This document shows positions 1 to 64,000 of a stretch of DNA of 64,000 nt, in pieces. The DNA is from Pseudomonadota bacterium (GTDB taxonomy: Bacteria; UBA10199; 2-02-FULL-44-16; DYJF01), in assembly GCA_043823065.1 (NCBI GenBank), contig JBDRBB010000003.1:74260-138259 (forward strand). The letters run 5' to 3'. The stretch's first letter is position 1, and every line of letters starts with the position of its first letter. The notes under the pieces were generated by a model. The model had not been told where the DNA came from. It saw nothing but the letters and a program-made list of their open reading frames with translations, and made no database searches. Made by a program: the position numbers and the translations under genes.

Positions 1-3000
1 GAGAACGTCTAGCTAAACTTGCTTGCAATTCTGCAGCTCTACCAAGACGAGCGATATTTTCCGGTCTGTATGCTGCCTGACTTCTTAACCTGGCATTGCG
101 CTGCATAGCATCTATGATCGGTCTACTAATGCCTCTACCTACAGCATTGGCTCCTTCCAAAGGAATACAACGCAAGGTATTGGTGTAAAGCCTGACTGCC
201 AATGGAATATGCTGACCATTTGGCAGACGTTGCTCTGGTAACCAACCTCTAGATTCAGCCAGGCTTTCGCCCCAGGTCATACCAGCCACTGCGCTGGCAA
301 AACCTAGCCCAGGAATAGTTGTACCTAAAAGCCATCTGGCTACTAAACCAGTGGCCATGTTGGTTGCAGCAATCGCGCCAAAAATAGCTAGATTAGAAAT
401 AAGCATGGTCTGCATTTCTGAATGAGAGAGGCGCTCGCCTTGAGCTGCGCGATAGCCCATCATCATGGGAATATGCAAAGCATTGAGTGTGGTGAACATG
501 GCGCCAAAACCAATTAACTGGCCAGCCCCCTGTATTAAAACTGGTGCTTCAGCCAAAGCTGCATAACCCATCCTCAGGGCAAAAGCCTCAACAGCAATTG
601 GCGCTACAATTACTGCTGGAATTAGTGCAGCCATGAAAATAGCGCCCCTGATTGAAAACATTTCATTGAGCGCCTGCATGGTACCTATATAAGCTGCGGT
701 ATTATCCTCAATTGAGGCCATGCGTTGTTGCAGAGTTACTGCTCCTTCATTTTGATAAATCACATCCATGAAATCGCGCATCTGGGCATCACCACTTAAA
801 ATTGCTGAGACGCACGCGCGTTGACTGCGGGGATAAAGGCCTGGCAACTGGGGATTAGCGTTGATCCAAGAAGCCATGGCATAGCGCATGGGAATTGCCT
901 GACCTTCTAAGGCATCATCCCGCCAGATTTCTTCGACAATTCTGCCATAAGCTTCAGCTCTAGTGTTTGGTGAATCAAACCCTTCCACATCAATAATATC
1001 AATTATATGCGGATTAACTTGTTGCAACTGGGCATACACTTCTTGTTCATCGCAATTATTGTTCTCACAATATCTAGCAATAGCCTCACGCGTGGTCATA
1101 CCTTGGTTCAACACTAAGTCACCAACACCTGCCCACACATTGCGCATATTTTCGTGTTGGCTAATAAATTGACGCTGTCTGGCACGGTAAGTGTTAATTT
1201 CCTCTTGATCACAACCATCAGCAATGGCTTCAGTAATTAATGTATCCAAATGTTGAATGTTCCATTGATAATGACCTTCAATACCTAAACGCGCCCAATA
1301 TACGCTGCGCGCCGCAGCTTGCCGTCCATCAAGCTGCAAATAGGGCTGCCAAATACTTTGCGCTAGCTGTTGATAAAGGTCTGTTTGAACTGGTTCTGGT
1401 TCTTCAGTCTGCTCAGGAAAAATTTCCACTAGTTCATCATCTGTTGTTTCTGGCTCTTCAGGCCTGCCCACTGTTTCTAAAGCTGCATAATGTTCGGCTG
1501 CTGCACCCATTCTATCTTCCAACATGGCTTGCATAAAACGGGCAAAATGCACAGCAGTCTGGCCTTCAAAGCGCCCACCAAGCTGTTCTAAATCTTGCAT
1601 GCAGGTAATTGCAAAACTAGTATAAGGAGACTCAGCATTTTCAACTGAGCGTTGATTATTAAAAGCACTAACAGCAAGTCTCACCAATTGTTGACCTTGC
1701 TCTTGTAATAAAGAAGCTTCAGCAGAACTCATTTGCTGGGTGCGATGATTTAAAACCAGACGAACTCTATTGAGAGCTGCTACTGCTCGTTCATGCTGCC
1801 CGATTTGCGCATATTGCGCGGAAATTGAATATTGGCCTTGCATCCATTCTGTTAAATCAAGTTCACCATCCAAAGCCGCGTCAAGATCTGACTCCTGCAA
1901 ATCAATTTCAAAATTATCATAGTGGGCTTCTAAATTTTCCAAAGCAGATAATAAACGCCTCTCAATGTTTTGTCTTTCTTGGGGAGTGCCCACGCGTTCA
2001 AAAACAACTCTAGCCTGATGCAGCAAGGCTAAACCTTCTTGCATGTTTAAGTTACCAGCAGAGTTTTCAACTAACCTCATACCTCCTTGGGCCCAACTGC
2101 GCAGCTCAGCTAACAGGGCAATCATTTCTTGCTCATTACCATCTCTACCTACTTGAACTGCTGTATCATAAAAAGCATCTACTCTGGTTTCAAAAGGAAG
2201 TGAGTCTGAACGCAAAAAAACTTGCAAACGATTCATGGCTTGTTCATAACTATTTTGAAAATCTTGGCCCACTTCTGAATCTGCTTGTAGCAAGCGATAA
2301 ATATCTGCCACACCCCGCAAACGCGCCAAACGAGCCATAGCATCAGGCGCTGAATCAAGATCAGCCTGAATTGCTTCAGCTGTGGTTGCTAATTCATTTC
2401 TGGCTGAAATATAATCTTCTTGAACTTCAGCTGCATTAAATTGCAGGCCTGCTCGCAATAGTTGATAATGCAACCTATCATATAGTGCGCGCTCGCCTAA
2501 ATTATCAGTGTTCTCCAAAATTGTTTGCAATTGTTGATGCCAAAAACCAACCAGATCTTGTGGAGAAAATTCCAGATCCAAAGAAATATCAGTTTCACCT
2601 AAACCATTCACCAAATCCAACAACTCTAAAGTTCTGGACACAGCAATTTCTGTAGATAATCCTGAAGAAGTTACTGTTCTGGCCCATAAATTTAGGGCAT
2701 TAGCAATGCCCTCTTGATTGCGCCTTTGATTTATTTCCCGCGTGGGAGATGGTGCATCTTCAATAATGCGGCCCATTAATTCATCAACAATTGCGGAAAG
2801 TCTTTGACAGCAATAATCGCGATTAGGTTCGTGCTCAAGCATAGCCAGTTCTGCTAAAGGCTCTAACTCTGGTATTTCCTGACTTTCCTGGCTGTTGGCT
2901 GATTGAACAACTGGCTCATCATTGGCGCCTAATCTAGCTGGCAGCGGCAAAGGTTGATGTTCAGGGGTTATCACTGCTGGCATTTGATTTAAGGCTAGAT

Positions 3001-3136
3001 ATTCACTGGCTACTTGCTCAGCCAAACTTGTTTCAGGAGTTTCTGTTTCTGGAAATTGCTCATTCAACCACAGGAAAAATTGATCATGTTCATTAAGGGG
3101 TTCTCTTAAAAATGGATTAGGGGATTGGATGCCCAT
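1..3136 (-). CDS. Large orphan helical protein with C-terminal hydrophobic segments, >1045 aa, runs off window start; zero Lys
   Basis: Absent from the ORF track because no stop lies in the window. Manual translation from ATG 3136 (SD AAAGGAG) gives MGIQSPNPFLREP... with no stop and no Lys codon down to base 2. Confidence 0.85.
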   Translation of the reverse strand, partial: MGIQSPNPFLREPLNEHDQFFLWLNEQFPETETPETSLAEQVASEYLALNQMPAVITPEHQPLPLPARLGANDEPVVQSANSQESQEIPELEPLAELAMLEHEPNRDYCCQRLSAIVDELMGRIIEDAPSPTREINQRRNQEGIANALNLWARTVTSSGLSTEIAVSRTLELLDLVNGLGETDISLDLEFSPQDLVGFWHQQLQTILENTDNLGERALYDRLHYQLLRAGLQFNAAEVQEDYISARNELATTAEAIQADLDSAPDAMARLARLRGVADIYRLLQADSEVGQDFQNSYEQAMNRLQVFLRSDSLPFETRVDAFYDTAVQVGRDGNEQEMIALLAELRSWAQGGMRLVENSAGNLNMQEGLALLHQARVVFERVGTPQERQNIERRLLSALENLEAHYDNFEIDLQESDLDAALDGELDLTEWMQGQYSISAQYAQIGQHERAVAALNRVRLVLNHRTQQMSSAEASLLQEQGQQLVRLAVSAFNNQRSVENAESPYTSFAITCMQDLEQLGGRFEGQTAVHFARFMQAMLEDRMGAAAEHYAALETVGRPEEPETTDDELVEIFPEQTEEPEPVQTDLYQQLAQSIWQPYLQLDGRQAAARSVYWARLGIEGHYQWNIQHLDTLITEAIADGCDQEEINTYRARQRQFISQHENMRNVWAGVGDLVLNQGMTTREAIARYCENNNCDEQEVYAQLQQVNPHIIDIIDVEGFDSPNTRAEAYGRIVEEIWRDDALEGQAIPMRYAMASWINANPQLPGLYPRSQRACVSAILSGDAQMRDFMDVIYQNEGAVTLQQRMASIEDNTAAYIGTMQALNEMFSIRGAIFMAALIPAVIVAPIAVEAFALRMGYAALAEAPVLIQGAGQLIGFGAMFTTLNALHIPMMMGYRAAQGERLSHSEMQTMLISNLAIFGAIAATNMATGLVARWLLGTTIPGLGFASAVAGMTWGESLAESRGWLPEQRLPNGQHIPLAVRLYTNTLRCIPLEGANAVGRGISRPIIDAMQRNARLRSQAAYRPENIARLGRAAELQASLARRS

Positions 3137-3297
3137 ATACTAACTCCTTTGAATTGCTGATTAGCCATAGCTCCCCCAAGCAAATGGATGTGTTCTTTAA
3201 TCAAAAACAATAAATCATGTCAACTGCAGAACCAGAAAAAAAGTTGTTATTATTTATAATTGGGCTATGTTTGGACATGATTAAAAAATTGGATATT

Positions 3298-4236
3298 ATG
3301 AAATTTCAGCCTGTTTTGAAATCCCTGCCCTGGGGAGGACGCAAATTAGCCTCTCTACTTAACAAAACCCTTCCAGATGATGCCCCTTATGGCGAATCTT
3401 GGGAAATTGTGGACCTGCCTTCTGTCCAAAGCATAGTAAATAAAGGACCCTGGCAAGGAGCTTCCTTGGCAAGCATTGTCAAAGAACAACCCCAGGCTCT
3501 CATGGGCAATTCTAAGCTATCTCAGGGGAGATTTCCCTTACTTTTCAAGTTTATTGATGCCAATGACACGCTTTCAGTTCAAGTTCACCCAGATGAAGCA
3601 GCATGCAAAAAACTTGGAGGTGGGGCCCGGCCTAAAACCGAAGCCTGGTTTATTTTGCATGCTGAACCAGGAGCTAAGCTATATTTAGGATTGCAACCTG
3701 GAGTTGCGCCTCAAGCTTTTGAGGCTGCCCTACAAACTGGAAAAGTTGAAGAATTATTAAAAACTGTTGAAGTAAAACCTGGCGATTTTTATTTTATCCC
3801 AGCAGGACTGGTGCATGCTATTGGCAAAGGTATTGTCTTAGCTGAAATTCAGCAAGTTTCTGATACAACTTATCGGGTTTTTGATTGGAACCGGGTTGGT
3901 TTAGATGGCAAACCTAGACAACTGCATATTAAACAAGCTCTGGCTTCAATCAAATTTGATCTGCAACCAGTTCTTGGCCAAACCAAAATTACTTGTCCCT
4001 ATTTTTCCTTTGAACAGGTGCGAATAAGTGCGGAAAAATCTTTTGCTATAAATCCAGGTAGGCCTAAAATTATAGCAAGTATTAGGGGAACATGTCATTG
4101 CGAGCCACAAAGTGGCGTGGCGATTCAGGATGACAAAACAGTTTTAACCCTTGGGGAAACCTGCTTAATTCCTGCTTCTGTATCTGGCACAATAATCGCT
4201 GAAAAACAAAGCGAATTATTATTAATCAAGGCTTAG
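3298..4236 (+). CDS. manA: Type I mannose-6-phosphate isomerase (cupin, ManA/GmuF-like)
   Basis: PWGG, GESWE, FPLLFKFIDA, LSVQVHPD, KTEAW, VHAIG, EIQQVSDTTYRVFDWNR motifs; start moved to ATG 3298 (MKFQP). Confidence 0.88.
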   Translation: MKFQPVLKSLPWGGRKLASLLNKTLPDDAPYGESWEIVDLPSVQSIVNKGPWQGASLASIVKEQPQALMGNSKLSQGRFPLLFKFIDANDTLSVQVHPDEAACKKLGGGARPKTEAWFILHAEPGAKLYLGLQPGVAPQAFEAALQTGKVEELLKTVEVKPGDFYFIPAGLVHAIGKGIVLAEIQQVSDTTYRVFDWNRVGLDGKPRQLHIKQALASIKFDLQPVLGQTKITCPYFSFEQVRISAEKSFAINPGRPKIIASIRGTCHCEPQSGVAIQDDKTVLTLGETCLIPASVSGTIIAEKQSELLLIKA

Positions 4237-4242
4237 GATACA

Positions 4243-5595
4243 TTACTTCTTGCTATTATGATGCGCTTCTAATGAAGCAGCTCTAGCCTTCCAGGTGAAC
4301 AAGAATAAAAACGTGCCAATCACTGCCGCTGCTATAAAGAAGATAAACCCTCCATCCCAGCCCCATTTATCAACAACTAAGCCGGTTCCTACACCGCAAA
4401 TAGCGCTGCCAACATAACCAAAAGTTCCGGTTAAGCCAGTGGCTGTAGCAGCAGCTCTCTTTGAAGCAAAATCAGCAGCAGCAACACCAACCAGCATTTG
4501 CGGACCATAAATCAAAAACTTAACTGCAACCAAGTAAATAGTAGCAAGCACCTGGCTACCTACTGGAACCTTCCAAAGTCCAAATATAGCGGCAATTACA
4601 AGTATCATAAAAATAACATTAACCGGCCCTCTTCTACCTTTGAACAAAGTATCAGAAAACCAGCCAGCGCCAATTGCCCCAGCAATACCAACAACTTCAG
4701 AAATCGCAGTGATAATACCAGCATTCATCAGAGAAGCGCCCTTGGCTTCCACCAAAAACGTGGGCGCCCAATCTAAAACACCAATTCGCACAATATAAAC
4801 AAAAATATTGGCAAAACAAATGATCCACAACAGTCTGTTTTTTATAATATATTGAAAAAAGATCTCTTTAAAAGAAGCTGCATTATCATCACATTCATGA
4901 TCATCGCATTTGGCATCACCTCTATGTTTCTCCACAGGCGGCAAACCCATAGACTGCGGAGTATCGCGCAGCATGACCATTAAAAATATAGCTGAAACAA
5001 CAGCGATTGCTGCTGGCACAAAAAATGCCGAACGCCAGCCATAATGTGGAATTAACCAGCCAGCCAAGATCAAAATACCAGCGCCGCCAACTTGATGCGA
5101 AGCATTCCAAATTCCCCATTTTGTTCCAAGTTCAGTTGGCGAAAACCAGTGCGTTAAAAGTCTAGCGCAAGGAGGCCAACCCATTCCTTGAAACCAGGCA
5201 TTAGCTATCCAAAATACGCCAAAGAAAATCATCGAGGAAGAAAGACCAAAGGCTATGTTCATAAAAGCGGAAAGGATTAACCCCAAGGCCATAAAATAGC
5301 GGGCATTAGAACGATCTGACAACATCCCGCTGCAAAATTTAGAAACACCATAAACAATGGAGAACAAGGTAAGAATTAAACCTAAATCTGTTTTGGTGTA
5401 ACCTAGTTCTGACAAGAAATACGGCATAGCCATGGAAAAATTTTTTCGGCAGAAATAAAACATGGCGTAGCCAAACATCATTGAGGTTAAAATTTGGAAA
5501 CGCCATTTTTTATATTCTTTTTTGATTTTTGCTTGATCGGTAATAATTGGAGCAGGTGGCTGAGCAGCCAAACAGGAAAGCATATTTTTAATCAT
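4243..5595 (-). CDS. MFS organophosphate:Pi antiporter family transporter (UhpC/UhpT/GlpT-like)
   Basis: GYAMFYFCRKNF, FQGMGWPPC, WNASHQVGG, YGPQMLVG motifs; 12-TM pattern. Confidence 0.9.
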   Translation of the reverse strand: MIKNMLSCLAAQPPAPIITDQAKIKKEYKKWRFQILTSMMFGYAMFYFCRKNFSMAMPYFLSELGYTKTDLGLILTLFSIVYGVSKFCSGMLSDRSNARYFMALGLILSAFMNIAFGLSSSMIFFGVFWIANAWFQGMGWPPCARLLTHWFSPTELGTKWGIWNASHQVGGAGILILAGWLIPHYGWRSAFFVPAAIAVVSAIFLMVMLRDTPQSMGLPPVEKHRGDAKCDDHECDDNAASFKEIFFQYIIKNRLLWIICFANIFVYIVRIGVLDWAPTFLVEAKGASLMNAGIITAISEVVGIAGAIGAGWFSDTLFKGRRGPVNVIFMILVIAAIFGLWKVPVGSQVLATIYLVAVKFLIYGPQMLVGVAAADFASKRAAATATGLTGTFGYVGSAICGVGTGLVVDKWGWDGGFIFFIAAAVIGTFLFLFTWKARAASLEAHHNSKK

Positions 5596-5691
5596 TATCC
5601 CCCCTTTGCATATTAATTAAAAAAGCTGATAACTCATTTCAATTTATGAAGCTAAAATCAACATAAAAATTAAAAAACATGAGCTTTGTTC

Positions 5692-5751
5692 TAATTACCG
5701 CTGCCGCATATCTCTGATAATTGGGTGCAATCTACTGTCATCTGGATCAAC
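5692..5751. repeat. 60-bp direct repeat, copy 1 (3' end of 2051-aa gene)
   Basis: 58/60 identical to 11871-11930; first 39 bp identical. Confidence 0.9.
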
Positions 5752-8700
5752 GGCACGAATGCGAATTGGTTCATCAGCTCTAATTGCCTCATCATCTATA
5801 AAAGCACCGCTGCCGTTAAGAGTAATATTAAATCTCCAACGAGCCTCTGGCGTTTCCAGATTTGGCATTCTAGCGAAAATTTCCGGATACTCCCCTTCTA
5901 AACGTTCCAAAGAATATACCACACTATTGCCATCAGATGCTCTGACATCTCTATATCTATTTCTAAAAAGATGTAATCTTGCAGCTTGGTGGGCAATTAA
6001 TCTGCGTTCATTTTCCACCACTGTGTCACTAGCCCTAACCTCATTAACTAAATTACGAAATGCCTGGGCATAGGCTTCAAATCTATCTCGCATGATATCT
6101 GGATTGATTCCAGCTTGACTACCTGCAATAATATCTCGCATTAGATCATACCCAAGCACAATAGCTTTACCGCCGGTGATTTCATCTTCCGGATCATATA
6201 AATCAAATTCTTGATTGCATACATTAGATGAGTTTACAAATTCTCTAAATTGAACGTCATTTTCCACATTGGGATGATTCTCAGCTATATCCACCATACA
6301 ATCCCAAGCGCCTAAAAATACCTCATTAGCTATATGTTCATATTCAAAATAATTGTTTTGAGCTGGTCCTAAAACATTATCCAGAATATTCCAACTAGTA
6401 TCTATTTCATGCGAAATGGCAAAAACATCTCCCCCCAATCCCCAACTTGATCTCATAGGGCTGTAACTAAAAAATACACCTGGCTGAACAACATCACTAA
6501 AGCGATTGACTACTCTGGCTATTGGATCTGTTTCTGGGACTCTGTCTCCATCCAGCTCACTGATAAATGTTTCAAAACCATTGATACCATTACGGTAGGG
6601 TGGAAAAATAGCAGCCGGAATTCCATTGGCAAAAAAACCTAAAACATAACCAACAGATCTGGCTATTGGCGTATCATAGCCCAAAGGAGATTGGATATAG
6701 GGCCAAATGATCATGGCTGCTATGCCGTAGTTCAGAGCACGCTGAACACGTTGATATTCAGGATCACCGTTACTGGTATGCTGAAAAATTCCATAATTCA
6801 TGCCATAAGCTGCGCCCATTAAGAATGGCGCAGTCATGGCAGCGCCGCCAAAAGTATAGCGAGGAGTACTAAGCGTTCTACCCCTAAACACATTTAACCT
6901 TTCTCCACCCAAAACCAGATCATCAGCAAATTCCTGGCGAGCAGCATGCCAAAAACGATTGCCTTGAATCTCATAGCCCAAATCATCTAGATGTTGATCT
7001 AGCAATTCTCTATTTCTGACGTGTCTTCTAGCTGAACCAGCATAGGCGCGCTGAAATTCATTTACTGTTAAACGCCTGGCACCAAAGGCTATATCCCCTC
7101 TAAAACCATTAGTGGAATGAATCAGCCTGTTACTAGTAGCATCCCAACGCAAATTACGACTCAAGAGCCATTCTTGCGTGACTTGAACATTATTGAACCA
7201 GAAACTGGCATTTTCCCCTTGCCCCTGCACTCTAATATCATTGGCATAGGTTCTGAACCAGTCCCGCAGAACTGGCACGCGGCCCCAAGGAGAAGTATTA
7301 AAAAGACGCGGCGATTCAATCACAGTGTTTGGCACAAACTCTCCATAGTCACCTATGAATGCCCGTTCTGTTCTATAAAGCTGGCCGCCATCATGTCTAT
7401 TCCATCTATAACCCATTTGCCTTAAAGCAGTTGGTGTGATTTGCCTACCATCTAATTCAAAAATCTCTCTACCAGATTCTTCTCTAACTCTTAACTGAGT
7501 ACTACGCATTACCTCTCTAGAAGCAACGCTATATACTGAAGCAATATTTTCCACTCTGTTAGGCACAACTTCTTCCCTAAGTGGACTTAGCAATCTATGA
7601 GTTTTATTGTCCCAAAGATAACTAGTCCTTCTTTGCAATGCTCCTCTGCTCATTGCCTGGCCATCTAAGATAAATCTTGGCCTGTCTAAGCGGCCAAGCA
7701 CCACTTCTAAATTTTGCTCTACATTGGTTCTGGAATTGGTAATTGTATACGAAATGCGCCCAGGTCTATGAGCATCACTTCTTTCCAAAAAAACTGGAGG
7801 TGTTCGGCTAGTACCAGCTTCCCATTGATAACCTAATTGTTCTAAGGCTTGCGCTTCAACTTGGTTGCCATTTAAGTAAAATCTGGTTTGCCCGTTACCA
7901 ACTTGAACCCTAAGCATATTAGGTTCACCAGCAAAACCTTCTAGATCATAATTTCTAGAATTATTTGCACCATCTCTGAATGCTATTCTATTACCCCTGG
8001 CATCTAGCAATTCATTATTTGTCCATCGATAACCATTTCTACGCAAAAATGAAGCAGGAATTTGCTGGCCATTTAATTCAAATATAGGTCTTCTGCCATT
8101 AAATCTAACTTGCAGAGAATATTGAGGAGCAACAGGAGCTTGGATATTATAAAGGCGATCTCCATCAATTATGGTCGGCGCTACTCTTGATGATTGCACG
8201 TTAAAAACATGTCTTGAAATCGGATCCCATACATGACCGATTTCCAATAATCGCTGATTTAATTGAGCTTCTGTTATTTCTTGCCCATTTAGTCTAAAAC
8301 TGTACCCGCGCCCAAAACCATTATTATTTACTTCTAAACGAACCGGTGTGGCATCTGCTGAATGAGAGTTTTGAATCAGCTCATAGGTACGCAATCTTCT
8401 GGTAGCGCTTATTGGTGTAATTTCGGCTGGTCCGTATCTTTCATAAGTGGCACCTGGGCCACCAGTTAATAAGCCAGCATTCACTCCACTTTGCATATTT
8501 CTTAAGCCAGGCATTCTTTGAGATAAAGCAATCAATCTTCTACCCAACGGGAAACCCATGAGAAAAGCCCGGCCGCGCAAGATAGTCATGATCGGCACAC
8601 TAGAGCCTTGAGTTTCTGCGGCAAAAGACATGAGTCTGCGTTGATATTGGGCATCATCATAAAAACCACGAAAAGGATTTTGCCCACCTTGCCACAACAT

Positions 8701-11700
8701 AATTGCTTCTGTGCCAATCTTAAAAGGCAAAGCAACAATAATACCTAAGGCATTTACACCAGTAATTCTGCCGGTTAAAATTGCCAAACCAGCAGCACCG
8801 CCAGCACCACCAACAATATTATTTAATTCAGGCCATTCACCATCTAGCAGCGGTTCTCCAGCCAAATCAAGTCCCATCGCGCCCCCAGAATAGAGTAAAT
8901 ATCGCCTCATGGCCGGCTCCATCTGAGACCAATCATATCTGACAAAAAGTCCAGCTGTGAGAAGCAAGCCAACATCACCTACCCAAGAATTTTCATTTAT
9001 AATTCTAACTTGCTCCTCGCCCATTCTATCAGTATATTCCACTCTCCTGGCCAAACCCAGACCCAAAAAATCACCGCTAGAGATCAAATAGCTGTTGGCC
9101 CAAATCATATCCTGGCCTAAAAAGAAGGCATCAGCAGCATAACCTTGGTATAGAAGATTATACAAATTAGCTGAATACATTGACTGGGCTGTTCTTTGAG
9201 CCAGACCCATTCTAATTCCAGTATGCAAACCACCAGAAACAGCAAGCATACCACCAGCAGCGCGCATATAAAAACCTAAGTCCTCATCAAGATAATCAGC
9301 CGGATAACCTGCTAGATGCAGGCTTAAACCTGCGCCTAAGCGCCATTGTTCGCCGTAAGAAAGATAAGCCCTGACTTCTCCGAGATTATTCCCAAATATC
9401 CTACTTAACTGACCAGAGTTTTGCATAGCCCCTCTTAAGCCTTGCTGGGCAAAAAGCCATCGGCCACTATTTAGGGCACCTCTACCCAAGCCAGTAACTA
9501 ACACTCTACCAAAAAGAAAAGCTGGTCTGGCTAATAAGCCGGCATTAAGCATATTCAAACCAGTCATCACCCCAAAGGTGACCACATTACGAAAAGCTTG
9601 CTCAGAAGTTATATCAGATGAACCACTAATCTGCGCCCTTTCAATTAAATCCAAATTGGCTACAATATTTTGACCTGTATTGGCTGCTGAACCAAGGAAG
9701 GCGCATCCTGCAGCAGCAAGACCCAAACCAATACCGCTCCAGCCAAAAACCAAAGCGCCAACAGCATAACAACCTAAACCGCTAGCTGCTGGTATGCCAA
9801 AATCCCGCCAAGGATTGCCGGTCATTAAATAATCAGACATGGTATACCAATAGGCTTGCTCACCTTGAGGAGTGCCTGTAAAATCTCTGTCAACTAGATT
9901 GCCATCTTGGTCAAAAAGTTGCGGCTGATTTTGTCTTAAATCATGTTCTATATGCTGAAACAAAGGCGTAGAAACAATACCTTGCCGACCAGAGTTGCCA
10001 TCTATTAATCGCAGATCAAACCTTCTAATATCAAATAAGTCTGGAACTGTCGGCAATTGCGGTTCACTTTCATCTTGCCCTGGATTATCAATTAAAAAAG
10101 AATTTGCATCTGAAACAATATTTCGATTTGCTGTTCTGGAAAAATTAGATCTATCGTTAGAGTCTGTATTAAAAGCCAACAAAACATCATTGTCAGCAAA
10201 AGGATCAGTTAACAAAAAACGCAGGTTTTCTATTGCTTCTGGAGACCTATTGGCAGCTCTAGGTCCGTTAATAAAAAGACTCAGTACAGCTTGGGTATAA
10301 TGAGCATATAATGGATCATTCTCTTCAAGCGTTACCTCACTTTGAATTATATCTTCATAATCTTGAACCATATTAGCCAGCTGATTAAAGGCCAGCTCAA
10401 TTTCACTATTGTTGTGTTGTTGCGCCAATTGGGAAAAGATACCGCCACCCATGCGCAACCCCTGACTATCAACCTCGCCCCGAGCAGTATGGATGTTAAT
10501 TACTTGGTTTAGGGTTTGGCCCAAAATCCTCTTGGTAGCAACTGAAGCATTCTGAGAATTTTCAATTAAAGCACCAAGTTGTCTTTCTAAACCTCTTAAG
10601 CGCTCGTCTAGCAACAAGCTCTCTTCTGTGCTTAAATCTGGATTAGCAAACCGCAAATACGCATGACCTGTATAAAGTTGGCTTAAGGTTAGAGCTTCCA
10701 CCTGTTCTAATAATTCTAAATTGCCGACAGTAAAACTAACCTCTTGCAAATATGAGTTAAGCTCTTGGACACCACTATCTCTCAGCTCAGGATCAATATT
10801 TTCAAAGCCACTTAAAACAGAAAGAACTTCCTCCAAGTTATCTATAGTAACACCTTCTTCGCCTGTTATATCATTAATAGCGGACAATAATTCCTGAAGA
10901 TCATTTAAGCTCCCCAGCTCTTCTCGCAACGCCCTTATCTCTTCTAAAGCGCGTCTAACTTGGAAATGGTTATTAGAATCAAGATCTATTTGCAAAGACT
11001 GCAATCTATACCAAGCAGTAGCCATAATATTTTGGGCATTATCAATTGCTGCTTCATAATATTGTTGGCTCTGTTCAGAAGCACGAATAACTCTATAGGC
11101 ATCAGCAATCATTGCTGCTTGTTCTGAAGAAAGAGCTCTGCGTGCGTCATCAATATTTTCTTCATTAATTTCTTGGCCTAAAAAAGCTGTTAAAAATGCT
11201 CTATCCAATCGATTTAAATTGGCAGACCATCTCTGTTCCAAGGTTCGAACACTTCTTTCTAATTGTTCCACCCTATCTTCAGTTTCAGCAACTTGACTTC
11301 TTAAGATCATTAGATAGCTAGCGTTATCTGCCTGGCCAAAACCATCTGCATAAGCATCTGTCATTGCTTCATTTCTCATCTCTCTATCTAACTGCTGTCT
11401 CTGCTCTTGCAACAATTGCCTGCTGGTTAGCAAATTTCTTCTTTGAGCTTGAAGTTCTTGCAGGGCATCCTCGTCAACATCAAATAATTCCAAACCATAT
11501 TCAAAGATTTCGCCTAAAACAGCAGCGCTATCTGCATGCTCTGCATTTTCAACAAACAACTCTCTTAAGCTGGCTGCTGCTATTTCAAAATTTTCCTGAA
11601 GTTGAACTTCAGTTAATTGATTTAGATCAGTTGGTTCTAAACGGTCTTCGTGATTTGGAGTTGCTGTTGTTGGTTGTTCTAATAATTGGGCAAGTCGTCT

Positions 11701-11850
11701 TGACTCTCTTTGAAATAATTCCTCATATCTAGCATGATCTATATTAGCTGGCATGGACATGGTTGGCTCTGGCGTGGCCAACCATTCAAATAGATTTTCT
11801 CGATTACCCTCGCCAAACACTTTCAAGCGAGATTCGCCATTGGCAATCAT
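5695..11850 (-). CDS. Giant orphan protein (2051 aa): coiled-coil N-domain, Gly/Ala-rich multi-TM core, Arg-rich repeat domain; paralog 1 of tandem array
   Basis: Long ORF with SD AAAGGGGAG; 5 Lys; blocks shared with 11874-17009 and 17179-18900. Confidence 0.9.
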   Translation of the reverse strand: MIANGESRLKVFGEGNRENLFEWLATPEPTMSMPANIDHARYEELFQRESRRLAQLLEQPTTATPNHEDRLEPTDLNQLTEVQLQENFEIAAASLRELFVENAEHADSAAVLGEIFEYGLELFDVDEDALQELQAQRRNLLTSRQLLQEQRQQLDREMRNEAMTDAYADGFGQADNASYLMILRSQVAETEDRVEQLERSVRTLEQRWSANLNRLDRAFLTAFLGQEINEENIDDARRALSSEQAAMIADAYRVIRASEQSQQYYEAAIDNAQNIMATAWYRLQSLQIDLDSNNHFQVRRALEEIRALREELGSLNDLQELLSAINDITGEEGVTIDNLEEVLSVLSGFENIDPELRDSGVQELNSYLQEVSFTVGNLELLEQVEALTLSQLYTGHAYLRFANPDLSTEESLLLDERLRGLERQLGALIENSQNASVATKRILGQTLNQVINIHTARGEVDSQGLRMGGGIFSQLAQQHNNSEIELAFNQLANMVQDYEDIIQSEVTLEENDPLYAHYTQAVLSLFINGPRAANRSPEAIENLRFLLTDPFADNDVLLAFNTDSNDRSNFSRTANRNIVSDANSFLIDNPGQDESEPQLPTVPDLFDIRRFDLRLIDGNSGRQGIVSTPLFQHIEHDLRQNQPQLFDQDGNLVDRDFTGTPQGEQAYWYTMSDYLMTGNPWRDFGIPAASGLGCYAVGALVFGWSGIGLGLAAAGCAFLGSAANTGQNIVANLDLIERAQISGSSDITSEQAFRNVVTFGVMTGLNMLNAGLLARPAFLFGRVLVTGLGRGALNSGRWLFAQQGLRGAMQNSGQLSRIFGNNLGEVRAYLSYGEQWRLGAGLSLHLAGYPADYLDEDLGFYMRAAGGMLAVSGGLHTGIRMGLAQRTAQSMYSANLYNLLYQGYAADAFFLGQDMIWANSYLISSGDFLGLGLARRVEYTDRMGEEQVRIINENSWVGDVGLLLTAGLFVRYDWSQMEPAMRRYLLYSGGAMGLDLAGEPLLDGEWPELNNIVGGAGGAAGLAILTGRITGVNALGIIVALPFKIGTEAIMLWQGGQNPFRGFYDDAQYQRRLMSFAAETQGSSVPIMTILRGRAFLMGFPLGRRLIALSQRMPGLRNMQSGVNAGLLTGGPGATYERYGPAEITPISATRRLRTYELIQNSHSADATPVRLEVNNNGFGRGYSFRLNGQEITEAQLNQRLLEIGHVWDPISRHVFNVQSSRVAPTIIDGDRLYNIQAPVAPQYSLQVRFNGRRPIFELNGQQIPASFLRRNGYRWTNNELLDARGNRIAFRDGANNSRNYDLEGFAGEPNMLRVQVGNGQTRFYLNGNQVEAQALEQLGYQWEAGTSRTPPVFLERSDAHRPGRISYTITNSRTNVEQNLEVVLGRLDRPRFILDGQAMSRGALQRRTSYLWDNKTHRLLSPLREEVVPNRVENIASVYSVASREVMRSTQLRVREESGREIFELDGRQITPTALRQMGYRWNRHDGGQLYRTERAFIGDYGEFVPNTVIESPRLFNTSPWGRVPVLRDWFRTYANDIRVQGQGENASFWFNNVQVTQEWLLSRNLRWDATSNRLIHSTNGFRGDIAFGARRLTVNEFQRAYAGSARRHVRNRELLDQHLDDLGYEIQGNRFWHAARQEFADDLVLGGERLNVFRGRTLSTPRYTFGGAAMTAPFLMGAAYGMNYGIFQHTSNGDPEYQRVQRALNYGIAAMIIWPYIQSPLGYDTPIARSVGYVLGFFANGIPAAIFPPYRNGINGFETFISELDGDRVPETDPIARVVNRFSDVVQPGVFFSYSPMRSSWGLGGDVFAISHEIDTSWNILDNVLGPAQNNYFEYEHIANEVFLGAWDCMVDIAENHPNVENDVQFREFVNSSNVCNQEFDLYDPEDEITGGKAIVLGYDLMRDIIAGSQAGINPDIMRDRFEAYAQAFRNLVNEVRASDTVVENERRLIAHQAARLHLFRNRYRDVRASDGNSVVYSLERLEGEYPEIFARMPNLETPEARWRFNITLNGSGAFIDDEAIRADEPIRIRAVDPDDSRLHPIIRDMRQR

Positions 11851-11870
11851 ATACTCCCCTTTCTAGAGCT

Positions 11871-11930
11871 TAATTACCGCTGCCGCATATCTCTGATAAT
11901 TGGGTGCAAGCTGCTGTCATCTGGATCAAC
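11871..11930. repeat. 60-bp direct repeat, copy 2 (3' end of 1711-aa gene)
   Basis: Encodes VDPDDSxLHPIIRDMRQR-stop in both genes. Confidence 0.9.
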
Positions 11931-14900
11931 AGGAGGTGATAGCCTACGTCTGTTGGCTATAATAGTTTCTCTAGTTATACGTGCTCCGCTACCATTGAGT
12001 TCAATGAAGAAATTATCTCTTTCTTCTTGGCTATCCAAACTTTCAGGGATACGCTCAAATAAAACTGGATAATCATCTATAATCTGTTGGCATTCTTCAA
12101 CAAACGAGCCCCCAATAGATTCATGGTTATTAACAATGTACCTAATAATTGCAGCTTGAAATCCAGCAAATCGTAATTGATCTGTGGTTGTTGTTTCATT
12201 TCTTCTAATCTCTTCTAATGTTAAACGCACTCCCCTTGCATAAGAACTTAGTATATCCCCCATATTACCATGAAGTTCTTCATTCATACTATTTAACATT
12301 ACGCGAACATCGTCTGGAACCCTATGTTGCCTGGCCGCTTGTGAAGCATCTACACCATTTGACAGAGCCATCAGATAATCAATAGCTTCAACTGTAGTTG
12401 AATATGCTGGCTCTTCATATTCACGATTATTACCAACTGTTTGACCATAAAAATCTAAAAGGTTATAACTAGTTCCCATGCTATGCAAAATAGCGGAAGC
12501 TTCTTCCCAATCATCTTCTCCTAACTCATTAACAAAGCTTCCAAAACCAGGGATACGATCTCGATAAGGCGGGAACAAAGCTGCAGCGCCCATAATAACC
12601 GGAATACCCAACAAACCACAGATAACACGCGCCCTGCCAGTATCATAGCCAAGAGGTGATTGAATATAGGGCCAAATTACCAAAATTGCCGTAAGATAAT
12701 TTAAAACACGCTGCATTGGTTGATATTCTTCATCACCGCTACAAGTTTTTCTAAAAACATGGTTCTGAGTTAGCCAGACAGTTGGCCCTAAAATGGCCGC
12801 AGAGATAAGTGAAGAAATAGGTCTAAATTGTTGAGTTGCAAGTGTTCGGCCAGTTGATACAGTATTACGATAGCCACCTAAATTCAAGGTGCCAACATTT
12901 TCACTGCTACTGGCATGCGCCCTCACCCAAACCATTCTGCCATTTAATCTTCCACCTATCCTCACTTGAAAGGTGCGATAAATTGGAGTATTCAGTTCTC
13001 CTAAAGAAGCGTTTTCCAATATCTCCAGACGTTGGAGATTTTCCAGGCTGGCTCGCACAAAACGATCTCCGTTTACTGTCCAACCTTGATCTCGAATCAT
13101 CTGATCAGCGCGCTCACGTGCAGGACCAGTCATTCCTCTATATTCCCTGGGAGTTATGTTACGCCCAGCTATTTGTATCTCACTTTGAAATCTGGGTTCA
13201 AGCTGATACAAAACACTATTCCGTAAAACATAACCCTGTTCAACAAGCTCAGCTTCTGTAAGATATCGTCCATTCAAAGAATAGCGTTGTTGGGGAATTC
13301 TTGGATTATCATTGATGCGTAGCACATCACTACTTCTACCACCTCTGTCAACTGTATAGGTTCGTGAACCTGGATTTCCCAAACCACTTCTTATCCACTT
13401 ATCTGGAAATAGTCTTCTAGCGCCAACATTATTCAGGGCAATGCCAGCGCCACCTAATCCAGGCAGCTGGCCAATGTTGATCATGCTTGGCATATTTCTT
13501 AAAACAGGAATTCTATTTGCAACACGCAAAATATTCCTACCAAGCGCAAATCCACCTAAAAAGTTATTTCCTCTCAATATCCACATGATGGGAATACTAA
13601 TACCAATGGTCTCCACAGAAAAAGACCAAATACGACCAGGATCTGGACCGGTAATCGGCCGGCCTGCTTGCCATTGCATTAAAACTTCATTAGCAATTTT
13701 TATAGGCAAGTACCAAATCATGCCAGCACTACTTACACCAGTTAAACGGCCTGCTAAAATCGAAATGGCAACACTTCCACTAGCGCCACCTAACAAAGAA
13801 TTAACTTCGCCGTCTGATGCCCAGTCCAGCCCAACCCCCAAAGCTCCTGCAGGCAGAAACATTTGTTGTCCAAAACTCATGTTTGGAAAATCATAACGCA
13901 AAAATGCTCCACCTGCTAAAAGCACTCCAGCTGTTCCAACCCAGGTATCTGCGCCAATTCGTGGCTGTTCATTAGGACCTCTTGGAGGTTGAATAAGACC
14001 TAAACCATTGATATGATCTGGAAAAGGCAAACCATTGACAGTTCCAACAAAATCCGTGGATAAGAATCCATTTTCATCTGGCACAATTAAATAACGATCA
14101 GCCATATAAATATTAGTGCCGGCTAGAACAGCAAAATTAGCCCATCCTCCAGCAGAAGCATTCATAGCAGTTAAAGTTTCTTCTGCTATTACTGCCCGAA
14201 GGGGCACATGAGCAAGACCTGCTAAAGAAAGCGCTAAGCCAGATTGACGCAGATAAAAACCAGTATCACCATCTACATAATGACCAGCACCATATAATGA
14301 GCCACCAGCAACAATTTCTCCCGCGTTTAAACCATAGAGAATTTGTTGATTAAGCGGCAAAGCCCTATACCAACTAGCTACTTCTCCACCTACAGCACCC
14401 ATGCCTCTTAAAGCGCCAACGGGATTTAGTGCTGTAGCTAGACTACCTTCATTAGCTGCTAACCAAACTCGATAACCATTGCCGATATTGTAAATACTGG
14501 CACCAAAAAATTGACGCATTCCCCGGCCAATCGGACCAACAAACCTGCCATTAATTACAGCATTGACACTGGTAGTAACCCCAAAAGTAACCCAATTGCG
14601 AAATTCTTGTTCTTCAGTAATTTCCGACATGCCTGTTATTTCAGATTGGCGAATGGTATCATAATTCATGGCAATATTGACACCGCTCCTGCCTAAAAAC
14701 ACTGCTGTTCCACAAGCCCCTGCAGCTACAAAAGTGCCTACACCCGTCCAGGATTCTGGTAAAGCTGCCATACAAACCGCAGAAGCAAGTGCTGGTAAAC
14801 CAAACTGCCAAAAATCATTGCTAATTAAGTAATCAGATAAAGTTCTCCAGTAGGCATCATCACCGCGTGCAGTACCTGTAAAGTCTACGTCTGGCAATAA

Positions 14901-17009
14901 TTCACCATCATCATCAAAAAGATGCGGTTGTTCTTCACGTATATTCTGATTGATATTCTGTAAAAGTTGAGTATGCGCTATTCCTGGGCCGACTCCTCCA
15001 CCATTAATTAAATGCAAGTTCAGTCTTCGAATATCAAAGTTCGAAGGGACTTCTGGTGGATTAACATTTGGCTCTGGTTCTGATCGATCATCATCAATAT
15101 AAAAATGTCCATCAGATATCGTTCTGTCTTGTCTCACAAGACGTGAGTCAGGGCCTAGACCAGCAGATTTTGACGGCAAATCTCGTGTAGCTTGATTGAA
15201 TGCTAACAAAACACCTCTATCTTCAACCAAGTCCGCAGAAGATGGATCATTCAAATAACGTAAATTACGCAGAGCATCCTGCTGACGATTTACAGCTCTC
15301 ACCCCATTAACAAATAATTTAGTAACCACCCCCGCATATAAAGAATACAAAGGATCATTTGGCTCCTCTGTAATATGATTCTGAATTATGTCTTCATAGA
15401 ATAAAATTGCGTTTCCCAAACGTTGAAACACATCTTCAATTCCTTCATCATCATGTTCAGCATGGAGTTGTGCAATTATTCCACCACTTTCCCGCATACC
15501 ATCGCTACGCACTGCTCCGCGGGCTGTATATAAACTCATCATTTGATCCAGCATTTGCCCCCAAAGCCTAGCTTCTAAATCTGAGGCTAAATTGGCTCTA
15601 GTACGCATACGCTCTACCAATGTATCTTCTAGCGCTCTTTGTTGATTATCTAACAGATCGGTTTGCGCTTCACTCAAATTTTCCTGAGCATAACGCGCAA
15701 ACAGAGTACCACCATATTGTAAATGCAAGGCCAGGGCATCAATTTCTTCAATCATTTGCGGATCACCAATCATAACCTGCAATTGTTGGGCAAACATCTG
15801 CAACTCATAAGTCAGTTGTTCAATCTGACCAGCTTCTTGAGCTTGTTCTATAAATTGAAGAATATTTAGAATAGTATCGGGATCGACAGCTTCGTTTTCC
15901 AAACTACGTAGATAAATTTGTAGTTGCTCAAGTGCCTGGAAGGCACCTTCTGGATCTTGGTCTTCAACAAACACTTGAAGCTCTTGAACTAGCTCCATAA
16001 TCTCTCCACTAGAGCGAGAAATTAGACGCAGTTCATCTAAATTACTTCTAATATCTGCCACTTCACCAATAGCAAGCGTTACCAGTGATGCATCTTGGGA
16101 TTCCATATCCATTTGATAGGCCTGCAACTGATACCAAAGCCCAATCGTAACATTTGGCGCATTATCTATTGCTGCTTCATAATACTCGCGAGCAATATGA
16201 GTAGCACGAATAGCCCGCAAGGCATCGGCAAAGGTTGTTGCATATTGCAAAGGCAAGTCTTGTCGATATTGTTGCCTTAGTTCTGGATCAGGATTAAAAT
16301 CTTCAAATATTTCTTCAAAAATATCTTCTTCTAAAGCTAAAATATTTTCTGTAAACCTATCTTCTAATTGTTCTATCTCCCTTTCTATTTCCGTATGTTG
16401 ACTTTCCAAAGTAGAGATTCTGGTACGCAATTGAGTTTCAAATGAATCTCCTTGCGTCATATTAAACCCATCGGCATAAAAACTTGACATCATATCATTT
16501 CTTCGTTCTCTAACTAAGTCCGCACGTGCTTGTTCAAGCTCAGTTTGTTTTTCTCTTAAACGACGTCTGGCATCTTGTAGATCCTGATATGATCCTCGAA
16601 TATTATGAACGATGGCGCCACTGGCAAAAACAAGACTAACTGCTTGAGCAAATTCCTCTTGATTTTCTGTAACCATCGCTAATTGTAAATTTGTTAATCC
16701 TGACTCAAAATTGGCTATACTTTCTTCTAGGTTTATTTGATTTTCTTGCTGGTTTTGTTGATTTGGTTGATTTACTGAGTGGTTGGGATTTCTTGAATAA
16801 AGTTGAATAATGCTGTTGGTATAATTTATTTGGTGTTCAAAATGTTCAAGCTGATTTAATAGTCGTTCTTCAAAATGGCTTTGATCTATGCTTGCCGGCC
16901 TAGCCATTATTGGGCCGGATCTAATGCCGGGTGGACTTTGCTCTAAATGTGCGAGCAGCTCATTGGGTCGGCAAAAAAATTCTAAGCGAGATTCGCCTCC
17001 GGAAAACAT
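11874..17009 (-). CDS. Giant orphan protein (1711 aa), paralog 2 of tandem array
   Basis: Shares GESRL, YYEAAIDNA, WPYIQSPLGYDT, FPPYR, LNGSGA and the C-terminal tail with paralog 1; 6 Lys. Confidence 0.9.
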   Translation of the reverse strand: MFSGGESRLEFFCRPNELLAHLEQSPPGIRSGPIMARPASIDQSHFEERLLNQLEHFEHQINYTNSIIQLYSRNPNHSVNQPNQQNQQENQINLEESIANFESGLTNLQLAMVTENQEEFAQAVSLVFASGAIVHNIRGSYQDLQDARRRLREKQTELEQARADLVRERRNDMMSSFYADGFNMTQGDSFETQLRTRISTLESQHTEIEREIEQLEDRFTENILALEEDIFEEIFEDFNPDPELRQQYRQDLPLQYATTFADALRAIRATHIAREYYEAAIDNAPNVTIGLWYQLQAYQMDMESQDASLVTLAIGEVADIRSNLDELRLISRSSGEIMELVQELQVFVEDQDPEGAFQALEQLQIYLRSLENEAVDPDTILNILQFIEQAQEAGQIEQLTYELQMFAQQLQVMIGDPQMIEEIDALALHLQYGGTLFARYAQENLSEAQTDLLDNQQRALEDTLVERMRTRANLASDLEARLWGQMLDQMMSLYTARGAVRSDGMRESGGIIAQLHAEHDDEGIEDVFQRLGNAILFYEDIIQNHITEEPNDPLYSLYAGVVTKLFVNGVRAVNRQQDALRNLRYLNDPSSADLVEDRGVLLAFNQATRDLPSKSAGLGPDSRLVRQDRTISDGHFYIDDDRSEPEPNVNPPEVPSNFDIRRLNLHLINGGGVGPGIAHTQLLQNINQNIREEQPHLFDDDGELLPDVDFTGTARGDDAYWRTLSDYLISNDFWQFGLPALASAVCMAALPESWTGVGTFVAAGACGTAVFLGRSGVNIAMNYDTIRQSEITGMSEITEEQEFRNWVTFGVTTSVNAVINGRFVGPIGRGMRQFFGASIYNIGNGYRVWLAANEGSLATALNPVGALRGMGAVGGEVASWYRALPLNQQILYGLNAGEIVAGGSLYGAGHYVDGDTGFYLRQSGLALSLAGLAHVPLRAVIAEETLTAMNASAGGWANFAVLAGTNIYMADRYLIVPDENGFLSTDFVGTVNGLPFPDHINGLGLIQPPRGPNEQPRIGADTWVGTAGVLLAGGAFLRYDFPNMSFGQQMFLPAGALGVGLDWASDGEVNSLLGGASGSVAISILAGRLTGVSSAGMIWYLPIKIANEVLMQWQAGRPITGPDPGRIWSFSVETIGISIPIMWILRGNNFLGGFALGRNILRVANRIPVLRNMPSMINIGQLPGLGGAGIALNNVGARRLFPDKWIRSGLGNPGSRTYTVDRGGRSSDVLRINDNPRIPQQRYSLNGRYLTEAELVEQGYVLRNSVLYQLEPRFQSEIQIAGRNITPREYRGMTGPARERADQMIRDQGWTVNGDRFVRASLENLQRLEILENASLGELNTPIYRTFQVRIGGRLNGRMVWVRAHASSSENVGTLNLGGYRNTVSTGRTLATQQFRPISSLISAAILGPTVWLTQNHVFRKTCSGDEEYQPMQRVLNYLTAILVIWPYIQSPLGYDTGRARVICGLLGIPVIMGAAALFPPYRDRIPGFGSFVNELGEDDWEEASAILHSMGTSYNLLDFYGQTVGNNREYEEPAYSTTVEAIDYLMALSNGVDASQAARQHRVPDDVRVMLNSMNEELHGNMGDILSSYARGVRLTLEEIRRNETTTTDQLRFAGFQAAIIRYIVNNHESIGGSFVEECQQIIDDYPVLFERIPESLDSQEERDNFFIELNGSGARITRETIIANRRRLSPPVDPDDSSLHPIIRDMRQR

Positions 17010-17135
17010 TTTCTACCCCTTTTCTTTGCATGTAGCAGTGGCAAAAAACCGCATTCCTCATAAAATCCCCCAAAAGGAACAGGCTTATATCTGACACTGT
17101 GAAACAAAGCAAGCATTTTTTACCCTCTATTGAAA

Positions 17136-17161
17136 TTATCGCTGGTTATGAAAAAAGTTGC
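17136..17161 (-). promoter_or_regulatory. Putative sigma28-like promoter GCAAC-N15-CGATAA
   Basis: Minus strand taaGCAACttttttcataaccagCGATAA, 127 nt upstream of ATG 17009; same motif at four other orphan-region genes. Confidence 0.6.
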
Positions 17162-17178
17162 TTAAAAAAAGTGGGGGA

Positions 17179-18900
17179 TTAGGAAAGCCCTAAATATGCT
17201 AAAAACGAGGAAATTATTGTTTGATCTGCATTTGAGGCTGGTGCCATATTTACAGCCACAGGCGTTGCCACTGGCTGACTGGTTCTATTGGCAAAAAGAT
17301 GCGGATTTTCAGTTCTAAAAGTTTCAATATTGTTTTGGTAGGAATTAGTTACGGTAATATCAAGGCGTTCAACTGGTGGGCAACATAAAAGTTCGCCAAG
17401 AGCTGAAGCGCTAAACATACCTTCTATACCATGGTCCAGCGCAGTATGATTTACATGTTGGATATATCTTAAATTGTTAAGGGCTATATCTGGTAAGTTT
17501 ACTCTTCTTGGAGCTTCCACAAAGGTCATATACATAACATCTGAAAAATCTTCAAAAATAGAATCCCCTGTTGTAGGGGACATATGTGGTCTAACCAGAT
17601 CGGCAGTTGCGTTAAATCTAGCAATTAAACTTTGATATATTCTATTAGCATCTCTTAAACCATACGAGCTTTGACCTAAAAGTTGCATTACATAATTTAA
17701 CCATCCAGCTGGACGAAATGAGCTATCTATTCTACCCTCACGCAAAGCATAAACAGCAGCAATGCGCCGCATATTCTGCATAAAAGATTCACTCTCTTCT
17801 CTGGATGCCTCTCCACTTCTGGAACCAACCATAGCATCATACTCTTCTTCTAAATCTACCATTCTTGAGTCATACAGGGTCATTTCAGATTCAGAAATAT
17901 TTCTACCATAACGTAAAAAACTCATACCTTCATATAACAAACCCCAGGATTGAACGCTCAGATTATGCAAAGTTTGATTTTCTTCAGCAGTATGTGAATT
18001 TCTCAATTCTCCCGCAATAGATTGCCTTAAAGTTTCCAAACCAGAAACAGCATTTCTGATTCTAACAGAATCATTAGAATTAATATCTATTCTTAAGGAA
18101 GCTAATCTACTGGTGTCTCTTAAAATAATGTCTGCTGAATCTCTTTGGGCCACCAATTCATATAATCTTTGCGCTGCTCTTGGTGAATGATTCTCCTCAA
18201 AAAACTCTGCCAAGGTAACAGCGTCTTCATTGGAAAGCAAATTTCTATATTCTTCAATTGTGGAATAACCTTGGCCAAATCTTGCAACCAAAATTTCTTG
18301 TTCAAGTTGATCAACCGATTGTTCCCACCGTTGTTCCCGCATCGACACTACCGTTCTTTGTTGAGCTATCAATTCACTGACTATTCCCCAGTCATTAGCA
18401 TCTAGTTCACCTCTTAGCTCACTGCCACGTCTTCTAAGTTCATTATAGTTTCTACGACTAGCACAAATTACCTGATAATCATCTTCACTAATTTGAAAAT
18501 AATTCTCACCAGCATCTAAAACATTTTGTAATCCTGCTGAATCCGCAACAGACATCCTAAAAACTGATATTGCATCATCAAACTGTTGGGCACATTGATC
18601 ATCTTGCAAAATTATTGGCGGAATTTCTTCTGCCATTTCTTCTAGTTCTATTATTTGTTGATTTTCTGTTTCTTGAATTCTTGGTCTTGGTGGGGGGGCT
18701 GGATTTGGTCTTGGTTCTATGTAAATATCGTTGGGATGTGTGCGGGGTGTATAATTATTTCGTCCAACTTCCCCGCTTCTTTCAATTTCAAAATTAGGTT
18801 GTATTCTGGGGTTATTGAGTTGGCCTGGAGAACCGGGGGGGGTTCTGTTTGGGTCAACTCCTTGGTGAATTCCTTGAATACCTTCTCCACCTACATGCAT
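17179..18900 (-). CDS. Orphan protein (573 aa), short paralog 3 matching the N-terminal helical domain; zero Lys
   Basis: LYEGMSFLRY..., FVEAPRRVN..ALNNLRYI align with FVNGVRAVN..ALRNLRYL and FINGPRAAN..AIENLRFL of paralogs 1-2. Confidence 0.85.
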   Translation of the reverse strand: MHVGGEGIQGIHQGVDPNRTPPGSPGQLNNPRIQPNFEIERSGEVGRNNYTPRTHPNDIYIEPRPNPAPPPRPRIQETENQQIIELEEMAEEIPPIILQDDQCAQQFDDAISVFRMSVADSAGLQNVLDAGENYFQISEDDYQVICASRRNYNELRRRGSELRGELDANDWGIVSELIAQQRTVVSMREQRWEQSVDQLEQEILVARFGQGYSTIEEYRNLLSNEDAVTLAEFFEENHSPRAAQRLYELVAQRDSADIILRDTSRLASLRIDINSNDSVRIRNAVSGLETLRQSIAGELRNSHTAEENQTLHNLSVQSWGLLYEGMSFLRYGRNISESEMTLYDSRMVDLEEEYDAMVGSRSGEASREESESFMQNMRRIAAVYALREGRIDSSFRPAGWLNYVMQLLGQSSYGLRDANRIYQSLIARFNATADLVRPHMSPTTGDSIFEDFSDVMYMTFVEAPRRVNLPDIALNNLRYIQHVNHTALDHGIEGMFSASALGELLCCPPVERLDITVTNSYQNNIETFRTENPHLFANRTSQPVATPVAVNMAPASNADQTIISSFLAYLGLS

Positions 18901-19064
18901 AGGCAGTTCCTTAATGTCAGTTTTAGTCTATTGAATTTTCCAAAATTTCCGATGCATGTTTGATAACTTAATCAATATGACGCAATTGGTCAAGTTTAAA
19001 AATTAATATATCCTTGACTAAGAATATTAAAAGGAATTGAATTAGCATATCCCTTAATTTCTAA

Positions 19065-19091
19065 GCAACTTTTTTAAACTATAAGCGATAA
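19065..19091 (+). promoter_or_regulatory. Putative sigma28-like promoter GCAAC-N16-CGATAA
   Basis: taaGCAACttttttaaactataagCGATAA, 28 nt upstream of ATG 19119. Confidence 0.6.
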
Positions 19092-19118
19092 CAAGGATAA
19101 AGCTCAACAACCAGAATT

Positions 19119-20759
19119 ATGTCCAATTATATTGATACAATTATAACCGAGCTTCGTCTGCCAGGAAGAATAAATTCTAGTGGCATCCTGGAATTTGATG
19201 AAGATTCTGTCACTGCAGATGAGCAAGCTAACTACAATGCAATTTTGCACGAAGTAGATGGCACGGTTGACTTTACTGGTGATGATGCGCCAGATGCAGC
19301 AGACGAAAGTATTCAGGCAGCAGAGCTTTGGGAAAGAATCTTAACTGATAGAGATAGATATAATGATTTGCTCGAGGGTTTAGCAACTGCAACATCCCAA
19401 CCTTTTGAAGATCCATTTTACTTATCACCTGCTATTAGACATTATATCAGGGATTTAGAAAGGCATCCCAGAAGACCAAATAGTCAAATTGAATTTGCCA
19501 GAAGAATTTTTTCTAACCTTATTCCACCTAACACAAGTTTTAGATTTAACAACAGAAGCTATCCTGCAGTTAGTCAAGGCAGAACAGGTGAACCCGGTGA
19601 TCCCATTTTAACAGGATTAAATATTCTCTTTAATGGCGAACTTATTGCGCCAATCAGGGAATACCATGGTAGCCCCCTGCCAGATGAACTAATCGCCCCA
19701 GAACATGCTCAAGAACGCGTGGCTAATTGTCTGGAGTTCAGCACATTAATTGTTGTTTTGTTTAGAGCAGCGGGTTTTGAAGCATATGTAGCGCGTGAAC
19801 AAAGCACAACCAACTTAGAAAGTCATGCCTACGTGCTAGCCAGGATCGGGGCAAGAATATATTTATTAGACGCCTATCCCCCTACCAACAACGAGACTAC
19901 TAATGTGGCTATTTTTGCTCCACAACCAGAACTTACCAGAGAGGACTTAATAAATACTGACAGAGAAACCACTTCCAGACACTATTCTAATGAAGCAGCT
20001 ACACTAGCTGAGCTAGAAAGATATGAAGAGGCACTAACAATGCTGGATATGGCCCTTGAATTAGATCCAACAAACGTCCAAGCCTTAAACAGTCAAGGAA
20101 TTATTTTTCATCGCAGAGCAAACCAAGAAGAGAACGCAGAACAAAGATATGAATACTTGGAATCTGCCTATGCTGCTTATGAGCGCGTTCATTTTTTTGA
20201 TCAGGATCATGCTACAGCCTGGACTCAAAGAGGTTTAATCAGAAGCGCTCAGGCTGAATTATCTAATAATAATAGTCAATTACTAAGAGATGCCATTACG
20301 TGCTATAACAATGCCATCCGGTTGAATTCCCAAGATGTTCAAACTACTCGATCAATCCATTATAATATGGGGAATGCCTTTATGACGCTTGGCAATATCG
20401 ATGCTGCCTTAGAGAGCTATGATCAAACCATTGAATTAGATCCAAATTATGAAACAGCTTGGCTTGCCAAAGCAGATGCCTTATTTGTTCAAGAAAATTA
20501 TCGTGCAGCGCGCCGAAATTATAGATATGTTCTTACTCTCAATAAAAATGCAGGGAACCCGATCAATGATCGTGCTAATACAAAAATTGCTGAAACAAGC
20601 TTGCGGATAATGAGACAAGAAAGAATCGAACAAGGTTTAGCAGGCATCGGCAGTGAACCAAGAGATGAATCTTATTTAAGATTCCAGGCATGTTCTTGCA
20701 GCTCACCTAGTTTTCATCCTTCTACAACTAATCTACTTGCTTTATTTTTGGCATTCTAA
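19119..20759 (+). CDS. Transglutaminase-like (Cys-His-Asp) domain plus TPR repeat protein
   Basis: ANCLEFSTLIVVLFRAAG...SHAYV...YLLD triad pattern; TPRs such as ALELDPTNVQA and HYNMGNAFMTLGNIDAALESYDQTIELDPNY; 3 Lys. Confidence 0.75.
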   Translation: MSNYIDTIITELRLPGRINSSGILEFDEDSVTADEQANYNAILHEVDGTVDFTGDDAPDAADESIQAAELWERILTDRDRYNDLLEGLATATSQPFEDPFYLSPAIRHYIRDLERHPRRPNSQIEFARRIFSNLIPPNTSFRFNNRSYPAVSQGRTGEPGDPILTGLNILFNGELIAPIREYHGSPLPDELIAPEHAQERVANCLEFSTLIVVLFRAAGFEAYVAREQSTTNLESHAYVLARIGARIYLLDAYPPTNNETTNVAIFAPQPELTREDLINTDRETTSRHYSNEAATLAELERYEEALTMLDMALELDPTNVQALNSQGIIFHRRANQEENAEQRYEYLESAYAAYERVHFFDQDHATAWTQRGLIRSAQAELSNNNSQLLRDAITCYNNAIRLNSQDVQTTRSIHYNMGNAFMTLGNIDAALESYDQTIELDPNYETAWLAKADALFVQENYRAARRNYRYVLTLNKNAGNPINDRANTKIAETSLRIMRQERIEQGLAGIGSEPRDESYLRFQACSCSSPSFHPSTTNLLALFLAF

Positions 20760-20763
20760 AACA

Positions 20764-20786
20764 AAAGCCCCTGTAACAGGGGCTTT
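20764..20786. terminator. Bidirectional intrinsic terminator between convergent genes
   Basis: AAAGCCCCTG-TAA-CAGGGGCTTT perfect hairpin. Confidence 0.8.
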
Positions 20787-20791
20787 CTTAT

Positions 20792-22423
20792 TTAATAAAT
20801 ATACGCCTTATTGTGATCTGTGCCCACAATTACAAAGTTATCGTCAATATCTACAGAGCGGCCGAAGTGGGAATTTTCAATTCTTGTTGATTCAGTTAGA
20901 GTACGTTTAATTATCCATCTTGTATCACGACGTTCGTAAATAATAGCTGCACCAGTATCAGCTGTTAATGACATTGCCATGCCTCCAACTCTAGTTATTC
21001 GAGAATCACGATTTGGCGCGCCAACAATTAAGTAGTTACCTTTAATAGCCACTGCTGATCCAAAATGAGAATTTGTAAAAACACCATATTTATCTCCATC
21101 AGCAGGAGGGTTTACGCGAATCGGATGTTCCCATGCTTCAGCATAATGAAAAATGTCAACTACTCCTCTACCACTATTAGCATTTTCTACTCCAACAACT
21201 ATATAGTCGCCGTCAATATCCACAGAAAAACCAAAGTGTTCGTTTTCTGCGCGTAAACTGGCTAATATCACTCTAGGGCTATCCCACTCCCCATCTGTAT
21301 TTTTTTCAAAAACTAAAACAGATCCAGCATCAGCAATATCTTCATCATTATATGGGGCGCCCACTACAGCCCGATTGTTTTCAATGGCCACAGAAAAACC
21401 AAATTTTGAACCATTTTCACAGCCCGAATAATGTATTCTTTCATCAAATTGCCACTCAAAAACTTTTCTACCTAAACGCATCAGTTTAGTAAGTTTATAA
21501 ATATAGGCAGCGCCTGTAGAATCATTTTCACCAGGGGCACCAACTATAATGTAAGAATTTTTTATATCAACTGCTGCGCCAAAATTGGCATCTACCCTTA
21601 CATGCGCACCTGCAGTTAACCTTTTAGTTTCTAGCCAGGTATTGTCTGCTTGTCGATTAAAAATATAAATAGCACCAGAATTATTAAGAGGTGGTGAACC
21701 ACTAATTTCAAAAGGAGCACCCACAACAACAATGCTACCATCAATAGAAACTGAAGCGCCAAAACGATCTCCTTCCTGACCATCACTGGCCATAATAACT
21801 ACTGGATTACTCAAACTGCCATTGTCCTGTCGATTAAATATATATGCAGCACCTCTTTCATCGGCACGCCCTGGATCACCCACAATTAAATAATTCTCAC
21901 TAACACCTACTGAATAACCATATTCAGCTGGTGCAGCTAAACCCGCTATTTCCAACAAACCAGCTTCGCCTCTAATAAACGAAGGTGCGGCTGCTTCACC
22001 GCCAGTTTCTCCACCCCCACCTTCATCTATAGTGCAGTCTGCTGGGCAGTTACAAATATTCTCACCTAAGCCGCACTCACCATTGCCGCATTGGGTGCAA
22101 TAAAAAGCGCCAACACAAGGTGATTCTGGGCAAACACCTGTTTCATCTGGCTGATCACAACCAATTCGCACCAAACCTTCACAACAATCAGGGGTGTCTG
22201 GATAGACAGCTCCAGATTCTCCTTCAGCAATACATTCTCCAACCACTTCTGTTCCACCTGAAGTTCCATGCATTTCATCAGGCAAACCACCTGTTCCTAA
22301 ATCTACCTGGTCATTAACCAGTGGCGCTTTACTATCTTCCGTACATCCAGTAAACCCGCCATAAAATGCCAGCGTACTAATAAAGATGGCGATTAGAACC
22401 AACAAAATTCTATTTTTCTTCAT
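20792..22423 (-). CDS. Lipoprotein with Cys-rich segment and FG-GAP (integrin-like beta-propeller) repeats
   Basis: MKKNR..FTG-C lipobox with GGAGG SD; CGNGECGLGENICNCPADC; about 7 repeats of FGxSVxIxGxxxVVGAP. Confidence 0.85.
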   Translation of the reverse strand: MKKNRILLVLIAIFISTLAFYGGFTGCTEDSKAPLVNDQVDLGTGGLPDEMHGTSGGTEVVGECIAEGESGAVYPDTPDCCEGLVRIGCDQPDETGVCPESPCVGAFYCTQCGNGECGLGENICNCPADCTIDEGGGGETGGEAAAPSFIRGEAGLLEIAGLAAPAEYGYSVGVSENYLIVGDPGRADERGAAYIFNRQDNGSLSNPVVIMASDGQEGDRFGASVSIDGSIVVVGAPFEISGSPPLNNSGAIYIFNRQADNTWLETKRLTAGAHVRVDANFGAAVDIKNSYIIVGAPGENDSTGAAYIYKLTKLMRLGRKVFEWQFDERIHYSGCENGSKFGFSVAIENNRAVVGAPYNDEDIADAGSVLVFEKNTDGEWDSPRVILASLRAENEHFGFSVDIDGDYIVVGVENANSGRGVVDIFHYAEAWEHPIRVNPPADGDKYGVFTNSHFGSAVAIKGNYLIVGAPNRDSRITRVGGMAMSLTADTGAAIIYERRDTRWIIKRTLTESTRIENSHFGRSVDIDDNFVIVGTDHNKAYIY

Positions 22424-22467
22424 ACAAACCTCCAAATGTAGGTTTTTCTTACCACCCTCTATTTATA

Positions 22468-22482
22468 GCAAAATCCGCGCCA
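22468..22482 (-). promoter_or_regulatory. Putative sigma54 (-24/-12) promoter of the FG-GAP gene
   Basis: TGGCGCG-GATT-TTGC matches TGGCACG-N4-TTGC with exact spacing, 45 nt upstream of ATG. Confidence 0.65.
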
Positions 22483-22572
22483 ACTGCAATTACTTATAAA
22501 AGACCATGGACTATTGACCATGAGAAAATCAGACGGAGAAAAAATATGTGATGTCATCCTGGGCCAAAGGCT

Positions 22573-22642
22573 TGTCATCCCCACGAAAGTGGGGATCCAG
22601 TCCGTTATAACAGACTAGATTCCCGCTTTCGCGGGAATGACA
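22573..22642. repeat. REP-like palindromic element, family A (GTCAT...ATGAC)
   Basis: TGTCATCCCCACGAAAGTGGGGATCCAG...CTAGATTCCCGCTTTCGCGGGAATGACA; flanked by 17-bp imperfect inverted repeat at 22529-22545 / 22661-22678. Confidence 0.85.
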
Positions 22643-22765
22643 AAACAAATACGTCTGACGATTTTTTGCTCCGTCTGACAATTTCCGTCTAAATTTCGCC
22701 TGTACGTTAACCAACTAAAGACATGCAAGCGTGATTATTGGCAAAACTCTTATCATTATGATAAT

Positions 22766-22894
22766 TGCAGTGTTGGAGCAGTAGCGTAGGGCGGCTTTTT
22801 TCACTTTCCCGACCTTATGAAAAGCATGAATACGTCGGAATGGCGGAAGGGAAATGAAAAAAGTCGGCCGAGAGCTACTGCTAAATCACATTGT
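22766..22894. other. About 130-nt imperfect long hairpin upstream of mazG (ncRNA or MITE candidate)
   Basis: Arms AGCAGTAGC/GCTACTGCT, GGCTTTTTTCA/TGAAAAAAGTC, TTTCCC/GGGAAA; inner CCGAC/GTCGG. Confidence 0.5.
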
Positions 22895-22934
22895 GTGATT
22901 GACATATAAGTTTTGCTCCCTTATCACCGCTTTC

Positions 22935-23777
22935 ATGTCAAACTCAGCAAAATCATTTGAAAAACTTGTGGAAATTATGGCTAGGCTACGCGCCCCAGAT
23001 GGCTGCCCTTGGGACCGGGAACAAACCTACAAAGACATTGCCACGCACACTCTGGAAGAAACTTATGAAGTAATTGATGCCATTGATCGCGGCGATTTTA
23101 AGGATTTAAAAGAAGAATTGGGCGATCTACTTTTGCAAGTTGTATTTTACGCGCAAATTGCCAAAGAGGAAGATCGCTTCAATATTGAAGATGTTATTGA
23201 AGGCATTTCCAAAAAATTAATTCACCGCCATCCTCATGTGTTTGGCGATGTTAAAGCTAACAATAGCAGCGAAGTTTTAGGACGCTGGGAAAAACTAAAA
23301 ATGCAGGAAGGCAAAAAATCTGTATTAGGCGGAGTGCCGCAAACCTTGCCTGCCCTGCTAAAAGCCTATCGTATCGGTGAAAAAGCTTCGCGAGTTGGTT
23401 TTGATTGGGAAGATGCTGAAGGCATTTTAAGCAAAGTGGAAGAAGAGGCGCGGGAATTGCATGAGGCACGCAAGGAACAAAAATTATCACCCCCACCCCG
23501 CCTCCCCCATCAAGGGGGAGGTGAGGAGGAAGCCCCGCAACAAACCGCGGCGCATGATCAGGTTGAGCATGAATATGGTGACTTACTTTTTACCTTAGCC
23601 AATATTGGCCGTTTCTTAAAAATCGACCCAGAATCAGCCTTGCGCAAAGCCACCGAACGCTTTATCTCCAGATTTCAAAACATGGAAAAACAAATCGCAG
23701 AGCAGCAAAAAGAAATGCAAAGTTTAACACCTGAGGAATGGGACAACCTGTGGGAAAAAGCCAAACAAGACCATTGA
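22935..23777 (+). CDS. mazG: Nucleoside triphosphate pyrophosphohydrolase MazG
   Basis: LRAPDGCPWDREQT, EETYE, EELGDLLLQV, KLIHRHPHVF, GFDW, EYGDLLF. Confidence 0.95.
   Translation: MSNSAKSFEKLVEIMARLRAPDGCPWDREQTYKDIATHTLEETYEVIDAIDRGDFKDLKEELGDLLLQVVFYAQIAKEEDRFNIEDVIEGISKKLIHRHPHVFGDVKANNSSEVLGRWEKLKMQEGKKSVLGGVPQTLPALLKAYRIGEKASRVGFDWEDAEGILSKVEEEARELHEARKEQKLSPPPRLPHQGGGEEEAPQQTAAHDQVEHEYGDLLFTLANIGRFLKIDPESALRKATERFISRFQNMEKQIAEQQKEMQSLTPEEWDNLWEKAKQDH
23487..23521. repeat. REP-like element, family B, in frame inside mazG
   Basis: TCACCCCCACCCCGCCTCCCCCATCAAGGGGGAGG is the reverse complement of the unit at 58231-58268; reads SPPPRLPHQGG. Confidence 0.8.
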
Positions 23778-25340
23778 CTATTGTTTACCTCTTTTAACCA
23801 TACGCTTAATGGCCTGATATTCCTCAAACGAGATAAATCTAATAATCGCAATATAAAGCATAATTGAAATCATAATCAGTAAAGTCAGGCTCAACACCTG
23901 ACTGGCCAATTGTTTGCTCGTAAATAGATTTCCAAACTTGATAGCACTAATAATAAAACCACCCATTAGAGAAGAAGCCAAAATAGAGCGCCCTACAGAA
24001 GCGATAATCTTCCTAGCGCCTAAACGACCAATTTTCCTTCTTAAGAAAATAATCAATAAAGCAAAATTAATTGAACTGGCAAGTGCCATGGCTAAGGCCA
24101 AGCCTCGATACAACATAGTTTGCATAAGGAGCAAAGCCATTACTGCGTTAACCACCAAGGCCACGGTAGCAATAATGACCGGCGTTTTAGGCGAGCGCAA
24201 AGCAAAAAAAGCTGGCACTAAATTGCGCACTCCTGAAACAAAAGGAATACCCAGGGCAAACATCTTTAGGGTTCCTGCTGTGGCTAGTGTTGCCTGAACA
24301 TCAAACACTCCTCTTTGAAAAAGCACGCGCACGATAGGTTCTGCCAAAATAAACAAACCAATAGCTGCTGGAATATCGATAAGAAAGACCAGGCGCAAAG
24401 CAAAATTAGTGGTATCCCTAAATGCCTTAACATCTTTGGCCACAGCATGATCGGAAAGAGTTGGCAAAGTTGCGGTTGCCACAGCAATAGCAAAAATACC
24501 CAAAGGAAATTCTGATATCCTATCTGCATACCAAAGATAGGACACGCTGCCATGCGCCAAAAACGAAGCCAAGAACGTTATAACCAAAACATTTACCTGA
24601 TAAACTGCCGCGCCATAGGCTGAAGGGATCATCATTAGAAGCAATTTTTTTAAGGCAGGATGTTTGGGTTGAAATTTAAAATGCGGCAACATCCCTTCTT
24701 TAATCAAAAAAGGAATTTGCAAACTAAGCTGCAAAACCCCGCCAATCAATACTCCAATGGCCACAGCTGTGGTTGGCTCCACAAAATAGTTTTTCAAAAA
24801 AAGAGCGCCAAAGATTATGGCAATATTTAATAAAATGGGCGCGGCCGCAGGCGCGGCAAATCTTTTCAAGGAATTAAGAATGCCCATGGCCAAAGCCACC
24901 AAGCTGATCAGAAAAATATAGGGAAACATGATGCGGGTTAAAATTACAGTCAGCTGATATTTCTCTGGCGTGTCTTCAAACCCTAAAGCCACAAGTTTGA
25001 CAATCCACGGCGCAAACAGAACACCTAAAAGCACGATGCCCACCAACACCATGGATAAAAAAGTAAATACCACACAAGCCACGTCATAGGCGTTCTTGCG
25101 CGACTTGTGTAAATATTCAGTGTAGATAGGAACAAAGGCAATGGTTAAAGAACCTTCAGCAACCAAACGTCTGAGCAGATTAGGAATGCGAAAAGCCACA
25201 TAAAAAGCATCGGCAAACATAGTTGCACCAAAGGCATAGGCCAAGGCCATGTCGCGGCCTAAACCTAAAATGCGACTGATTAAGGTAAAGAAACCAATTA
25301 CGCCAACGCGTTTGCTTATCTTAGAATGTTCTAAACTCAA
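23778..25340 (-). CDS. murJ: Lipid II flippase MurJ
   Basis: SRILGLGRD, DAFYVAFRIPNLLRRLVAEG, YADRISEFPLGIF; start proposed at TTG 25340 behind GGAGGAG. Confidence 0.93.
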   Translation of the reverse strand: MSLEHSKISKRVGVIGFFTLISRILGLGRDMALAYAFGATMFADAFYVAFRIPNLLRRLVAEGSLTIAFVPIYTEYLHKSRKNAYDVACVVFTFLSMVLVGIVLLGVLFAPWIVKLVALGFEDTPEKYQLTVILTRIMFPYIFLISLVALAMGILNSLKRFAAPAAAPILLNIAIIFGALFLKNYFVEPTTAVAIGVLIGGVLQLSLQIPFLIKEGMLPHFKFQPKHPALKKLLLMMIPSAYGAAVYQVNVLVITFLASFLAHGSVSYLWYADRISEFPLGIFAIAVATATLPTLSDHAVAKDVKAFRDTTNFALRLVFLIDIPAAIGLFILAEPIVRVLFQRGVFDVQATLATAGTLKMFALGIPFVSGVRNLVPAFFALRSPKTPVIIATVALVVNAVMALLLMQTMLYRGLALAMALASSINFALLIIFLRRKIGRLGARKIIASVGRSILASSLMGGFIISAIKFGNLFTSKQLASQVLSLTLLIMISIMLYIAIIRFISFEEYQAIKRMVKRGKQ

Positions 25341-25347
25341 ACCTACT

Positions 25348-25422
25348 CCTCCCCCTTGAGGGGGGAGGACCAAGGTGGGGGTGATCACCCTCCCCTTAAT
25401 CCCCTCCCCTCAAGGGAGGGGA
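25348..25422. repeat. REP-like doublet, family B, filling the tldD-murJ intergenic space
   Basis: CCTCCCCCTTGAGGGGGGAGG...GGTGGGGGTGA|TCACCCTCCCCTTAATCCCCTCCCCTCAAGGGAGGGGA; near-identical to 58231-58315. Confidence 0.85.
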
Positions 25423-25424
25423 AA

Positions 25425-26801
25425 TTACTTCCCCCCCACGACTATCTCTGGTATGCGAATAGTAGGCTGCGCACTTTCTACTGGAACCTCTTGGCTATTT
25501 TTACCACAAGTACCAATGGAAAAACCAAGATCATTACCAACGCGATCTATGTTTTCCAAAATTTTTGGTCCATTGCCGATCAAGCTAGCGCCGCGCACTA
25601 GCTGGCCAATTTTCCCATTTTCAATTTCATAACCCTCTTGCACTTCAAAAGTAAAATCACCATTCACCGTATTAACTTGGCCGCCACCCATTCTAGTTAC
25701 AAATAACCCTGTTTTAGTTTCTTGCAAGATTTTTTCAGGATCATCCTGGCCAGGTGCAATAATAGTATTGGTCATGCGTACCATCGGCACATGTGCATAT
25801 GATTGCCGCCGCCCGTTACCAGTGGATATAGCATTGCTTTTTAAGGCAGTGACTCGATCTGCCAAATATCCTTTTAATACACCTTTTTCAATTAAACAGG
25901 TTTTTTGCGAAGGAGTTCCTTCATCATCAAACACAAAGGAACCTCGATGGCCAACCAAAGTGGCATCATCATAAACAGTGATTAAAGAACTAGCCACCTT
26001 TTCCCCAATACGACCATTATATACTGACAAACCCTGCACCGCCAAATCCCCCTCTAGCCCATGCCCAACTGCTTCATGAATCATCGTGCCGCCAGCAGTA
26101 GAAGATAGAACAACCGTCATTGGTCCGGCCTTGGCTGGCTTAGCATCTAACATTTGAATAGCTCGTTTGCTGGCTAAAGCAGCTATTTTTTCCGGTTGCT
26201 TGGTTTCAAAAATTTCAAAACCCTTGCCGCCACCAACCGGCTCATAACCAGTTTGCAAAACATCACCCTTGCTGGCAACTGCTTGCACATAAAACACGGT
26301 TTCAACTTGCTCATCTTTAGCAATGAACCCATCTGAATTTATAATTTCTATTTGTCTAACTTTATCTTTATACAAAACTCTAACTTGACAGATAGCGCTA
26401 CCAGCCCCCCAAGCCACATCTGCTGCTCTTAACACAGTTTCAATTTTTTGTTGCATACTCACTTTAGTTGGATGCAAAGCAATGGGAATGGTTAGACGCG
26501 GGTTTGTTTCCTTAAAATTAATTGAAGCTGGATGAGTAAAATTTTTTTTAGCAGCTTTGGCCACAGTTTCAGCCAATTCACTTAAACGCGAAAAGTCGTT
26601 GGTTGAGCCATACGCGGTTTTAGTACCCTGCAACACCCTGATACCAACTCCCGCATCAGTGCTGGAAAAAATATTTTCCAGGCGTTTATCATCATTAACA
26701 ATAGAGTTGGTTATTGATTGTTCAATAAATATTTCGGCAAAAGTGGCGCCATAAGACAGGGCTTTGGCTATTATCTTTTCCGCAGGAATTTTAGTTAGCA
26801 T
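25425..26801 (-). CDS. tldD: TldD metalloprotease subunit
   Basis: HEAVGHGLEGD (HExxGH), STGNGRRQSY, PMVRMTNT, CGKNSQEVPV. Confidence 0.92.
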   Translation of the reverse strand: MLTKIPAEKIIAKALSYGATFAEIFIEQSITNSIVNDDKRLENIFSSTDAGVGIRVLQGTKTAYGSTNDFSRLSELAETVAKAAKKNFTHPASINFKETNPRLTIPIALHPTKVSMQQKIETVLRAADVAWGAGSAICQVRVLYKDKVRQIEIINSDGFIAKDEQVETVFYVQAVASKGDVLQTGYEPVGGGKGFEIFETKQPEKIAALASKRAIQMLDAKPAKAGPMTVVLSSTAGGTMIHEAVGHGLEGDLAVQGLSVYNGRIGEKVASSLITVYDDATLVGHRGSFVFDDEGTPSQKTCLIEKGVLKGYLADRVTALKSNAISTGNGRRQSYAHVPMVRMTNTIIAPGQDDPEKILQETKTGLFVTRMGGGQVNTVNGDFTFEVQEGYEIENGKIGQLVRGASLIGNGPKILENIDRVGNDLGFSIGTCGKNSQEVPVESAQPTIRIPEIVVGGK

Positions 26802-26813
26802 TTCTCTCCTGTG

Positions 26814-27341
26814 CTATTGTTTAGATAAGAGCCGGTTTTGTTCCTGATAATAATTTCTGGCAGCTTCATTATCCAGGTCATCTACCCTGATCTCTTTTTT
26901 AGCAGGCACTTGATAAACAGTTCCAACCTTGGAGGAGTTAGGTAATTGTTTATTGGTTTCTTGCAAATATTGCAACCGAGCTTGCTCGCTATCCAATTCT
27001 TCTACAGTTGGTTCTTTTTCTATTTTTTTTCCTACATATTTTTTTCTTGGCACATATTTTTTGCTGATTTTCTTTTTTTCCACTTTCTTTTTAGCAACAA
27101 TTGCCGGCTTGCTGGGTACTGGCTGGGCCTTAACCACCTCCACCACTTCTGGTTGAACCAAATCCACAGTTGCTTGCGTGATCTCTTCTTCTTGTCGTTG
27201 TTGTTGCGCTGGGTTAGAGAATTCAGGTTTTTTTAAAACCTGATGCAGAACAATTACCACTGCCAAAAAAATTGCCAGGGCAAATAAATTAAAAAAAACA
27301 GATGATGGAAATTTTAAAAAACCTTCTTTTCGGTTAATCAT
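26814..27341 (-). CDS. Hypothetical protein, single N-terminal TM plus Lys-rich charged region
   Basis: 175-aa ORF with GGAGG SD, directly upstream of tldD. Confidence 0.65.
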   Translation of the reverse strand: MINRKEGFLKFPSSVFFNLFALAIFLAVVIVLHQVLKKPEFSNPAQQQRQEEEITQATVDLVQPEVVEVVKAQPVPSKPAIVAKKKVEKKKISKKYVPRKKYVGKKIEKEPTVEELDSEQARLQYLQETNKQLPNSSKVGTVYQVPAKKEIRVDDLDNEAARNYYQEQNRLLSKQ

Positions 27342-27436
27342 AACCCCTCCAAGCTTAAAAAACTACATATCATGAGGATTTGACATTGTCAAAACAGCTA
27401 ATTAAGTTTATGTTGCAAAAATATTCGGAGGTTTTT

Positions 27437-28813
27437 ATGAGCAATCTAGGTGTAGTAATTCTTGCTGCTGGGCAAAGCAAGCGCCTAAAATCCAAAATTT
27501 CTAAGGTTAGGCACGAGTTAGCTGGCCGTCCTGTGGTTAGTTATCCTATTGAAATCGCTAAAAAACTTACAAAAGATCAAATTTATGTAGTAATCAGCCC
27601 AGGCCAATCTGAATTAGAAAATATCATCCAGAGTTTGGAAGCTAAAGTTGCTATTCAAGAAAAACCCTTGGGCACTGCTCATGCAGTTATGCAAACTGAA
27701 AAGCAACTATCCTCTTTCTCAGGCCATATTTTGATTCTTTGCGGAGATGTTCCTTTGATCCGCCTGGAAACTCTTCAAGTTTTAGTTAATAAAACCATCA
27801 AAAACAAAAGCAGTTGTGGTGTTCTAACCTTTGCCATTCCTGAACCTGGTCATTACGGTCGCATTGTCCGCAATGGTGAAGGGAAAATTATCAAGATTGT
27901 TGAAGCCAAAGATGCCAGCCCAGAAGAATTGGAAACTAAAGAAGTTAATAGCGGCATTTACTGCGTGGAAAAAGATTGGTTGTTTGAAACCTTGAAAAAT
28001 ATCAAGGCTGATAATCATCAAAAAGAATTTTATTTAACGGACATCATTGAAATTGCTATTCAGCAAAACAGACACCCCTTGGCAATTTTAGCTGATGATC
28101 CCCATGAATTATTGGGCATTAATAGCCGCGCAGATCTGGCTCAAGTCGCATCTGCCATGCGCAATAGAATTAATTCTTGGCACATGGCAAATGGTGTCAG
28201 CATTATAGCTCCTGATCAAACCTATATTGATTATGATGTTAAAATTGAAAATGATGTCACTATTTGGCCTGGAACTTTTATCTTAGGTAAAACCACCATT
28301 GACCAAGATTGTGTAATTGAAAATGGAGTTGTGATAAAAAATTCGCAACTAGCCAAAAACGTGCAGGTTAAATCACATAGCGTTTTAGAAAATTGCACAG
28401 TTGGAGCGGAAAGCTTGGTGGGTCCCTTTGCCAGATTAAGACCTGAAACCAAACTGGGTAAAAAAGTTAGAGTTGGCAATTTTGTGGAAATTAAAAAAAG
28501 CGAAATTCAAGATGGCTCTAAAGCCAATCACCTCACTTATATTGGAGATAGCAAAATTGGCTCGCAGGTAAATGTCGGGGCTGGCACGATCACCTGCAAT
28601 TATGACGGGGCTAACAAACATTTAACTGTAATTGAAGATGATGTATTTGTAGGCAGCGATGTCCAATTTATTGCCCCTGTAAAAATCGGCAAAGGCGCCA
28701 CTATTGGGGCGGGCTCAACCATTACTGAGGATGTTCCTCCTAATACTTTAGCCTTATCCAGATCCAAACAAACTCTAAAAAAAGACTGGAAAAGGCCCCA
28801 AAAAAAGAAGTAA
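27437..28813 (+). CDS. glmU: Bifunctional UDP-GlcNAc pyrophosphorylase / GlcN-1-P acetyltransferase
   Basis: VILAAGQSKRLKS, LGTAHAV, GDVPLI, GPFARLRP, GNFVEIK, NYDGANK; ATG 27437 after GGAGG. Confidence 0.96.
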   Translation: MSNLGVVILAAGQSKRLKSKISKVRHELAGRPVVSYPIEIAKKLTKDQIYVVISPGQSELENIIQSLEAKVAIQEKPLGTAHAVMQTEKQLSSFSGHILILCGDVPLIRLETLQVLVNKTIKNKSSCGVLTFAIPEPGHYGRIVRNGEGKIIKIVEAKDASPEELETKEVNSGIYCVEKDWLFETLKNIKADNHQKEFYLTDIIEIAIQQNRHPLAILADDPHELLGINSRADLAQVASAMRNRINSWHMANGVSIIAPDQTYIDYDVKIENDVTIWPGTFILGKTTIDQDCVIENGVVIKNSQLAKNVQVKSHSVLENCTVGAESLVGPFARLRPETKLGKKVRVGNFVEIKKSEIQDGSKANHLTYIGDSKIGSQVNVGAGTITCNYDGANKHLTVIEDDVFVGSDVQFIAPVKIGKGATIGAGSTITEDVPPNTLALSRSKQTLKKDWKRPQKKK

Positions 28814-28884
28814 CACACCTCAGTATTTTTCCCTTTTCAAGAACCAGTCCTATCTGCTAAAAGTCAAAAATTATGCGTTGTTAA

Positions 28885-28961
28885 TTTCACCCTTCGACAA
28901 GCTCAGGGCGAACGGATAACCAATAACCTATCCGTTCATGCTAAGCGTCCTCGAAGCATGA
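28885..28961. repeat. REP-like element, family C, between glmU and glmS
   Basis: TTTCACCCTTCGACAAGCTCAGGGCGAACGG (28885-28915) is the exact reverse complement of 56212-56242. Confidence 0.85.
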
Positions 28962-28988
28962 ATGACATATCAACCTGGGAGATATTCA

Positions 28989-30818
28989 ATGTGCGGAATT
29001 ATTGGCTATGTGGGAGATAGACAGGCAAAAGACGTTCTCCTGGACGGCTTAAAAAGACTAGAATACCGCGGATATGATTCTGCTGGCATTGCTATCTATA
29101 ATTCAGAAGTCGTCATTAAAAGAGCTGAAGGAAAACTGGCTAAACTAGAGGCTATAGTTAATGAGGCACCTCCTCAAGGACACTTGGGCATTGGCCATAC
29201 CCGCTGGGCCACCCACGGCCGGCCTTCAGAAACAAATGCTCACCCCCATCGCGCTGGAAACATTATCCTGGTTCATAACGGCATTGTGGAAAATCATGTA
29301 GAGTTAAAAGATTTTTTGGAAAAAAATGGCCATGAATTTACCTCAGAAACAGACACAGAAGTTGCTTGTCACCTAATTAGTCATTTTGCCGTAGAATCTA
29401 ATAACACTTTTGAAGCTATCCAAAAGGCCCTACAAAAAATTCGCGGTTCCTATGCCCTGGTAATCATGGATGTTAAAGATAAAACTCGTCTGTATATGGC
29501 CAAAAAGGCCTCTCCATTGGTTATAGGCTTGGGCCAAGGCGAAAATTTTGTGGCTTCAGATATTCCTGCCCTACTTCCTTACACTAAACACATGATTTTT
29601 TTAGATGATGGTGAAATTGGCATTTTAACCAAAGATTCCGTGCAAATTTTTTCGGACAAAGGAGAGCCTGTGGCAAAAGAGCCGCAAAACATCCCCTGGA
29701 ACCCTTTAATGGCTGAGCGTGGCGGATATAAGCACTTTATGCTCAAAGAAATTTTTGAGCAGCCCACAGCAGTGGAAAACACTTTGGCTGGTAGAATTTC
29801 TCATGCTACTGATGCCATCCTTTTAGATGAAATAAAAACCATTTTTCCAAACAATACTTTTCCTTATAATGAGATAACCATTATTGCCTGCGGAACCTCT
29901 TGGCACGCTGGTTTAGTCGGCAAATACTATATTGAAAAATTTGCCAGAATCAGAGTTAATGTTGATTTGGCTTCTGAATATCGCTACCGCAACCCAATTG
30001 TGGATGAAAAAACGCTGGTTATTCCCATTTCCCAATCTGGCGAAACTGCAGATACTTTGGCTGCCGTAAAAATGGTTCAGGAAAAAGGCGCCAAAGTTCT
30101 TTCTATTTGCAATGTTGTGGGCAGCTCTATTTCTCGCATTGCTGAGGCAAATTTATATACTCACGCTGGTCCGGAAATTGGTGTTGCATCCACCAAAGCT
30201 TTCACTGCCCAATTAGCCGTGCTTTTATTGTTTGCTTTGTATCTTGGCCATTATTTAAAAAACATTGATAATCAGACCTATCATAAATATGTGGAAGAGA
30301 TGTTCACTATTCCGCGTAAATTAAAAAAAATTTTAGACAGCGCTGATCAAATTAAAGCGATAGCCGAAGAAATTGTTAGCGCTCCTAATGTAATTTTTAT
30401 TGCCAGAGGCGCTTCCTACCCAATTGCCCTGGAAGGCGCCTTGAAGCTCAAAGAAATTTCCTATATGCACGCAGAGGGCTTTCCTGCGGGGGAATTAAAA
30501 CATGGTCCCATTGCCTTGGTGGACAATGATATACCAGTAATTGCCACAATTCCCCAAGATGATACTTATGAAAAAACATTATCAAACATTGAAGAAGTTA
30601 GAGCTAGAGGGGCTAAAGTGATTAGCATAACCACCAATGGCCAAAGCGACTTAAAAAATATTTCAGCACACGTGATCAGCATTCCTAAAGCCAGCTGGTT
30701 TATCACCCCCTTGTTAGCTACTATTCCTTTACAGCTCATTGCCTATTATGTGGCAGACCATAAAGGAACTGATGTGGATCAACCACGCAATTTAGCCAAG
30801 AGTGTAACTGTTGAATGA
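28989..30818 (+). CDS. glmS: Glutamine-fructose-6-phosphate aminotransferase
   Basis: MCGIIGY, LEYRGYDSAG, GHTRWATHG, SQSGETADT, PRNLAKSVTVE. Confidence 0.98.
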   Translation: MCGIIGYVGDRQAKDVLLDGLKRLEYRGYDSAGIAIYNSEVVIKRAEGKLAKLEAIVNEAPPQGHLGIGHTRWATHGRPSETNAHPHRAGNIILVHNGIVENHVELKDFLEKNGHEFTSETDTEVACHLISHFAVESNNTFEAIQKALQKIRGSYALVIMDVKDKTRLYMAKKASPLVIGLGQGENFVASDIPALLPYTKHMIFLDDGEIGILTKDSVQIFSDKGEPVAKEPQNIPWNPLMAERGGYKHFMLKEIFEQPTAVENTLAGRISHATDAILLDEIKTIFPNNTFPYNEITIIACGTSWHAGLVGKYYIEKFARIRVNVDLASEYRYRNPIVDEKTLVIPISQSGETADTLAAVKMVQEKGAKVLSICNVVGSSISRIAEANLYTHAGPEIGVASTKAFTAQLAVLLLFALYLGHYLKNIDNQTYHKYVEEMFTIPRKLKKILDSADQIKAIAEEIVSAPNVIFIARGASYPIALEGALKLKEISYMHAEGFPAGELKHGPIALVDNDIPVIATIPQDDTYEKTLSNIEEVRARGAKVISITTNGQSDLKNISAHVISIPKASWFITPLLATIPLQLIAYYVADHKGTDVDQPRNLAKSVTVE

Positions 30819-33016
30819 ATTTAAATCCTCAACAACTTGAAGCAGTAAAACATGCCCAAGGTCCTTTGCTAGTAATCGCTGGCGCGGGCAGCGGCAAGAC
30901 CCGCGTAATTGTGCACCGCATTGCTCATCTCATCCAAAACCAGGGCGCACATCCAGCCAGTATCTTGGCTGTAACTTTCACCAACAAAGCTGCCGGAGAA
31001 ATGCGCAACCGGTTGGAAAAAATGTTAGGCACCAATTTGCGCAGTCTTTGGGTTTCTACTTTTCATTCCACTTGTTTGCGTATCTTGCGCTCTTATCCGG
31101 AAAAAGTTGGTTTGGGACCAAACTTTCAAATTTTGGATGAAGGCGGACAAATTGCGGTTATCAAAGAAGTGTTGGGAGAATTAAACATCAGCGAAAAGCT
31201 GATCACCCCTGCTTCTGCCTTAAACCATATTTCCCGCGCTAAAGATCGCTGCCTAGATCCCTTAAGATTCCAGACTGAATGTGATAATTTCTACCTGAAC
31301 AAAGTAGCATTGGTTTACGAAGCTTATCAAAAAAAATTATTTGAGACCCAGAACGTGGATTTTGGCGATCTGATTCGTTTGACTGTTCTGCTCCTGGAAA
31401 AAAATCCTGAAATCTTGGCTGGCTATCAAAAAAGATTTAACCATATTTTAGTGGACGAATATCAAGACACCAACCATGCCCAGTATCGTTTAATAGAACT
31501 ACTGGTGCGTGAGCATCAGAATTTAAGCGTGGTTGGCGATGAAGACCAAAGCATCTATCGCTGGCGAGGAGCGGATATCTCCAATATTTTGCGTTTTGAA
31601 AAAGATTTTCCTGGCGCCAAAGTGGTGCGTTTGGAGCAAAACTACCGTTCCACAAAAACTATTTTAGCTGCTGCCCAAAAAGTTATTGAAAATAATTTTG
31701 GCCGCAAAGCCAAAACACTTTGGACCGAAGGCGCGCAAGGCTCAGCCCTAAAAATCCTCTCTTGCGTCTCAGAAAAAGCTGAAGCTGAAGCAATTGCCAA
31801 TGAAATTTTAGATTTAAGCGCGCAAAATAAATCCTTAAATGATATAGCAGTTTTTTATCGTACCAATGCCCAGTCCCGGCCGTTTGAAGACGTGTTTTTA
31901 GCTAACAATATCCCTTATCGCATTTACGGTGGCATTCGCTTTTATGAAAGAATGGAGATCAAAGACGCCCTAGCCTATTTGCGCTTGATTGCTAATCCAA
32001 GAGATGATGTTTCGTTTTCCAGAATTATTAATGTGCCAGCCCGCGGCATTGGCAAAGAAACAGTAAATCGATTAAAGGAATTTGCTGGTTCTCAAAACAA
32101 ATTCTTGTTTGAAGCAATTCCAGATTTTTGTAATTCCAGCAACATCAGGCCTAATACTGCTAAAAAATTAAAAAGTTTTTATCAGCTAATAACTGAGCTG
32201 CAGCAAGGCTTTGCCACTTTGTCTCTAGCTGATCTGGTGCGCGAGGTTATGGAAAAAAGCGGGTATATCCAGGCCTTAAATCTAAAAAATGATTATGAAG
32301 CTCAAGATCGGCTGGAAAATATTAATGAATTAATTAATGCAGTAGATGAATTTCGGCCGCAATCAGATGCGCCCCAATTGGTGCAATTCTTAGATCAAGT
32401 GGCGTTGATTAGCGATCTGGATAAAATGAATCCAGACAACCAAACTGTGACTTTAATGACCATCCATCTAGCCAAAGGTTTAGAATTCGAGAACGTGTTT
32501 ATGGTTGGTCTGGAAGAAGGCTTGTTTCCACATTCCAGATCAATGGATGACCCTGAAGAATTGGAAGAAGAACGCCGGCTTTGTTATGTAGGCATGACCC
32601 GGGCAAAACAAAACTTAACCTTGTCTCATGCTTTCAGGCGCAGCTTATTTGGCAAGAGCCAATATAGTGTAGTTTCCAGGTTTATTGATGAGATACCTGA
32701 GGAGTATACTGTTCGTCATGATGTCATTCCTGCACAAAGAGGAATTCAAAGTGGTACCAACATGGATTCCCGCTTTCGCGGGAATGACAAATGGATGGAC
32801 ACCGTACTCGAATATGACTTTGACCAACGCCACCCAGAAGAACGACTGGGCCAATATGCTGCTGGCAAATATGTTTCCCACCCAGCTTTTGGCCAAGGAC
32901 GCATCAAAAAATGCGAACCTTCCAATGCTGGTCACAAAGTCACGGTTCAATTCCAAACTGGAGTGGTCAAAAAACTTATTGCTGAAAAAGCCGGACTTAT
33001 TGTATTGGAAAGTTAA
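30815..33016 (+). CDS. pcrA: UvrD/PcrA ATP-dependent DNA helicase
   Basis: AGAGSGKT, TFTNKAAGEM, DEYQDTN, VGDEDQSIYRWRGA, TIHLAKGLEF, EERRLCYVGMTRA, C-terminal HPAFGQG domain. Confidence 0.95.
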   Translation: MNLNPQQLEAVKHAQGPLLVIAGAGSGKTRVIVHRIAHLIQNQGAHPASILAVTFTNKAAGEMRNRLEKMLGTNLRSLWVSTFHSTCLRILRSYPEKVGLGPNFQILDEGGQIAVIKEVLGELNISEKLITPASALNHISRAKDRCLDPLRFQTECDNFYLNKVALVYEAYQKKLFETQNVDFGDLIRLTVLLLEKNPEILAGYQKRFNHILVDEYQDTNHAQYRLIELLVREHQNLSVVGDEDQSIYRWRGADISNILRFEKDFPGAKVVRLEQNYRSTKTILAAAQKVIENNFGRKAKTLWTEGAQGSALKILSCVSEKAEAEAIANEILDLSAQNKSLNDIAVFYRTNAQSRPFEDVFLANNIPYRIYGGIRFYERMEIKDALAYLRLIANPRDDVSFSRIINVPARGIGKETVNRLKEFAGSQNKFLFEAIPDFCNSSNIRPNTAKKLKSFYQLITELQQGFATLSLADLVREVMEKSGYIQALNLKNDYEAQDRLENINELINAVDEFRPQSDAPQLVQFLDQVALISDLDKMNPDNQTVTLMTIHLAKGLEFENVFMVGLEEGLFPHSRSMDDPEELEEERRLCYVGMTRAKQNLTLSHAFRRSLFGKSQYSVVSRFIDEIPEEYTVRHDVIPAQRGIQSGTNMDSRFRGNDKWMDTVLEYDFDQRHPEERLGQYAAGKYVSHPAFGQGRIKKCEPSNAGHKVTVQFQTGVVKKLIAEKAGLIVLES
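32722..32789. repeat. REP-like element, family A, in frame inside pcrA
   Basis: TGTCATTCCTGCACAAAGAGGAATTCAA...TGGATTCCCGCTTTCGCGGGAATGACA; reads VIPAQRGIQSGTNMDSRFRGND; 27 bp identical to 22618-22644. Confidence 0.9.
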
Positions 33017-33025
33017 CGATTACTT

Positions 33026-33943
33026 ATGGATCTATCTAAACATATTCATGCTAATCTAATTTTGTTCAAAGTTAAAGCTTTGAACAAACAAGAATTGCTA
33101 TCAGCCATGACCGATTGCATAATGAAATCATCCACGGTGCAAAATACCGGTCTTTCCAGGGAAAAGGTATTGCAGGCAATTGATGAAAGAGAGAAAGTCT
33201 CATCTACTGGTGTTGGCAGTGGGTTTGCTTTCCCTCATGCCAGGCTGCCCAAACTTAAGGACTTGGCAATTTGCCTAGCAATTCTGGATCAGGAAATTGA
33301 TTATGATTCCTATGATAATAAACCGGTAACTTTTGCCTGCCTAATTTTAGCGCCTGAGACAAAACCCACACTTGCTCTAAAAGCAATGTCCCAAATAATT
33401 CGCATTTTTTCCCATGAAGATGGAAGAAATTTCTTACAAAATGTCTCCAGCTCAGCTGAAATCATTAAATATATTAAGAGTGCCAATATAGACCTTACTG
33501 CCACAATATTGGCCAGAGACATTATGAGAAGCCCTATTTTGGTAATTCATCCTGAGGATTCATTAAAAATTATCACTCGCCGCATGGCGGAAAAACAAAT
33601 TCACGTGCTTCCAGTGGTGGATAAAAACAAAAAAATAATTGGTGAAATCGTTTGTGAACGTCTTTTACAATTAGGTCTGCCGGATTTTTTTAGCAGCCTT
33701 AAAAGCGTCAGGTTTATTCGAGAATTTGATCCTTTTGAAAAATATTTTCACGATGAAGCGGCAGCCACTGCTAAGGACGTAATGCACACTGACTTCTGCA
33801 CTATGCCTCCTGACGCAACTATCCTGGAAGTGGTATTTGCATTGAGCGTGAATCGTTTTCCAAAAATCTATGTGATAGATAATGATAAACTTGTTGGAAT
33901 TATAGATCAAAGCACAGTACTGAAAAAAATAATCAATCTTTAA
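33026..33943 (+). CDS. PTS EIIA(Ntr/Fru)-type domain fused to a CBS pair
   Basis: EREKVSSTGVGSGFAFPHAR (phospho-His motif), then ARDIMR...LPVVD and AKDVMH...LVGIID CBS motifs. Confidence 0.85.
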   Translation: MDLSKHIHANLILFKVKALNKQELLSAMTDCIMKSSTVQNTGLSREKVLQAIDEREKVSSTGVGSGFAFPHARLPKLKDLAICLAILDQEIDYDSYDNKPVTFACLILAPETKPTLALKAMSQIIRIFSHEDGRNFLQNVSSSAEIIKYIKSANIDLTATILARDIMRSPILVIHPEDSLKIITRRMAEKQIHVLPVVDKNKKIIGEIVCERLLQLGLPDFFSSLKSVRFIREFDPFEKYFHDEAAATAKDVMHTDFCTMPPDATILEVVFALSVNRFPKIYVIDNDKLVGIIDQSTVLKKIINL

Positions 33944-33949
33944 ATAAAT

Positions 33950-35269
33950 ATGATCCTGACCATAATAATTTTTATAGCAACCTATGTTCTGATTGCTTCT
34001 GAAAAAATAGATAAATCATTGGCAGCCTTATTGGGTGCTGGTTTGGTGCTTTTTTTTCATCTGGCCCCATATCATGAACTATTTGCCAAGGTTAATTTTA
34101 ACGTGATTTTTTTGCTCATGGGCATGATGATTGCTGTCAATATTTTAGCCACCACCGGCATTTTTGAATGGGTAGCCATTGTTATTGCCAGATGGGCCAA
34201 AGGCAATGGCATGGTTATATTAATTGGATTTCTATTAATTACCGCTATAATTTCCGCTTTTTTGGATAACGTAACCACTATTGTCTTAATCGCTCCTATT
34301 ACCATATTAATTACCCAGATCTTAGAAATCCCAACCGTGCCTATTTTGATTCTGGAAGCAATCTTTTCTAATATCGGTGGTACTGCCACCATGGTTGGCG
34401 ATCCCCCCAATATAATAATTGGTTCTGAAACTGCTCTATCTTTTAATGATTTTATTTTTCACCTCTCCCCTGTAATCATCATTTTGTCGGCAATTTTAGT
34501 TCTTGCTTTCTTTTATTTATTCGCTCGCATGGTGGAAGTTGCCCCAGAAATAAAAATGCGAGTTATGCGAGCAGAACCAAAGCTGGCTATCATAGAACCA
34601 GCGCGCCTTAAACGAGCATTGCCTCTACTGGGCTTAATACTTTTAGGTTTTTTTTGCAGCCGCTATATTAATGTCGAGCCTGGGATAATTGCCCTTTGTG
34701 GATCGCTATTAATGGTAATTGTCTGCAGATTGGATATGCATCAAATATTGTTAAAAGTGGAATGGGTCACTATTTTGTTTTTCATCGGATTATTTATTTT
34801 AATAGGCGCCTTGGAGATAAATGGCGTGTTTAATATTCTTGGCTCTTATATGCTTACCCTTACCCAGCAAAATCTTCTGCTAACCGTACTTGCCGTGCTT
34901 TGGTTCAGCGCTATTGCTTCAGCAATTGTGGACAACATCCCCTTGGTCATTGCCATGATTCCAGTAATAAAATCTCTTATTCCTTTTTTTGCCATGCAAA
35001 AAGGAATTGTTGGCTATGAAGAGTTAATTCGGTTGCAAATTGAACAGCCTCTATTTTGGGCATTGGCTTTGGGCGCCTGCCTGGGTGGCAATGGCACCTT
35101 GATTGGTGCTTCAGCCAATATCCTGGTCGCGCAAATTGCCAGACGCAACAAATATAAACTGTCCTTCTGGCATTTTACCAAATACGGTTTTCCCATAATG
35201 ATTGTCTGCCTCGTGATTTGCACGCTTTATCTTTATTTACGCTACTTTGCCCTGACCGGAAATTCATAG
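33950..35269 (+). CDS. ArsB/NhaD (SLC13/P-protein-like) ion permease
   Basis: SAFLDNVTT, SNIGGTATMVGDPPNIII, SAIVDNIP, LGGNGTLIGASAN. Confidence 0.9.
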   Translation: MILTIIIFIATYVLIASEKIDKSLAALLGAGLVLFFHLAPYHELFAKVNFNVIFLLMGMMIAVNILATTGIFEWVAIVIARWAKGNGMVILIGFLLITAIISAFLDNVTTIVLIAPITILITQILEIPTVPILILEAIFSNIGGTATMVGDPPNIIIGSETALSFNDFIFHLSPVIIILSAILVLAFFYLFARMVEVAPEIKMRVMRAEPKLAIIEPARLKRALPLLGLILLGFFCSRYINVEPGIIALCGSLLMVIVCRLDMHQILLKVEWVTILFFIGLFILIGALEINGVFNILGSYMLTLTQQNLLLTVLAVLWFSAIASAIVDNIPLVIAMIPVIKSLIPFFAMQKGIVGYEELIRLQIEQPLFWALALGACLGGNGTLIGASANILVAQIARRNKYKLSFWHFTKYGFPIMIVCLVICTLYLYLRYFALTGNS

Positions 35270-36606
35270 AATTTGGCAATATAATCAGCCAATTTGAATT
35301 TGGCTTTAAGGCCGTTGAAGCTCATATATCTGATTTTGCCAAAGATGGGATTTTTGTTCCAAGCTCGGTCGTGGAGGCCACCGATGGACCACATAATTCC
35401 TGCATAACCATTAGGATCGCGGCCGTCCAACTCATATTTATCATTTAAATAGATAGCATTTTTGATGGCGGTCTCAGGAGTGGCGCTCCACTCCAGGATC
35501 TTTTTGGCCCAATACATGCGCATATAACCATGCATTTTGCCGGTTTCAACCATTTGTCTCTGGGCCGCGTTCCAAGCCAGGTCATGAGTTTCGGCCTGTT
35601 CCAACTGCTGAAGAGAATAGATATATTGGCGCTTATCTTTACGGTGTTCATTTAAGGTTTTTTGTGCCCAATGCGGCAACCCACGAAAACTGTCATACTT
35701 GGGATTATAAAAACAAAAATTATCAGCCAGTTCCCTTCTCACAATTAATTCTTCTAAAAAAGCCTGTTTAGCTGCAGCAGGCGCTCCACTTGCTTTAACC
35801 TGGTGAGCAATAGTTAAAGAAGATATTTGGCCAAAGTGCAGATATGGCGACAAATTAGACGGCCCATTTTGGTTAGGATCATTACGAGCATGATCATAAT
35901 TTTTTAAGCTATTTCTGATAAAATCATTACAAACTTTTAAGCCAGCTTTTTGGCCCGGCTTTAACCATTGGACAGGCTTAACTTTCTCATCAACTTTTAG
36001 AGTTTTTCTAATATCATTCCAATTAACTTTTGGCTTTATTTTCAACAAATATGGATGTTTCTTGATTGCCGGATATTTTTCCAAATAATCTGGAAGTTGA
36101 TCATGAATTTTTCTACGAATCGTGCGCGCGGCAAATTCTTGTTTTGCAGAAGTTTGCCAGCAAGGTACAATATTGCGTGCGTCAACTTCGTAAAAAGGAA
36201 AATTGATTTTGCCAGCCACTGTTTTCTTCCAGGCCATTTTGATTTTCAAAGGTTCAAAGTCTGTAACCAGCAGACCTGCTTTAATTTTTTGTAAAAAATT
36301 GGGCAGTTCTCGATCTAGCTCTCCGGTTAAGACAATAAAAGGAATATTTTTTGCTTTAAGGTTTATCTCCACTTCTTCCAGCCCTTTTAACATAAAATCA
36401 TACTGCCTGATTGTTGCTTGTAAAAACTTGGGAACCAAGCAGAAAACCACCACCAAAGGAACTTTCAAAGAAAGGGCTTTTTGCTGGGCAAAGATTAGAG
36501 CCCAGTTATCTCGGGAACGCTGGTCGCGGCCCATCCAATAAACAACTGGTCCAGATTTGTAGGAAGTTTTTTTTAGAAAACATGCTCTTTGAGAAAGCAT
36601 TTTCAT
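35242..36606 (-). CDS. phrB: Class II CPD photolyase
   Basis: VVYWMGRDQRSRDNWAL, SNLSPYLHFGQIS, EELIVRRELADNF, HGYMRMYWAKKILEW, DGRDPNGY. Confidence 0.95.
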   Translation of the reverse strand: MKMLSQRACFLKKTSYKSGPVVYWMGRDQRSRDNWALIFAQQKALSLKVPLVVVFCLVPKFLQATIRQYDFMLKGLEEVEINLKAKNIPFIVLTGELDRELPNFLQKIKAGLLVTDFEPLKIKMAWKKTVAGKINFPFYEVDARNIVPCWQTSAKQEFAARTIRRKIHDQLPDYLEKYPAIKKHPYLLKIKPKVNWNDIRKTLKVDEKVKPVQWLKPGQKAGLKVCNDFIRNSLKNYDHARNDPNQNGPSNLSPYLHFGQISSLTIAHQVKASGAPAAAKQAFLEELIVRRELADNFCFYNPKYDSFRGLPHWAQKTLNEHRKDKRQYIYSLQQLEQAETHDLAWNAAQRQMVETGKMHGYMRMYWAKKILEWSATPETAIKNAIYLNDKYELDGRDPNGYAGIMWSIGGLHDRAWNKNPIFGKIRYMSFNGLKAKFKLADYIAKFYEFPVRAK

Positions 36607-36611
36607 TTATA

Positions 36612-37580
36612 TTAGCCCCAATCACGTCCTTTGCCAGAATCTGTCACTTCCAGCAATTCTTCTGGGTAGGGATTAAAAAAGGTTTGCGCACTTAAATATT
36701 TTTCTTCAAACCTGGCTATCAAAGATTTGATAACTGCTGTGGGCACACTTAAAGGAACTTTTTTAGCGCGATATTTTTCTAAAGTTTCCAAAAAATATTT
36801 TTTCTCGCTGGATTTAATATTTTTGGAAAAATAACCAAACGCATGCAAGAGCACATTGCTGCAAGTGCTGATCCTGGGCTGTTTCAAAAAAGCATTAAAA
36901 AAATGAGCCTCATATAAATCCACAACTTCGACCACTAATTTTTGTTCATGATTGGCTACAATTTGGCCCAAATTTTTCAGTTCTTTTTGATCATAGGCCA
37001 TGAGCAGCAATTTGTTTTGCGTGTGAAACCTCACCAGCTTGTCCATACAAGCTGTTTTTTTTAAGTTGCGAAATTTGGCAAAAATAAAAAGCTTGGTTAG
37101 AAAATTCTCCCTAATACCGAAATTTTTGAGTCTGCCTTCATCTTCCACAGGATAAAAAGCGAACCGCTTCAACACTTCTGCCCCAAAAAAACCTGATGTT
37201 GTGGAAATTGAACCTGATTTTTCTCTTCCCGGATAAACCTTCACCCCTTTTAAGCCACAAGAAGGAGATTTAAACTTTAAGATAAAACCATCCACATCTT
37301 TTATTTGGCCCAGAAAAAGATCGGCAAAACCTGTCATTTTGCTGGTAATTTCCAAGCCTGTGGCTGGCTGAAATAATTTGAGTTTTCCTTCTTCAGAAAT
37401 GATTCGGATTGGTTCTCTAGGCACACCCAGACCAATTTCCACTTCTGGACAAACAGTTTGAAATTCAACATATTTCTTCAAGCCTTCTACCACAGGGTCT
37501 GGCAAGGACTGTCCATTATACCGACAGGCAGCAAAGCCCAAACACTTGCTGGCTATGATAATGGGTTTTGGAAACATCAA
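36612..37580 (-). CDS. DUF523/DUF1722 (YbgA-like, 2-thiouracil desulfurase family) protein
   Basis: SKCLG..CRYNG, VCPEVEIGLGVPREP, KSPSCG, EDEGRL, HAFGYF. Confidence 0.9.
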   Translation of the reverse strand: MMFPKPIIIASKCLGFAACRYNGQSLPDPVVEGLKKYVEFQTVCPEVEIGLGVPREPIRIISEEGKLKLFQPATGLEITSKMTGFADLFLGQIKDVDGFILKFKSPSCGLKGVKVYPGREKSGSISTTSGFFGAEVLKRFAFYPVEDEGRLKNFGIRENFLTKLFIFAKFRNLKKTACMDKLVRFHTQNKLLLMAYDQKELKNLGQIVANHEQKLVVEVVDLYEAHFFNAFLKQPRISTCSNVLLHAFGYFSKNIKSSEKKYFLETLEKYRAKKVPLSVPTAVIKSLIARFEEKYLSAQTFFNPYPEELLEVTDSGKGRDWG

Positions 37581-37948
37581 ATGATCGCCTTTAATGCTTT
37601 TTGTTGGAACGCTTTATCTTCCTCAAGATAGGTGCCAACAAATTTATTATCATTTCTTTTGATAACATTAACCTTGCCTTTTTCACTGGCTGCTACATCA
37701 AGCTTCACAAATTCAGTAATAGCTTGCTGATGCGCACCAACTACGATCAAACCTTCAATATCCATAAGCTTCAGGCAAGTTATAACATTTTTTAAATATT
37801 TTTTTTCAACCTTAAAAGGCAAGCATATATATTCAGAAGTGATTTTTGCTAATTCTTTAGCCAAAATCTTTTGCTCGGCTTGCGGGATTTCTTTTTCTGC
37901 TAAAACCCCGATTAGTCGCGGGGCCTCGAATTCTTTTGTTCTTTTCAT
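37577..37948 (-). CDS. Small protein resembling only the substrate-binding N-domain of shikimate dehydrogenase, catalytically degenerate
   Basis: YICLPFKVEKKYLKNVITCLKLMDIEGLIV..H..AI..V.LD.AA...GKVNVI matches the AroE N-domain; TxPxK Lys absent; no Rossmann domain. Confidence 0.6.
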   Translation of the reverse strand: MKRTKEFEAPRLIGVLAEKEIPQAEQKILAKELAKITSEYICLPFKVEKKYLKNVITCLKLMDIEGLIVVGAHQQAITEFVKLDVAASEKGKVNVIKRNDNKFVGTYLEEDKAFQQKALKAII

Positions 37949-37949
37949 T

Positions 37950-38885
37950 TTATATCCTCTTAAATGTCTTTCGAGCCATTTCCACGTCCTTGCCAATCTG
38001 TTTGGACAAATCTTTTTCTGCTGAAAAAGCTATTTGATCCCTTATCTTGTCTAAAAACTCAACTTCAATTTTTTTATCCACTACTTGCTCCTCAAAATCA
38101 AGCAGATGGGTTTCAATTGAGCGATGGCCCTGGTGAAAAGTTGGATTAAATCCAATGCTGGTTACTGACTTCCACCATTGATCTGGATGAGTTTCAATCT
38201 TGGTTTTGGTCAAATAAACTCCGCTTCCTGGCAAAAGCATATTTTCCGGCTCAATATTGGCAGTATGAAATCCAAGCTGGCCACCACGCCCTTCGCCCTT
38301 AATAACCTTGCCCACCAAGGTATATGGCCGTCCCAGCATTTTTAGAGCAGCCCCAACCTCCCCTTCCCGAATATAAGTTCTGATCTTGCTGGAACTAAGC
38401 AGCATTTCATCCAAAAATTTAGCTGGCACAATTTCCACTTCTAATAAATATTTCTCTCCTAAAGCCTCTAACTGCTCTACACTGCCGCTGCGATGAAAAC
38501 CAAAAGTAAAATCATAGCCAACAACCACGGCCACCGCACCCACCAAATCCATTAAAATATTTTTTACAAAATTTTCCGGCCGTTCTAAAGCAAACTCTTT
38601 GCTGAATTTTTCCACAATACAAACATCAACTCCTAAATTTTCCAGTGTTCTTAGCTTTTGTTTAGGCGTTTGAATGAGCGGCAAATCTTTTTGCGGAGCT
38701 AAAACATGCGCTGGATGCGGGCTAAAAGTATAGACCACTAACTGTCCTTGCAACTCCTCAGCTCTTTTCCTGGCCTGAGCCAGCAAATATTGATGACCCA
38801 AATGCACACCATCAAAATTACCCAAGGCCACCACTGCCTTGGTTAAAGGATGGGCTAAGCTATCTGAACCATAATAAGTCTTCAT
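37950..38885 (-). CDS. ribF: Bifunctional riboflavin kinase / FAD synthetase
   Basis: GNFDGVHLGH, VGYDFTFG, SSSKIR, GEGRGGQLGFHTAN, GFNPTF, IETHLLDF. Confidence 0.95.
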   Translation of the reverse strand: MKTYYGSDSLAHPLTKAVVALGNFDGVHLGHQYLLAQARKRAEELQGQLVVYTFSPHPAHVLAPQKDLPLIQTPKQKLRTLENLGVDVCIVEKFSKEFALERPENFVKNILMDLVGAVAVVVGYDFTFGFHRSGSVEQLEALGEKYLLEVEIVPAKFLDEMLLSSSKIRTYIREGEVGAALKMLGRPYTLVGKVIKGEGRGGQLGFHTANIEPENMLLPGSGVYLTKTKIETHPDQWWKSVTSIGFNPTFHQGHRSIETHLLDFEEQVVDKKIEVEFLDKIRDQIAFSAEKDLSKQIGKDVEMARKTFKRI

Positions 38886-38888
38886 CTT

Positions 38889-41612
38889 TTAGGGATTCAC
38901 TCCTGGGATTAAAGGCATAACATCCAATTTCCCCTTTTCCTTTTTCTCACCAGTGGTGCGATTAATAGCCACCAATTTCTTGGCAACCAAATTGTGATTA
39001 TCTCTGGCAAAAATCAGAACGATATTATTGCCAGGCTCCAGATTTAATTTAACTTTAAAAGGAATTTCCAAACTTTGCTCTGGATTGGAAAAATAGGCTA
39101 CTTTTTTATCTCCCTGATATACATAATAATCATGCACACTTTCATTATCTTTAATCATTCCTTCTAAATCAATTTGTTCTAAAGGAGTGCTAACCGGATA
39201 AGCAGCTAAATTAATTTCCGGGGCTTGATACAAAACACCCCCAGACGGGATAAGCTCGCCAGTTGCAGGACTTAGCTCAACTTTTTGAGTTAATGAAGAA
39301 GCATATTTGGAATCATAAACCATGATTTCCAAAGGCAAGGTTTTAGCATCAATCCTACTTGGTACTCTAAACTTAAAACTAGCCAACTTTTGCTCTTTTG
39401 GCTTGAGTATGTCCAAAGCCACTCGCCCTTTTTCTAAAAAAACCTCTGGATGATCTTTAATCGCCAAAATAGCGATAGTTTCCTTGTCGCTGGAACCAGC
39501 GCCAATATTTTTAACTTCCAGGTTTAAAATAAATCTTTGTTCGTCTTGTAACTGCACCCTGCTGAGCTTATACTGAAAAGCGAAAATGGGCTGACTTGGC
39601 TGCTTAATGGGCACAATCACATTAACAGCTTTGTCAAAAACCGTATCCTTACTTTGAAAAACAACTTCCATTTCTAATTCTTCAGTTGGAAAATATTCTG
39701 GAACTTTAATTTTATTTTTCCAAACATTGGTTTGCCCAGGCAAAAGTTTGCCAAAAATAAATTCCTTATCATTTAGCAATGCGCTGTCTGATTTACCCAA
39801 GCCAATCAACCTGCCATAAGCTTTCTTGCCAATGTTTGTAACTTTTAATTCCAATTCAACTTCATCTCCAGCATTGATTTCTTTAATCTTCTGATCGCCC
39901 TTTAAAATATTATAAGCAACTTTTAACTCTGGCTCGCCTGCTGATTGCACATCCTCCCAATCAACTCCCAATTCTTTTAAGGACGCGCTTATTTTAGCTG
40001 TTTGGGCGGAGCCGACTTCTGGGATTAATTCTTTAATTTCTGCCAGCATTTTTTCACGCGAAGGATCTGTAACAGTCTCCAAAATTTTTGTAGCCAACTC
40101 TACAGCAAAATCATCTTCAAGCTCTGGTTTTTTTGCATATTCTTTTTTACGCGCTGCTTCGATATCACTTTCTTCTTTAGGTTGCGCAAATTTTACACGA
40201 TATACAGCCTTTTCTTGCCGACCTTCTTCAGCAAAGAATTTTTCTAAATCCCGCTCAGTATAAATCTTATCTTCCAAAAGATTCATGTTTTCAAGATCAA
40301 CGGTTATGGGAATCATCTCTATATCAGGAGTTAAACCTACAGACTGAATGGAATAGGTGCCTGCTGGCAAATATTTGGCTATGGTAAGTTTAATGGCTGC
40401 TTCTGGCCCAACCTCAAACACGCCTTGCACTGAACCTTTGCCAAAAGATTTATGCCCCAGCACAATGGCCCGATCCAATTCTTTTAAACTTCCAGCCACA
40501 ATTTCCGAGGCTGAAGCTGAGCCTTCATTAATCAACACCACAACCGGACAAGATAGGTCAAATTTATTTTCTGCAGCTTTATCAACATCAATAAGTTCAT
40601 TTTTTCGACCTACTGTGGAAACAATTACGCCTTTATTTAAAAAAACATCAGCCAGCTCTACCGCTTGATTAAGCAAGCCGCCTGGGTTATTGCGCACATC
40701 CAAAATAATCCCATCCAATTTGCCATTTTTTTGCAAAGCTTTTAGCGCAGCTTGAACTTCCTGATCAGTATTGGATTGAAAACTTTTAACCTTTAAATAA
40801 CCAAACTTTTTATTATCTTTTTGAATTATATCATGCTGAACACTATCAATATTAATCAAGGCTCTGGTCAGGAGAAAACTTAAGTTCCCGGTTCTCCCCG
40901 TCCGTTTAATAATCAACTTAACTTTTGAACCAATTTTACCGCGCAAACGATTAACCGCATCAGTCAGCGACATATTAATGGTAGATTCATCATCGATTTG
41001 CACAATTTTATCTCCTGCCTTAATTCCTGATCTAGAAGCAGGAGTGCCATCAAGCGGAGCAATAACTGTTAGCTCTCCGTCTTTGATACTGATGACAATA
41101 CCCAAACCACCAAACTCGCCTTTTGTGCCAACCCTGAATTCCTTAAAAATATCTGGGGATAAAAAAGCTGAATGTGGGTCCAAGGTGGCCAACATCCCAT
41201 GAATAGCCACATATTGGATTTCATCTTTTTCTATATCTCCATTATAATGAGTATTAATGAAATCCAAAATCTCCTTAAGGGTTTTTTCCAATTTATCTAG
41301 AGAATTCAAACGATTAAGAGAAAATTTTTTGGAAGCCATATCCACTGTAATCAAAACTGAATTATCATCAAAATTGGCTAAAATCTCAGGTACTCTAAGC
41401 TCAACCTGCTCTAAGGCCCCCTTTAACATTTGCTTAGCATCTAGGCGATCTTTATCCAAATAATTACGCTCTACAGCAAATAGGCTCTTAGAAACCAAGG
41501 GAAATTGCGGGATTTCAGCATGAGTAATAGAACTGCTTTGCTGACTCCAGATTATTACGTAACCAGCTAGAATTAATAAAGAAAAACGAATTAGGCGTGA
41601 TTTAATCTTCAT
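38889..41612 (-). CDS. S41A (CtpA-like) carboxyl-terminal protease with PDZ domain and long beta-sandwich C-terminal extension
   Basis: LDPHS, FGGLGI, PDZ, LDVRNNPGGLL, GSASASEI, FGKGSVQ; N-terminal signal/TM. Confidence 0.9.
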   Translation of the reverse strand: MKIKSRLIRFSLLILAGYVIIWSQQSSSITHAEIPQFPLVSKSLFAVERNYLDKDRLDAKQMLKGALEQVELRVPEILANFDDNSVLITVDMASKKFSLNRLNSLDKLEKTLKEILDFINTHYNGDIEKDEIQYVAIHGMLATLDPHSAFLSPDIFKEFRVGTKGEFGGLGIVISIKDGELTVIAPLDGTPASRSGIKAGDKIVQIDDESTINMSLTDAVNRLRGKIGSKVKLIIKRTGRTGNLSFLLTRALINIDSVQHDIIQKDNKKFGYLKVKSFQSNTDQEVQAALKALQKNGKLDGIILDVRNNPGGLLNQAVELADVFLNKGVIVSTVGRKNELIDVDKAAENKFDLSCPVVVLINEGSASASEIVAGSLKELDRAIVLGHKSFGKGSVQGVFEVGPEAAIKLTIAKYLPAGTYSIQSVGLTPDIEMIPITVDLENMNLLEDKIYTERDLEKFFAEEGRQEKAVYRVKFAQPKEESDIEAARKKEYAKKPELEDDFAVELATKILETVTDPSREKMLAEIKELIPEVGSAQTAKISASLKELGVDWEDVQSAGEPELKVAYNILKGDQKIKEINAGDEVELELKVTNIGKKAYGRLIGLGKSDSALLNDKEFIFGKLLPGQTNVWKNKIKVPEYFPTEELEMEVVFQSKDTVFDKAVNVIVPIKQPSQPIFAFQYKLSRVQLQDEQRFILNLEVKNIGAGSSDKETIAILAIKDHPEVFLEKGRVALDILKPKEQKLASFKFRVPSRIDAKTLPLEIMVYDSKYASSLTQKVELSPATGELIPSGGVLYQAPEINLAAYPVSTPLEQIDLEGMIKDNESVHDYYVYQGDKKVAYFSNPEQSLEIPFKVKLNLEPGNNIVLIFARDNHNLVAKKLVAINRTTGEKKEKGKLDVMPLIPGVNP

Positions 41613-41673
41613 AGAATTTTTTTAATATCAGACATTTTATAAAGAATATCAAGGGGATAATGTAATACCACGC

Positions 41674-41743
41674 TGTCATTCCCGCGTAGGCGAGAATCCA
41701 GCATATTTATAGAACCTGGTTCCCTGCCTTCGCAGGGATGACA
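41674..41743. repeat. REP-like element, family A
   Basis: TGTCATTCCCGCGTAGGCGAGAATCCAG...CTGGTTCCCTGCCTTCGCAGGGATGACA. Confidence 0.8.
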
Positions 41744-41858
41744 AATATTTTGAAATCAATAGCTTCGTTTAAATTGATAAAAAATACTTTAGAAGTTCTT
41801 GCCAACATATTGAAATATTTGTATAATACAAAAGGTTAATTTTTGAAATGGGGGATTA

Positions 41859-43232
41859 ATGGGGTTTATCAAAGCAGCAATTCCCATTATTTATATATGC
41901 GCGGGTACGGCTTTTAGTCTTTTGGCTGTTGTCTGGTGTTTATGCCGGCGCAGACGCATTCAACGATTCATAAATTGTACTATTCTCCGCAGAAACCAAT
42001 ATAATTACCGCTTAATCTTCCGTCATCATTTAGAAAAACTAAAACATATTGAAGATCACCACAATTTGTTCGCGGAAATTCTGGCCACTACCTGCAGGGT
42101 AATAGATGCCAATGGCGCCTCCCTGGTCATCAGGGAAAAAGATAACAGTTTTAGAATATGTTCTTCCCGCAACCTTGGCCATTTTTCATTTAATGCTGCT
42201 GAACTGGAAAAATTTGTCTCCTGGCTGGAAAAAAATAAAACTGTAGTCACACGCGAGCAACTGGTGAATGACAAAAAATTGCAGTGTATAAAAAGCGATG
42301 GTCTGCGTTACTGCGTACTTGCTAATGCTGAAGCCTGCGTGCCTTTGTTCTTAAACGATAAACTTTACGGCATCATAAATATTGGCAAGCGAAACAATCA
42401 GGATTTTGATTCGCAAACCTGCGATCTTTTGCTTTCTTTTAGTATTTATTTTACCAGCTTGATTAGAAATATAGATCTGCAAGAAGAACTTTCTCGCCAA
42501 AAACTATCATTGGAACAGGCTTTGCGCTTGCGTAATTATTTATTATCTAATCTTTCTCATGAACTGCGCACGCCCTTAAATAGCATCGTGGGACTTTCGG
42601 AAATTATTGAAAGCGGTGAAGATGGTCCGTTAACCGAAGATCAGCAAACTCACATCTCCATGATTAATCAATCTGGACAACGCCTGCTCAAAGCAATTAA
42701 CAATATTGTCGATCTATCCAAGATTGAAGCCAATCATCTAGAATTAAATGTGCAGCGTCTTAATTTAAGACGTATGTTAGAAGATATTTCCTCAACTATT
42801 CGCTTTAGCAAGTACACCAAGTTTAATATGGAAATTGGGGATGATGCTGCTTCTGTTTATGGAGATGAAACCCGCTTGCGCCAGGTGTTTCAAAATCTCT
42901 TGGATAATGCTGCTAAATTTACCAAACAAGGCAAAGTGGCTATAGAAGCTGCAAAGAGCGGTGAAATGTTAAAAGTTAAGATCACTGATACAGGCATTGG
43001 CATTCCAGCTAACAAACAAGAGGAAATCTTAAATGGTTTAACTCAGGCTGAAGATCTGGAAACCAGGCAGCATGAAGGTTTGGGCCTTGGCTTAATTATG
43101 TCCCGTAAAATTGTGCAGCTCCACGGCGGCCGCCTGTGGTTTACCAGCCAACAAGGCCGCGGCAGTGACTTTTATGTAACCCTTCCCTTAAAACCCATTA
43201 GCATTTGCCATCCTGAAATAACCTTGTCTTAA
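41859..43232 (+). CDS. Membrane-anchored GAF-domain sensor histidine kinase
   Basis: N-terminal TM, GAF (VPLFLNDKLYGII), H-box SHELRTPL, NLLDNAAKFT, DTGIGI, GLGLGL. Confidence 0.9.
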   Translation: MGFIKAAIPIIYICAGTAFSLLAVVWCLCRRRRIQRFINCTILRRNQYNYRLIFRHHLEKLKHIEDHHNLFAEILATTCRVIDANGASLVIREKDNSFRICSSRNLGHFSFNAAELEKFVSWLEKNKTVVTREQLVNDKKLQCIKSDGLRYCVLANAEACVPLFLNDKLYGIINIGKRNNQDFDSQTCDLLLSFSIYFTSLIRNIDLQEELSRQKLSLEQALRLRNYLLSNLSHELRTPLNSIVGLSEIIESGEDGPLTEDQQTHISMINQSGQRLLKAINNIVDLSKIEANHLELNVQRLNLRRMLEDISSTIRFSKYTKFNMEIGDDAASVYGDETRLRQVFQNLLDNAAKFTKQGKVAIEAAKSGEMLKVKITDTGIGIPANKQEEILNGLTQAEDLETRQHEGLGLGLIMSRKIVQLHGGRLWFTSQQGRGSDFYVTLPLKPISICHPEITLS

Positions 43233-43250
43233 AATTTACTTTAAATGCGA

Positions 43251-43280
43251 AGAAGCCCCACTTAAAAAAGCAGGGCTTCT
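43251..43280. terminator. Hairpin between convergent genes, probable terminator
   Basis: AGAAGCCC...GGGCTTCT. Confidence 0.5.
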
Positions 43281-43317
43281 CCATTAGGATGGTTATGGGT
43301 AATTTAATTAGCTCAAT

Positions 43318-44643
43318 TTATTCAGCTGGGACAAATCTAGTATTTCTTCTTCTACGTTGATTACCTTCAGTACTACGATTCGGATTAGTACGCATTGGCT
43401 CATCCACAGAATCATTTTCATCACTCTGATCTTTATAAATGTAATAGCCAACACCTACTCCAAGTCCAAAAAGAGCAAGGCCACCTATTACCCAAGCTGC
43501 TATTCTATTTCTGGACACAGCTCTAGCAGCTCTTTGTGCTGCGCGAGATGTACTTGCTGAGCGCGACCTTGCGAGAACTTGATCTCTTAAGTAATCTAGT
43601 TCTCCAGGAGCAGGTGTGGGTTCAGGATCAATAAATACTGTTTGACCAGCTTCAATAGGCTCAGCAGGGCTTGCTGCAACTCTTGGGGTAGGCAGATCAA
43701 ATGGCCCGCGCAATATAACTGCATTTGCACGTCCCATAACTTGTGCAGTTGGAGCAGCGCTGCCACCGCGCTCCATCACGGTTTCAACTGAGCGAACCCC
43801 ACCTTCTTGCATAGTTGGAGCTGAGTGAAGATCACCTTCTAACATAGTTGGTGGTTCTGGAATTGGAGATTCTGGTGCACTTTCAATCATCGTCCTTTCA
43901 CTCATTTGCAGCCATTCTCTACCTCTTATTAGGTCTTGTTCATTAAAGATCATTGTTAAATCAGGCTCCACAGGAGCTGCCATTCGAGGTCTTGCCCTTC
44001 TTTGTATGTCGCGAATAAACGAATCTAGTGCTTCACGCTGAGACATAATTTCTGGTTCAAGATTTCTTACTACTTGACTTTGCGCCAGATCATAATTTCG
44101 ATCTAGAAGAGCTTGGATTGTTTCTATTTGGACTCGCCAATATCTAACTTGAGTTTGAGTGTGAGCATAAAAAGACTCAGCTTGAGAGCGCAAACCTGTT
44201 CTTCTAACTTCCTCACTAAATGATCTAGCATATTCATCAAGCCTTGTAGCAATTCTTTCTGCTTCACTAAAGTCTCTCAGAAGTTCCTGCATATGATTAA
44301 AACCACGAAGTGTCCTAGATCGGCCTCCGTAATTATGTTTATTCCAATGCCTTTCATGCAAATCGAGTTCCTGTTTAATTTGTTCACATAATTGCATAGC
44401 TCTTTGGCTTAAGGTTCCTTGGTGTTCCAAAATTGTAGGTTCACTTTGACTGGAAAAAATTCCAGCAGCAAGTGGAGCTAAAGTTCCCACCAAAGCAGTA
44501 AGACCTGCTTGAGCCTGGGCAAAATAATTATTATCATTATTATCCTCACCAAAGCTAATTGCTACAGCACGTGTTGAAACATTAGCGCCATTACTAACAA
44601 CATCTAATAATGTCCTACCGATGTTTGAAAAATTTGTAGTCAT
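43318..44643 (-). CDS. Orphan coiled-coil protein with C-terminal TM anchor; Lys-poor
   Basis: 441 aa, SD CAGGAGG, TM IAAWVIGGLALFGLGVGVGYYIY, 3 Lys. Confidence 0.8.
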   Translation of the reverse strand: MTTNFSNIGRTLLDVVSNGANVSTRAVAISFGEDNNDNNYFAQAQAGLTALVGTLAPLAAGIFSSQSEPTILEHQGTLSQRAMQLCEQIKQELDLHERHWNKHNYGGRSRTLRGFNHMQELLRDFSEAERIATRLDEYARSFSEEVRRTGLRSQAESFYAHTQTQVRYWRVQIETIQALLDRNYDLAQSQVVRNLEPEIMSQREALDSFIRDIQRRARPRMAAPVEPDLTMIFNEQDLIRGREWLQMSERTMIESAPESPIPEPPTMLEGDLHSAPTMQEGGVRSVETVMERGGSAAPTAQVMGRANAVILRGPFDLPTPRVAASPAEPIEAGQTVFIDPEPTPAPGELDYLRDQVLARSRSASTSRAAQRAARAVSRNRIAAWVIGGLALFGLGVGVGYYIYKDQSDENDSVDEPMRTNPNRSTEGNQRRRRNTRFVPAE

Positions 44644-44671
44644 AAAAACCTCCTGAATAATTTCTTACCAC

Positions 44672-44706
44672 CTGGATTGCTTCGTCGTTGCACTCCTCGC
44701 AATGAC
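44672..44706. repeat. REP-like half element (…GGATTGCTTCGTCG…CTCCTCGCAATGAC)
   Basis: Ends in ATGAC like family A; intergenic. Confidence 0.6.
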
Positions 44707-44710
44707 AACT

Positions 44711-46987
44711 TTAAAACTGCATACCTAACCAGGCGCGTATGCCGCCCGCATCCTTCATACTGTGCCAAATTGAGGTGCCACCATGAAAAGCCATGAGCAC
44801 TAAAAAAGTTGTTGCTGCATGTCCGGTGTCATCACTTACAGCCTGCATATCATGAAATGGAATTGGAAAATCTTGTCTTTCTGAACTTGGATTAACAGGA
44901 TCACCTTCAAAATTCATAAAATCTCCAAAATGCGCAACTGGTGTAAAACCAGCAGTAGTAATTGCAGAGTTGGCAATCATTTGACCAGCTGCGGTTCTAA
45001 ACAAAGTTTGACCACCTGCACCAATTACTGCTTCTGTACCTAACCTAACAGTTAATGCCTCTATAATAGGTACGGTTACAGCTTGGCCAATTACATGAAA
45101 GAGAAATAATGTTTTGGCTAAATGATAGATAAACTCCATGGCAGTGCCAGTATGATATTCCAGCATGGTATCTTCTACTACGGTATGCTCTTGCAAAGTA
45201 TTTAGAAACTGTTGCTGTCCAGCTTGGGTTAATAAATCTTCAGGCAATTGATCTTCAAAACCATTACTTGCCAAAAAATCTACTACTTGAACTGCTAAAT
45301 ATAATTTAGCAGCAGTATCGCATTCTCTTAACGATACATTACCCTGAGGCCCTTCTTGATCTATTGTCCATAATTCTAGCTCTATGATTATATCCATAAT
45401 AGATGGAGGAAGCTCATTATTAATTACATAGTAAGCAATCTCATCAGGAGAAAGATCTGGTAAATGATTTGGCAGAATATTTTGTACAGATTCAAAACCT
45501 GGCATATCATATTGAAGCACTACCCTTTGATCAGCAGTATTATAAATAGATTCTCGGCCATCATATTCATAGTCGCCTATAAAATGAACTTGTCTGTTAG
45601 AAACTGGCCTGCCCAAAAGTAACTGAACCCCATGCCACAAGCGAGCTTCATAAGGACGCCTGAGAATATTGTGAGGCAACCTAATTGGCACGCGTGGACC
45701 TTGAATTTGATCACGAAAACAAGCACCACTAGTTACCAGCAAGCCACTACCCTCAACAACCATGTCTGCTAAACCTACAACTGCAGAATGGAAAGCCCTA
45801 CCCCATGCTGCAGCTGAGCTTTCTCTTTCTAAAACAGCTAAATTCTCGACAAAAGGCATATGCCTGCGCACAGTACCTCGAGTAAAAATTTGATATTGAG
45901 CCTGCTCTTCAATTTGGGATTGGTTTTGTTGAATAAACTCTAAAGCATTTTTCGTTTGTTCATTTATCTCGCCTAATGCAACTGCACTTTGTAACTGGGC
46001 ATAGGCGCGTCTAACTTCTGGGCTTTCAGTAACAAAAATGCGTTGGTTCATTTCTGATCTGCGCTGCAAAACACTTCTTGCCTGGGTTAATACATTTTGT
46101 TCTTCTATTTGGCGAGGCACTGGAGATCTTAACCTGTCTTGCAAAACAAAATAACGCTCTTCTGCTTGTTGCAAAGCTCGCCCTCCTTGTTCAGCAAAGG
46201 GATGTTCCAAGGCAATTGCAAGAAGTTCAAAAATTTCTTCAGGATGGTTATTAAGGATTCGATTATCAGTTGTAGGTAAATCAATAATGCCGTTTAACAT
46301 TTGCTGGGCATAACGTACGCGTCTACAAAGTAATTGATATTGGATAATTTCTGGAGAATCTTCTTTAGGAGCTCTTTGTTTGCGAAGTCTTGGCCCTGTT
46401 AAACTTACTTGTTGCGGATCAGGCTGGGGTAGACTCATTGCTGACACAGAATCATAAGCCACTAATAAGGCATTACCTAAACGCTGTCTAAGTTGTTCAT
46501 CTATGTAAGAAGTTTGCCGTATTTGATTTTGCAGTAACCGAATCTCGCGCTGCATATCAGCTGGTTCTGGAACTGAATCTAAATATCGCTGCCGCTCAAT
46601 AGCCAGGGCTTGGCGCAGATGGCGTTGGTTAGTTAAGCGCTCAGTTCTGAGTTGGGTAAGAACATGACAACTACCCCTTAGAAAAGAAACAACAGATTCA
46701 AAGATACCCGGGTTAAGAGTTCCCAAATATTGATTTTCTAGATTGATGATATTGTTAAGGTGAGTTTGTCCTTCTTGAAGAGGAGTTATTACACTACTAG
46801 CTAATGGCACATTTGTTACTGAACAAACAACTGGAGAATCTGCTCTATAACTGCCTTCTTGAAAGCGTTCTAGAGCATTTTGTCCTTCCAGGGCAGTTGC
46901 ACCTAAATCTCGTAGAGACATAGGCGCTCGTGCTAAACAAGTCACCCTTACATCATTATTATTGGAAATTTCTCCTGCACATTTCAT
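44711..46987 (-). CDS. Orphan coiled-coil protein with C-terminal hydrophobic helices; Lys-poor
   Basis: 758 aa, 7 Lys, starts MKCAGEIS. Confidence 0.8.
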   Translation of the reverse strand: MKCAGEISNNNDVRVTCLARAPMSLRDLGATALEGQNALERFQEGSYRADSPVVCSVTNVPLASSVITPLQEGQTHLNNIINLENQYLGTLNPGIFESVVSFLRGSCHVLTQLRTERLTNQRHLRQALAIERQRYLDSVPEPADMQREIRLLQNQIRQTSYIDEQLRQRLGNALLVAYDSVSAMSLPQPDPQQVSLTGPRLRKQRAPKEDSPEIIQYQLLCRRVRYAQQMLNGIIDLPTTDNRILNNHPEEIFELLAIALEHPFAEQGGRALQQAEERYFVLQDRLRSPVPRQIEEQNVLTQARSVLQRRSEMNQRIFVTESPEVRRAYAQLQSAVALGEINEQTKNALEFIQQNQSQIEEQAQYQIFTRGTVRRHMPFVENLAVLERESSAAAWGRAFHSAVVGLADMVVEGSGLLVTSGACFRDQIQGPRVPIRLPHNILRRPYEARLWHGVQLLLGRPVSNRQVHFIGDYEYDGRESIYNTADQRVVLQYDMPGFESVQNILPNHLPDLSPDEIAYYVINNELPPSIMDIIIELELWTIDQEGPQGNVSLRECDTAAKLYLAVQVVDFLASNGFEDQLPEDLLTQAGQQQFLNTLQEHTVVEDTMLEYHTGTAMEFIYHLAKTLFLFHVIGQAVTVPIIEALTVRLGTEAVIGAGGQTLFRTAAGQMIANSAITTAGFTPVAHFGDFMNFEGDPVNPSSERQDFPIPFHDMQAVSDDTGHAATTFLVLMAFHGGTSIWHSMKDAGGIRAWLGMQF

Positions 46988-47050
46988 AAATAAGTCCGCC
47001 TTCCCCAGAAAAACTATATATTTTAAGCGTTCTTATCCCCTTTAATCTTA

Positions 47051-47077
47051 TTATCGGTCATTTTTTATTAATGTTGC
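47051..47077 (-). promoter_or_regulatory. Putative sigma28-like promoter GCAAC-N16-CGATAA
   Basis: Minus strand GCAACattaataaaaaatgacCGATAA, 64 nt upstream of ATG 46987. Confidence 0.6.
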
Positions 47078-47274
47078 TAACTTTTTTTATTTTTCTTTAT
47101 TTTTTTGAATTCAAGTTGAATACATTTGCATGTATGCTATCAGGTTATGTATTAAGAAATATTGACTTATACGACACATGAATGGTATTAATACCTATTA
47201 TATGTATTCTCTATTTAATTATTATCTCACCTGTATTGCTGATGTAGAGAATACAACCTTTCAAGGGGGGGGTT

Positions 47275-49083
47275 ATGAAGATCATAATAAAATACCATCA
47301 AAAGTTGTCTCTTTTTTTATTAACTCTGCTTTTAGCCAATCTGGCTTTTTTTAGCGCCTATACAGGTTGCGGCAGCGGCGGCAGTATACCATCTTCAGAT
47401 GTTACCACTGAAGATGACCCTATTCTAGATCCAACGCCAACACCCACACCTAGCCCACCTACTGAAGGCACTCCTTCTAGTTCTGAAGGTGATGGAGCTG
47501 GTGATGATGGCGGCGGTGATGACCCAACACCAGATACAACTGCTCCAGAAGCCTTAGTTACACCAGCAAACCATTCCACCATTCTTAATTCTACCAGCAT
47601 AGTAATTCAATTTAATGAAAGCATGGATCCTGGTTCATTAATCTTAAGTGGAATACTTTTGGCTGGAAGCGATGGCGGAACATGGTCAACTACTACCCAT
47701 GAAAATGATACTTTGACTATTGACCCCACCGCCACTTGGCCTACTGGCACTGGCACTTTAACAATTAATGCAAATGATCTTGCTGCTAACCCTTTAGCTG
47801 CCTTGAATTTAATTTATGGCGTGCAGGTTGTTTATGCTAGCCCAGGAGCTGCTGGTTCTGGCACAATGGACAGTCCTTTTGGCAGCATTAACCAGGCCAT
47901 AACTGTGGCAGAAGGTAACTTGCTGACTGCAACTTGGGATAGCGGCCAAGTTCATGCTTCTCAAGGAGTATTTGAAGTTGATTCCTCAGCAGGAACCAAC
48001 ATTGAAATGGCTGAAGGTGTTTGTCTCTATGGAGGATATTCTGCAACAAATTGGACTAATCGCAATGTTTTGGATTATGTCACAACTGTTAGAGATATAA
48101 ATGTTGTAGGCGGTGTAATTGACGCTCCAAACGCTGCTGTAGAAGCTGGGGCTGGCTTAACTGCGGATACAACAATTGATGGTTTTAATCTAGAAGGCGG
48201 CGGAGGCAATTATTCTGCAGCCATCTTTAATCATGATGGATCTGAGTTATCCATAATGTACAATTCTTTAGATGCTGGTGAGGGTGCTTTACGCAGCTAT
48301 GGTATCTATAATAATGGTTCTGCTCCCAATATTAGCTATAATACCATTAATGGCGGTGATATTGGCAATCGTAGTTTTGCTATATATAATGATAACTCTT
48401 CTCCTCTAATTGATTCAAATTATCTAGATGGAGGCAATGCCCTAATTTTTTCGCATGGCATCTATAATCTAAATTCCAGTGCAGTATCTATTATTAACAA
48501 TATAATAGAAGGAGGCAGCGGTGTACTAAGTTATGGCATTGACAGTGAAAACTCCTCTGTAACTATCAGAAATAACACCATAAATAGCGGCAGTGCAGAA
48601 TCAGACGAAGCATATGGGGTGCATATTAGAAATGAAGCTGTTTCGCCCTTTGTTATTGAAAATAATATCATTTTTACCTCAGTGGAAGCTGCTGCAAATG
48701 GCTATGGAATTTTTGAATACCATGCTAATTCTGACCCTACTAGCGTTAGAAATAATAATATATATAACTGCCCCACAGCTTTGTATTTTGACCGCGAGCT
48801 AGGAGAGGATTTTAACACGATTTGTACTGGTAATTTTGGCGACCCTGCTTGCGCCAGCACCCTTTCCACGCCTACAAGCTCTGGTAATATCAGTGAAATT
48901 CTCACCTTTGATGCTAATTATGCTTTTACAGGTAATTTGGACGCAGTTTCTTTTGATTCTGCAGGCTTAGATGGTTCTCTAGAAGCCCCTGCTTGGGTCT
49001 TTACAGACGACTTAGAAGGCTTTGCCAGAACCGGTGATGGAACTGGTACAGGCTGGTCTATGGGTGGTTTTGAATATGATTAA
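47275..49083 (+). CDS. Surface lipoprotein: Ig-like (SbsA/Big_5-type) domain plus right-handed parallel beta-helix
   Basis: YTG-C lipobox, PTPTP linker, DTTAP..FNESMD, GTMDSPFGSINQAI, NN-ladder repeats, C-terminal GGFEYD; no Lys in mature chain. Confidence 0.82.
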   Translation: MKIIIKYHQKLSLFLLTLLLANLAFFSAYTGCGSGGSIPSSDVTTEDDPILDPTPTPTPSPPTEGTPSSSEGDGAGDDGGGDDPTPDTTAPEALVTPANHSTILNSTSIVIQFNESMDPGSLILSGILLAGSDGGTWSTTTHENDTLTIDPTATWPTGTGTLTINANDLAANPLAALNLIYGVQVVYASPGAAGSGTMDSPFGSINQAITVAEGNLLTATWDSGQVHASQGVFEVDSSAGTNIEMAEGVCLYGGYSATNWTNRNVLDYVTTVRDINVVGGVIDAPNAAVEAGAGLTADTTIDGFNLEGGGGNYSAAIFNHDGSELSIMYNSLDAGEGALRSYGIYNNGSAPNISYNTINGGDIGNRSFAIYNDNSSPLIDSNYLDGGNALIFSHGIYNLNSSAVSIINNIIEGGSGVLSYGIDSENSSVTIRNNTINSGSAESDEAYGVHIRNEAVSPFVIENNIIFTSVEAAANGYGIFEYHANSDPTSVRNNNIYNCPTALYFDRELGEDFNTICTGNFGDPACASTLSTPTSSGNISEILTFDANYAFTGNLDAVSFDSAGLDGSLEAPAWVFTDDLEGFARTGDGTGTGWSMGGFEYD

Positions 49084-49205
49084 AAAAGTTCTTTGATAAC
49101 TTTGCGTTCTTTAATGAATTCTATTTTTTAGTCAAAATGTACCATTTTTTTGCTGAATAACAGAATTTAGCCTTCTTTTTTTCCAAATTAATCCATTAAA
49201 ATCAT

Positions 49206-49219
49206 ATAGTTGCAACTAT
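49206..49219. promoter_or_regulatory. Perfect 14-bp palindrome, candidate operator
   Basis: ATAGTTGCAACTAT, 22 nt upstream of the sigma28-like motif. Confidence 0.4.
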
Positions 49220-49241
49220 TTTATTATTCTCAAAAAAATCC

Positions 49242-49269
49242 GCAACTTTTTGTAGCAAGAAACCGATAA
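49242..49269 (+). promoter_or_regulatory. Putative sigma28-like promoter GCAAC-N17-CGATAA
   Basis: GCAACtttttgtagcaagaaacCGATAA, 74 nt upstream of ATG 49343. Confidence 0.55.
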
Positions 49270-49342
49270 TTAATATAGGTTCCCGATTGTATTCTCAACG
49301 AATACAAAACAAATTATCAATTTCAAGCAACCAAAAGGAGAA

Positions 49343-50203
49343 ATGGTTATGGCGGGAAAAAAACCCAGAATAAAACCCAATATTTTCAAATACGACAATT
49401 ACAGGACATATTTACGGGATTGGTTCAATTGGATGAAAGCTACTAAGCACAAATATTCTTATCGTCTTTTTTCCAAAGAAGCTGGGTTCAAATCACCTAA
49501 TCAATTAATGCTGGTTATGAACGGGCAAAGAAACGTTACTATGGATACGTTGCAGATATTTTGCGAAACTTTAGGTTTAGCTGAAAATGAATCAAAATAT
49601 TTTGAGCTCTTAGTAAAATTTAATCAAGCTAAAGACATGCCTTCCAAAACTAGATTTTTCAAAGAACTTTCAGTTTATTGGATGCGTAGCGAAAATATTT
49701 TAAAAAAAGAACAATATCGATATTTATCTAATTGGTTCTACACTGCAATTCGTGAAATGGTTGTCTTAAAAGACTTTCAAGAAGATGGAAATTGGATAGC
49801 CAAAAAATTGGACAATCTAATTTCTCCAGCTCAAGCTGAAAAAGCGATTCAAGCTTTACTTGATCTCAAATTATTAAAGAGAACAAAAAATGGCAAACTA
49901 GTTCAAACCAGCATTTACACAACAACTGGAGATGAGGTGAGAGATGTAGCTGCTTACATTTTTCATGAACAAATGATAAAAATGGCTGCAGAGTCCTTAA
50001 AACAAAAAGACGCAGACTACAGAAACATTTCTTCTTTAACCTTTACCATCAGACCAGATGATTACAATTCGCTTGTTGAAAAAATTAACCTATTTAGAAA
50101 AGAAATAGTTAATTTTTTAAATAGCAGAAATACGTTAAATGAAGATAAAAACTTATATCAATTTTCACTTCATCTATTTCCAATTGGGGAGGTTTCTGAA
50201 TGA
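49343..50203 (+). CDS. TIGR02147/DUF4423 family protein (HTH-containing)
   Basis: IFKYDNYRTYLRD, YSYRLFSKEAGFKSP, YLSNWFYTAIRE, FHEQMIKMA, YQFSLHLFP pattern. Confidence 0.85.
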   Translation: MVMAGKKPRIKPNIFKYDNYRTYLRDWFNWMKATKHKYSYRLFSKEAGFKSPNQLMLVMNGQRNVTMDTLQIFCETLGLAENESKYFELLVKFNQAKDMPSKTRFFKELSVYWMRSENILKKEQYRYLSNWFYTAIREMVVLKDFQEDGNWIAKKLDNLISPAQAEKAIQALLDLKLLKRTKNGKLVQTSIYTTTGDEVRDVAAYIFHEQMIKMAAESLKQKDADYRNISSLTFTIRPDDYNSLVEKINLFRKEIVNFLNSRNTLNEDKNLYQFSLHLFPIGEVSE

Positions 50204-51345
50204 AAAAGTATTTAGTACTAATACTTGTAGTTTTTATGTGCGGTTGTGGGCTAACTGGTAACAATTCTTCTAATGCTATTGATGAGGAAGAAAATGTCAC
50301 AGAAGTAGGCAACCCTCTGCCCACTATTGATGGCGGAAACGTCACAGAAGTAGGCAACCCTCTGCCCACTATTGATGGTGGAAATGTCACTGAAGTAGGC
50401 AACCCAACTATCACAGGAACTGTAGCTAAAGGTGCGGTTCACAATGCTGCGGTTACTATTTATGAATTAACCCACAATGGTTTTGGCGAAGTTCTAGCTG
50501 AGACAACTACTGATGAGAATGGTCGTTATTCTGTGGAACTTGATGTTTCTGGGCCAATTGCCGTGGTAGCTATTGGTGGAACTTATATTGATGAAGCCTC
50601 TCACGAGCTAGTTGACATAGATGCCATACTACAAAGTAATTTATTACCAACCGCTAGTGATAATCCATTAGAATGTGCAAGCATGGCTGCTGCCTGTTCT
50701 AACCATACTGCAAGCTTTGCTAGTGATACGCAAGTAGAAGAACCAACAATCGTTCCAAGCGATTTGATTAGATTAGTAACTTTAGTTGCAGCTGATACTA
50801 GCCATGAACAAGTTAGTGTAACTCCTTTAACTACAATTGCTGCTTCTAGAACTTTAGCTATGGCAACTGCAACCAACTTAAATACAAGCATTGTAGCTTC
50901 TCAACAAAAAGTAGCAGATCTTTTCAAAATATTTGACATTGATATAGTTGGAGTATCCCCAACTAATTTTAGCAGTGAAGAAATTATATCTGAGCTGGAT
51001 ACTAATGAAGCTCAATATGGTTTAGTGTTAGCTGGTTTAAGCCAAACCTTGCAAATGCGCACACCAGTACCAGCCCCAAGCACACTATTGTTTCTAATTG
51101 CTAATATGGCTGCTGACTATGCTGATAATGAAGTAAATGGTCGTAGTTTTGGCGCAGCGCTACCTTTTGCTTTAGGAAGTTTAGATATGCAGTTTGTATT
51201 GGATAATCTAGACACTGCAATTGATGATTTTATAACTGACCTAGCTGAAGCAGCTCCTGGCATGCCAGGACCAGCACTTGCCCCAGGGTTTGAGCCAGGA
51301 CCAAGACCACTTCCTGGCGGCGGCATTCCACCTCTTCCTTTATAA
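50200..51345 (+). CDS. Lipoprotein with tandem NVTEVGNP repeats and a carboxypeptidase-regulatory-like/Ig domain
   Basis: MKKY..CG-C lipobox; overlaps TIGR02147 stop (ATGA); TTTDENGRYSV motif. Confidence 0.8.
   Translation: MKKYLVLILVVFMCGCGLTGNNSSNAIDEEENVTEVGNPLPTIDGGNVTEVGNPLPTIDGGNVTEVGNPTITGTVAKGAVHNAAVTIYELTHNGFGEVLAETTTDENGRYSVELDVSGPIAVVAIGGTYIDEASHELVDIDAILQSNLLPTASDNPLECASMAAACSNHTASFASDTQVEEPTIVPSDLIRLVTLVAADTSHEQVSVTPLTTIAASRTLAMATATNLNTSIVASQQKVADLFKIFDIDIVGVSPTNFSSEEIISELDTNEAQYGLVLAGLSQTLQMRTPVPAPSTLLFLIANMAADYADNEVNGRSFGAALPFALGSLDMQFVLDNLDTAIDDFITDLAEAAPGMPGPALAPGFEPGPRPLPGGGIPPLPL
50290..50405 (+). repeat. 45-bp coding tandem repeat, about 2.6 copies
   Basis: [EG]NVTEVGNPLPTIDG x2, then GNVTEVGNP. 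Confidence 0.9.
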
Positions 51346-51369
51346 TTAATTCTATTTTTTTGGGAATCC

Positions 51370-51405
51370 AACCTGTTCCACCTTCGAGGTGGGACAGGTT
51401 TTTTT
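51370..51405 (+). terminator. Intrinsic terminator
   Basis: AACCTGTTCCACCT-TCG-AGGTGGGACAGGTT followed by a T-run. Confidence 0.8.
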
Positions 51406-51415
51406 ATCTCTAAAA

Positions 51416-52381
51416 TCAGATAGCCCAACTAAGAGGATTAAAGGGTTCTGAGATTTGATCTGCTGGAGTTGCAATGCCACAGTCATCAGCCATGGTTATA
51501 TTGCCTAGAGCAAAAAGAAAAATGCTAACCCAGGGCAAAACTCTCATCACCCGAGGAAGTTTAACAAATACAGCTGCTCCATTTCTGGTTACTGGATTTT
51601 CCAATGATTCTCGAAGGGTCTCTATTGCTGTTCTACCATTTCTGGCAGCCAAAGCTGCTCGATTAGCTTGGTTTGCTGCATCGTGGGCTGCTTGCAAAGC
51701 TCTATTTACTTCTACTGAGTGATTAGCAAAGTTTGGAGCAGCTTCAACTGCAGCAGCTATTTCTCGGCTAGCATTTGAGGCACACATACCTACTAAAGGA
51801 ATTTCACTATTTGCTTGAGCAAGAATACCACCAATTCTGGGAAGCCCATTAACACCTTGCTGTTCAAAAACCATAGTAGCATTTCTGGCAAAATACCCAA
51901 CCCTCTCAACTGAACCTGCTATATTTAAAGCATTATCACCAACCCGACTTATCATTGTCCCAATATTTCCAAAAATACTTTGGGGATGACTTGCTAATAA
52001 TACTTCTAAATTTCTACCTGCTAACCAGGCATCAAGCCCTGCAATTCTGGTGTTTGTAGCTACAACTCTTAAATTATTAGACATGTTCAGCGTTTCAACA
52101 GTTGCTTGGGCTGCTGAAATATAATAAGGGTGTCTAGCTGCTGTTATTACAACACCTGTTCGCAGAGCTTCCCTTATCTGCTGACTTTTTCCTCTTTCTA
52201 ACCGTGCTAATGATTGGGCTGGAGATTGATTAGCTGTTTCTTGTCTAAATTCTACTAAAGTAGTTTCAGGCTCTTCGCGCACCCTTGCCAAAGCTGCACC
52301 CAGCTCTTGTATCGCGCCCCAAAATGCTGCATGCATATATGCTGTTTCATTCATTCTGCTAATAGGATCTAAATCTGACAT
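51416..52381 (-). CDS. Orphan Ala-rich helical protein with C-terminal hydrophobic segment; Lys-poor
   Basis: 321 aa, SD AAGGAG, 2 Lys, VLPWVSIFLFALGNI. Confidence 0.75.
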   Translation of the reverse strand: MSDLDPISRMNETAYMHAAFWGAIQELGAALARVREEPETTLVEFRQETANQSPAQSLARLERGKSQQIREALRTGVVITAARHPYYISAAQATVETLNMSNNLRVVATNTRIAGLDAWLAGRNLEVLLASHPQSIFGNIGTMISRVGDNALNIAGSVERVGYFARNATMVFEQQGVNGLPRIGGILAQANSEIPLVGMCASNASREIAAAVEAAPNFANHSVEVNRALQAAHDAANQANRAALAARNGRTAIETLRESLENPVTRNGAAVFVKLPRVMRVLPWVSIFLFALGNITMADDCGIATPADQISEPFNPLSWAI

Positions 52382-52403
52382 TTTGTTCTCCTTTTTTTGA
52401 CTA

Positions 52404-54266
52404 TCAGTCTATCTGACCATTTATTTCTATTTGGGGATCATAACCTACTTGTTGCAAGAAGTTTCTAGCTGCATCGATAAATTCACATGTTAGATTTCCC
52501 GACATATCATGAATAAACAATATCAATTTACCATCAACTCCTTTGAGGAGATATCCCTTGCTTTCAAAACCCATTCTAGAAGTATTTTGATTACTCCACA
52601 AACCAAATCCTCTGCGCACTGCACTATGAGCTCCACCAGGATTTGCAAATTGTGTATCAACTAATCCAAAATATTGTTCTCCATTGACCACCCGTATCTC
52701 AAAAGCTGAATAAGAACCAACTCTTTGTAGTGCCTGATTAAAAGCTAATTGGTCTCCATTTCTAACTAAATATATAGCTACATTAGTACGCGCGCCAATA
52801 GATATAGGCACTGAAGCAACAATAAGCTCTCCAGTTAGAGTGCCATTAGTAAGTTGTTCGACATTAATCCGATCACTACGTTGGGTTGATGTTGCAATAA
52901 CAGCTGGAGTAGATGTGTCTTCAAAAACAGGTCGCAAAAAATCTCTTAAGCCCTGAATACCGTCTCCTATATTTATTTGCATAAGATTAGCATAAGGATG
53001 AAGAATCCTAGCCCTATTTTCAAGTGATGATATGGCTGGATGAACAATACGACCGGCAACAAAGAATAAATTTTCTACAATACTATAAAACTCCAGAAAC
53101 AGCGTTCGAGGAAAGTTTGGATGATTCCCTGCAGAAAATTCTAGATTGTTTAGCTCAAACCAACCCATGTCTGGTCTAAAATCAAAACCTTCAATTCTAT
53201 CTACTGCCCTTGCTAACAATTCTTGCAATTCACTATATCTATCAAAAAGGCTTCTCACTTCTGCAGGCAACAACTGCAGAGGTTCACCAGTTAAGCCTCC
53301 TCGAGGACTTCTTAGGCTTTGTAAATAACTGTCTATTTCTCCAACTGTTCTAGTGGAACTAGCATTTAAAAAATTTCCTACACCTGCAAAATTTCCACCA
53401 TGTGCGCCATTTACACCAAGCCCTGTAAATGCCTCCGGCCTCTCCAACCTACTAACACTTAATGGGAATGGTGAAGCAGGTATTTCACCAATTGGTTGCT
53501 CTGCTGGAGGATGAATGGCCTCAGTTTGATTATATTTTCTAGTTGCCCTTAAAGCATTAGTTAAAAAATTAACCAATTGATTCAATCTACCAATTAGACG
53601 AGTTCTAATCTGTACAGGAAATTCATTTCTAGCAAAAAAATCTCTAAGCAAAGCTCTAGCATCTCTAGCATGTAAACGAGCTTCAAGCATGGCTCGTGGA
53701 TCTTGCATTAATCTTGGTCGGCGCAAATAACCAACCAATTGACCAAATGTATCTTGCAACCTTGATAAGCTTGCTGAAGTATGCGCTGGCACAATACTTC
53801 TAGTAGGCACCCTGGTTGTAAACAAATATGGCAGGCAAATTAAACTACCTAAAATTGCTATGGTAAAACCATTTCCAAAACCTATTGCATGATGCGCTCT
53901 ATCTTGCCTGGTTTCTGACAAAGCATAACCTAAGCCATGCCTAATCATGGAATACTGACCATAGATGCAAGCAATCATTGCTAAAGCACGACCAGTTGGT
54001 GGAATAAAAATAGTAACAGCTAGAATAGAAACTAAATTTATTTTAGATTCTGTGGTGCTTAAATCCAAAGGCTTAGCAATACCTTCCCAAAGATAAGCAT
54101 AATCAGCAGCCAGGTATTGATCTTCACCTGTTTGCCAAATATTTAAAGCACGATTTAACTCTGAACCGCTTAATTCATTTTCTAAAATTGTTTCAACAAC
54201 ATTTTCAACACGACCTTCTGGAAAGTAAGCTTCTCGTTCTTCATAAGTTAAGAGACGATCAAGCTT
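52404..54266 (-). pseudogene. 5'-truncated orphan protein with internal TM hairpin; Lys-poor
   Basis: Frame is open and protein-like for 66 codons upstream of the track's TTG (..REAYFPEGRVENVVETILENEL..) with no ATG before the stop at 54267-54269. Confidence 0.65.
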
Positions 54267-55996
54267 TTAAAGCAACTGGAAATAAAAAGTATCTGGAATA
54301 TGCCTTAGCAGTTGGAAAAACGTTTCTCTCTCTTCAAAGTGATTTAGAAATTGGCGGTTGGACTAACCATGCTGTGATTATTCCAAAAGAAGCAGGCTTG
54401 GGAGATGAAACAGGAGAATGGACCTGTGTGCGAGTTCCAGAACCAAAAGAGTCAGGGGAAATGTCCTTTGTTAGTAAAGATGAATGCTATGTCACTTTTG
54501 ATGATTCTATCAGCACCAATGGAGCTATGTTTTTATTAGAACTTTACGCTGTAATTAAAGATTTGAATTATTCTAACACTCCTATAAATCCCTTGGCAGG
54601 AATTGATAAACAAGTTTTTCTTAATGCATCTATGAAGTTTTTTGATTTGGTTAACTCCTATCGTAATTTTATGTTAGCTGAATCAGACTTTGCTGATATT
54701 TACATTGATAAAGCCCCTACCCCAGAAAAACAGGGCCCTCATCCCTTTATTGACTATCTCCGAGACCTGCCAGATCATCCCTTAAATAGCGGCTTAACAT
54801 TTAAACCCTATGCTAACGGCGGACTTCCCCAGGGAACATGGAGCAAAGAAGCTATGTTGCTTTATGGCGGAGCAAAATATGGGGCTCTTTCAGCAGGCTA
54901 TATGCTACATAAAACTTTTAATGATCACCTGATGTCGCGACTGGTTTTATACTTAACTCACCTTTATGATGTTAGTGGGGATAGTACAGTGCTGACAAAT
55001 TTAAATACACAGCTAAGCTACCTAGTAAAAATTTTTCAGGAAAATGGAAATCGTGCCTGGTGCCAGCAATATCATGTGTTGGATGACAAACCAGCACCAG
55101 CTCGCCCTTGGGAGTCTCCTTCTTTTAATATAATGGAAAGTGATAGCGCTATCCGCAAATATGGAATGGTAGAAAAAATACTAGAAGAAAAATATAATAT
55201 GAGAAACAGCGATGTTAGAGCCATGCTGGAAGATGCCATGTATTATATTCAACATTTGCCAGCTGATGATGAAGCTCCCCAGCGGACCTTGTTTAATTTT
55301 TACGCCCTAAGCGATTATTCTCCCACTTCGCATCCTTCTGCTGATGTGCGTATTCGCACCAATGATCCAATTTTTTCTTGTGATTTTTATTATCCAGATG
55401 ATCCTTATCAAACAGACTGTTGTTGTCGTGGTTATCAATATTTCTTAATCGACGAATCTAGTGGCACAGAATTTGTAGATCCATTTCCCAATTATGGTTT
55501 TTCCAATAGAACTGACAGCCAAACTTATTTATTTGCCATTCAGGATGAGTGTTTAGATGACGCGTCTCTTAGCAACTATCGGGGATGTTTGGATTTAAAT
55601 AAAGAGTTTGCCTCTAAAAGAAATTATTGGGATGTAAATCGCCATTATTGGGGATATTGGTTAAATAAGGAAATTGATCAATATTTGAGTGAGTATAAAC
55701 CAGATCAGCGTGGGTTTTGGGTCACGCAATATAATTTAAATAATGAAGAAAGAGATGTGATTTCAACCAGCCTGTTTCGGTTAAACGCTATTGGGATAGC
55801 CAAGTATCTAAAGGAAAACTGGGCGAACATTACTGATTCAGATAGTGATGGCATTTCAGATGAAGAAGAAATTCAAGCTGGCACTGATCCCCATTACCCT
55901 GAAAACCAAGGAGTAGCTGGAGTAGATGGAAGTCCCTCCTCTGAAATAAGTGGAAAAAGTAGTCCTAGTAGTGGATGTACTTTGATTATTAATTAA
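54257..55996 (+). pseudogene. 5'-truncated PL10/Pec_lyase-like (alpha/alpha) toroid protein
   Basis: AFKATGNKKYLEYA, GGW, TFDD, NGGLPQ, TFND, AWCQQY, PARPWESP match PL10-like pectate lyase motifs; no ATG or signal peptide; ends in DSDGISD..E..GTDP and SGCTLIIN. Confidence 0.65.
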
Positions 55997-56166
55997 ATCA
56001 TGACGCCTGCCATTTCTGACAAGATTCTATTCACACCTATCATCTGCTGAAATCCAATTTGTAGCCTCAGGACATAGTTTTTTTAATCCTAATTTAGTTA
56101 CAGTGACTTGTGCCATAGGGAAAAAACCGGGGGTCAGGTCTCCAGGAGCTGTTGCCCAAATGCCAT

Positions 56167-56242
56167 TCATGGTTCGACAGGCTCACCACGAACGGCTAAC
56201 TATCCGAAATTCCGTTCGCCCTGAGCTTGTCGAAGGGTGAAA
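56167..56242. repeat. REP-like element, family C, inside the RAYT element
   Basis: TCATGGTTCGACAGGCTCACCACGAACGG...CCGTTCGCCCTGAGCTTGTCGAAGGGTGAAA. Confidence 0.85.
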
Positions 56243-56286
56243 ATGAGTGCAAATCGATTTGAGCAACAGCCCGTCCACAATCCACA

Positions 56287-57264
56287 TTAGGACAATAGCC
56301 GCATCACTCTTTTATAAACTTTATTAATTTCTTCATCCACCTGAAGCTCTTTGGCAAATCTTCCCACAGATTCACTAACTGCTTTTGCACTCATACCACC
56401 GGCTAGCTGACCAATTTCTTTTTGCGATACCCCAGTGTGCTTGTTTATGATATATAGGACCAACATCCTTATCTTGCGTAAAAAACCTTTTGATCGCCCA
56501 GCTACAAATATATCCGCTGCTTTAACACCACTTACTTTTTCTATAACTTCCAATATAATATTGGTCTCTATCTTTGGCCTTAGAGCTTGAACTCCAACTA
56601 TTTCACCATCTGCCTTCCCATCGATAAATTCACTCCATAACCAATCCGTAAATTCACTTTTGCCTAGCGCATATCCTCCTACCACATTCTCAAACGGGCT
56701 AGGTTTTGATTCTCGCTTATTAACATAATCAACATAGTTTCTGATTGCTGAAGATTCCTGCTTTCCAAATTCTTTTAAGATATTATCCCGATGATACCAC
56801 TTCTTCCATTTTCCACCCCATCCCTTATCTATCATCGCCATGTGGCCACTATACTTAAATTTGCTTAACGCAACCGGCGTCTTGGCGCACGCAGGATTGC
56901 GGTGAATATAGCGAATTAGACTTAAATAATATTCATCACTATCTACTACTATTGCTTTGTACCGACCTTGAAAAAGATGCCCTACTGTCTTGTGCCGTTT
57001 ATTATATAGCTGCGTATAGACACCATTTACATGCCTCATACTGGCTGACAAATTTGCGTGAGGTGTTTCTATTAAAAAATGATAATGATTGTTCATTAAG
57101 ACAAAGGCATGAATAATAAAACCAAATCGATCATATGCATCTGAAACAATACTAAGAAACATCTCTCTATCAAAATCATCTCGATAGATTCTGCCTCTTC
57201 CATTACCGCGCGCTGTTACATGGTAGAATGCATTTTCATATTCTATGCGAGGTCGTCTGGCCAT
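56287..57264 (-). CDS. IS200-like HUH (Y1) transposase of RAYT type with C-terminal DnaA-C-like HTH
   Basis: MARRPR, YHVTARGN, MNNHYH (HUH), GHLFQGRY, YIHRNP; tail SQKEIGQLAGGMSAKAVS. Confidence 0.9.
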   Translation of the reverse strand: MARRPRIEYENAFYHVTARGNGRGRIYRDDFDREMFLSIVSDAYDRFGFIIHAFVLMNNHYHFLIETPHANLSASMRHVNGVYTQLYNKRHKTVGHLFQGRYKAIVVDSDEYYLSLIRYIHRNPACAKTPVALSKFKYSGHMAMIDKGWGGKWKKWYHRDNILKEFGKQESSAIRNYVDYVNKRESKPSPFENVVGGYALGKSEFTDWLWSEFIDGKADGEIVGVQALRPKIETNIILEVIEKVSGVKAADIFVAGRSKGFLRKIRMLVLYIINKHTGVSQKEIGQLAGGMSAKAVSESVGRFAKELQVDEEINKVYKRVMRLLS

Positions 57265-57342
57265 ACGTAGCCATTATATCACCTTTTCTAGCTCGTCAAT
57301 GTCTTTGTGGATTAAGGAGACCTGACCCCGATTTTTTTATAA

Positions 57343-57756
57343 GACGCAACTTTAGCCTTGAGTTTTGATATCAAACCCACAGACACCGCCAACAGAGCCT
57401 TATTCAAACACGTTAGTACTTATAATTGTTCGCTAACACTTAGCCTGGAAGATGGAAAATTAAAAGGTACTTTCTCAGATAACAAGCTCAAAGTATATCA
57501 ACTAGAGACTAACCTCTCTGTGCCAGAGGATAGATGGTCACAAGTAGAAATCAGCTATGACTTAAACCAGATTCGCTTTAAGGTGAATGGCGAAGAAAGT
57601 ATTGTATCCCTCCCAGAAGCCAGAGCCCTTTATTTTGGTCCTGCTGTTTTTGGCGCAATACCAGGCAAAAATGAAGAAGAGTATACTCGTCTCCCGAAAT
57701 TTTTCCAGGGTGATCTTAGATCATTTAAGATAATGCACCGGGCCGATAATCACTGA
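57343..57756 (+). pseudogene. 5'-truncated LamG/ConA-like domain fragment
   Basis: Frame opens right after the element end (DATLALSFDIKP...WSQVEISYD...FKVNG...FQGDLRSFKI); no ATG or SD. Confidence 0.5.

Positions 57757-64000: not shown

Follow-up and report, generated by a model that had tools for sequence, protein, structure and literature searches.

Three giant, co-oriented genes (gA, gB and gC; Table 1) in a 64,000-nt stretch of DNA from a Pseudomonadota bacterium, referred to here as the window, raise the question of what their products are and where they act. An original prediction, made from the DNA alone, took them for paralogues of an unrecognised membrane-active family, perhaps a pore-forming or translocated toxin or a multi-subunit translocon.

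Paralogy and domain architecture

The ORFs (ATG starts, plausible ribosome-binding sites, intergenic gaps of 23 and 169 nt) and pairwise alignments bore out the paralogy far beyond chance. gA and gB were 34% identical across ~1300 aa (E 5e-175) and 32% identical in the last 430 aa (E 7e-49), residues 106-546 of gA aligned with gC at 23% identity (E 2e-17), and gB aligned with gC at E 8e-10. The family HMM matched gC at E 4.6e-40. Orthologues were found for gA in another species (P0002, 42% identity) and for gC at locus L001 (691 aa, 27% identity, E 1e-50). When inspected by eye, the predicted shared motifs [IM]D[LMI][DEN]S and F[IV][NE][GA][PV]R..N....A..NLR[FY] were present in all three paralogues, while YYEAAIDNA, also predicted for all three, was present in gA and gB but is replaced in gC by LYELVAQRDSA.

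Table 1. Features of the giant-gene cluster and its neighbours, with positions in the window.
Feature	Position	Strand	Basis
Further lysine-free large ORF (0 K in at least 1045 aa), passing the left end of the window	2-3136	-	Composition, hydropathy
Type I phosphomannose isomerase, normal Lys, context only	3217-4236	+	Pfam, composition
OPA-family MFS transporter, UhpC/GlpT/PgtP-like	4243-5595	-	Pfam MFS_1, NCBIfam TIGR00881
gA, long paralogue, 2051 aa, 5 Lys	5695-11850	-	ORF call, paralogue alignment, orthologue P0002
gA conserved C-terminal domain, aa ~1640-2051	5698-6933	-	gA/gB alignment, conserved columns
gA array of six ~70-aa beta-module repeats, Arg-rich, aa ~1155-1600	7051-8388	-	Repeat analysis
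gA Gly/Ala-rich hydrophobic helical core, aa ~684-1135	8446-9801	-	Hydropathy, composition, profile, conserved columns
gA N-terminal helical (TPR-like solenoid) domain, aa ~100-560	10171-11553	-	Alignment to gC, family profile
gB, long paralogue, 1711 aa, 6 Lys	11874-17009	-	ORF call, paralogue alignment, AF2 model of aa 600-1711
gB C-terminal conserved domain, aa ~1395-1711	11877-12827	-	Hydropathy, AF2
gB beta-rich region with a single clear repeat module, aa ~1242-1387	12849-13286	-	Repeat analysis, AF2
gB hydrophobic helical core, aa ~733-1165	13515-14813	-	AF2 model, hydropathy
gC, short paralogue, 573 aa, 0 Lys	17179-18900	-	ORF call, homology to gA/gB, AF2
Promoter-like element CTTGACCAATTGCGTCATATTGATTAA (TTGACC-N17-TAAGTT)	18968-18994	-	68-94 nt upstream of gC, function inferred
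Lys-poor (3/546) TPR protein, divergently transcribed, possible partner	19119-20759	+	Pfam, composition, orthologue

Judged by their sequences, gA, gB and gC are an undescribed, very rare family of giant proteins without a known relative. A profile search of 1.84 billion (1.84e9) representative proteins returned only 26 at E<=1e-3, all from uncultured MAGs, and the source records of the named members read "hypothetical protein" or, once, HEAT repeat protein from a MAG. The family was seen only in an uncultured deltaproteobacteria-like lineage, with one relative labelled Pseudobdellovibrionaceae; the hint of a predatory or parasitic lifestyle consists of this one MAG label and DUF4423 genes. 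As predicted, no recognisable domain was found: the three proteins had no Pfam match even at E<=1, no NCBIfam match and no PDB-sequence match. Foldseek against the PDB gave non-significant matches only (best E 0.04, TM<=0.1), with no toxin among the top 50. The expected lack of a Sec signal at the three N-termini also held by eye, and neither secretion system nor injectisome genes were visible within the 64-kb window.

The architecture runs from a disordered N-terminal segment through a TPR-like alpha-solenoid and a P.LF..DG linker to ~15 low-charge helices rich in Gly and Ala, which are followed by one to six beta modules and, last, by a conserved helical C-domain. The solenoid is common to gA, gB and gC and is the entire folded content of the short paralogue, where it occupies aa 75-535, after a disordered Pro-rich segment (aa 1-73) and before a short hydrophobic tail. 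AF2 modelled gC as all-helical (pLDDT 75.5, pTM 0.70), and on this model the N-domain appears to be a generic TPR-like solenoid. The family profile matched designed consensus-TPR proteins at one hairpin with the motif YY..A..N...AWY (E 5.5e-7). Foldseek matches of the gC model to TPR/HEAT-type proteins were weak (all E>=4e-3, TM<=0.27), and no Pfam TPR reached threshold in any of the three proteins. The prediction that the short paralogue holds the N-domain only and ends before the hydrophobic core was upheld: gC stops just past the P.LF motif preceding that core. Because short-plus-long or tandem arrangements of paralogues recur among the relatives, and because this type of solenoid binds partner proteins, gC may be a partner of the long paralogues, serving as chaperone or adaptor for their hydrophobic cores. 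The promoter-like element upstream of gC had one match in the window and none in 100 shuffles, and it is conserved in L001 ahead of the gC orthologue.

No part of the family is conserved more widely than the hydrophobic core, which distant homologues match at profile positions ~680-1180. Its description as a Gly/Ala-rich multi-helix region held, the G+A content of gA 700-1100 being 22-30% versus 11-16% elsewhere. In gB ~15 helices of 19-38 aa were predicted with 0-3 charges each, one 38-aa helix having 7. With a 19-residue window, KD peaked at 1.7 for the core and at 2.18 for the C-domain, the latter in the strongest hydrophobic helix, VICGLLGIPVIMGAAALFP of gB. These low charges, together with the composition and hydropathy, support membrane-compatible central helices, as had been predicted. 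Most core helices are moderately hydrophobic (KD 0.2-0.8), and they could instead sit buried in a large soluble helical bundle. The AF2 model of gB aa 600-1711 was moderately confident in the core (pLDDT 66, parts below 50) and reached pLDDT 80-90 in the part equivalent to the gA C-domain.

What had been called an Arg-rich insert is indeed Arg-rich, but it is a tandem array of ~70-aa beta modules with the consensus F.LNG..I....L...GY.W. The module occurs six times in gA and at least twice in the orthologue P0002, with one clear occurrence in gB; the gA modules had no match in Pfam or the PDB. Variable in copy number, the array may act as a binding or spacing element. The C-domain of gA comprises hydrophobic helices, a GDPxYQxxQRxxNY / WPYIQSPLGYDT / FPPYR block and a conserved extreme C-terminus; by eye, WPYIQSPLGYDT, FPPYR and the tail VDPDDS.LHPIIRDMRQR were common to both long proteins, as predicted. 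The C-terminal hydrophobic helices carry invariant polar residues, both inside and between them (GDPxYQ, QRxxNY, WPxIQxPLGxD). Such residues are more suggestive of a resident membrane protein with a binding or catalytic site than of a toxin pore.

Lysine content and the N-terminal motif

The original prediction noted the Arg-richness of the giants (Arg 8-9%) and overlooked their near-absence of Lys, which accounts for 5 of 2051 residues in gA, 6 of 1711 in gB and 0 of 573 in gC (0.0-0.4%). Housekeeping and inner-membrane ORFs in the window contain 3-15% Lys at similar overall GC, the inner-membrane proteins among them 5.1% (MFS), 4.5% (MurJ) and 3.0% (CitMHS). The purge is common to the mature lipoproteins in the window: all three lysines of the lipoprotein at 47275-49083 lie in its signal peptide, leaving the mature protein Lys-free, and the lipoproteins at 60517-62469 and 50200-51345 have only 2 and 3 lysines outside theirs. 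Since the purge links the giants to mature lipoproteins while sparing cytoplasmic and inner-membrane proteins, the composition indirectly favours export of gA-gC from the cytoplasm. Family members keep normal Lys in lineages whose Sec-exported proteins also keep normal Lys; the Lys level of the giants tracks that of the Sec-exported proteins of their own lineage, and the giants therefore co-vary with the exported class. In the conserved-K columns of K-rich homologues, Arg was found in 28% versus a background of 9%, and one lysine that survives in both long paralogues lies within the family-conserved LPFK motif.

The N-termini of gA-gC carry the motif M-x-x-[GA]-G-[DE], also found on non-homologous lysine-free proteins. 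It was present in 9 of 15 K-poor/R-rich ORFs versus 0 of 40 others, a comparison in which the motif was defined post hoc and several carriers are paralogues. Carriers include a K-poor PGM/PMM-PMI fusion in L007, and family members outside the lysine-purged sub-lineage have normal Lys without the tag. The large ORF at the left end of the window combines a helical N-part with a hydrophobic block around aa 790-960; homology to gA-gC was not detectable, and it possibly belongs to the same functional class.

Lys-poor A chains are known from the ER-translocating AB toxins (ricin A, cholera toxin A1, pertussis toxin S1). Selective Lys removal has also been described in "lysine deserts" (PMC10665810). 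In these proteins, as here, Lys is lost and Arg kept in proteins surviving a hostile compartment. The purge in the window differs in spanning a whole protein class, including lipoproteins and 2000-aa proteins, and the hostile agent behind it could be ubiquitin/Pup ligation, a Lys-specific protease or a cross-linking enzyme.

Gene neighbourhood and candidate roles

gA is followed, after 99 nt and on the same strand, by the MFS transporter gene. Its product scored 428.5 bits on TIGR00881 (2A0104), above the cut-off of 407.75, which places it in the OPA family. On the UhpC profile it scored 459 bits, below the cut-off, and the equivalog cut-offs for UhpC, GlpT, PgtP and UhpT were all unreached. 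Seven species-level loci have an OPA-family MFS gene directly after a giant gene, namely those of the window, the P0002 species, L003/4, L006, L007, L011 and L016; they range from 36 to 65% GC and often differ in their remaining neighbours. Identities of the transporter orthologues were 72% and 49%, and the most distant family member (E 9e-4 to the profile) is still paired with an MFS, 49% identical. Because the giant gene lies in conserved chromosomal synteny with FTCD, RlmN and HAD genes, part of this adjacency may be inherited gene order. Sugar-phosphate enzyme genes (PMI, PGM/PMM) also recur beside family members, for example in L007 and L009. The TPR protein on the other side of the cluster has a transglutaminase-like Cys-His-Asp core (Transglut_core E 0.004-0.006, below cut-off) and an orthologue adjoining the cluster in the P0002 species (34% identity, E 2e-77).

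The recurrent pairing with a sugar-phosphate importer suggests a device tapping the metabolites of another cell. We tentatively favour this explanation, while giving it less than an even chance. The giants would leave the cytoplasm of the producer by a non-Sec route, with the M-x-x-[GA]-G-[DE] tag as its possible mark in this sub-lineage. The hydrophobic helices in their centre and at their C-terminus would then enter a membrane outside the cell (prey, host, or a compartment around the bacterium), with gC as chaperone or adaptor. Once inserted, they would form or anchor a conduit making phosphorylated metabolites available, and the co-transcribed UhpC/GlpT-like antiporter would import them.

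An extension to the whole lineage, which we consider rather unlikely, is that lysine has been purged from the exported proteome, that the tag represents a new export route, that the giants are the conduit of a feeding apparatus with the UhpC-like importer, and that the purge confers immunity by composition. If this were true, the purged exported proteome would comprise lipoproteins and a signal-less, Arg-rich class that bears the tag and includes the giants and even enzymes acting on sugar phosphates. The tag would then stand for a new route of export or delivery, and the purge would protect against a lysine-directed process in the target compartment, which could be the bacterium's own Lys-specific protease, a transglutaminase-like cross-linker, for which the Lys-poor TPR protein beside the cluster would be a candidate, or host ubiquitin/Pup ligation.

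It is likewise rather unlikely that gA-gC are resident giant inner-membrane proteins of the producer, acting as accessory, scaffold, sensor or membrane-embedded enzyme for the pathway of the adjacent antiporter, for example in the release or handling of glycerophosphate or hexose phosphate. The N-solenoid, Arg-rich repeats and C-terminus would be cytoplasmic and the hydrophobic helices would form a polytopic domain. The Arg-rich segments do flank hydrophobic ones, fitting the positive-inside rule, and the invariant polar motifs of the C-terminal helices, the lack of an export signal of known type (by eye), the position of the gene among MFS, Na/Pi cotransporter, Fe-ADH_2 and HAD genes in a core-genome synteny block, and the resemblance of K-rich family members of other lineages to ordinary cellular proteins all point the same way. 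However, the inner-membrane proteins of the window (MFS, MurJ, CitMHS) are unpurged while gA-gC are purged along with exported lipoproteins, and a fused 450-aa solenoid, a solenoid-only paralogue and fast tandem divergence (34% identity) are unusual for housekeeping membrane enzymes.

For the toxin or translocon originally predicted, the membrane-compatible helices stood and the composition indirectly favours export, but the toxin part fits poorly because of the conserved chromosomal synteny, the conserved C-domain and the consistent nutrient-importer partner. That the giants purely kill or permeabilise other cells, the transporter adjacency being inherited order without functional meaning, is improbable. 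Amphipathic Gly/Ala-rich helices, large size, the missing Sec signal, paralogue arrays, fast divergence and a composition typical of exported proteins agree with such a role. Against it, no sequence or fold likeness to colicins, T3SS translocators or the pore regions of large clostridial toxins was found, there is no immunity-like small gene, the C-terminus is not polymorphic (the same C-domain occurs family-wide), and the MFS adjacency holds where other neighbours differ, down to the most distant member. Equally improbable are soluble or surface-attached structural proteins (adhesin, fibre or attachment-organelle scaffold) with the Gly/Ala-rich helices as a buried bundle core rather than a membrane domain, which would suit the moderate hydropathy of most core helices, the solenoid and repeat modules typical of scaffolds and a weak overall Foldseek tendency to alpha-solenoids such as karyopherins, but none of those matches was significant (TM<=0.1), the hydropathy of several segments is of transmembrane grade (KD 1.5-2.18), and the conserved transporter pairing is left unexplained.

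Comparison with known systems

The suggested links to colicins, T3SS translocators and large clostridial toxin delivery domains were not borne out by the Pfam and Foldseek searches. T3SS translocators and their TPR class II chaperones (YopB/YopD-SycD, IpaB/IpaC-IpgC) resemble the present system in lacking a Sec signal and having central, moderately hydrophobic helices; the hydrophobic block enters the target membrane, the translocator genes are neighbours, and TPR proteins encoded beside them keep the block soluble. Here the TPR-like solenoid is fused to each long protein and also occurs alone as gC, with a TPR gene adjacent. The window proteins are 3-6 times larger than the translocators, with no T3SS genes in the window and no fold match. 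No profile of the SctE/SctB translocators (IpaB/YopB/SseC, YopD/IpaC types) matched (Pfam E<=1, NCBIfam E<=0.1), none of these families was found among 23 family members, and the adjacent TPR protein scored 21.3 bits on TIGR02552 versus a cut-off of 104.8, which rejects it as an LcrH/SycD class II chaperone.

Large clostridial toxins, too, are single polypeptides of >1500 aa, and the hydrophobic helical stretch in their middle is Gly/Ala-rich and presumed to form the pore. The window proteins differ in having no CROP domains and in the setting of their genes, which is chromosomal core synteny and not a toxin locus, and neither Pfam (TcdA_TcdB_pore, glucosyltransferase, cysteine protease) nor Foldseek gave a toxin match. 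A colicin-type pore domain was rejected on Pfam Colicin and fold searches, and neither the gaps between the genes nor the sequence after them contains a small immunity-like ORF. Two families that would have contradicted the original prediction, tape measure and SMC-like proteins, were looked for by profile and fold search and neither was found. Tape-measure entries appeared in the BFVD search only at E>=3.5 (TM<=0.1), and the neighbours are chromosomal housekeeping genes. No SMC/AAA Pfam match was obtained, and a Walker A lysine is hardly possible because gA-gC have 0-6 lysines, none in a GxxxxGK context.

Chlamydia trachomatis secretes the phosphoglucomutase CT295 and glycogen enzymes and imports Glc6P via UhpC (PMC9251005, PMC4829429). 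This nutrient piracy combines a UhpC-type importer with non-Sec-exported proteins, as proposed here. Chlamydia belongs to a different phylum and has no counterpart of the giant proteins, and the link in the present case is one of gene neighbourhood only. As in Chlamydia, a sugar-phosphate enzyme is associated with the importer in L007, where the PGM/PMM-PMI fusion, a member of the lysine-free, tagged class, is encoded beside the giant gene and the transporter.

The gC-gB-gA array and its family

The three co-oriented genes gC, gB and gA are preceded by purine-rich RBSs and separated by intergenic gaps of 169 and 23 nt. That they are paralogues, as the original prediction had it, was borne out by pairwise alignments and by the family HMM. 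gA and gB were 34% identical over the first ~1300 residues (E 5e-175) and 32% identical over the last ~430 (E 7e-49). The short gC aligned with residues 106-546 of gA (23%, E 2e-17), with gB (E 8e-10) and with the family HMM (E 4.6e-40). A 27-nt promoter-like element (TTGACC-N17-TAAGTT) lies 5' of gC and is conserved 5' of the orthologous short gene; in a promoter/terminator scan of the window, promoter counts were near the shuffle expectation. An Rfam search of the window gave no match. GC is ~0.40 across the whole window, and the neighbours are ordinary chromosomal genes (MurJ, GlmS, GlmU-like, UvrD, PmbA, MazG, RibF).

Coordinates of the array and of other features of the window
Feature	Coordinates	Strand	Length (aa)	Remarks
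Large ORF off the left end	2-3136	-	1045	0 Lys, 75 Arg
MFS transporter gene	4243-5595	-		99 nt after gA, same strand
gA	5695-11850	-	2051	ORF, ATG start
gB	11874-17009	-	1711	ORF, ATG start
gC	17179-18900	-	573	ORF, ATG start
Lys-poor/Arg-rich ORF	19119-20759	+		Divergent TPR protein
S41/PDZ tail-specific protease	38889-41612	-	907	
Lys-poor/Arg-rich ORF	43318-44643	-		
Lys-poor/Arg-rich ORF	44711-46987	-		N-terminus MKCAGE
Lipoprotein-like, Big_5/fn3	47275-49083	+		
DUF4423 gene	49343-50203	+		
Lipoprotein-like, Big_5/fn3	50200-51345	+		
Lys-poor/Arg-rich ORF	51416-52381	-		
Lys-poor/Arg-rich ORF	52404-54068	-		
ORF with transposase domain	56287-57264	-		IS200-like Y1 transposase domain and DnaA C-terminal helix-turn-helix domain
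Lys-poor/Arg-rich ORF	58290-60083	-		N-terminus MYSAGD
Lipoprotein-like, Big_5/fn3	60517-62469	-		
Lipoprotein-like, Big_5/fn3	62496-63986	-		

The motifs quoted earlier were present, although YYEAAIDNA is exact in gA and gB only. The Gly/Ala-rich core was also recovered, with G+A at 22-30% over gA 700-1100 versus 11-16% elsewhere. The supposed Arg-rich insert exists, but actually consists of ~70-residue modules in tandem (signature F.LNG..I....L...GY.W), of which gA has six copies, gB one clear copy and P0002, the gA orthologue, at least two. Much of the difference in length is explained by module copy number.

The family had been described as unrecognised, and Pfam, NCBIfam and PDB-sequence searches yielded no meaningful match. 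At Pfam E<=1, no recurrent domain was found in gA, gB, gC and 23 family members, HEAT repeats being seen in one distant member only; at E<=10, the isolated gA domains gave only a chance-level match to DUF1731. Nothing was returned by the NCBIfam search of gA, gB and gC, and neither the isolated repeat module nor the isolated gA domains had a Pfam or PDB match. The PDB sequence search, run with single proteins and family profiles, had as its sole match a consensus-TPR hairpin: designed consensus-TPR proteins were matched by the family profile at YY..A..N...AWY (E 5.5e-7).

Of 5.8 billion proteins searched by word index, P0002 (2004 aa, 42% identity) was the only relative recovered. When a profile built on the first 1150 residues was run exhaustively as an HMM against 1.84 billion cluster representatives, 26 proteins scored E<=1e-3; about 20 of these are 1100-2600 aa long and match chiefly the hydrophobic core (profile ~680-1180). 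Aligned over their full length, ten members proved to have the whole architecture in common, together with conserved motifs in the N-domain (YY..A..N...W), directly before the core (P.LF..DG....VD...T), within the core (LPFK...E) and in the C-domain (GDPxYQxxQRxxNY......TWPxIQxPLGxD and FPxYxNxxPG), and a conserved extreme C-terminus. The named members are MAG proteins annotated 'hypothetical protein' or, once, 'HEAT repeat protein', with source labels 'Deltaproteobacteria bacterium' or 'Pseudomonadota bacterium'; one MAG with the orthologue P0002 is labelled 'uncultured Pseudobdellovibrionaceae'. The proteins closest to the window's GlmS also come from MAGs throughout. The genome-collection scan returned the P0002 species only, and the metagenome scan only loci of species already found, among which L014 lengthened the P0002 locus downstream. 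Two further candidates, a second giant ORF in locus L010 and the ORF without lysine that runs off the window's left end, were rejected as family members (E>0.2). Since gA-gC failed the membership tests by sequence or fold for T3SS translocators, large clostridial toxins, colicin-type pores, phage tape measures and SMC-like ATPases, they were filed as a new family and not as members or variants of known ones; judged from sequence and predicted folds, this family has no detectable relative, and none of its proteins has been named or studied.

Predicted structures

With the family alignment, AF2 modelled gC as a confident all-helical solenoid over residues 75-535 (pLDDT 75.5, pTM 0.70), preceded by a disordered Pro-rich N-terminus. 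Foldseek related this model only weakly to alpha-solenoid proteins, those with TPR or HEAT repeats among them (best E 4e-3, TM 0.27). Residues 600-1711 of gB were modelled with moderate confidence (pLDDT 66, pTM 0.58). The gB core has ~15 predicted helices of 19-38 residues, in which Gly, Ala, Ser and Thr abound; each has 0-3 charges, except for one 38-residue helix with 7. The core is followed by a beta-rich region (1242-1387) and by a well-modelled helical C-terminal domain (pLDDT 80-90), one of whose helices is more hydrophobic (KD 2.18) than any other in the protein. The Foldseek check suggested with the original prediction found no fold relative: nothing was returned for the AF2 models at E<=1e-3 in PDB and BFVD (viral models), and the gB model, searched against PDB as one unsplit multi-domain model so that domain-level matches may be missed, had no match (best E 0.04, TM<=0.1).

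Lysine depletion and the N-terminal hexapeptide

The Lys counts of gA, gB and gC are 5, 6 and 0, with Arg at 8-9%; at the window-typical Lys content of ~6.5%, the chance of numbers this low is 1e-17 to 1e-52. That Arg-for-Lys came about by horizontal transfer from a donor of high GC was rejected, because the GC of the genes (0.39-0.42) matches that of their neighbours, GC3 is no higher and Arg is mostly encoded by AGA. Also purged are P0002, a 691-aa short orthologue and the distant member P0024, and the remaining family members have 1.6-10.6% Lys. At columns with conserved Lys in K-rich homologues, Arg occurs in 28% of purged-member cases versus 9% background. One surviving lysine, gA K1044 (8719-8721) and gB K1104 (13698-13700), lies in the family-conserved LPFK...E motif of the hydrophobic core, which suggests that it is functionally essential.

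The purge goes beyond the family. Lys-poor/Arg-rich ORFs elsewhere in the window (K 0-1%, R 7-11%) are without Pfam domains, and many carry hydrophobic C-terminal segments. The ORF at the left end is helical in its N-part and has a block of hydrophobic sequence around aa 790-960, with no Pfam match and no detectable homology to gA-gC. All three lysines of the lipoprotein at 47275 fall within its signal peptide (n-region), so the mature protein is Lys-free; the lipoproteins at 60517 and 50200 have two and three lysines outside the signal peptide. Lys and Arg are both scarce in the four lipoprotein-like proteins, two of which, those at 47275 and 62496, are paralogues (43% identity). Unpurged in the window are cytoplasmic/housekeeping enzymes (5-15% K) and inner-membrane proteins (MFS 5.1%, MurJ 4.5%, CitMHS 3.0%). 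In loci from lineages whose giant protein has not lost its lysines, the Sec-exported neighbours retain theirs as well. By this co-variation the giants are compositionally like the exported class, which is the chief reason, though an indirect one, for thinking that they leave the cytoplasm. The literature searched, in which lysine-depleted secretomes of predatory bacteria were also sought, describes no lysine purge of a whole protein class combined with an N-terminal tag.

The N-termini read MIANGE (gA), MFSGGE (gB) and MHVGGE (gC), and those of relatives MYSGAE (P0002), MHLGGE (its short partner) and MRSAGD (P0024). Similar hexapeptides open unrelated Lys-poor proteins, namely the two so marked in the table and a PGM/PMM-PMI fusion of locus L007 (MFSAGF). 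Among the ORFs of the window, L002, L014 and L007, the pattern M-x-x-[GAN]-[GA]-[DEF] was carried by 9 of 15 Lys-poor/Arg-rich ORFs and by 0 of 40 others (Fisher p 8e-7), a statistic that is indicative only, because the pattern was set after inspection and several carriers are paralogous (four independent families). The nine carriers are gA, gB, gC, the two ORFs marked in the table, ORFs 805 and 3277 of L002, and ORFs 3580 (the fusion) and 10001 of L007. The tag is absent from family members outside the purged sub-lineage. The hexapeptide is possibly a lineage-specific export or processing tag.

Transporter pairing and possible function

The MFS protein scored 428.5 bits against TIGR00881, the organophosphate:phosphate antiporter family (cut-off 407.75), and was nearest to UhpC, GlpT and PgtP, with no equivalog cut-off reached. 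Its orthologue directly follows the giant gene in the window, the P0002 species (L001, L002, L013, L014), L003/L004, L006, L007, L011 and L016; the pairing thus spans seven species-level loci with GC 0.36-0.65. Identity to the window's MFS was 72% and 49% where the giants were barely alignable. The exceptions were L008, in which a second family member comes next and the contig then ends; L009, in which P0016 is followed by its paralogue P0018 and two PGM/PMM genes; and L010, with the MFS 7 kb off.

Sugar-phosphate enzymes recur at these loci: PMI adjoins the giant-MFS pair in the window and L007, and PGM/PMM is found in L007 and L009. The L007 fusion (3580-8415(+), 1611 aa, Lys 0.4%) consists of a ~760-aa N-part without a known domain, PGM/PMM domains I-IV and a PMI domain, and adjoins the giant P0024, the OPA transporter and a PMI of normal Lys content. 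The fusion, which belongs to the Lys-free, tagged class, has the look of a sugar-phosphate enzyme that is exported. Other neighbours vary in part, with FTCD upstream in L003, L006 and L008 and immediately downstream in L010, and Fe-ADH_2, HAD and RlmN downstream in L003 and L011. The TPR protein that adjoins gC has a 34%-identical orthologue beside the P0002-species cluster (L014 2971-4512(-)); both have a sub-threshold Transglut_core match (E 0.004-0.006) with a Cys-His-Asp-like segment (NCLEFS...HAYV...LLDA).

What the analysis shows is the paralogous array, a new family with its architecture, the Lys purge and the transporter pairing. Beyond this we infer four steps, listed in descending order of support: gA-gC would be exported by a non-Sec route; their hydrophobic helices would enter a membrane outside the producer; they would give access to phosphorylated metabolites, which the adjacent antiporter would import; and gC, as a free solenoid copy, may chaperone or adapt the long paralogues. 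The specific mechanism combining export, membrane insertion and metabolite access is put forward tentatively. Its closest functional analogies are T3SS translocators with TPR chaperones, resembling the long paralogues with gC, and the Chlamydia scheme of a secreted phosphoglucomutase plus UhpC, resembling the L007 fusion with the importer (PMC9251005, PMC4829429).

The main rival, that gA-gC are resident inner-membrane proteins linked to the transporter, would fit the core-genome synteny, a window in which no secretion system is visible, and the polar motifs that stay invariant around the hydrophobic helices of the C-terminal part; a Lys purge like that of the exported class tells against it. 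The original prediction favoured a pore-forming or translocated toxin or translocon, with the short paralogue as adaptor or cap. A pure toxin, killing or permeabilising its target, is a reading weakened by a C-domain that is conserved and not polymorphic, by the lack of an immunity-like gene and by the persistent nutrient-importer partner, and seems improbable. A polymorphic toxin was rejected, since members throughout the family have a conserved C-terminal domain.

If the reading of export, membrane entry and metabolite access is right, gA-gC would be giant proteins of a new family that insert into a membrane and are coupled to an importer of sugar phosphates, and a candidate device by which an uncultured lineage feeds on another cell. 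Independently of feeding, the Lys purge and shared hexapeptide are a simple sequence marker that could reveal the whole exported/effector repertoire of these organisms from genomes alone. Together they point to an undescribed export signal, and the purge to a strategy of 'immunity by amino-acid composition'; these features are pronounced and uncommon, and can be tested directly.

Other genes of the window were also noted. The S41/PDZ protease is unusually long and Lys-rich (10%), with a ~470-aa C-terminal extension without Pfam matches. The DUF4423 gene has a GC of 0.32, markedly below its neighbours, and in L016 the gene directly upstream of P0026, a distant family member, is also a DUF4423 gene. 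A Y1_Tnp gene is also found near the family member P0012.

Follow-up and report, generated by a model that had tools for sequence, protein, structure and literature searches.

The tufA and tufB genes of Salmonella and E. coli undergo gene conversion, which homogenises almost the whole gene, and both copies encode the same function. Short C-terminal sequences can also serve as signals, as in the substrates of type IV secretion systems (T4SS), with the Arg-rich tails of the Agrobacterium VirB/D4 system and the E-block tails of the Legionella Dot/Icm system. In Helicobacter pylori, as reviewed in PMC3960876 (citing Pride and Blaser 2002), the 3' segments of the babA/babB and homA/homB pairs are in concerted evolution by intragenomic gene conversion. 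Here, we describe a 60-nt identity between the ends of two giant genes, found in a window of 64,000 nt (the whole stretch of DNA that was analysed) from an uncultured Bdellovibrio-like bacterium with a reduced genome. This identity is probably a short tract of non-reciprocal recombination, that is, of gene conversion, between tandem, co-oriented and anciently duplicated genes.

The two genes lie one behind the other in the same orientation, 23 nt apart. P0001 (5695..11850, minus strand) encodes a protein of 2051 aa from an uncharacterised family; its ortholog in G002, a genome of another genus, is a single gene of 2004 aa. P0002 (11874..17009, minus strand) encodes a paralog of 1711 aa, with ~34-37% identity to P0001 and to its G002 ortholog alike. 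The first-pass annotation had the two proteins share only scattered blocks; in fact, they are homologous over their full length, with 34% identity over ~1300 aa and 32% over ~430 aa, P0001 carrying an extra repeat-rich insert relative to P0002. P0001 is coiled-coil in its N-terminal part and helical in its C-terminal domain, and has hydrophobic blocks rich in Gly/Ala and about seven internal repeats of the form LNG...GYxW; it contains 5 Lys and 183 Arg residues. Both giants are orphans, poor in lysine, with segments of moderate hydrophobicity. Neither matched Pfam, even at E <= 5 (noise only), and no match to PDB sequences was obtained below E 0.05. The last 412 aa were modelled with AF2 (mean pLDDT 58.5), and a Foldseek comparison of this C-terminal model with the PDB returned nothing at E <= 0.001. 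When the C-terminal part of P0002 served as the query of a word-indexed search over 5.8 billion proteins, the two window proteins and nothing else were found.

Tail copy 1 (5692..5751, minus strand) forms the 3' end of P0001, and tail copy 2 (11871..11930, minus strand) that of P0002. Together they constitute a 60-nt direct repeat with 97% identity, present in two copies and no more in the 1.89-Mb genome; a repeat finder and direct reading both bear out the initial observation that the two match at 58/60 nt, synonymous sites and stop included. Each copy spans the final 19 codons of its gene, the stop (TAA) and the first 3 nt of the flank (TTA). Copy 1 encodes the peptide VDPDDSRLHPIIRDMRQR, with an A before it, and the C-terminal ends of P0001 and P0002 read AVDPDDSRLHPIIRDMRQR and PVDPDDSSLHPIIRDMRQR, respectively, each directly followed by the stop. 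The two mismatches are AGT/AGC, a synonymous Ser change, and AGA/AGC, which exchanges Arg for Ser, and the longest exact run between the copies is 39 nt. Given a run of this length, recombination between the direct repeats could in principle delete the 2051-aa gene; the repeats also make its scarless loss or amplification possible. Since the genome is a 27-contig metagenome-assembled genome, it may be asked whether the assembler made or misplaced the shared tail; this is very improbable. With two differences between them, the copies are no single collapsed repeat, most assemblers finish with k-mers longer than the 39-nt exact run, and a join made wrongly at the repeat would remove P0001 rather than leave a frame-perfect tandem. 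Moreover, P0001 has its own ribosome-binding site 8 nt past the repeat, and the downstream MFS gene agrees with the synteny seen in G002 and other genomes.

The match between the tails far exceeds chance. Outside the tail, synonymous sites are saturated between the paralogs: the same codon is used at 280 of the 583 identical degenerate residues in the P0001/P0002 alignment (48%), as against 15 of 16 identical residues in the tail (binomial 1.5e-4). A Poisson-binomial calculation based on the codon usage of the genome gives 2e-6 when the post-stop TTA is counted as a Leu codon, and an estimated ~1e-5 when it is left out. The codons common to both tails include rare ones, namely CGG twice (7% of Arg codons), GAC, CAC and ATC. 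No other 20-codon window of the pair exceeds 45/60 nt, the mean being 30 and the standard deviation 5.6. Beyond the codons, the stop and the 3 flanking nt are the same in both copies. When the three gene ends are aligned, the edges of the tract are sharp, with identity dropping to background just before the GTT GAT codons and again 3 nt past the stop.

The tail also conflicts with the history of the genes that carry it. The comparison set contained one genome of the host genus, with G002 representing another genus, and the tree of the three genes is (P0002,(P0001,G002 ortholog)), with an SH-aLRT support of 100%. Over the whole gene, 958 informative nucleotide sites group P0001 with the G002 ortholog, 697 group P0002 with it, and 661 (28.5%) group P0001 with P0002. 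In the tail, 20 of 23 informative sites unite P0001 and P0002, three unite P0001 and G002, and none unites P0002 and G002 (binomial ~9e-9), and the nucleotide identities are 53/57 for P0001-P0002, 36/57 for P0001-G002 and 33/57 for P0002-G002. Paralogs within one genome are therefore closer to each other in the tail than orthologs are, against the tree of the remaining gene, which is the pattern that distinguishes conversion; identity at synonymous and non-coding positions and discrete tract boundaries are further marks of it. Good support thus exists for the earlier proposal that the gene ends recently underwent conversion or recombination. Because the G002 tail has diverged, the identity between the P0001 and P0002 tails is younger than the split of the genera. 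A second P0001-P0002 excess, at residues 31-49, arises because the G002 protein has a longer N-terminus and is misaligned there; it is no conversion tract. A metagenome scan for closer relatives found the G002 organism again and nothing else, and a poorly designed degenerate DNA pattern of the tail end likewise re-found G002 alone.

According to the proposed sequence of events, the duplication that gave rise to P0001 and P0002 would be older than the split of the host genus from that of G002. The exchange would be a much later event, in which the end of one gene (its final 19 codons, its stop and a few bases of flank) was pasted onto the other, in one direction or the other, either by RecA-type conversion or by template switching. 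The 6.2-kb spacing of the copies on one chromosome would be what allowed the exchange, and the two clustered substitutions may have been gathered since then or may reflect patchy heteroduplex repair. RecA-type exchange usually requires 20-30 nt of identity, and it counts against conversion that the flanks, at ~50% nucleotide identity, are too diverged to offer this; the seed was probably the pre-existing similarity of the conserved C-terminal motif. Conversion of this kind is a real but ordinary event.

A different route, which does not need long homology in the diverged flanks, would be a recent tandem duplication of P0001 followed by an in-frame illegitimate deletion of nearly all of the upstream duplicate, with the P0002 body fused to the last 57 nt of that duplicate and the junction represented by the 23-nt spacer. 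The spacer (11851..11873, minus strand) runs from the P0002 stop through TTA and AGCTCTAG to the P0001 ribosome-binding site AAAGGGGAG. Past copy 2 it can be read as TTA-AGCTC-TAG-AAAGGGGAGTAT, and the 3' flank of P0001 as TTA-GAACAA-AGCTC-ATG, the flank beyond the P0001 tail being GAACAAAGCTCATG; since TTA and AGCTC are common to both, the spacer resembles the P0001 3' flank joined to the P0001 5' flank. However, the AGCTC match is only 5 nt long, the original ancient tandem duplication predicts the same spacer structure, and two rare events are required together with a junction that is exactly in frame where the conserved VDP motif starts. We therefore consider this route unlikely. We also considered, and rejected, a Campbell-type event in which a circular P0001 cassette integrated through the tail, as the resident gene of G002 is the ortholog of P0001 and not of P0002, and the tails of donor and recipient would have been too diverged.

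Synonymous sites are included in the identity, as are the stop codon and the next 3 nt, and this would also be expected if selection acted on the nucleotides themselves, as in a 3'-end RNA element, a binding site for a small RNA or protein, or a recombinase site. The first-pass annotation had offered an RNA signal under strict constraint, and this did not hold up: the tail folds no better than shuffled sequences (z +0.5, -0.7 and +0.9), has no Rfam match at E <= 1 and, in both copies, is free of sites resembling a promoter or terminator. The G002 ortholog retains just 36 of the 57 nt, and such differences between the genera (33/57 for P0002) show that the sequence is free to drift. Copies of the tail are limited to the two in the genome, with none in viral contigs, and no recombinase gene occurs among the neighbours examined. 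Selection at the nucleotide level is hence a highly doubtful explanation. A phage att site is argued against by the absence of the exact 33-mer from viral contigs.

At the protein level, the first-pass annotation had read the tail as a possible T4SS signal, and a C-terminal translocation signal for a T4SS or a similar system would find some resemblance here: lysine-poor orphans with moderately hydrophobic segments recall some injected effectors, and the tail ends in six residues, RDMRQR, that are basic on balance. This basic character is confined to those six, since the whole tail contains four Asp and four Arg. Neither VirB4 (PF03135) nor a VirD4-type coupling protein (PF02534) was found in this 95.8%-complete genome, in which the controls matched, nor was a T6SS sheath, and the reading fails on these grounds; the only FHIPEP gene is that of the flagellar export gate. 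A function of the protein cannot, in addition, account for the synonymous identity. A search for other proteins ending in LHPIIRDMRQR had also been proposed, and a motif scan of all ORF ends of the genome returned the two paralogs alone; the tail is likewise absent from ~65 other lysine-poor ORFs of the genome and from the 92 other genomes of the class among the 93 searched. That such a secretion signal explains the identity is thus extremely improbable.

Only three proteins carry this tail, namely P0001, P0002 and the G002 protein, in which it is still recognisable as AVDLQDDRDVPAVISDMRRRRQ. The converted segment is thus no random one: it constitutes a clade-specific extension of 13-16 residues with the consensus VD-x-x-D-x-x-x-x-P-[IV]-I-x-DMR-x-R, added to the conserved extreme C-terminus of the family, which in most other members is ...NFYFDPHM. 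The recognisable tail of G002 and the NFYFDPHM-type ends elsewhere indicate that the extreme C-terminus matters to the family. The tail may be a docking peptide common to both paralogs, by which they would dock to the same partner or fold back alike, and such a common role would have made the converted tail tolerated or even favoured. The AF2 model renders the tail as a low-confidence helix (pLDDT ~50-59) and so lends no structural support to docking.

The surroundings of the pair were considered as well. No promoter or terminator was found in the 23-nt gap, so that P0002 and P0001 are probably transcribed as one unit. A promoter-like GCAAC-N16-CGATAA motif lies upstream of P0002 (17136..17161, minus strand); it occurs five times in the window against 0.16 expected, and no copy precedes P0001. 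Directly downstream of P0001 is a gene for an MFS antiporter of the UhpC/GlpT/PgtP type, exchanging organophosphate for phosphate (4243..5595, minus strand), and an antiporter of this type adjoins the giant gene in five other genomes. On the other side lies the gene of a lysine-free protein of 573 aa (17179..18900, minus strand), which shows a weak relationship to the giants' N-terminal region, with 25% identity to P0002 residues 419-591, and whose counterpart is a 715-aa gene upstream of the G002 ortholog. A TPR protein is encoded nearby, at 19119-20759. A NCBIfam search run on the neighbours of the giants gave no match for the adjacent 573-aa and 1045-aa proteins. Probable co-transcription from a putative alternative-sigma promoter, the constant linkage to a UhpC-type sugar-phosphate antiporter and the absence of any detected T3SS injectisome, T4SS or T6SS invite the speculative and rather doubtful idea that the tail is an address label for an undescribed delivery or assembly route, read by a dedicated partner of both lysine-poor, giant and putatively membrane-active proteins, in which case conversion would keep the paralogs matched to that partner while the rest diversifies.

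As an instance of gene conversion, the pair is a small, clean case in which concerted evolution has acted on a short tract of a bacterial genome, and it cautions against taking a local stretch of identical nucleotides in old paralogs as necessarily an RNA or DNA signal. It also singles out the extreme C-terminus as the one part that the two orphan giants are kept, or allowed, to share, and this offers a place from which the family could be approached experimentally. When compared with T4SS signals, the tail is similarly short, unstructured and C-terminal, with Arg near its end; it differs in that no machinery was detected, that only two paralogs carry it and that its acidic and basic residues are equal in number. 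As in tufA/tufB, non-reciprocal exchange would hold duplicates identical within a genome, although P0001 and P0002, only ~35% identical as proteins, are homogenised over their last 19 codons only. The babA/babB and homA/homB pairs, as the source summarises them, resemble the present one in that the paralogs are diverged over most of their length and alike at the 3' end within a genome, against the relations between genomes. There, the homogenised segment is long and encodes an entire membrane domain, the genes lie at dispersed loci, and repeated events are documented by many strains. Here, in contrast, the tract is ~60 nt long, the genes are adjacent and saturated at synonymous sites over the rest of their length, and the case comes from one genome.

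On the minus strand, the two giant genes follow each other head to tail, 23 nt apart: P0002 (1711 aa) at 11874-17009 and P0001 (2051 aa) at 5695-11850. Their ends form a direct repeat of 60 nt with 58 matches (5692-5751 and 11871-11930), which reads GTT GAT CCA GAT GAC AG[T/C] AG[A/C] TTG CAC CCA ATT ATC AGA GAT ATG CGG CAG CGG TAA TTA on the coding strand and specifies VDPDDS[R/S]LHPIIRDMRQR, followed by the stop codon and three further bases. The genome (1.89 Mb in 27 contigs, estimated to be 95.8% complete) contains only these two copies of the tail. An assembly artefact is an unlikely source of the repeat, since two positions distinguish the copies, exact matches between them extend over at most 39 nt, and mis-joining at the repeat would have lost P0001 instead of leaving it in tandem, preceded by its own ribosome-binding site. 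The two mismatches, separated by 3 nt, fall in the least conserved codons and may be later substitutions or the product of patchy repair.

The near-identity is real and statistically solid, but the first-pass annotation, which saw only scattered similar blocks outside the tail, underestimated the relationship of the two proteins: they are full-length homologs, with 34% identity across ~1300 residues plus 32% across ~430 by BLASTP, and 39% over 1599 aligned positions. Across this alignment, identical degenerate residues are encoded by the same codon 48% of the time (280 of 583), versus 15 of 16 in the tail (binomial 1.5e-4). Given the codon usage of the genome, the Poisson-binomial probability of the tail match is 2e-6 when the post-stop TTA is included as a Leu codon, and is estimated at ~1e-5 without it. 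Rare codons common to both tails are CGG, present twice (7% of Arg codons), GAC (17%), ATC (18%) and CAC (24%), and the next-best 20-codon window of the pair reaches 45/60 nt (mean 30, sd 5.6).

The organism of the window is from an uncultured lineage, and the closest genome with a homolog, G002, is that of an uncultured Pseudobdellovibrionaceae bacterium of the same GTDB family and another genus. It carries one giant gene (2004 aa), flanked by a 715-aa gene on one side and an MFS transporter gene on the other, the neighbour frame found in the window. Identity to the G002 protein is 42-43% for P0001, while P0002 is 33-35% identical to both; in the maximum-likelihood tree built from 12 family members, the topology is (P0002,(P0001,G002 protein)) with 100% SH-aLRT support. 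In a three-way codon alignment of the whole genes, informative nucleotide sites group P0001 with G002 958 times, P0002 with G002 697 times and the two paralogs 661 times; in the last 19 codons, by contrast, these counts are 3, 0 and 20 (binomial p 9e-9). Over the last 57 nt, P0001 and P0002 share 53 identical positions, compared with 36 for P0001-G002 and 33 for P0002-G002, and the tract edges are sharp, identity being at background directly 5' of GTT GAT and 3 nt past the stop. Judging from the tree, the tail sites and these identities, the duplication predates the split of the two genera, whereas the tail identity is younger, and the tail is free to change in nucleotide sequence between genera. 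This pattern is characteristic of gene conversion (concerted evolution) and not of nucleotide constraint. Recent conversion at the gene ends, one of the alternatives raised initially, is thus supported by the conflict between the gene tree and the tail, in which 20 of 23 sites join the paralogs.

There is little to favour an RNA or DNA element as the cause of the identity: folding of the copies plus flanking sequence is no more stable than that of shuffled controls (z +0.5, -0.7 and +0.9), no Rfam match was found at E <= 1, neither copy contains a promoter-like or terminator-like site, a 33-mer of the tail was not found in viral contigs, and the nucleotide sequence is not retained in G002. A non-homologous route, in which P0001 was recently duplicated and an in-frame deletion then grafted its tail onto P0002, yields the same final arrangement and agrees with how the 23-nt spacer is built (TTA-AGCTC-TAG-RBS, where the P0001 3' flank has TTA-GAACAA-AGCTC), but it is considered improbable because it requires more coincidences than gene conversion. 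Codons 5-9 of both paralogs (11825-11838 and 16984-16997) also share 14 identical nt, GGCGAATCTCGCTT (G-E-S-R-L), synonymous sites included, where the G002 ortholog has GCA GAA ACT CGT TTT; this stretch is too short to be called a second conversion tract. Multiple giant genes of the family, in tandem or nearby, recur in other genomes, at 7302-12074 and 14104-18786 in locus L025 (G001) and at 1203-9047, 9290-14608 and 14759-17704 in locus L028 (G004), and their C-termini are not homogenised.

The proposal that the tail is a type IV secretion (T4SS) signal is not supported. VirB4 (PF03135) and a VirD4-type coupling protein (PF02534) were not detected in the genome, although the controls matched; a T6SS sheath protein is absent from it, and the single FHIPEP gene is the flagellar export gate. 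No other ORF of the genome has a tail-like ending, including the ~65 other ORFs of at least 250 aa whose lysine content is below 1.2% (the genome median being 7.3%). When 93 genomes of the class were searched with the 25-residue tail peptide, only the two genes of this genome matched. The basic character ascribed to the tail holds only for its last six residues, which are net basic, whereas the whole contains four Asp and four Arg. Given the undetected machinery, the restriction to two genes and this composition, the tail is not a general export tag.

The giant family is rare, its C-terminal-domain profile retrieving 47 representatives among 1.84 billion, and no relative was found in Pfam, PDB sequences or PDB folds. 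Most members end ~15 residues past a conserved W-x-x-F-x-x-x-VNGG, in an NFYFDPHM-type end, seen in P0003, P0010, P0011, P0014, P0015, P0028 and P0039; the fuller motif is W-x-D-F-I-x-Q-VNGGR-x-x-x-S-NFYFDPHM(H/Q). This shared end suggests that the extreme C-terminus is important throughout the family. In P0001, P0002 and the G002 protein, VDP/VDL aligns with FDP and is followed by a 13-16-residue extension ending in DMR-x-R, so that this clade has its own version of a C-terminus conserved in the family, the tail being a clade-specific replacement or extension of it. It is modelled by AF2 as a short helix with low confidence. Both paralogs might be bound through this peptide by one shared partner, or fold it back alike, and a converted tail would then be harmless or useful.

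Elsewhere in the proteins, P0001 residues ~1150-1620 (~7000-8400) comprise ~7 copies of a ~65-aa module, F-x-LNG-x-x-[IV]-x(5-9)-L-x(3-5)-GY-x-W, of which P0002 has ~2; this explains most of the difference in length between the two. Immediately 5' of the tail, the last LNGSGA resembles a truncated copy. P0001 residues 684-723 (9682-9801) form a Gly/Ala-rich block of 40 residues without charged or polar-amide residues (FGIPAASGLGCYAVGALVFGWSGIGLGLAAAGCAFLGSAA), bilobed and moderately hydrophobic, of a type seen in proteins inserting into a foreign membrane; several uncharged Gly/Ala-rich blocks occur in the family. Lysine-poor ORFs of the window include 2-3136, 5695-11850, 11874-17009 and 17179-18900; P0001 has 5 K and 183 R, and its 573-aa and 1045-aa neighbours have no K. 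The G002 ortholog is as lysine-poor as P0001, and most other members have 2-10% K.

P0002 and P0001 are probably co-transcribed, given the 23-nt gap and the lack of a terminator. A GCAAC-N16-CGATAA motif lies upstream of P0002 (17136-17161), and none precedes P0001. The form GCAAC-N14-18-CGATAW has five exact matches in the window versus 0.16 expected (17136-17161, 19065-19091, 47051-47077, 49242-49269 and 60161-60187), each upstream of an orphan, lysine-poor gene unit. Downstream of P0001 lies a UhpC/GlpT/PgtP-type organophosphate antiporter gene (4243-5595), which adjoins a giant gene in five other genomes too (L023 9378-10772, L024 11262-12680, L025 18842-20050, L026 5511-6809 and L027 2279-3637). 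This adjacency in six genomes, spanning several genera, suggests that the giant membrane protein is functionally linked to the uptake of phosphorylated sugars.

Overall, the evidence bears out the gene-conversion half of the initial reading but not its signal half. Events of this kind are already known, and the interest is modest for that reason. Concerted evolution of 3' segments in babA/babB and homA/homB of H. pylori (PMC3960876) is the closest described case, and the tail of P0001 and P0002 is the same in kind; unlike in H. pylori, however, the tract is only ~60 nt long, and the genes sharing it lie next to each other and are saturated at synonymous sites outside it.
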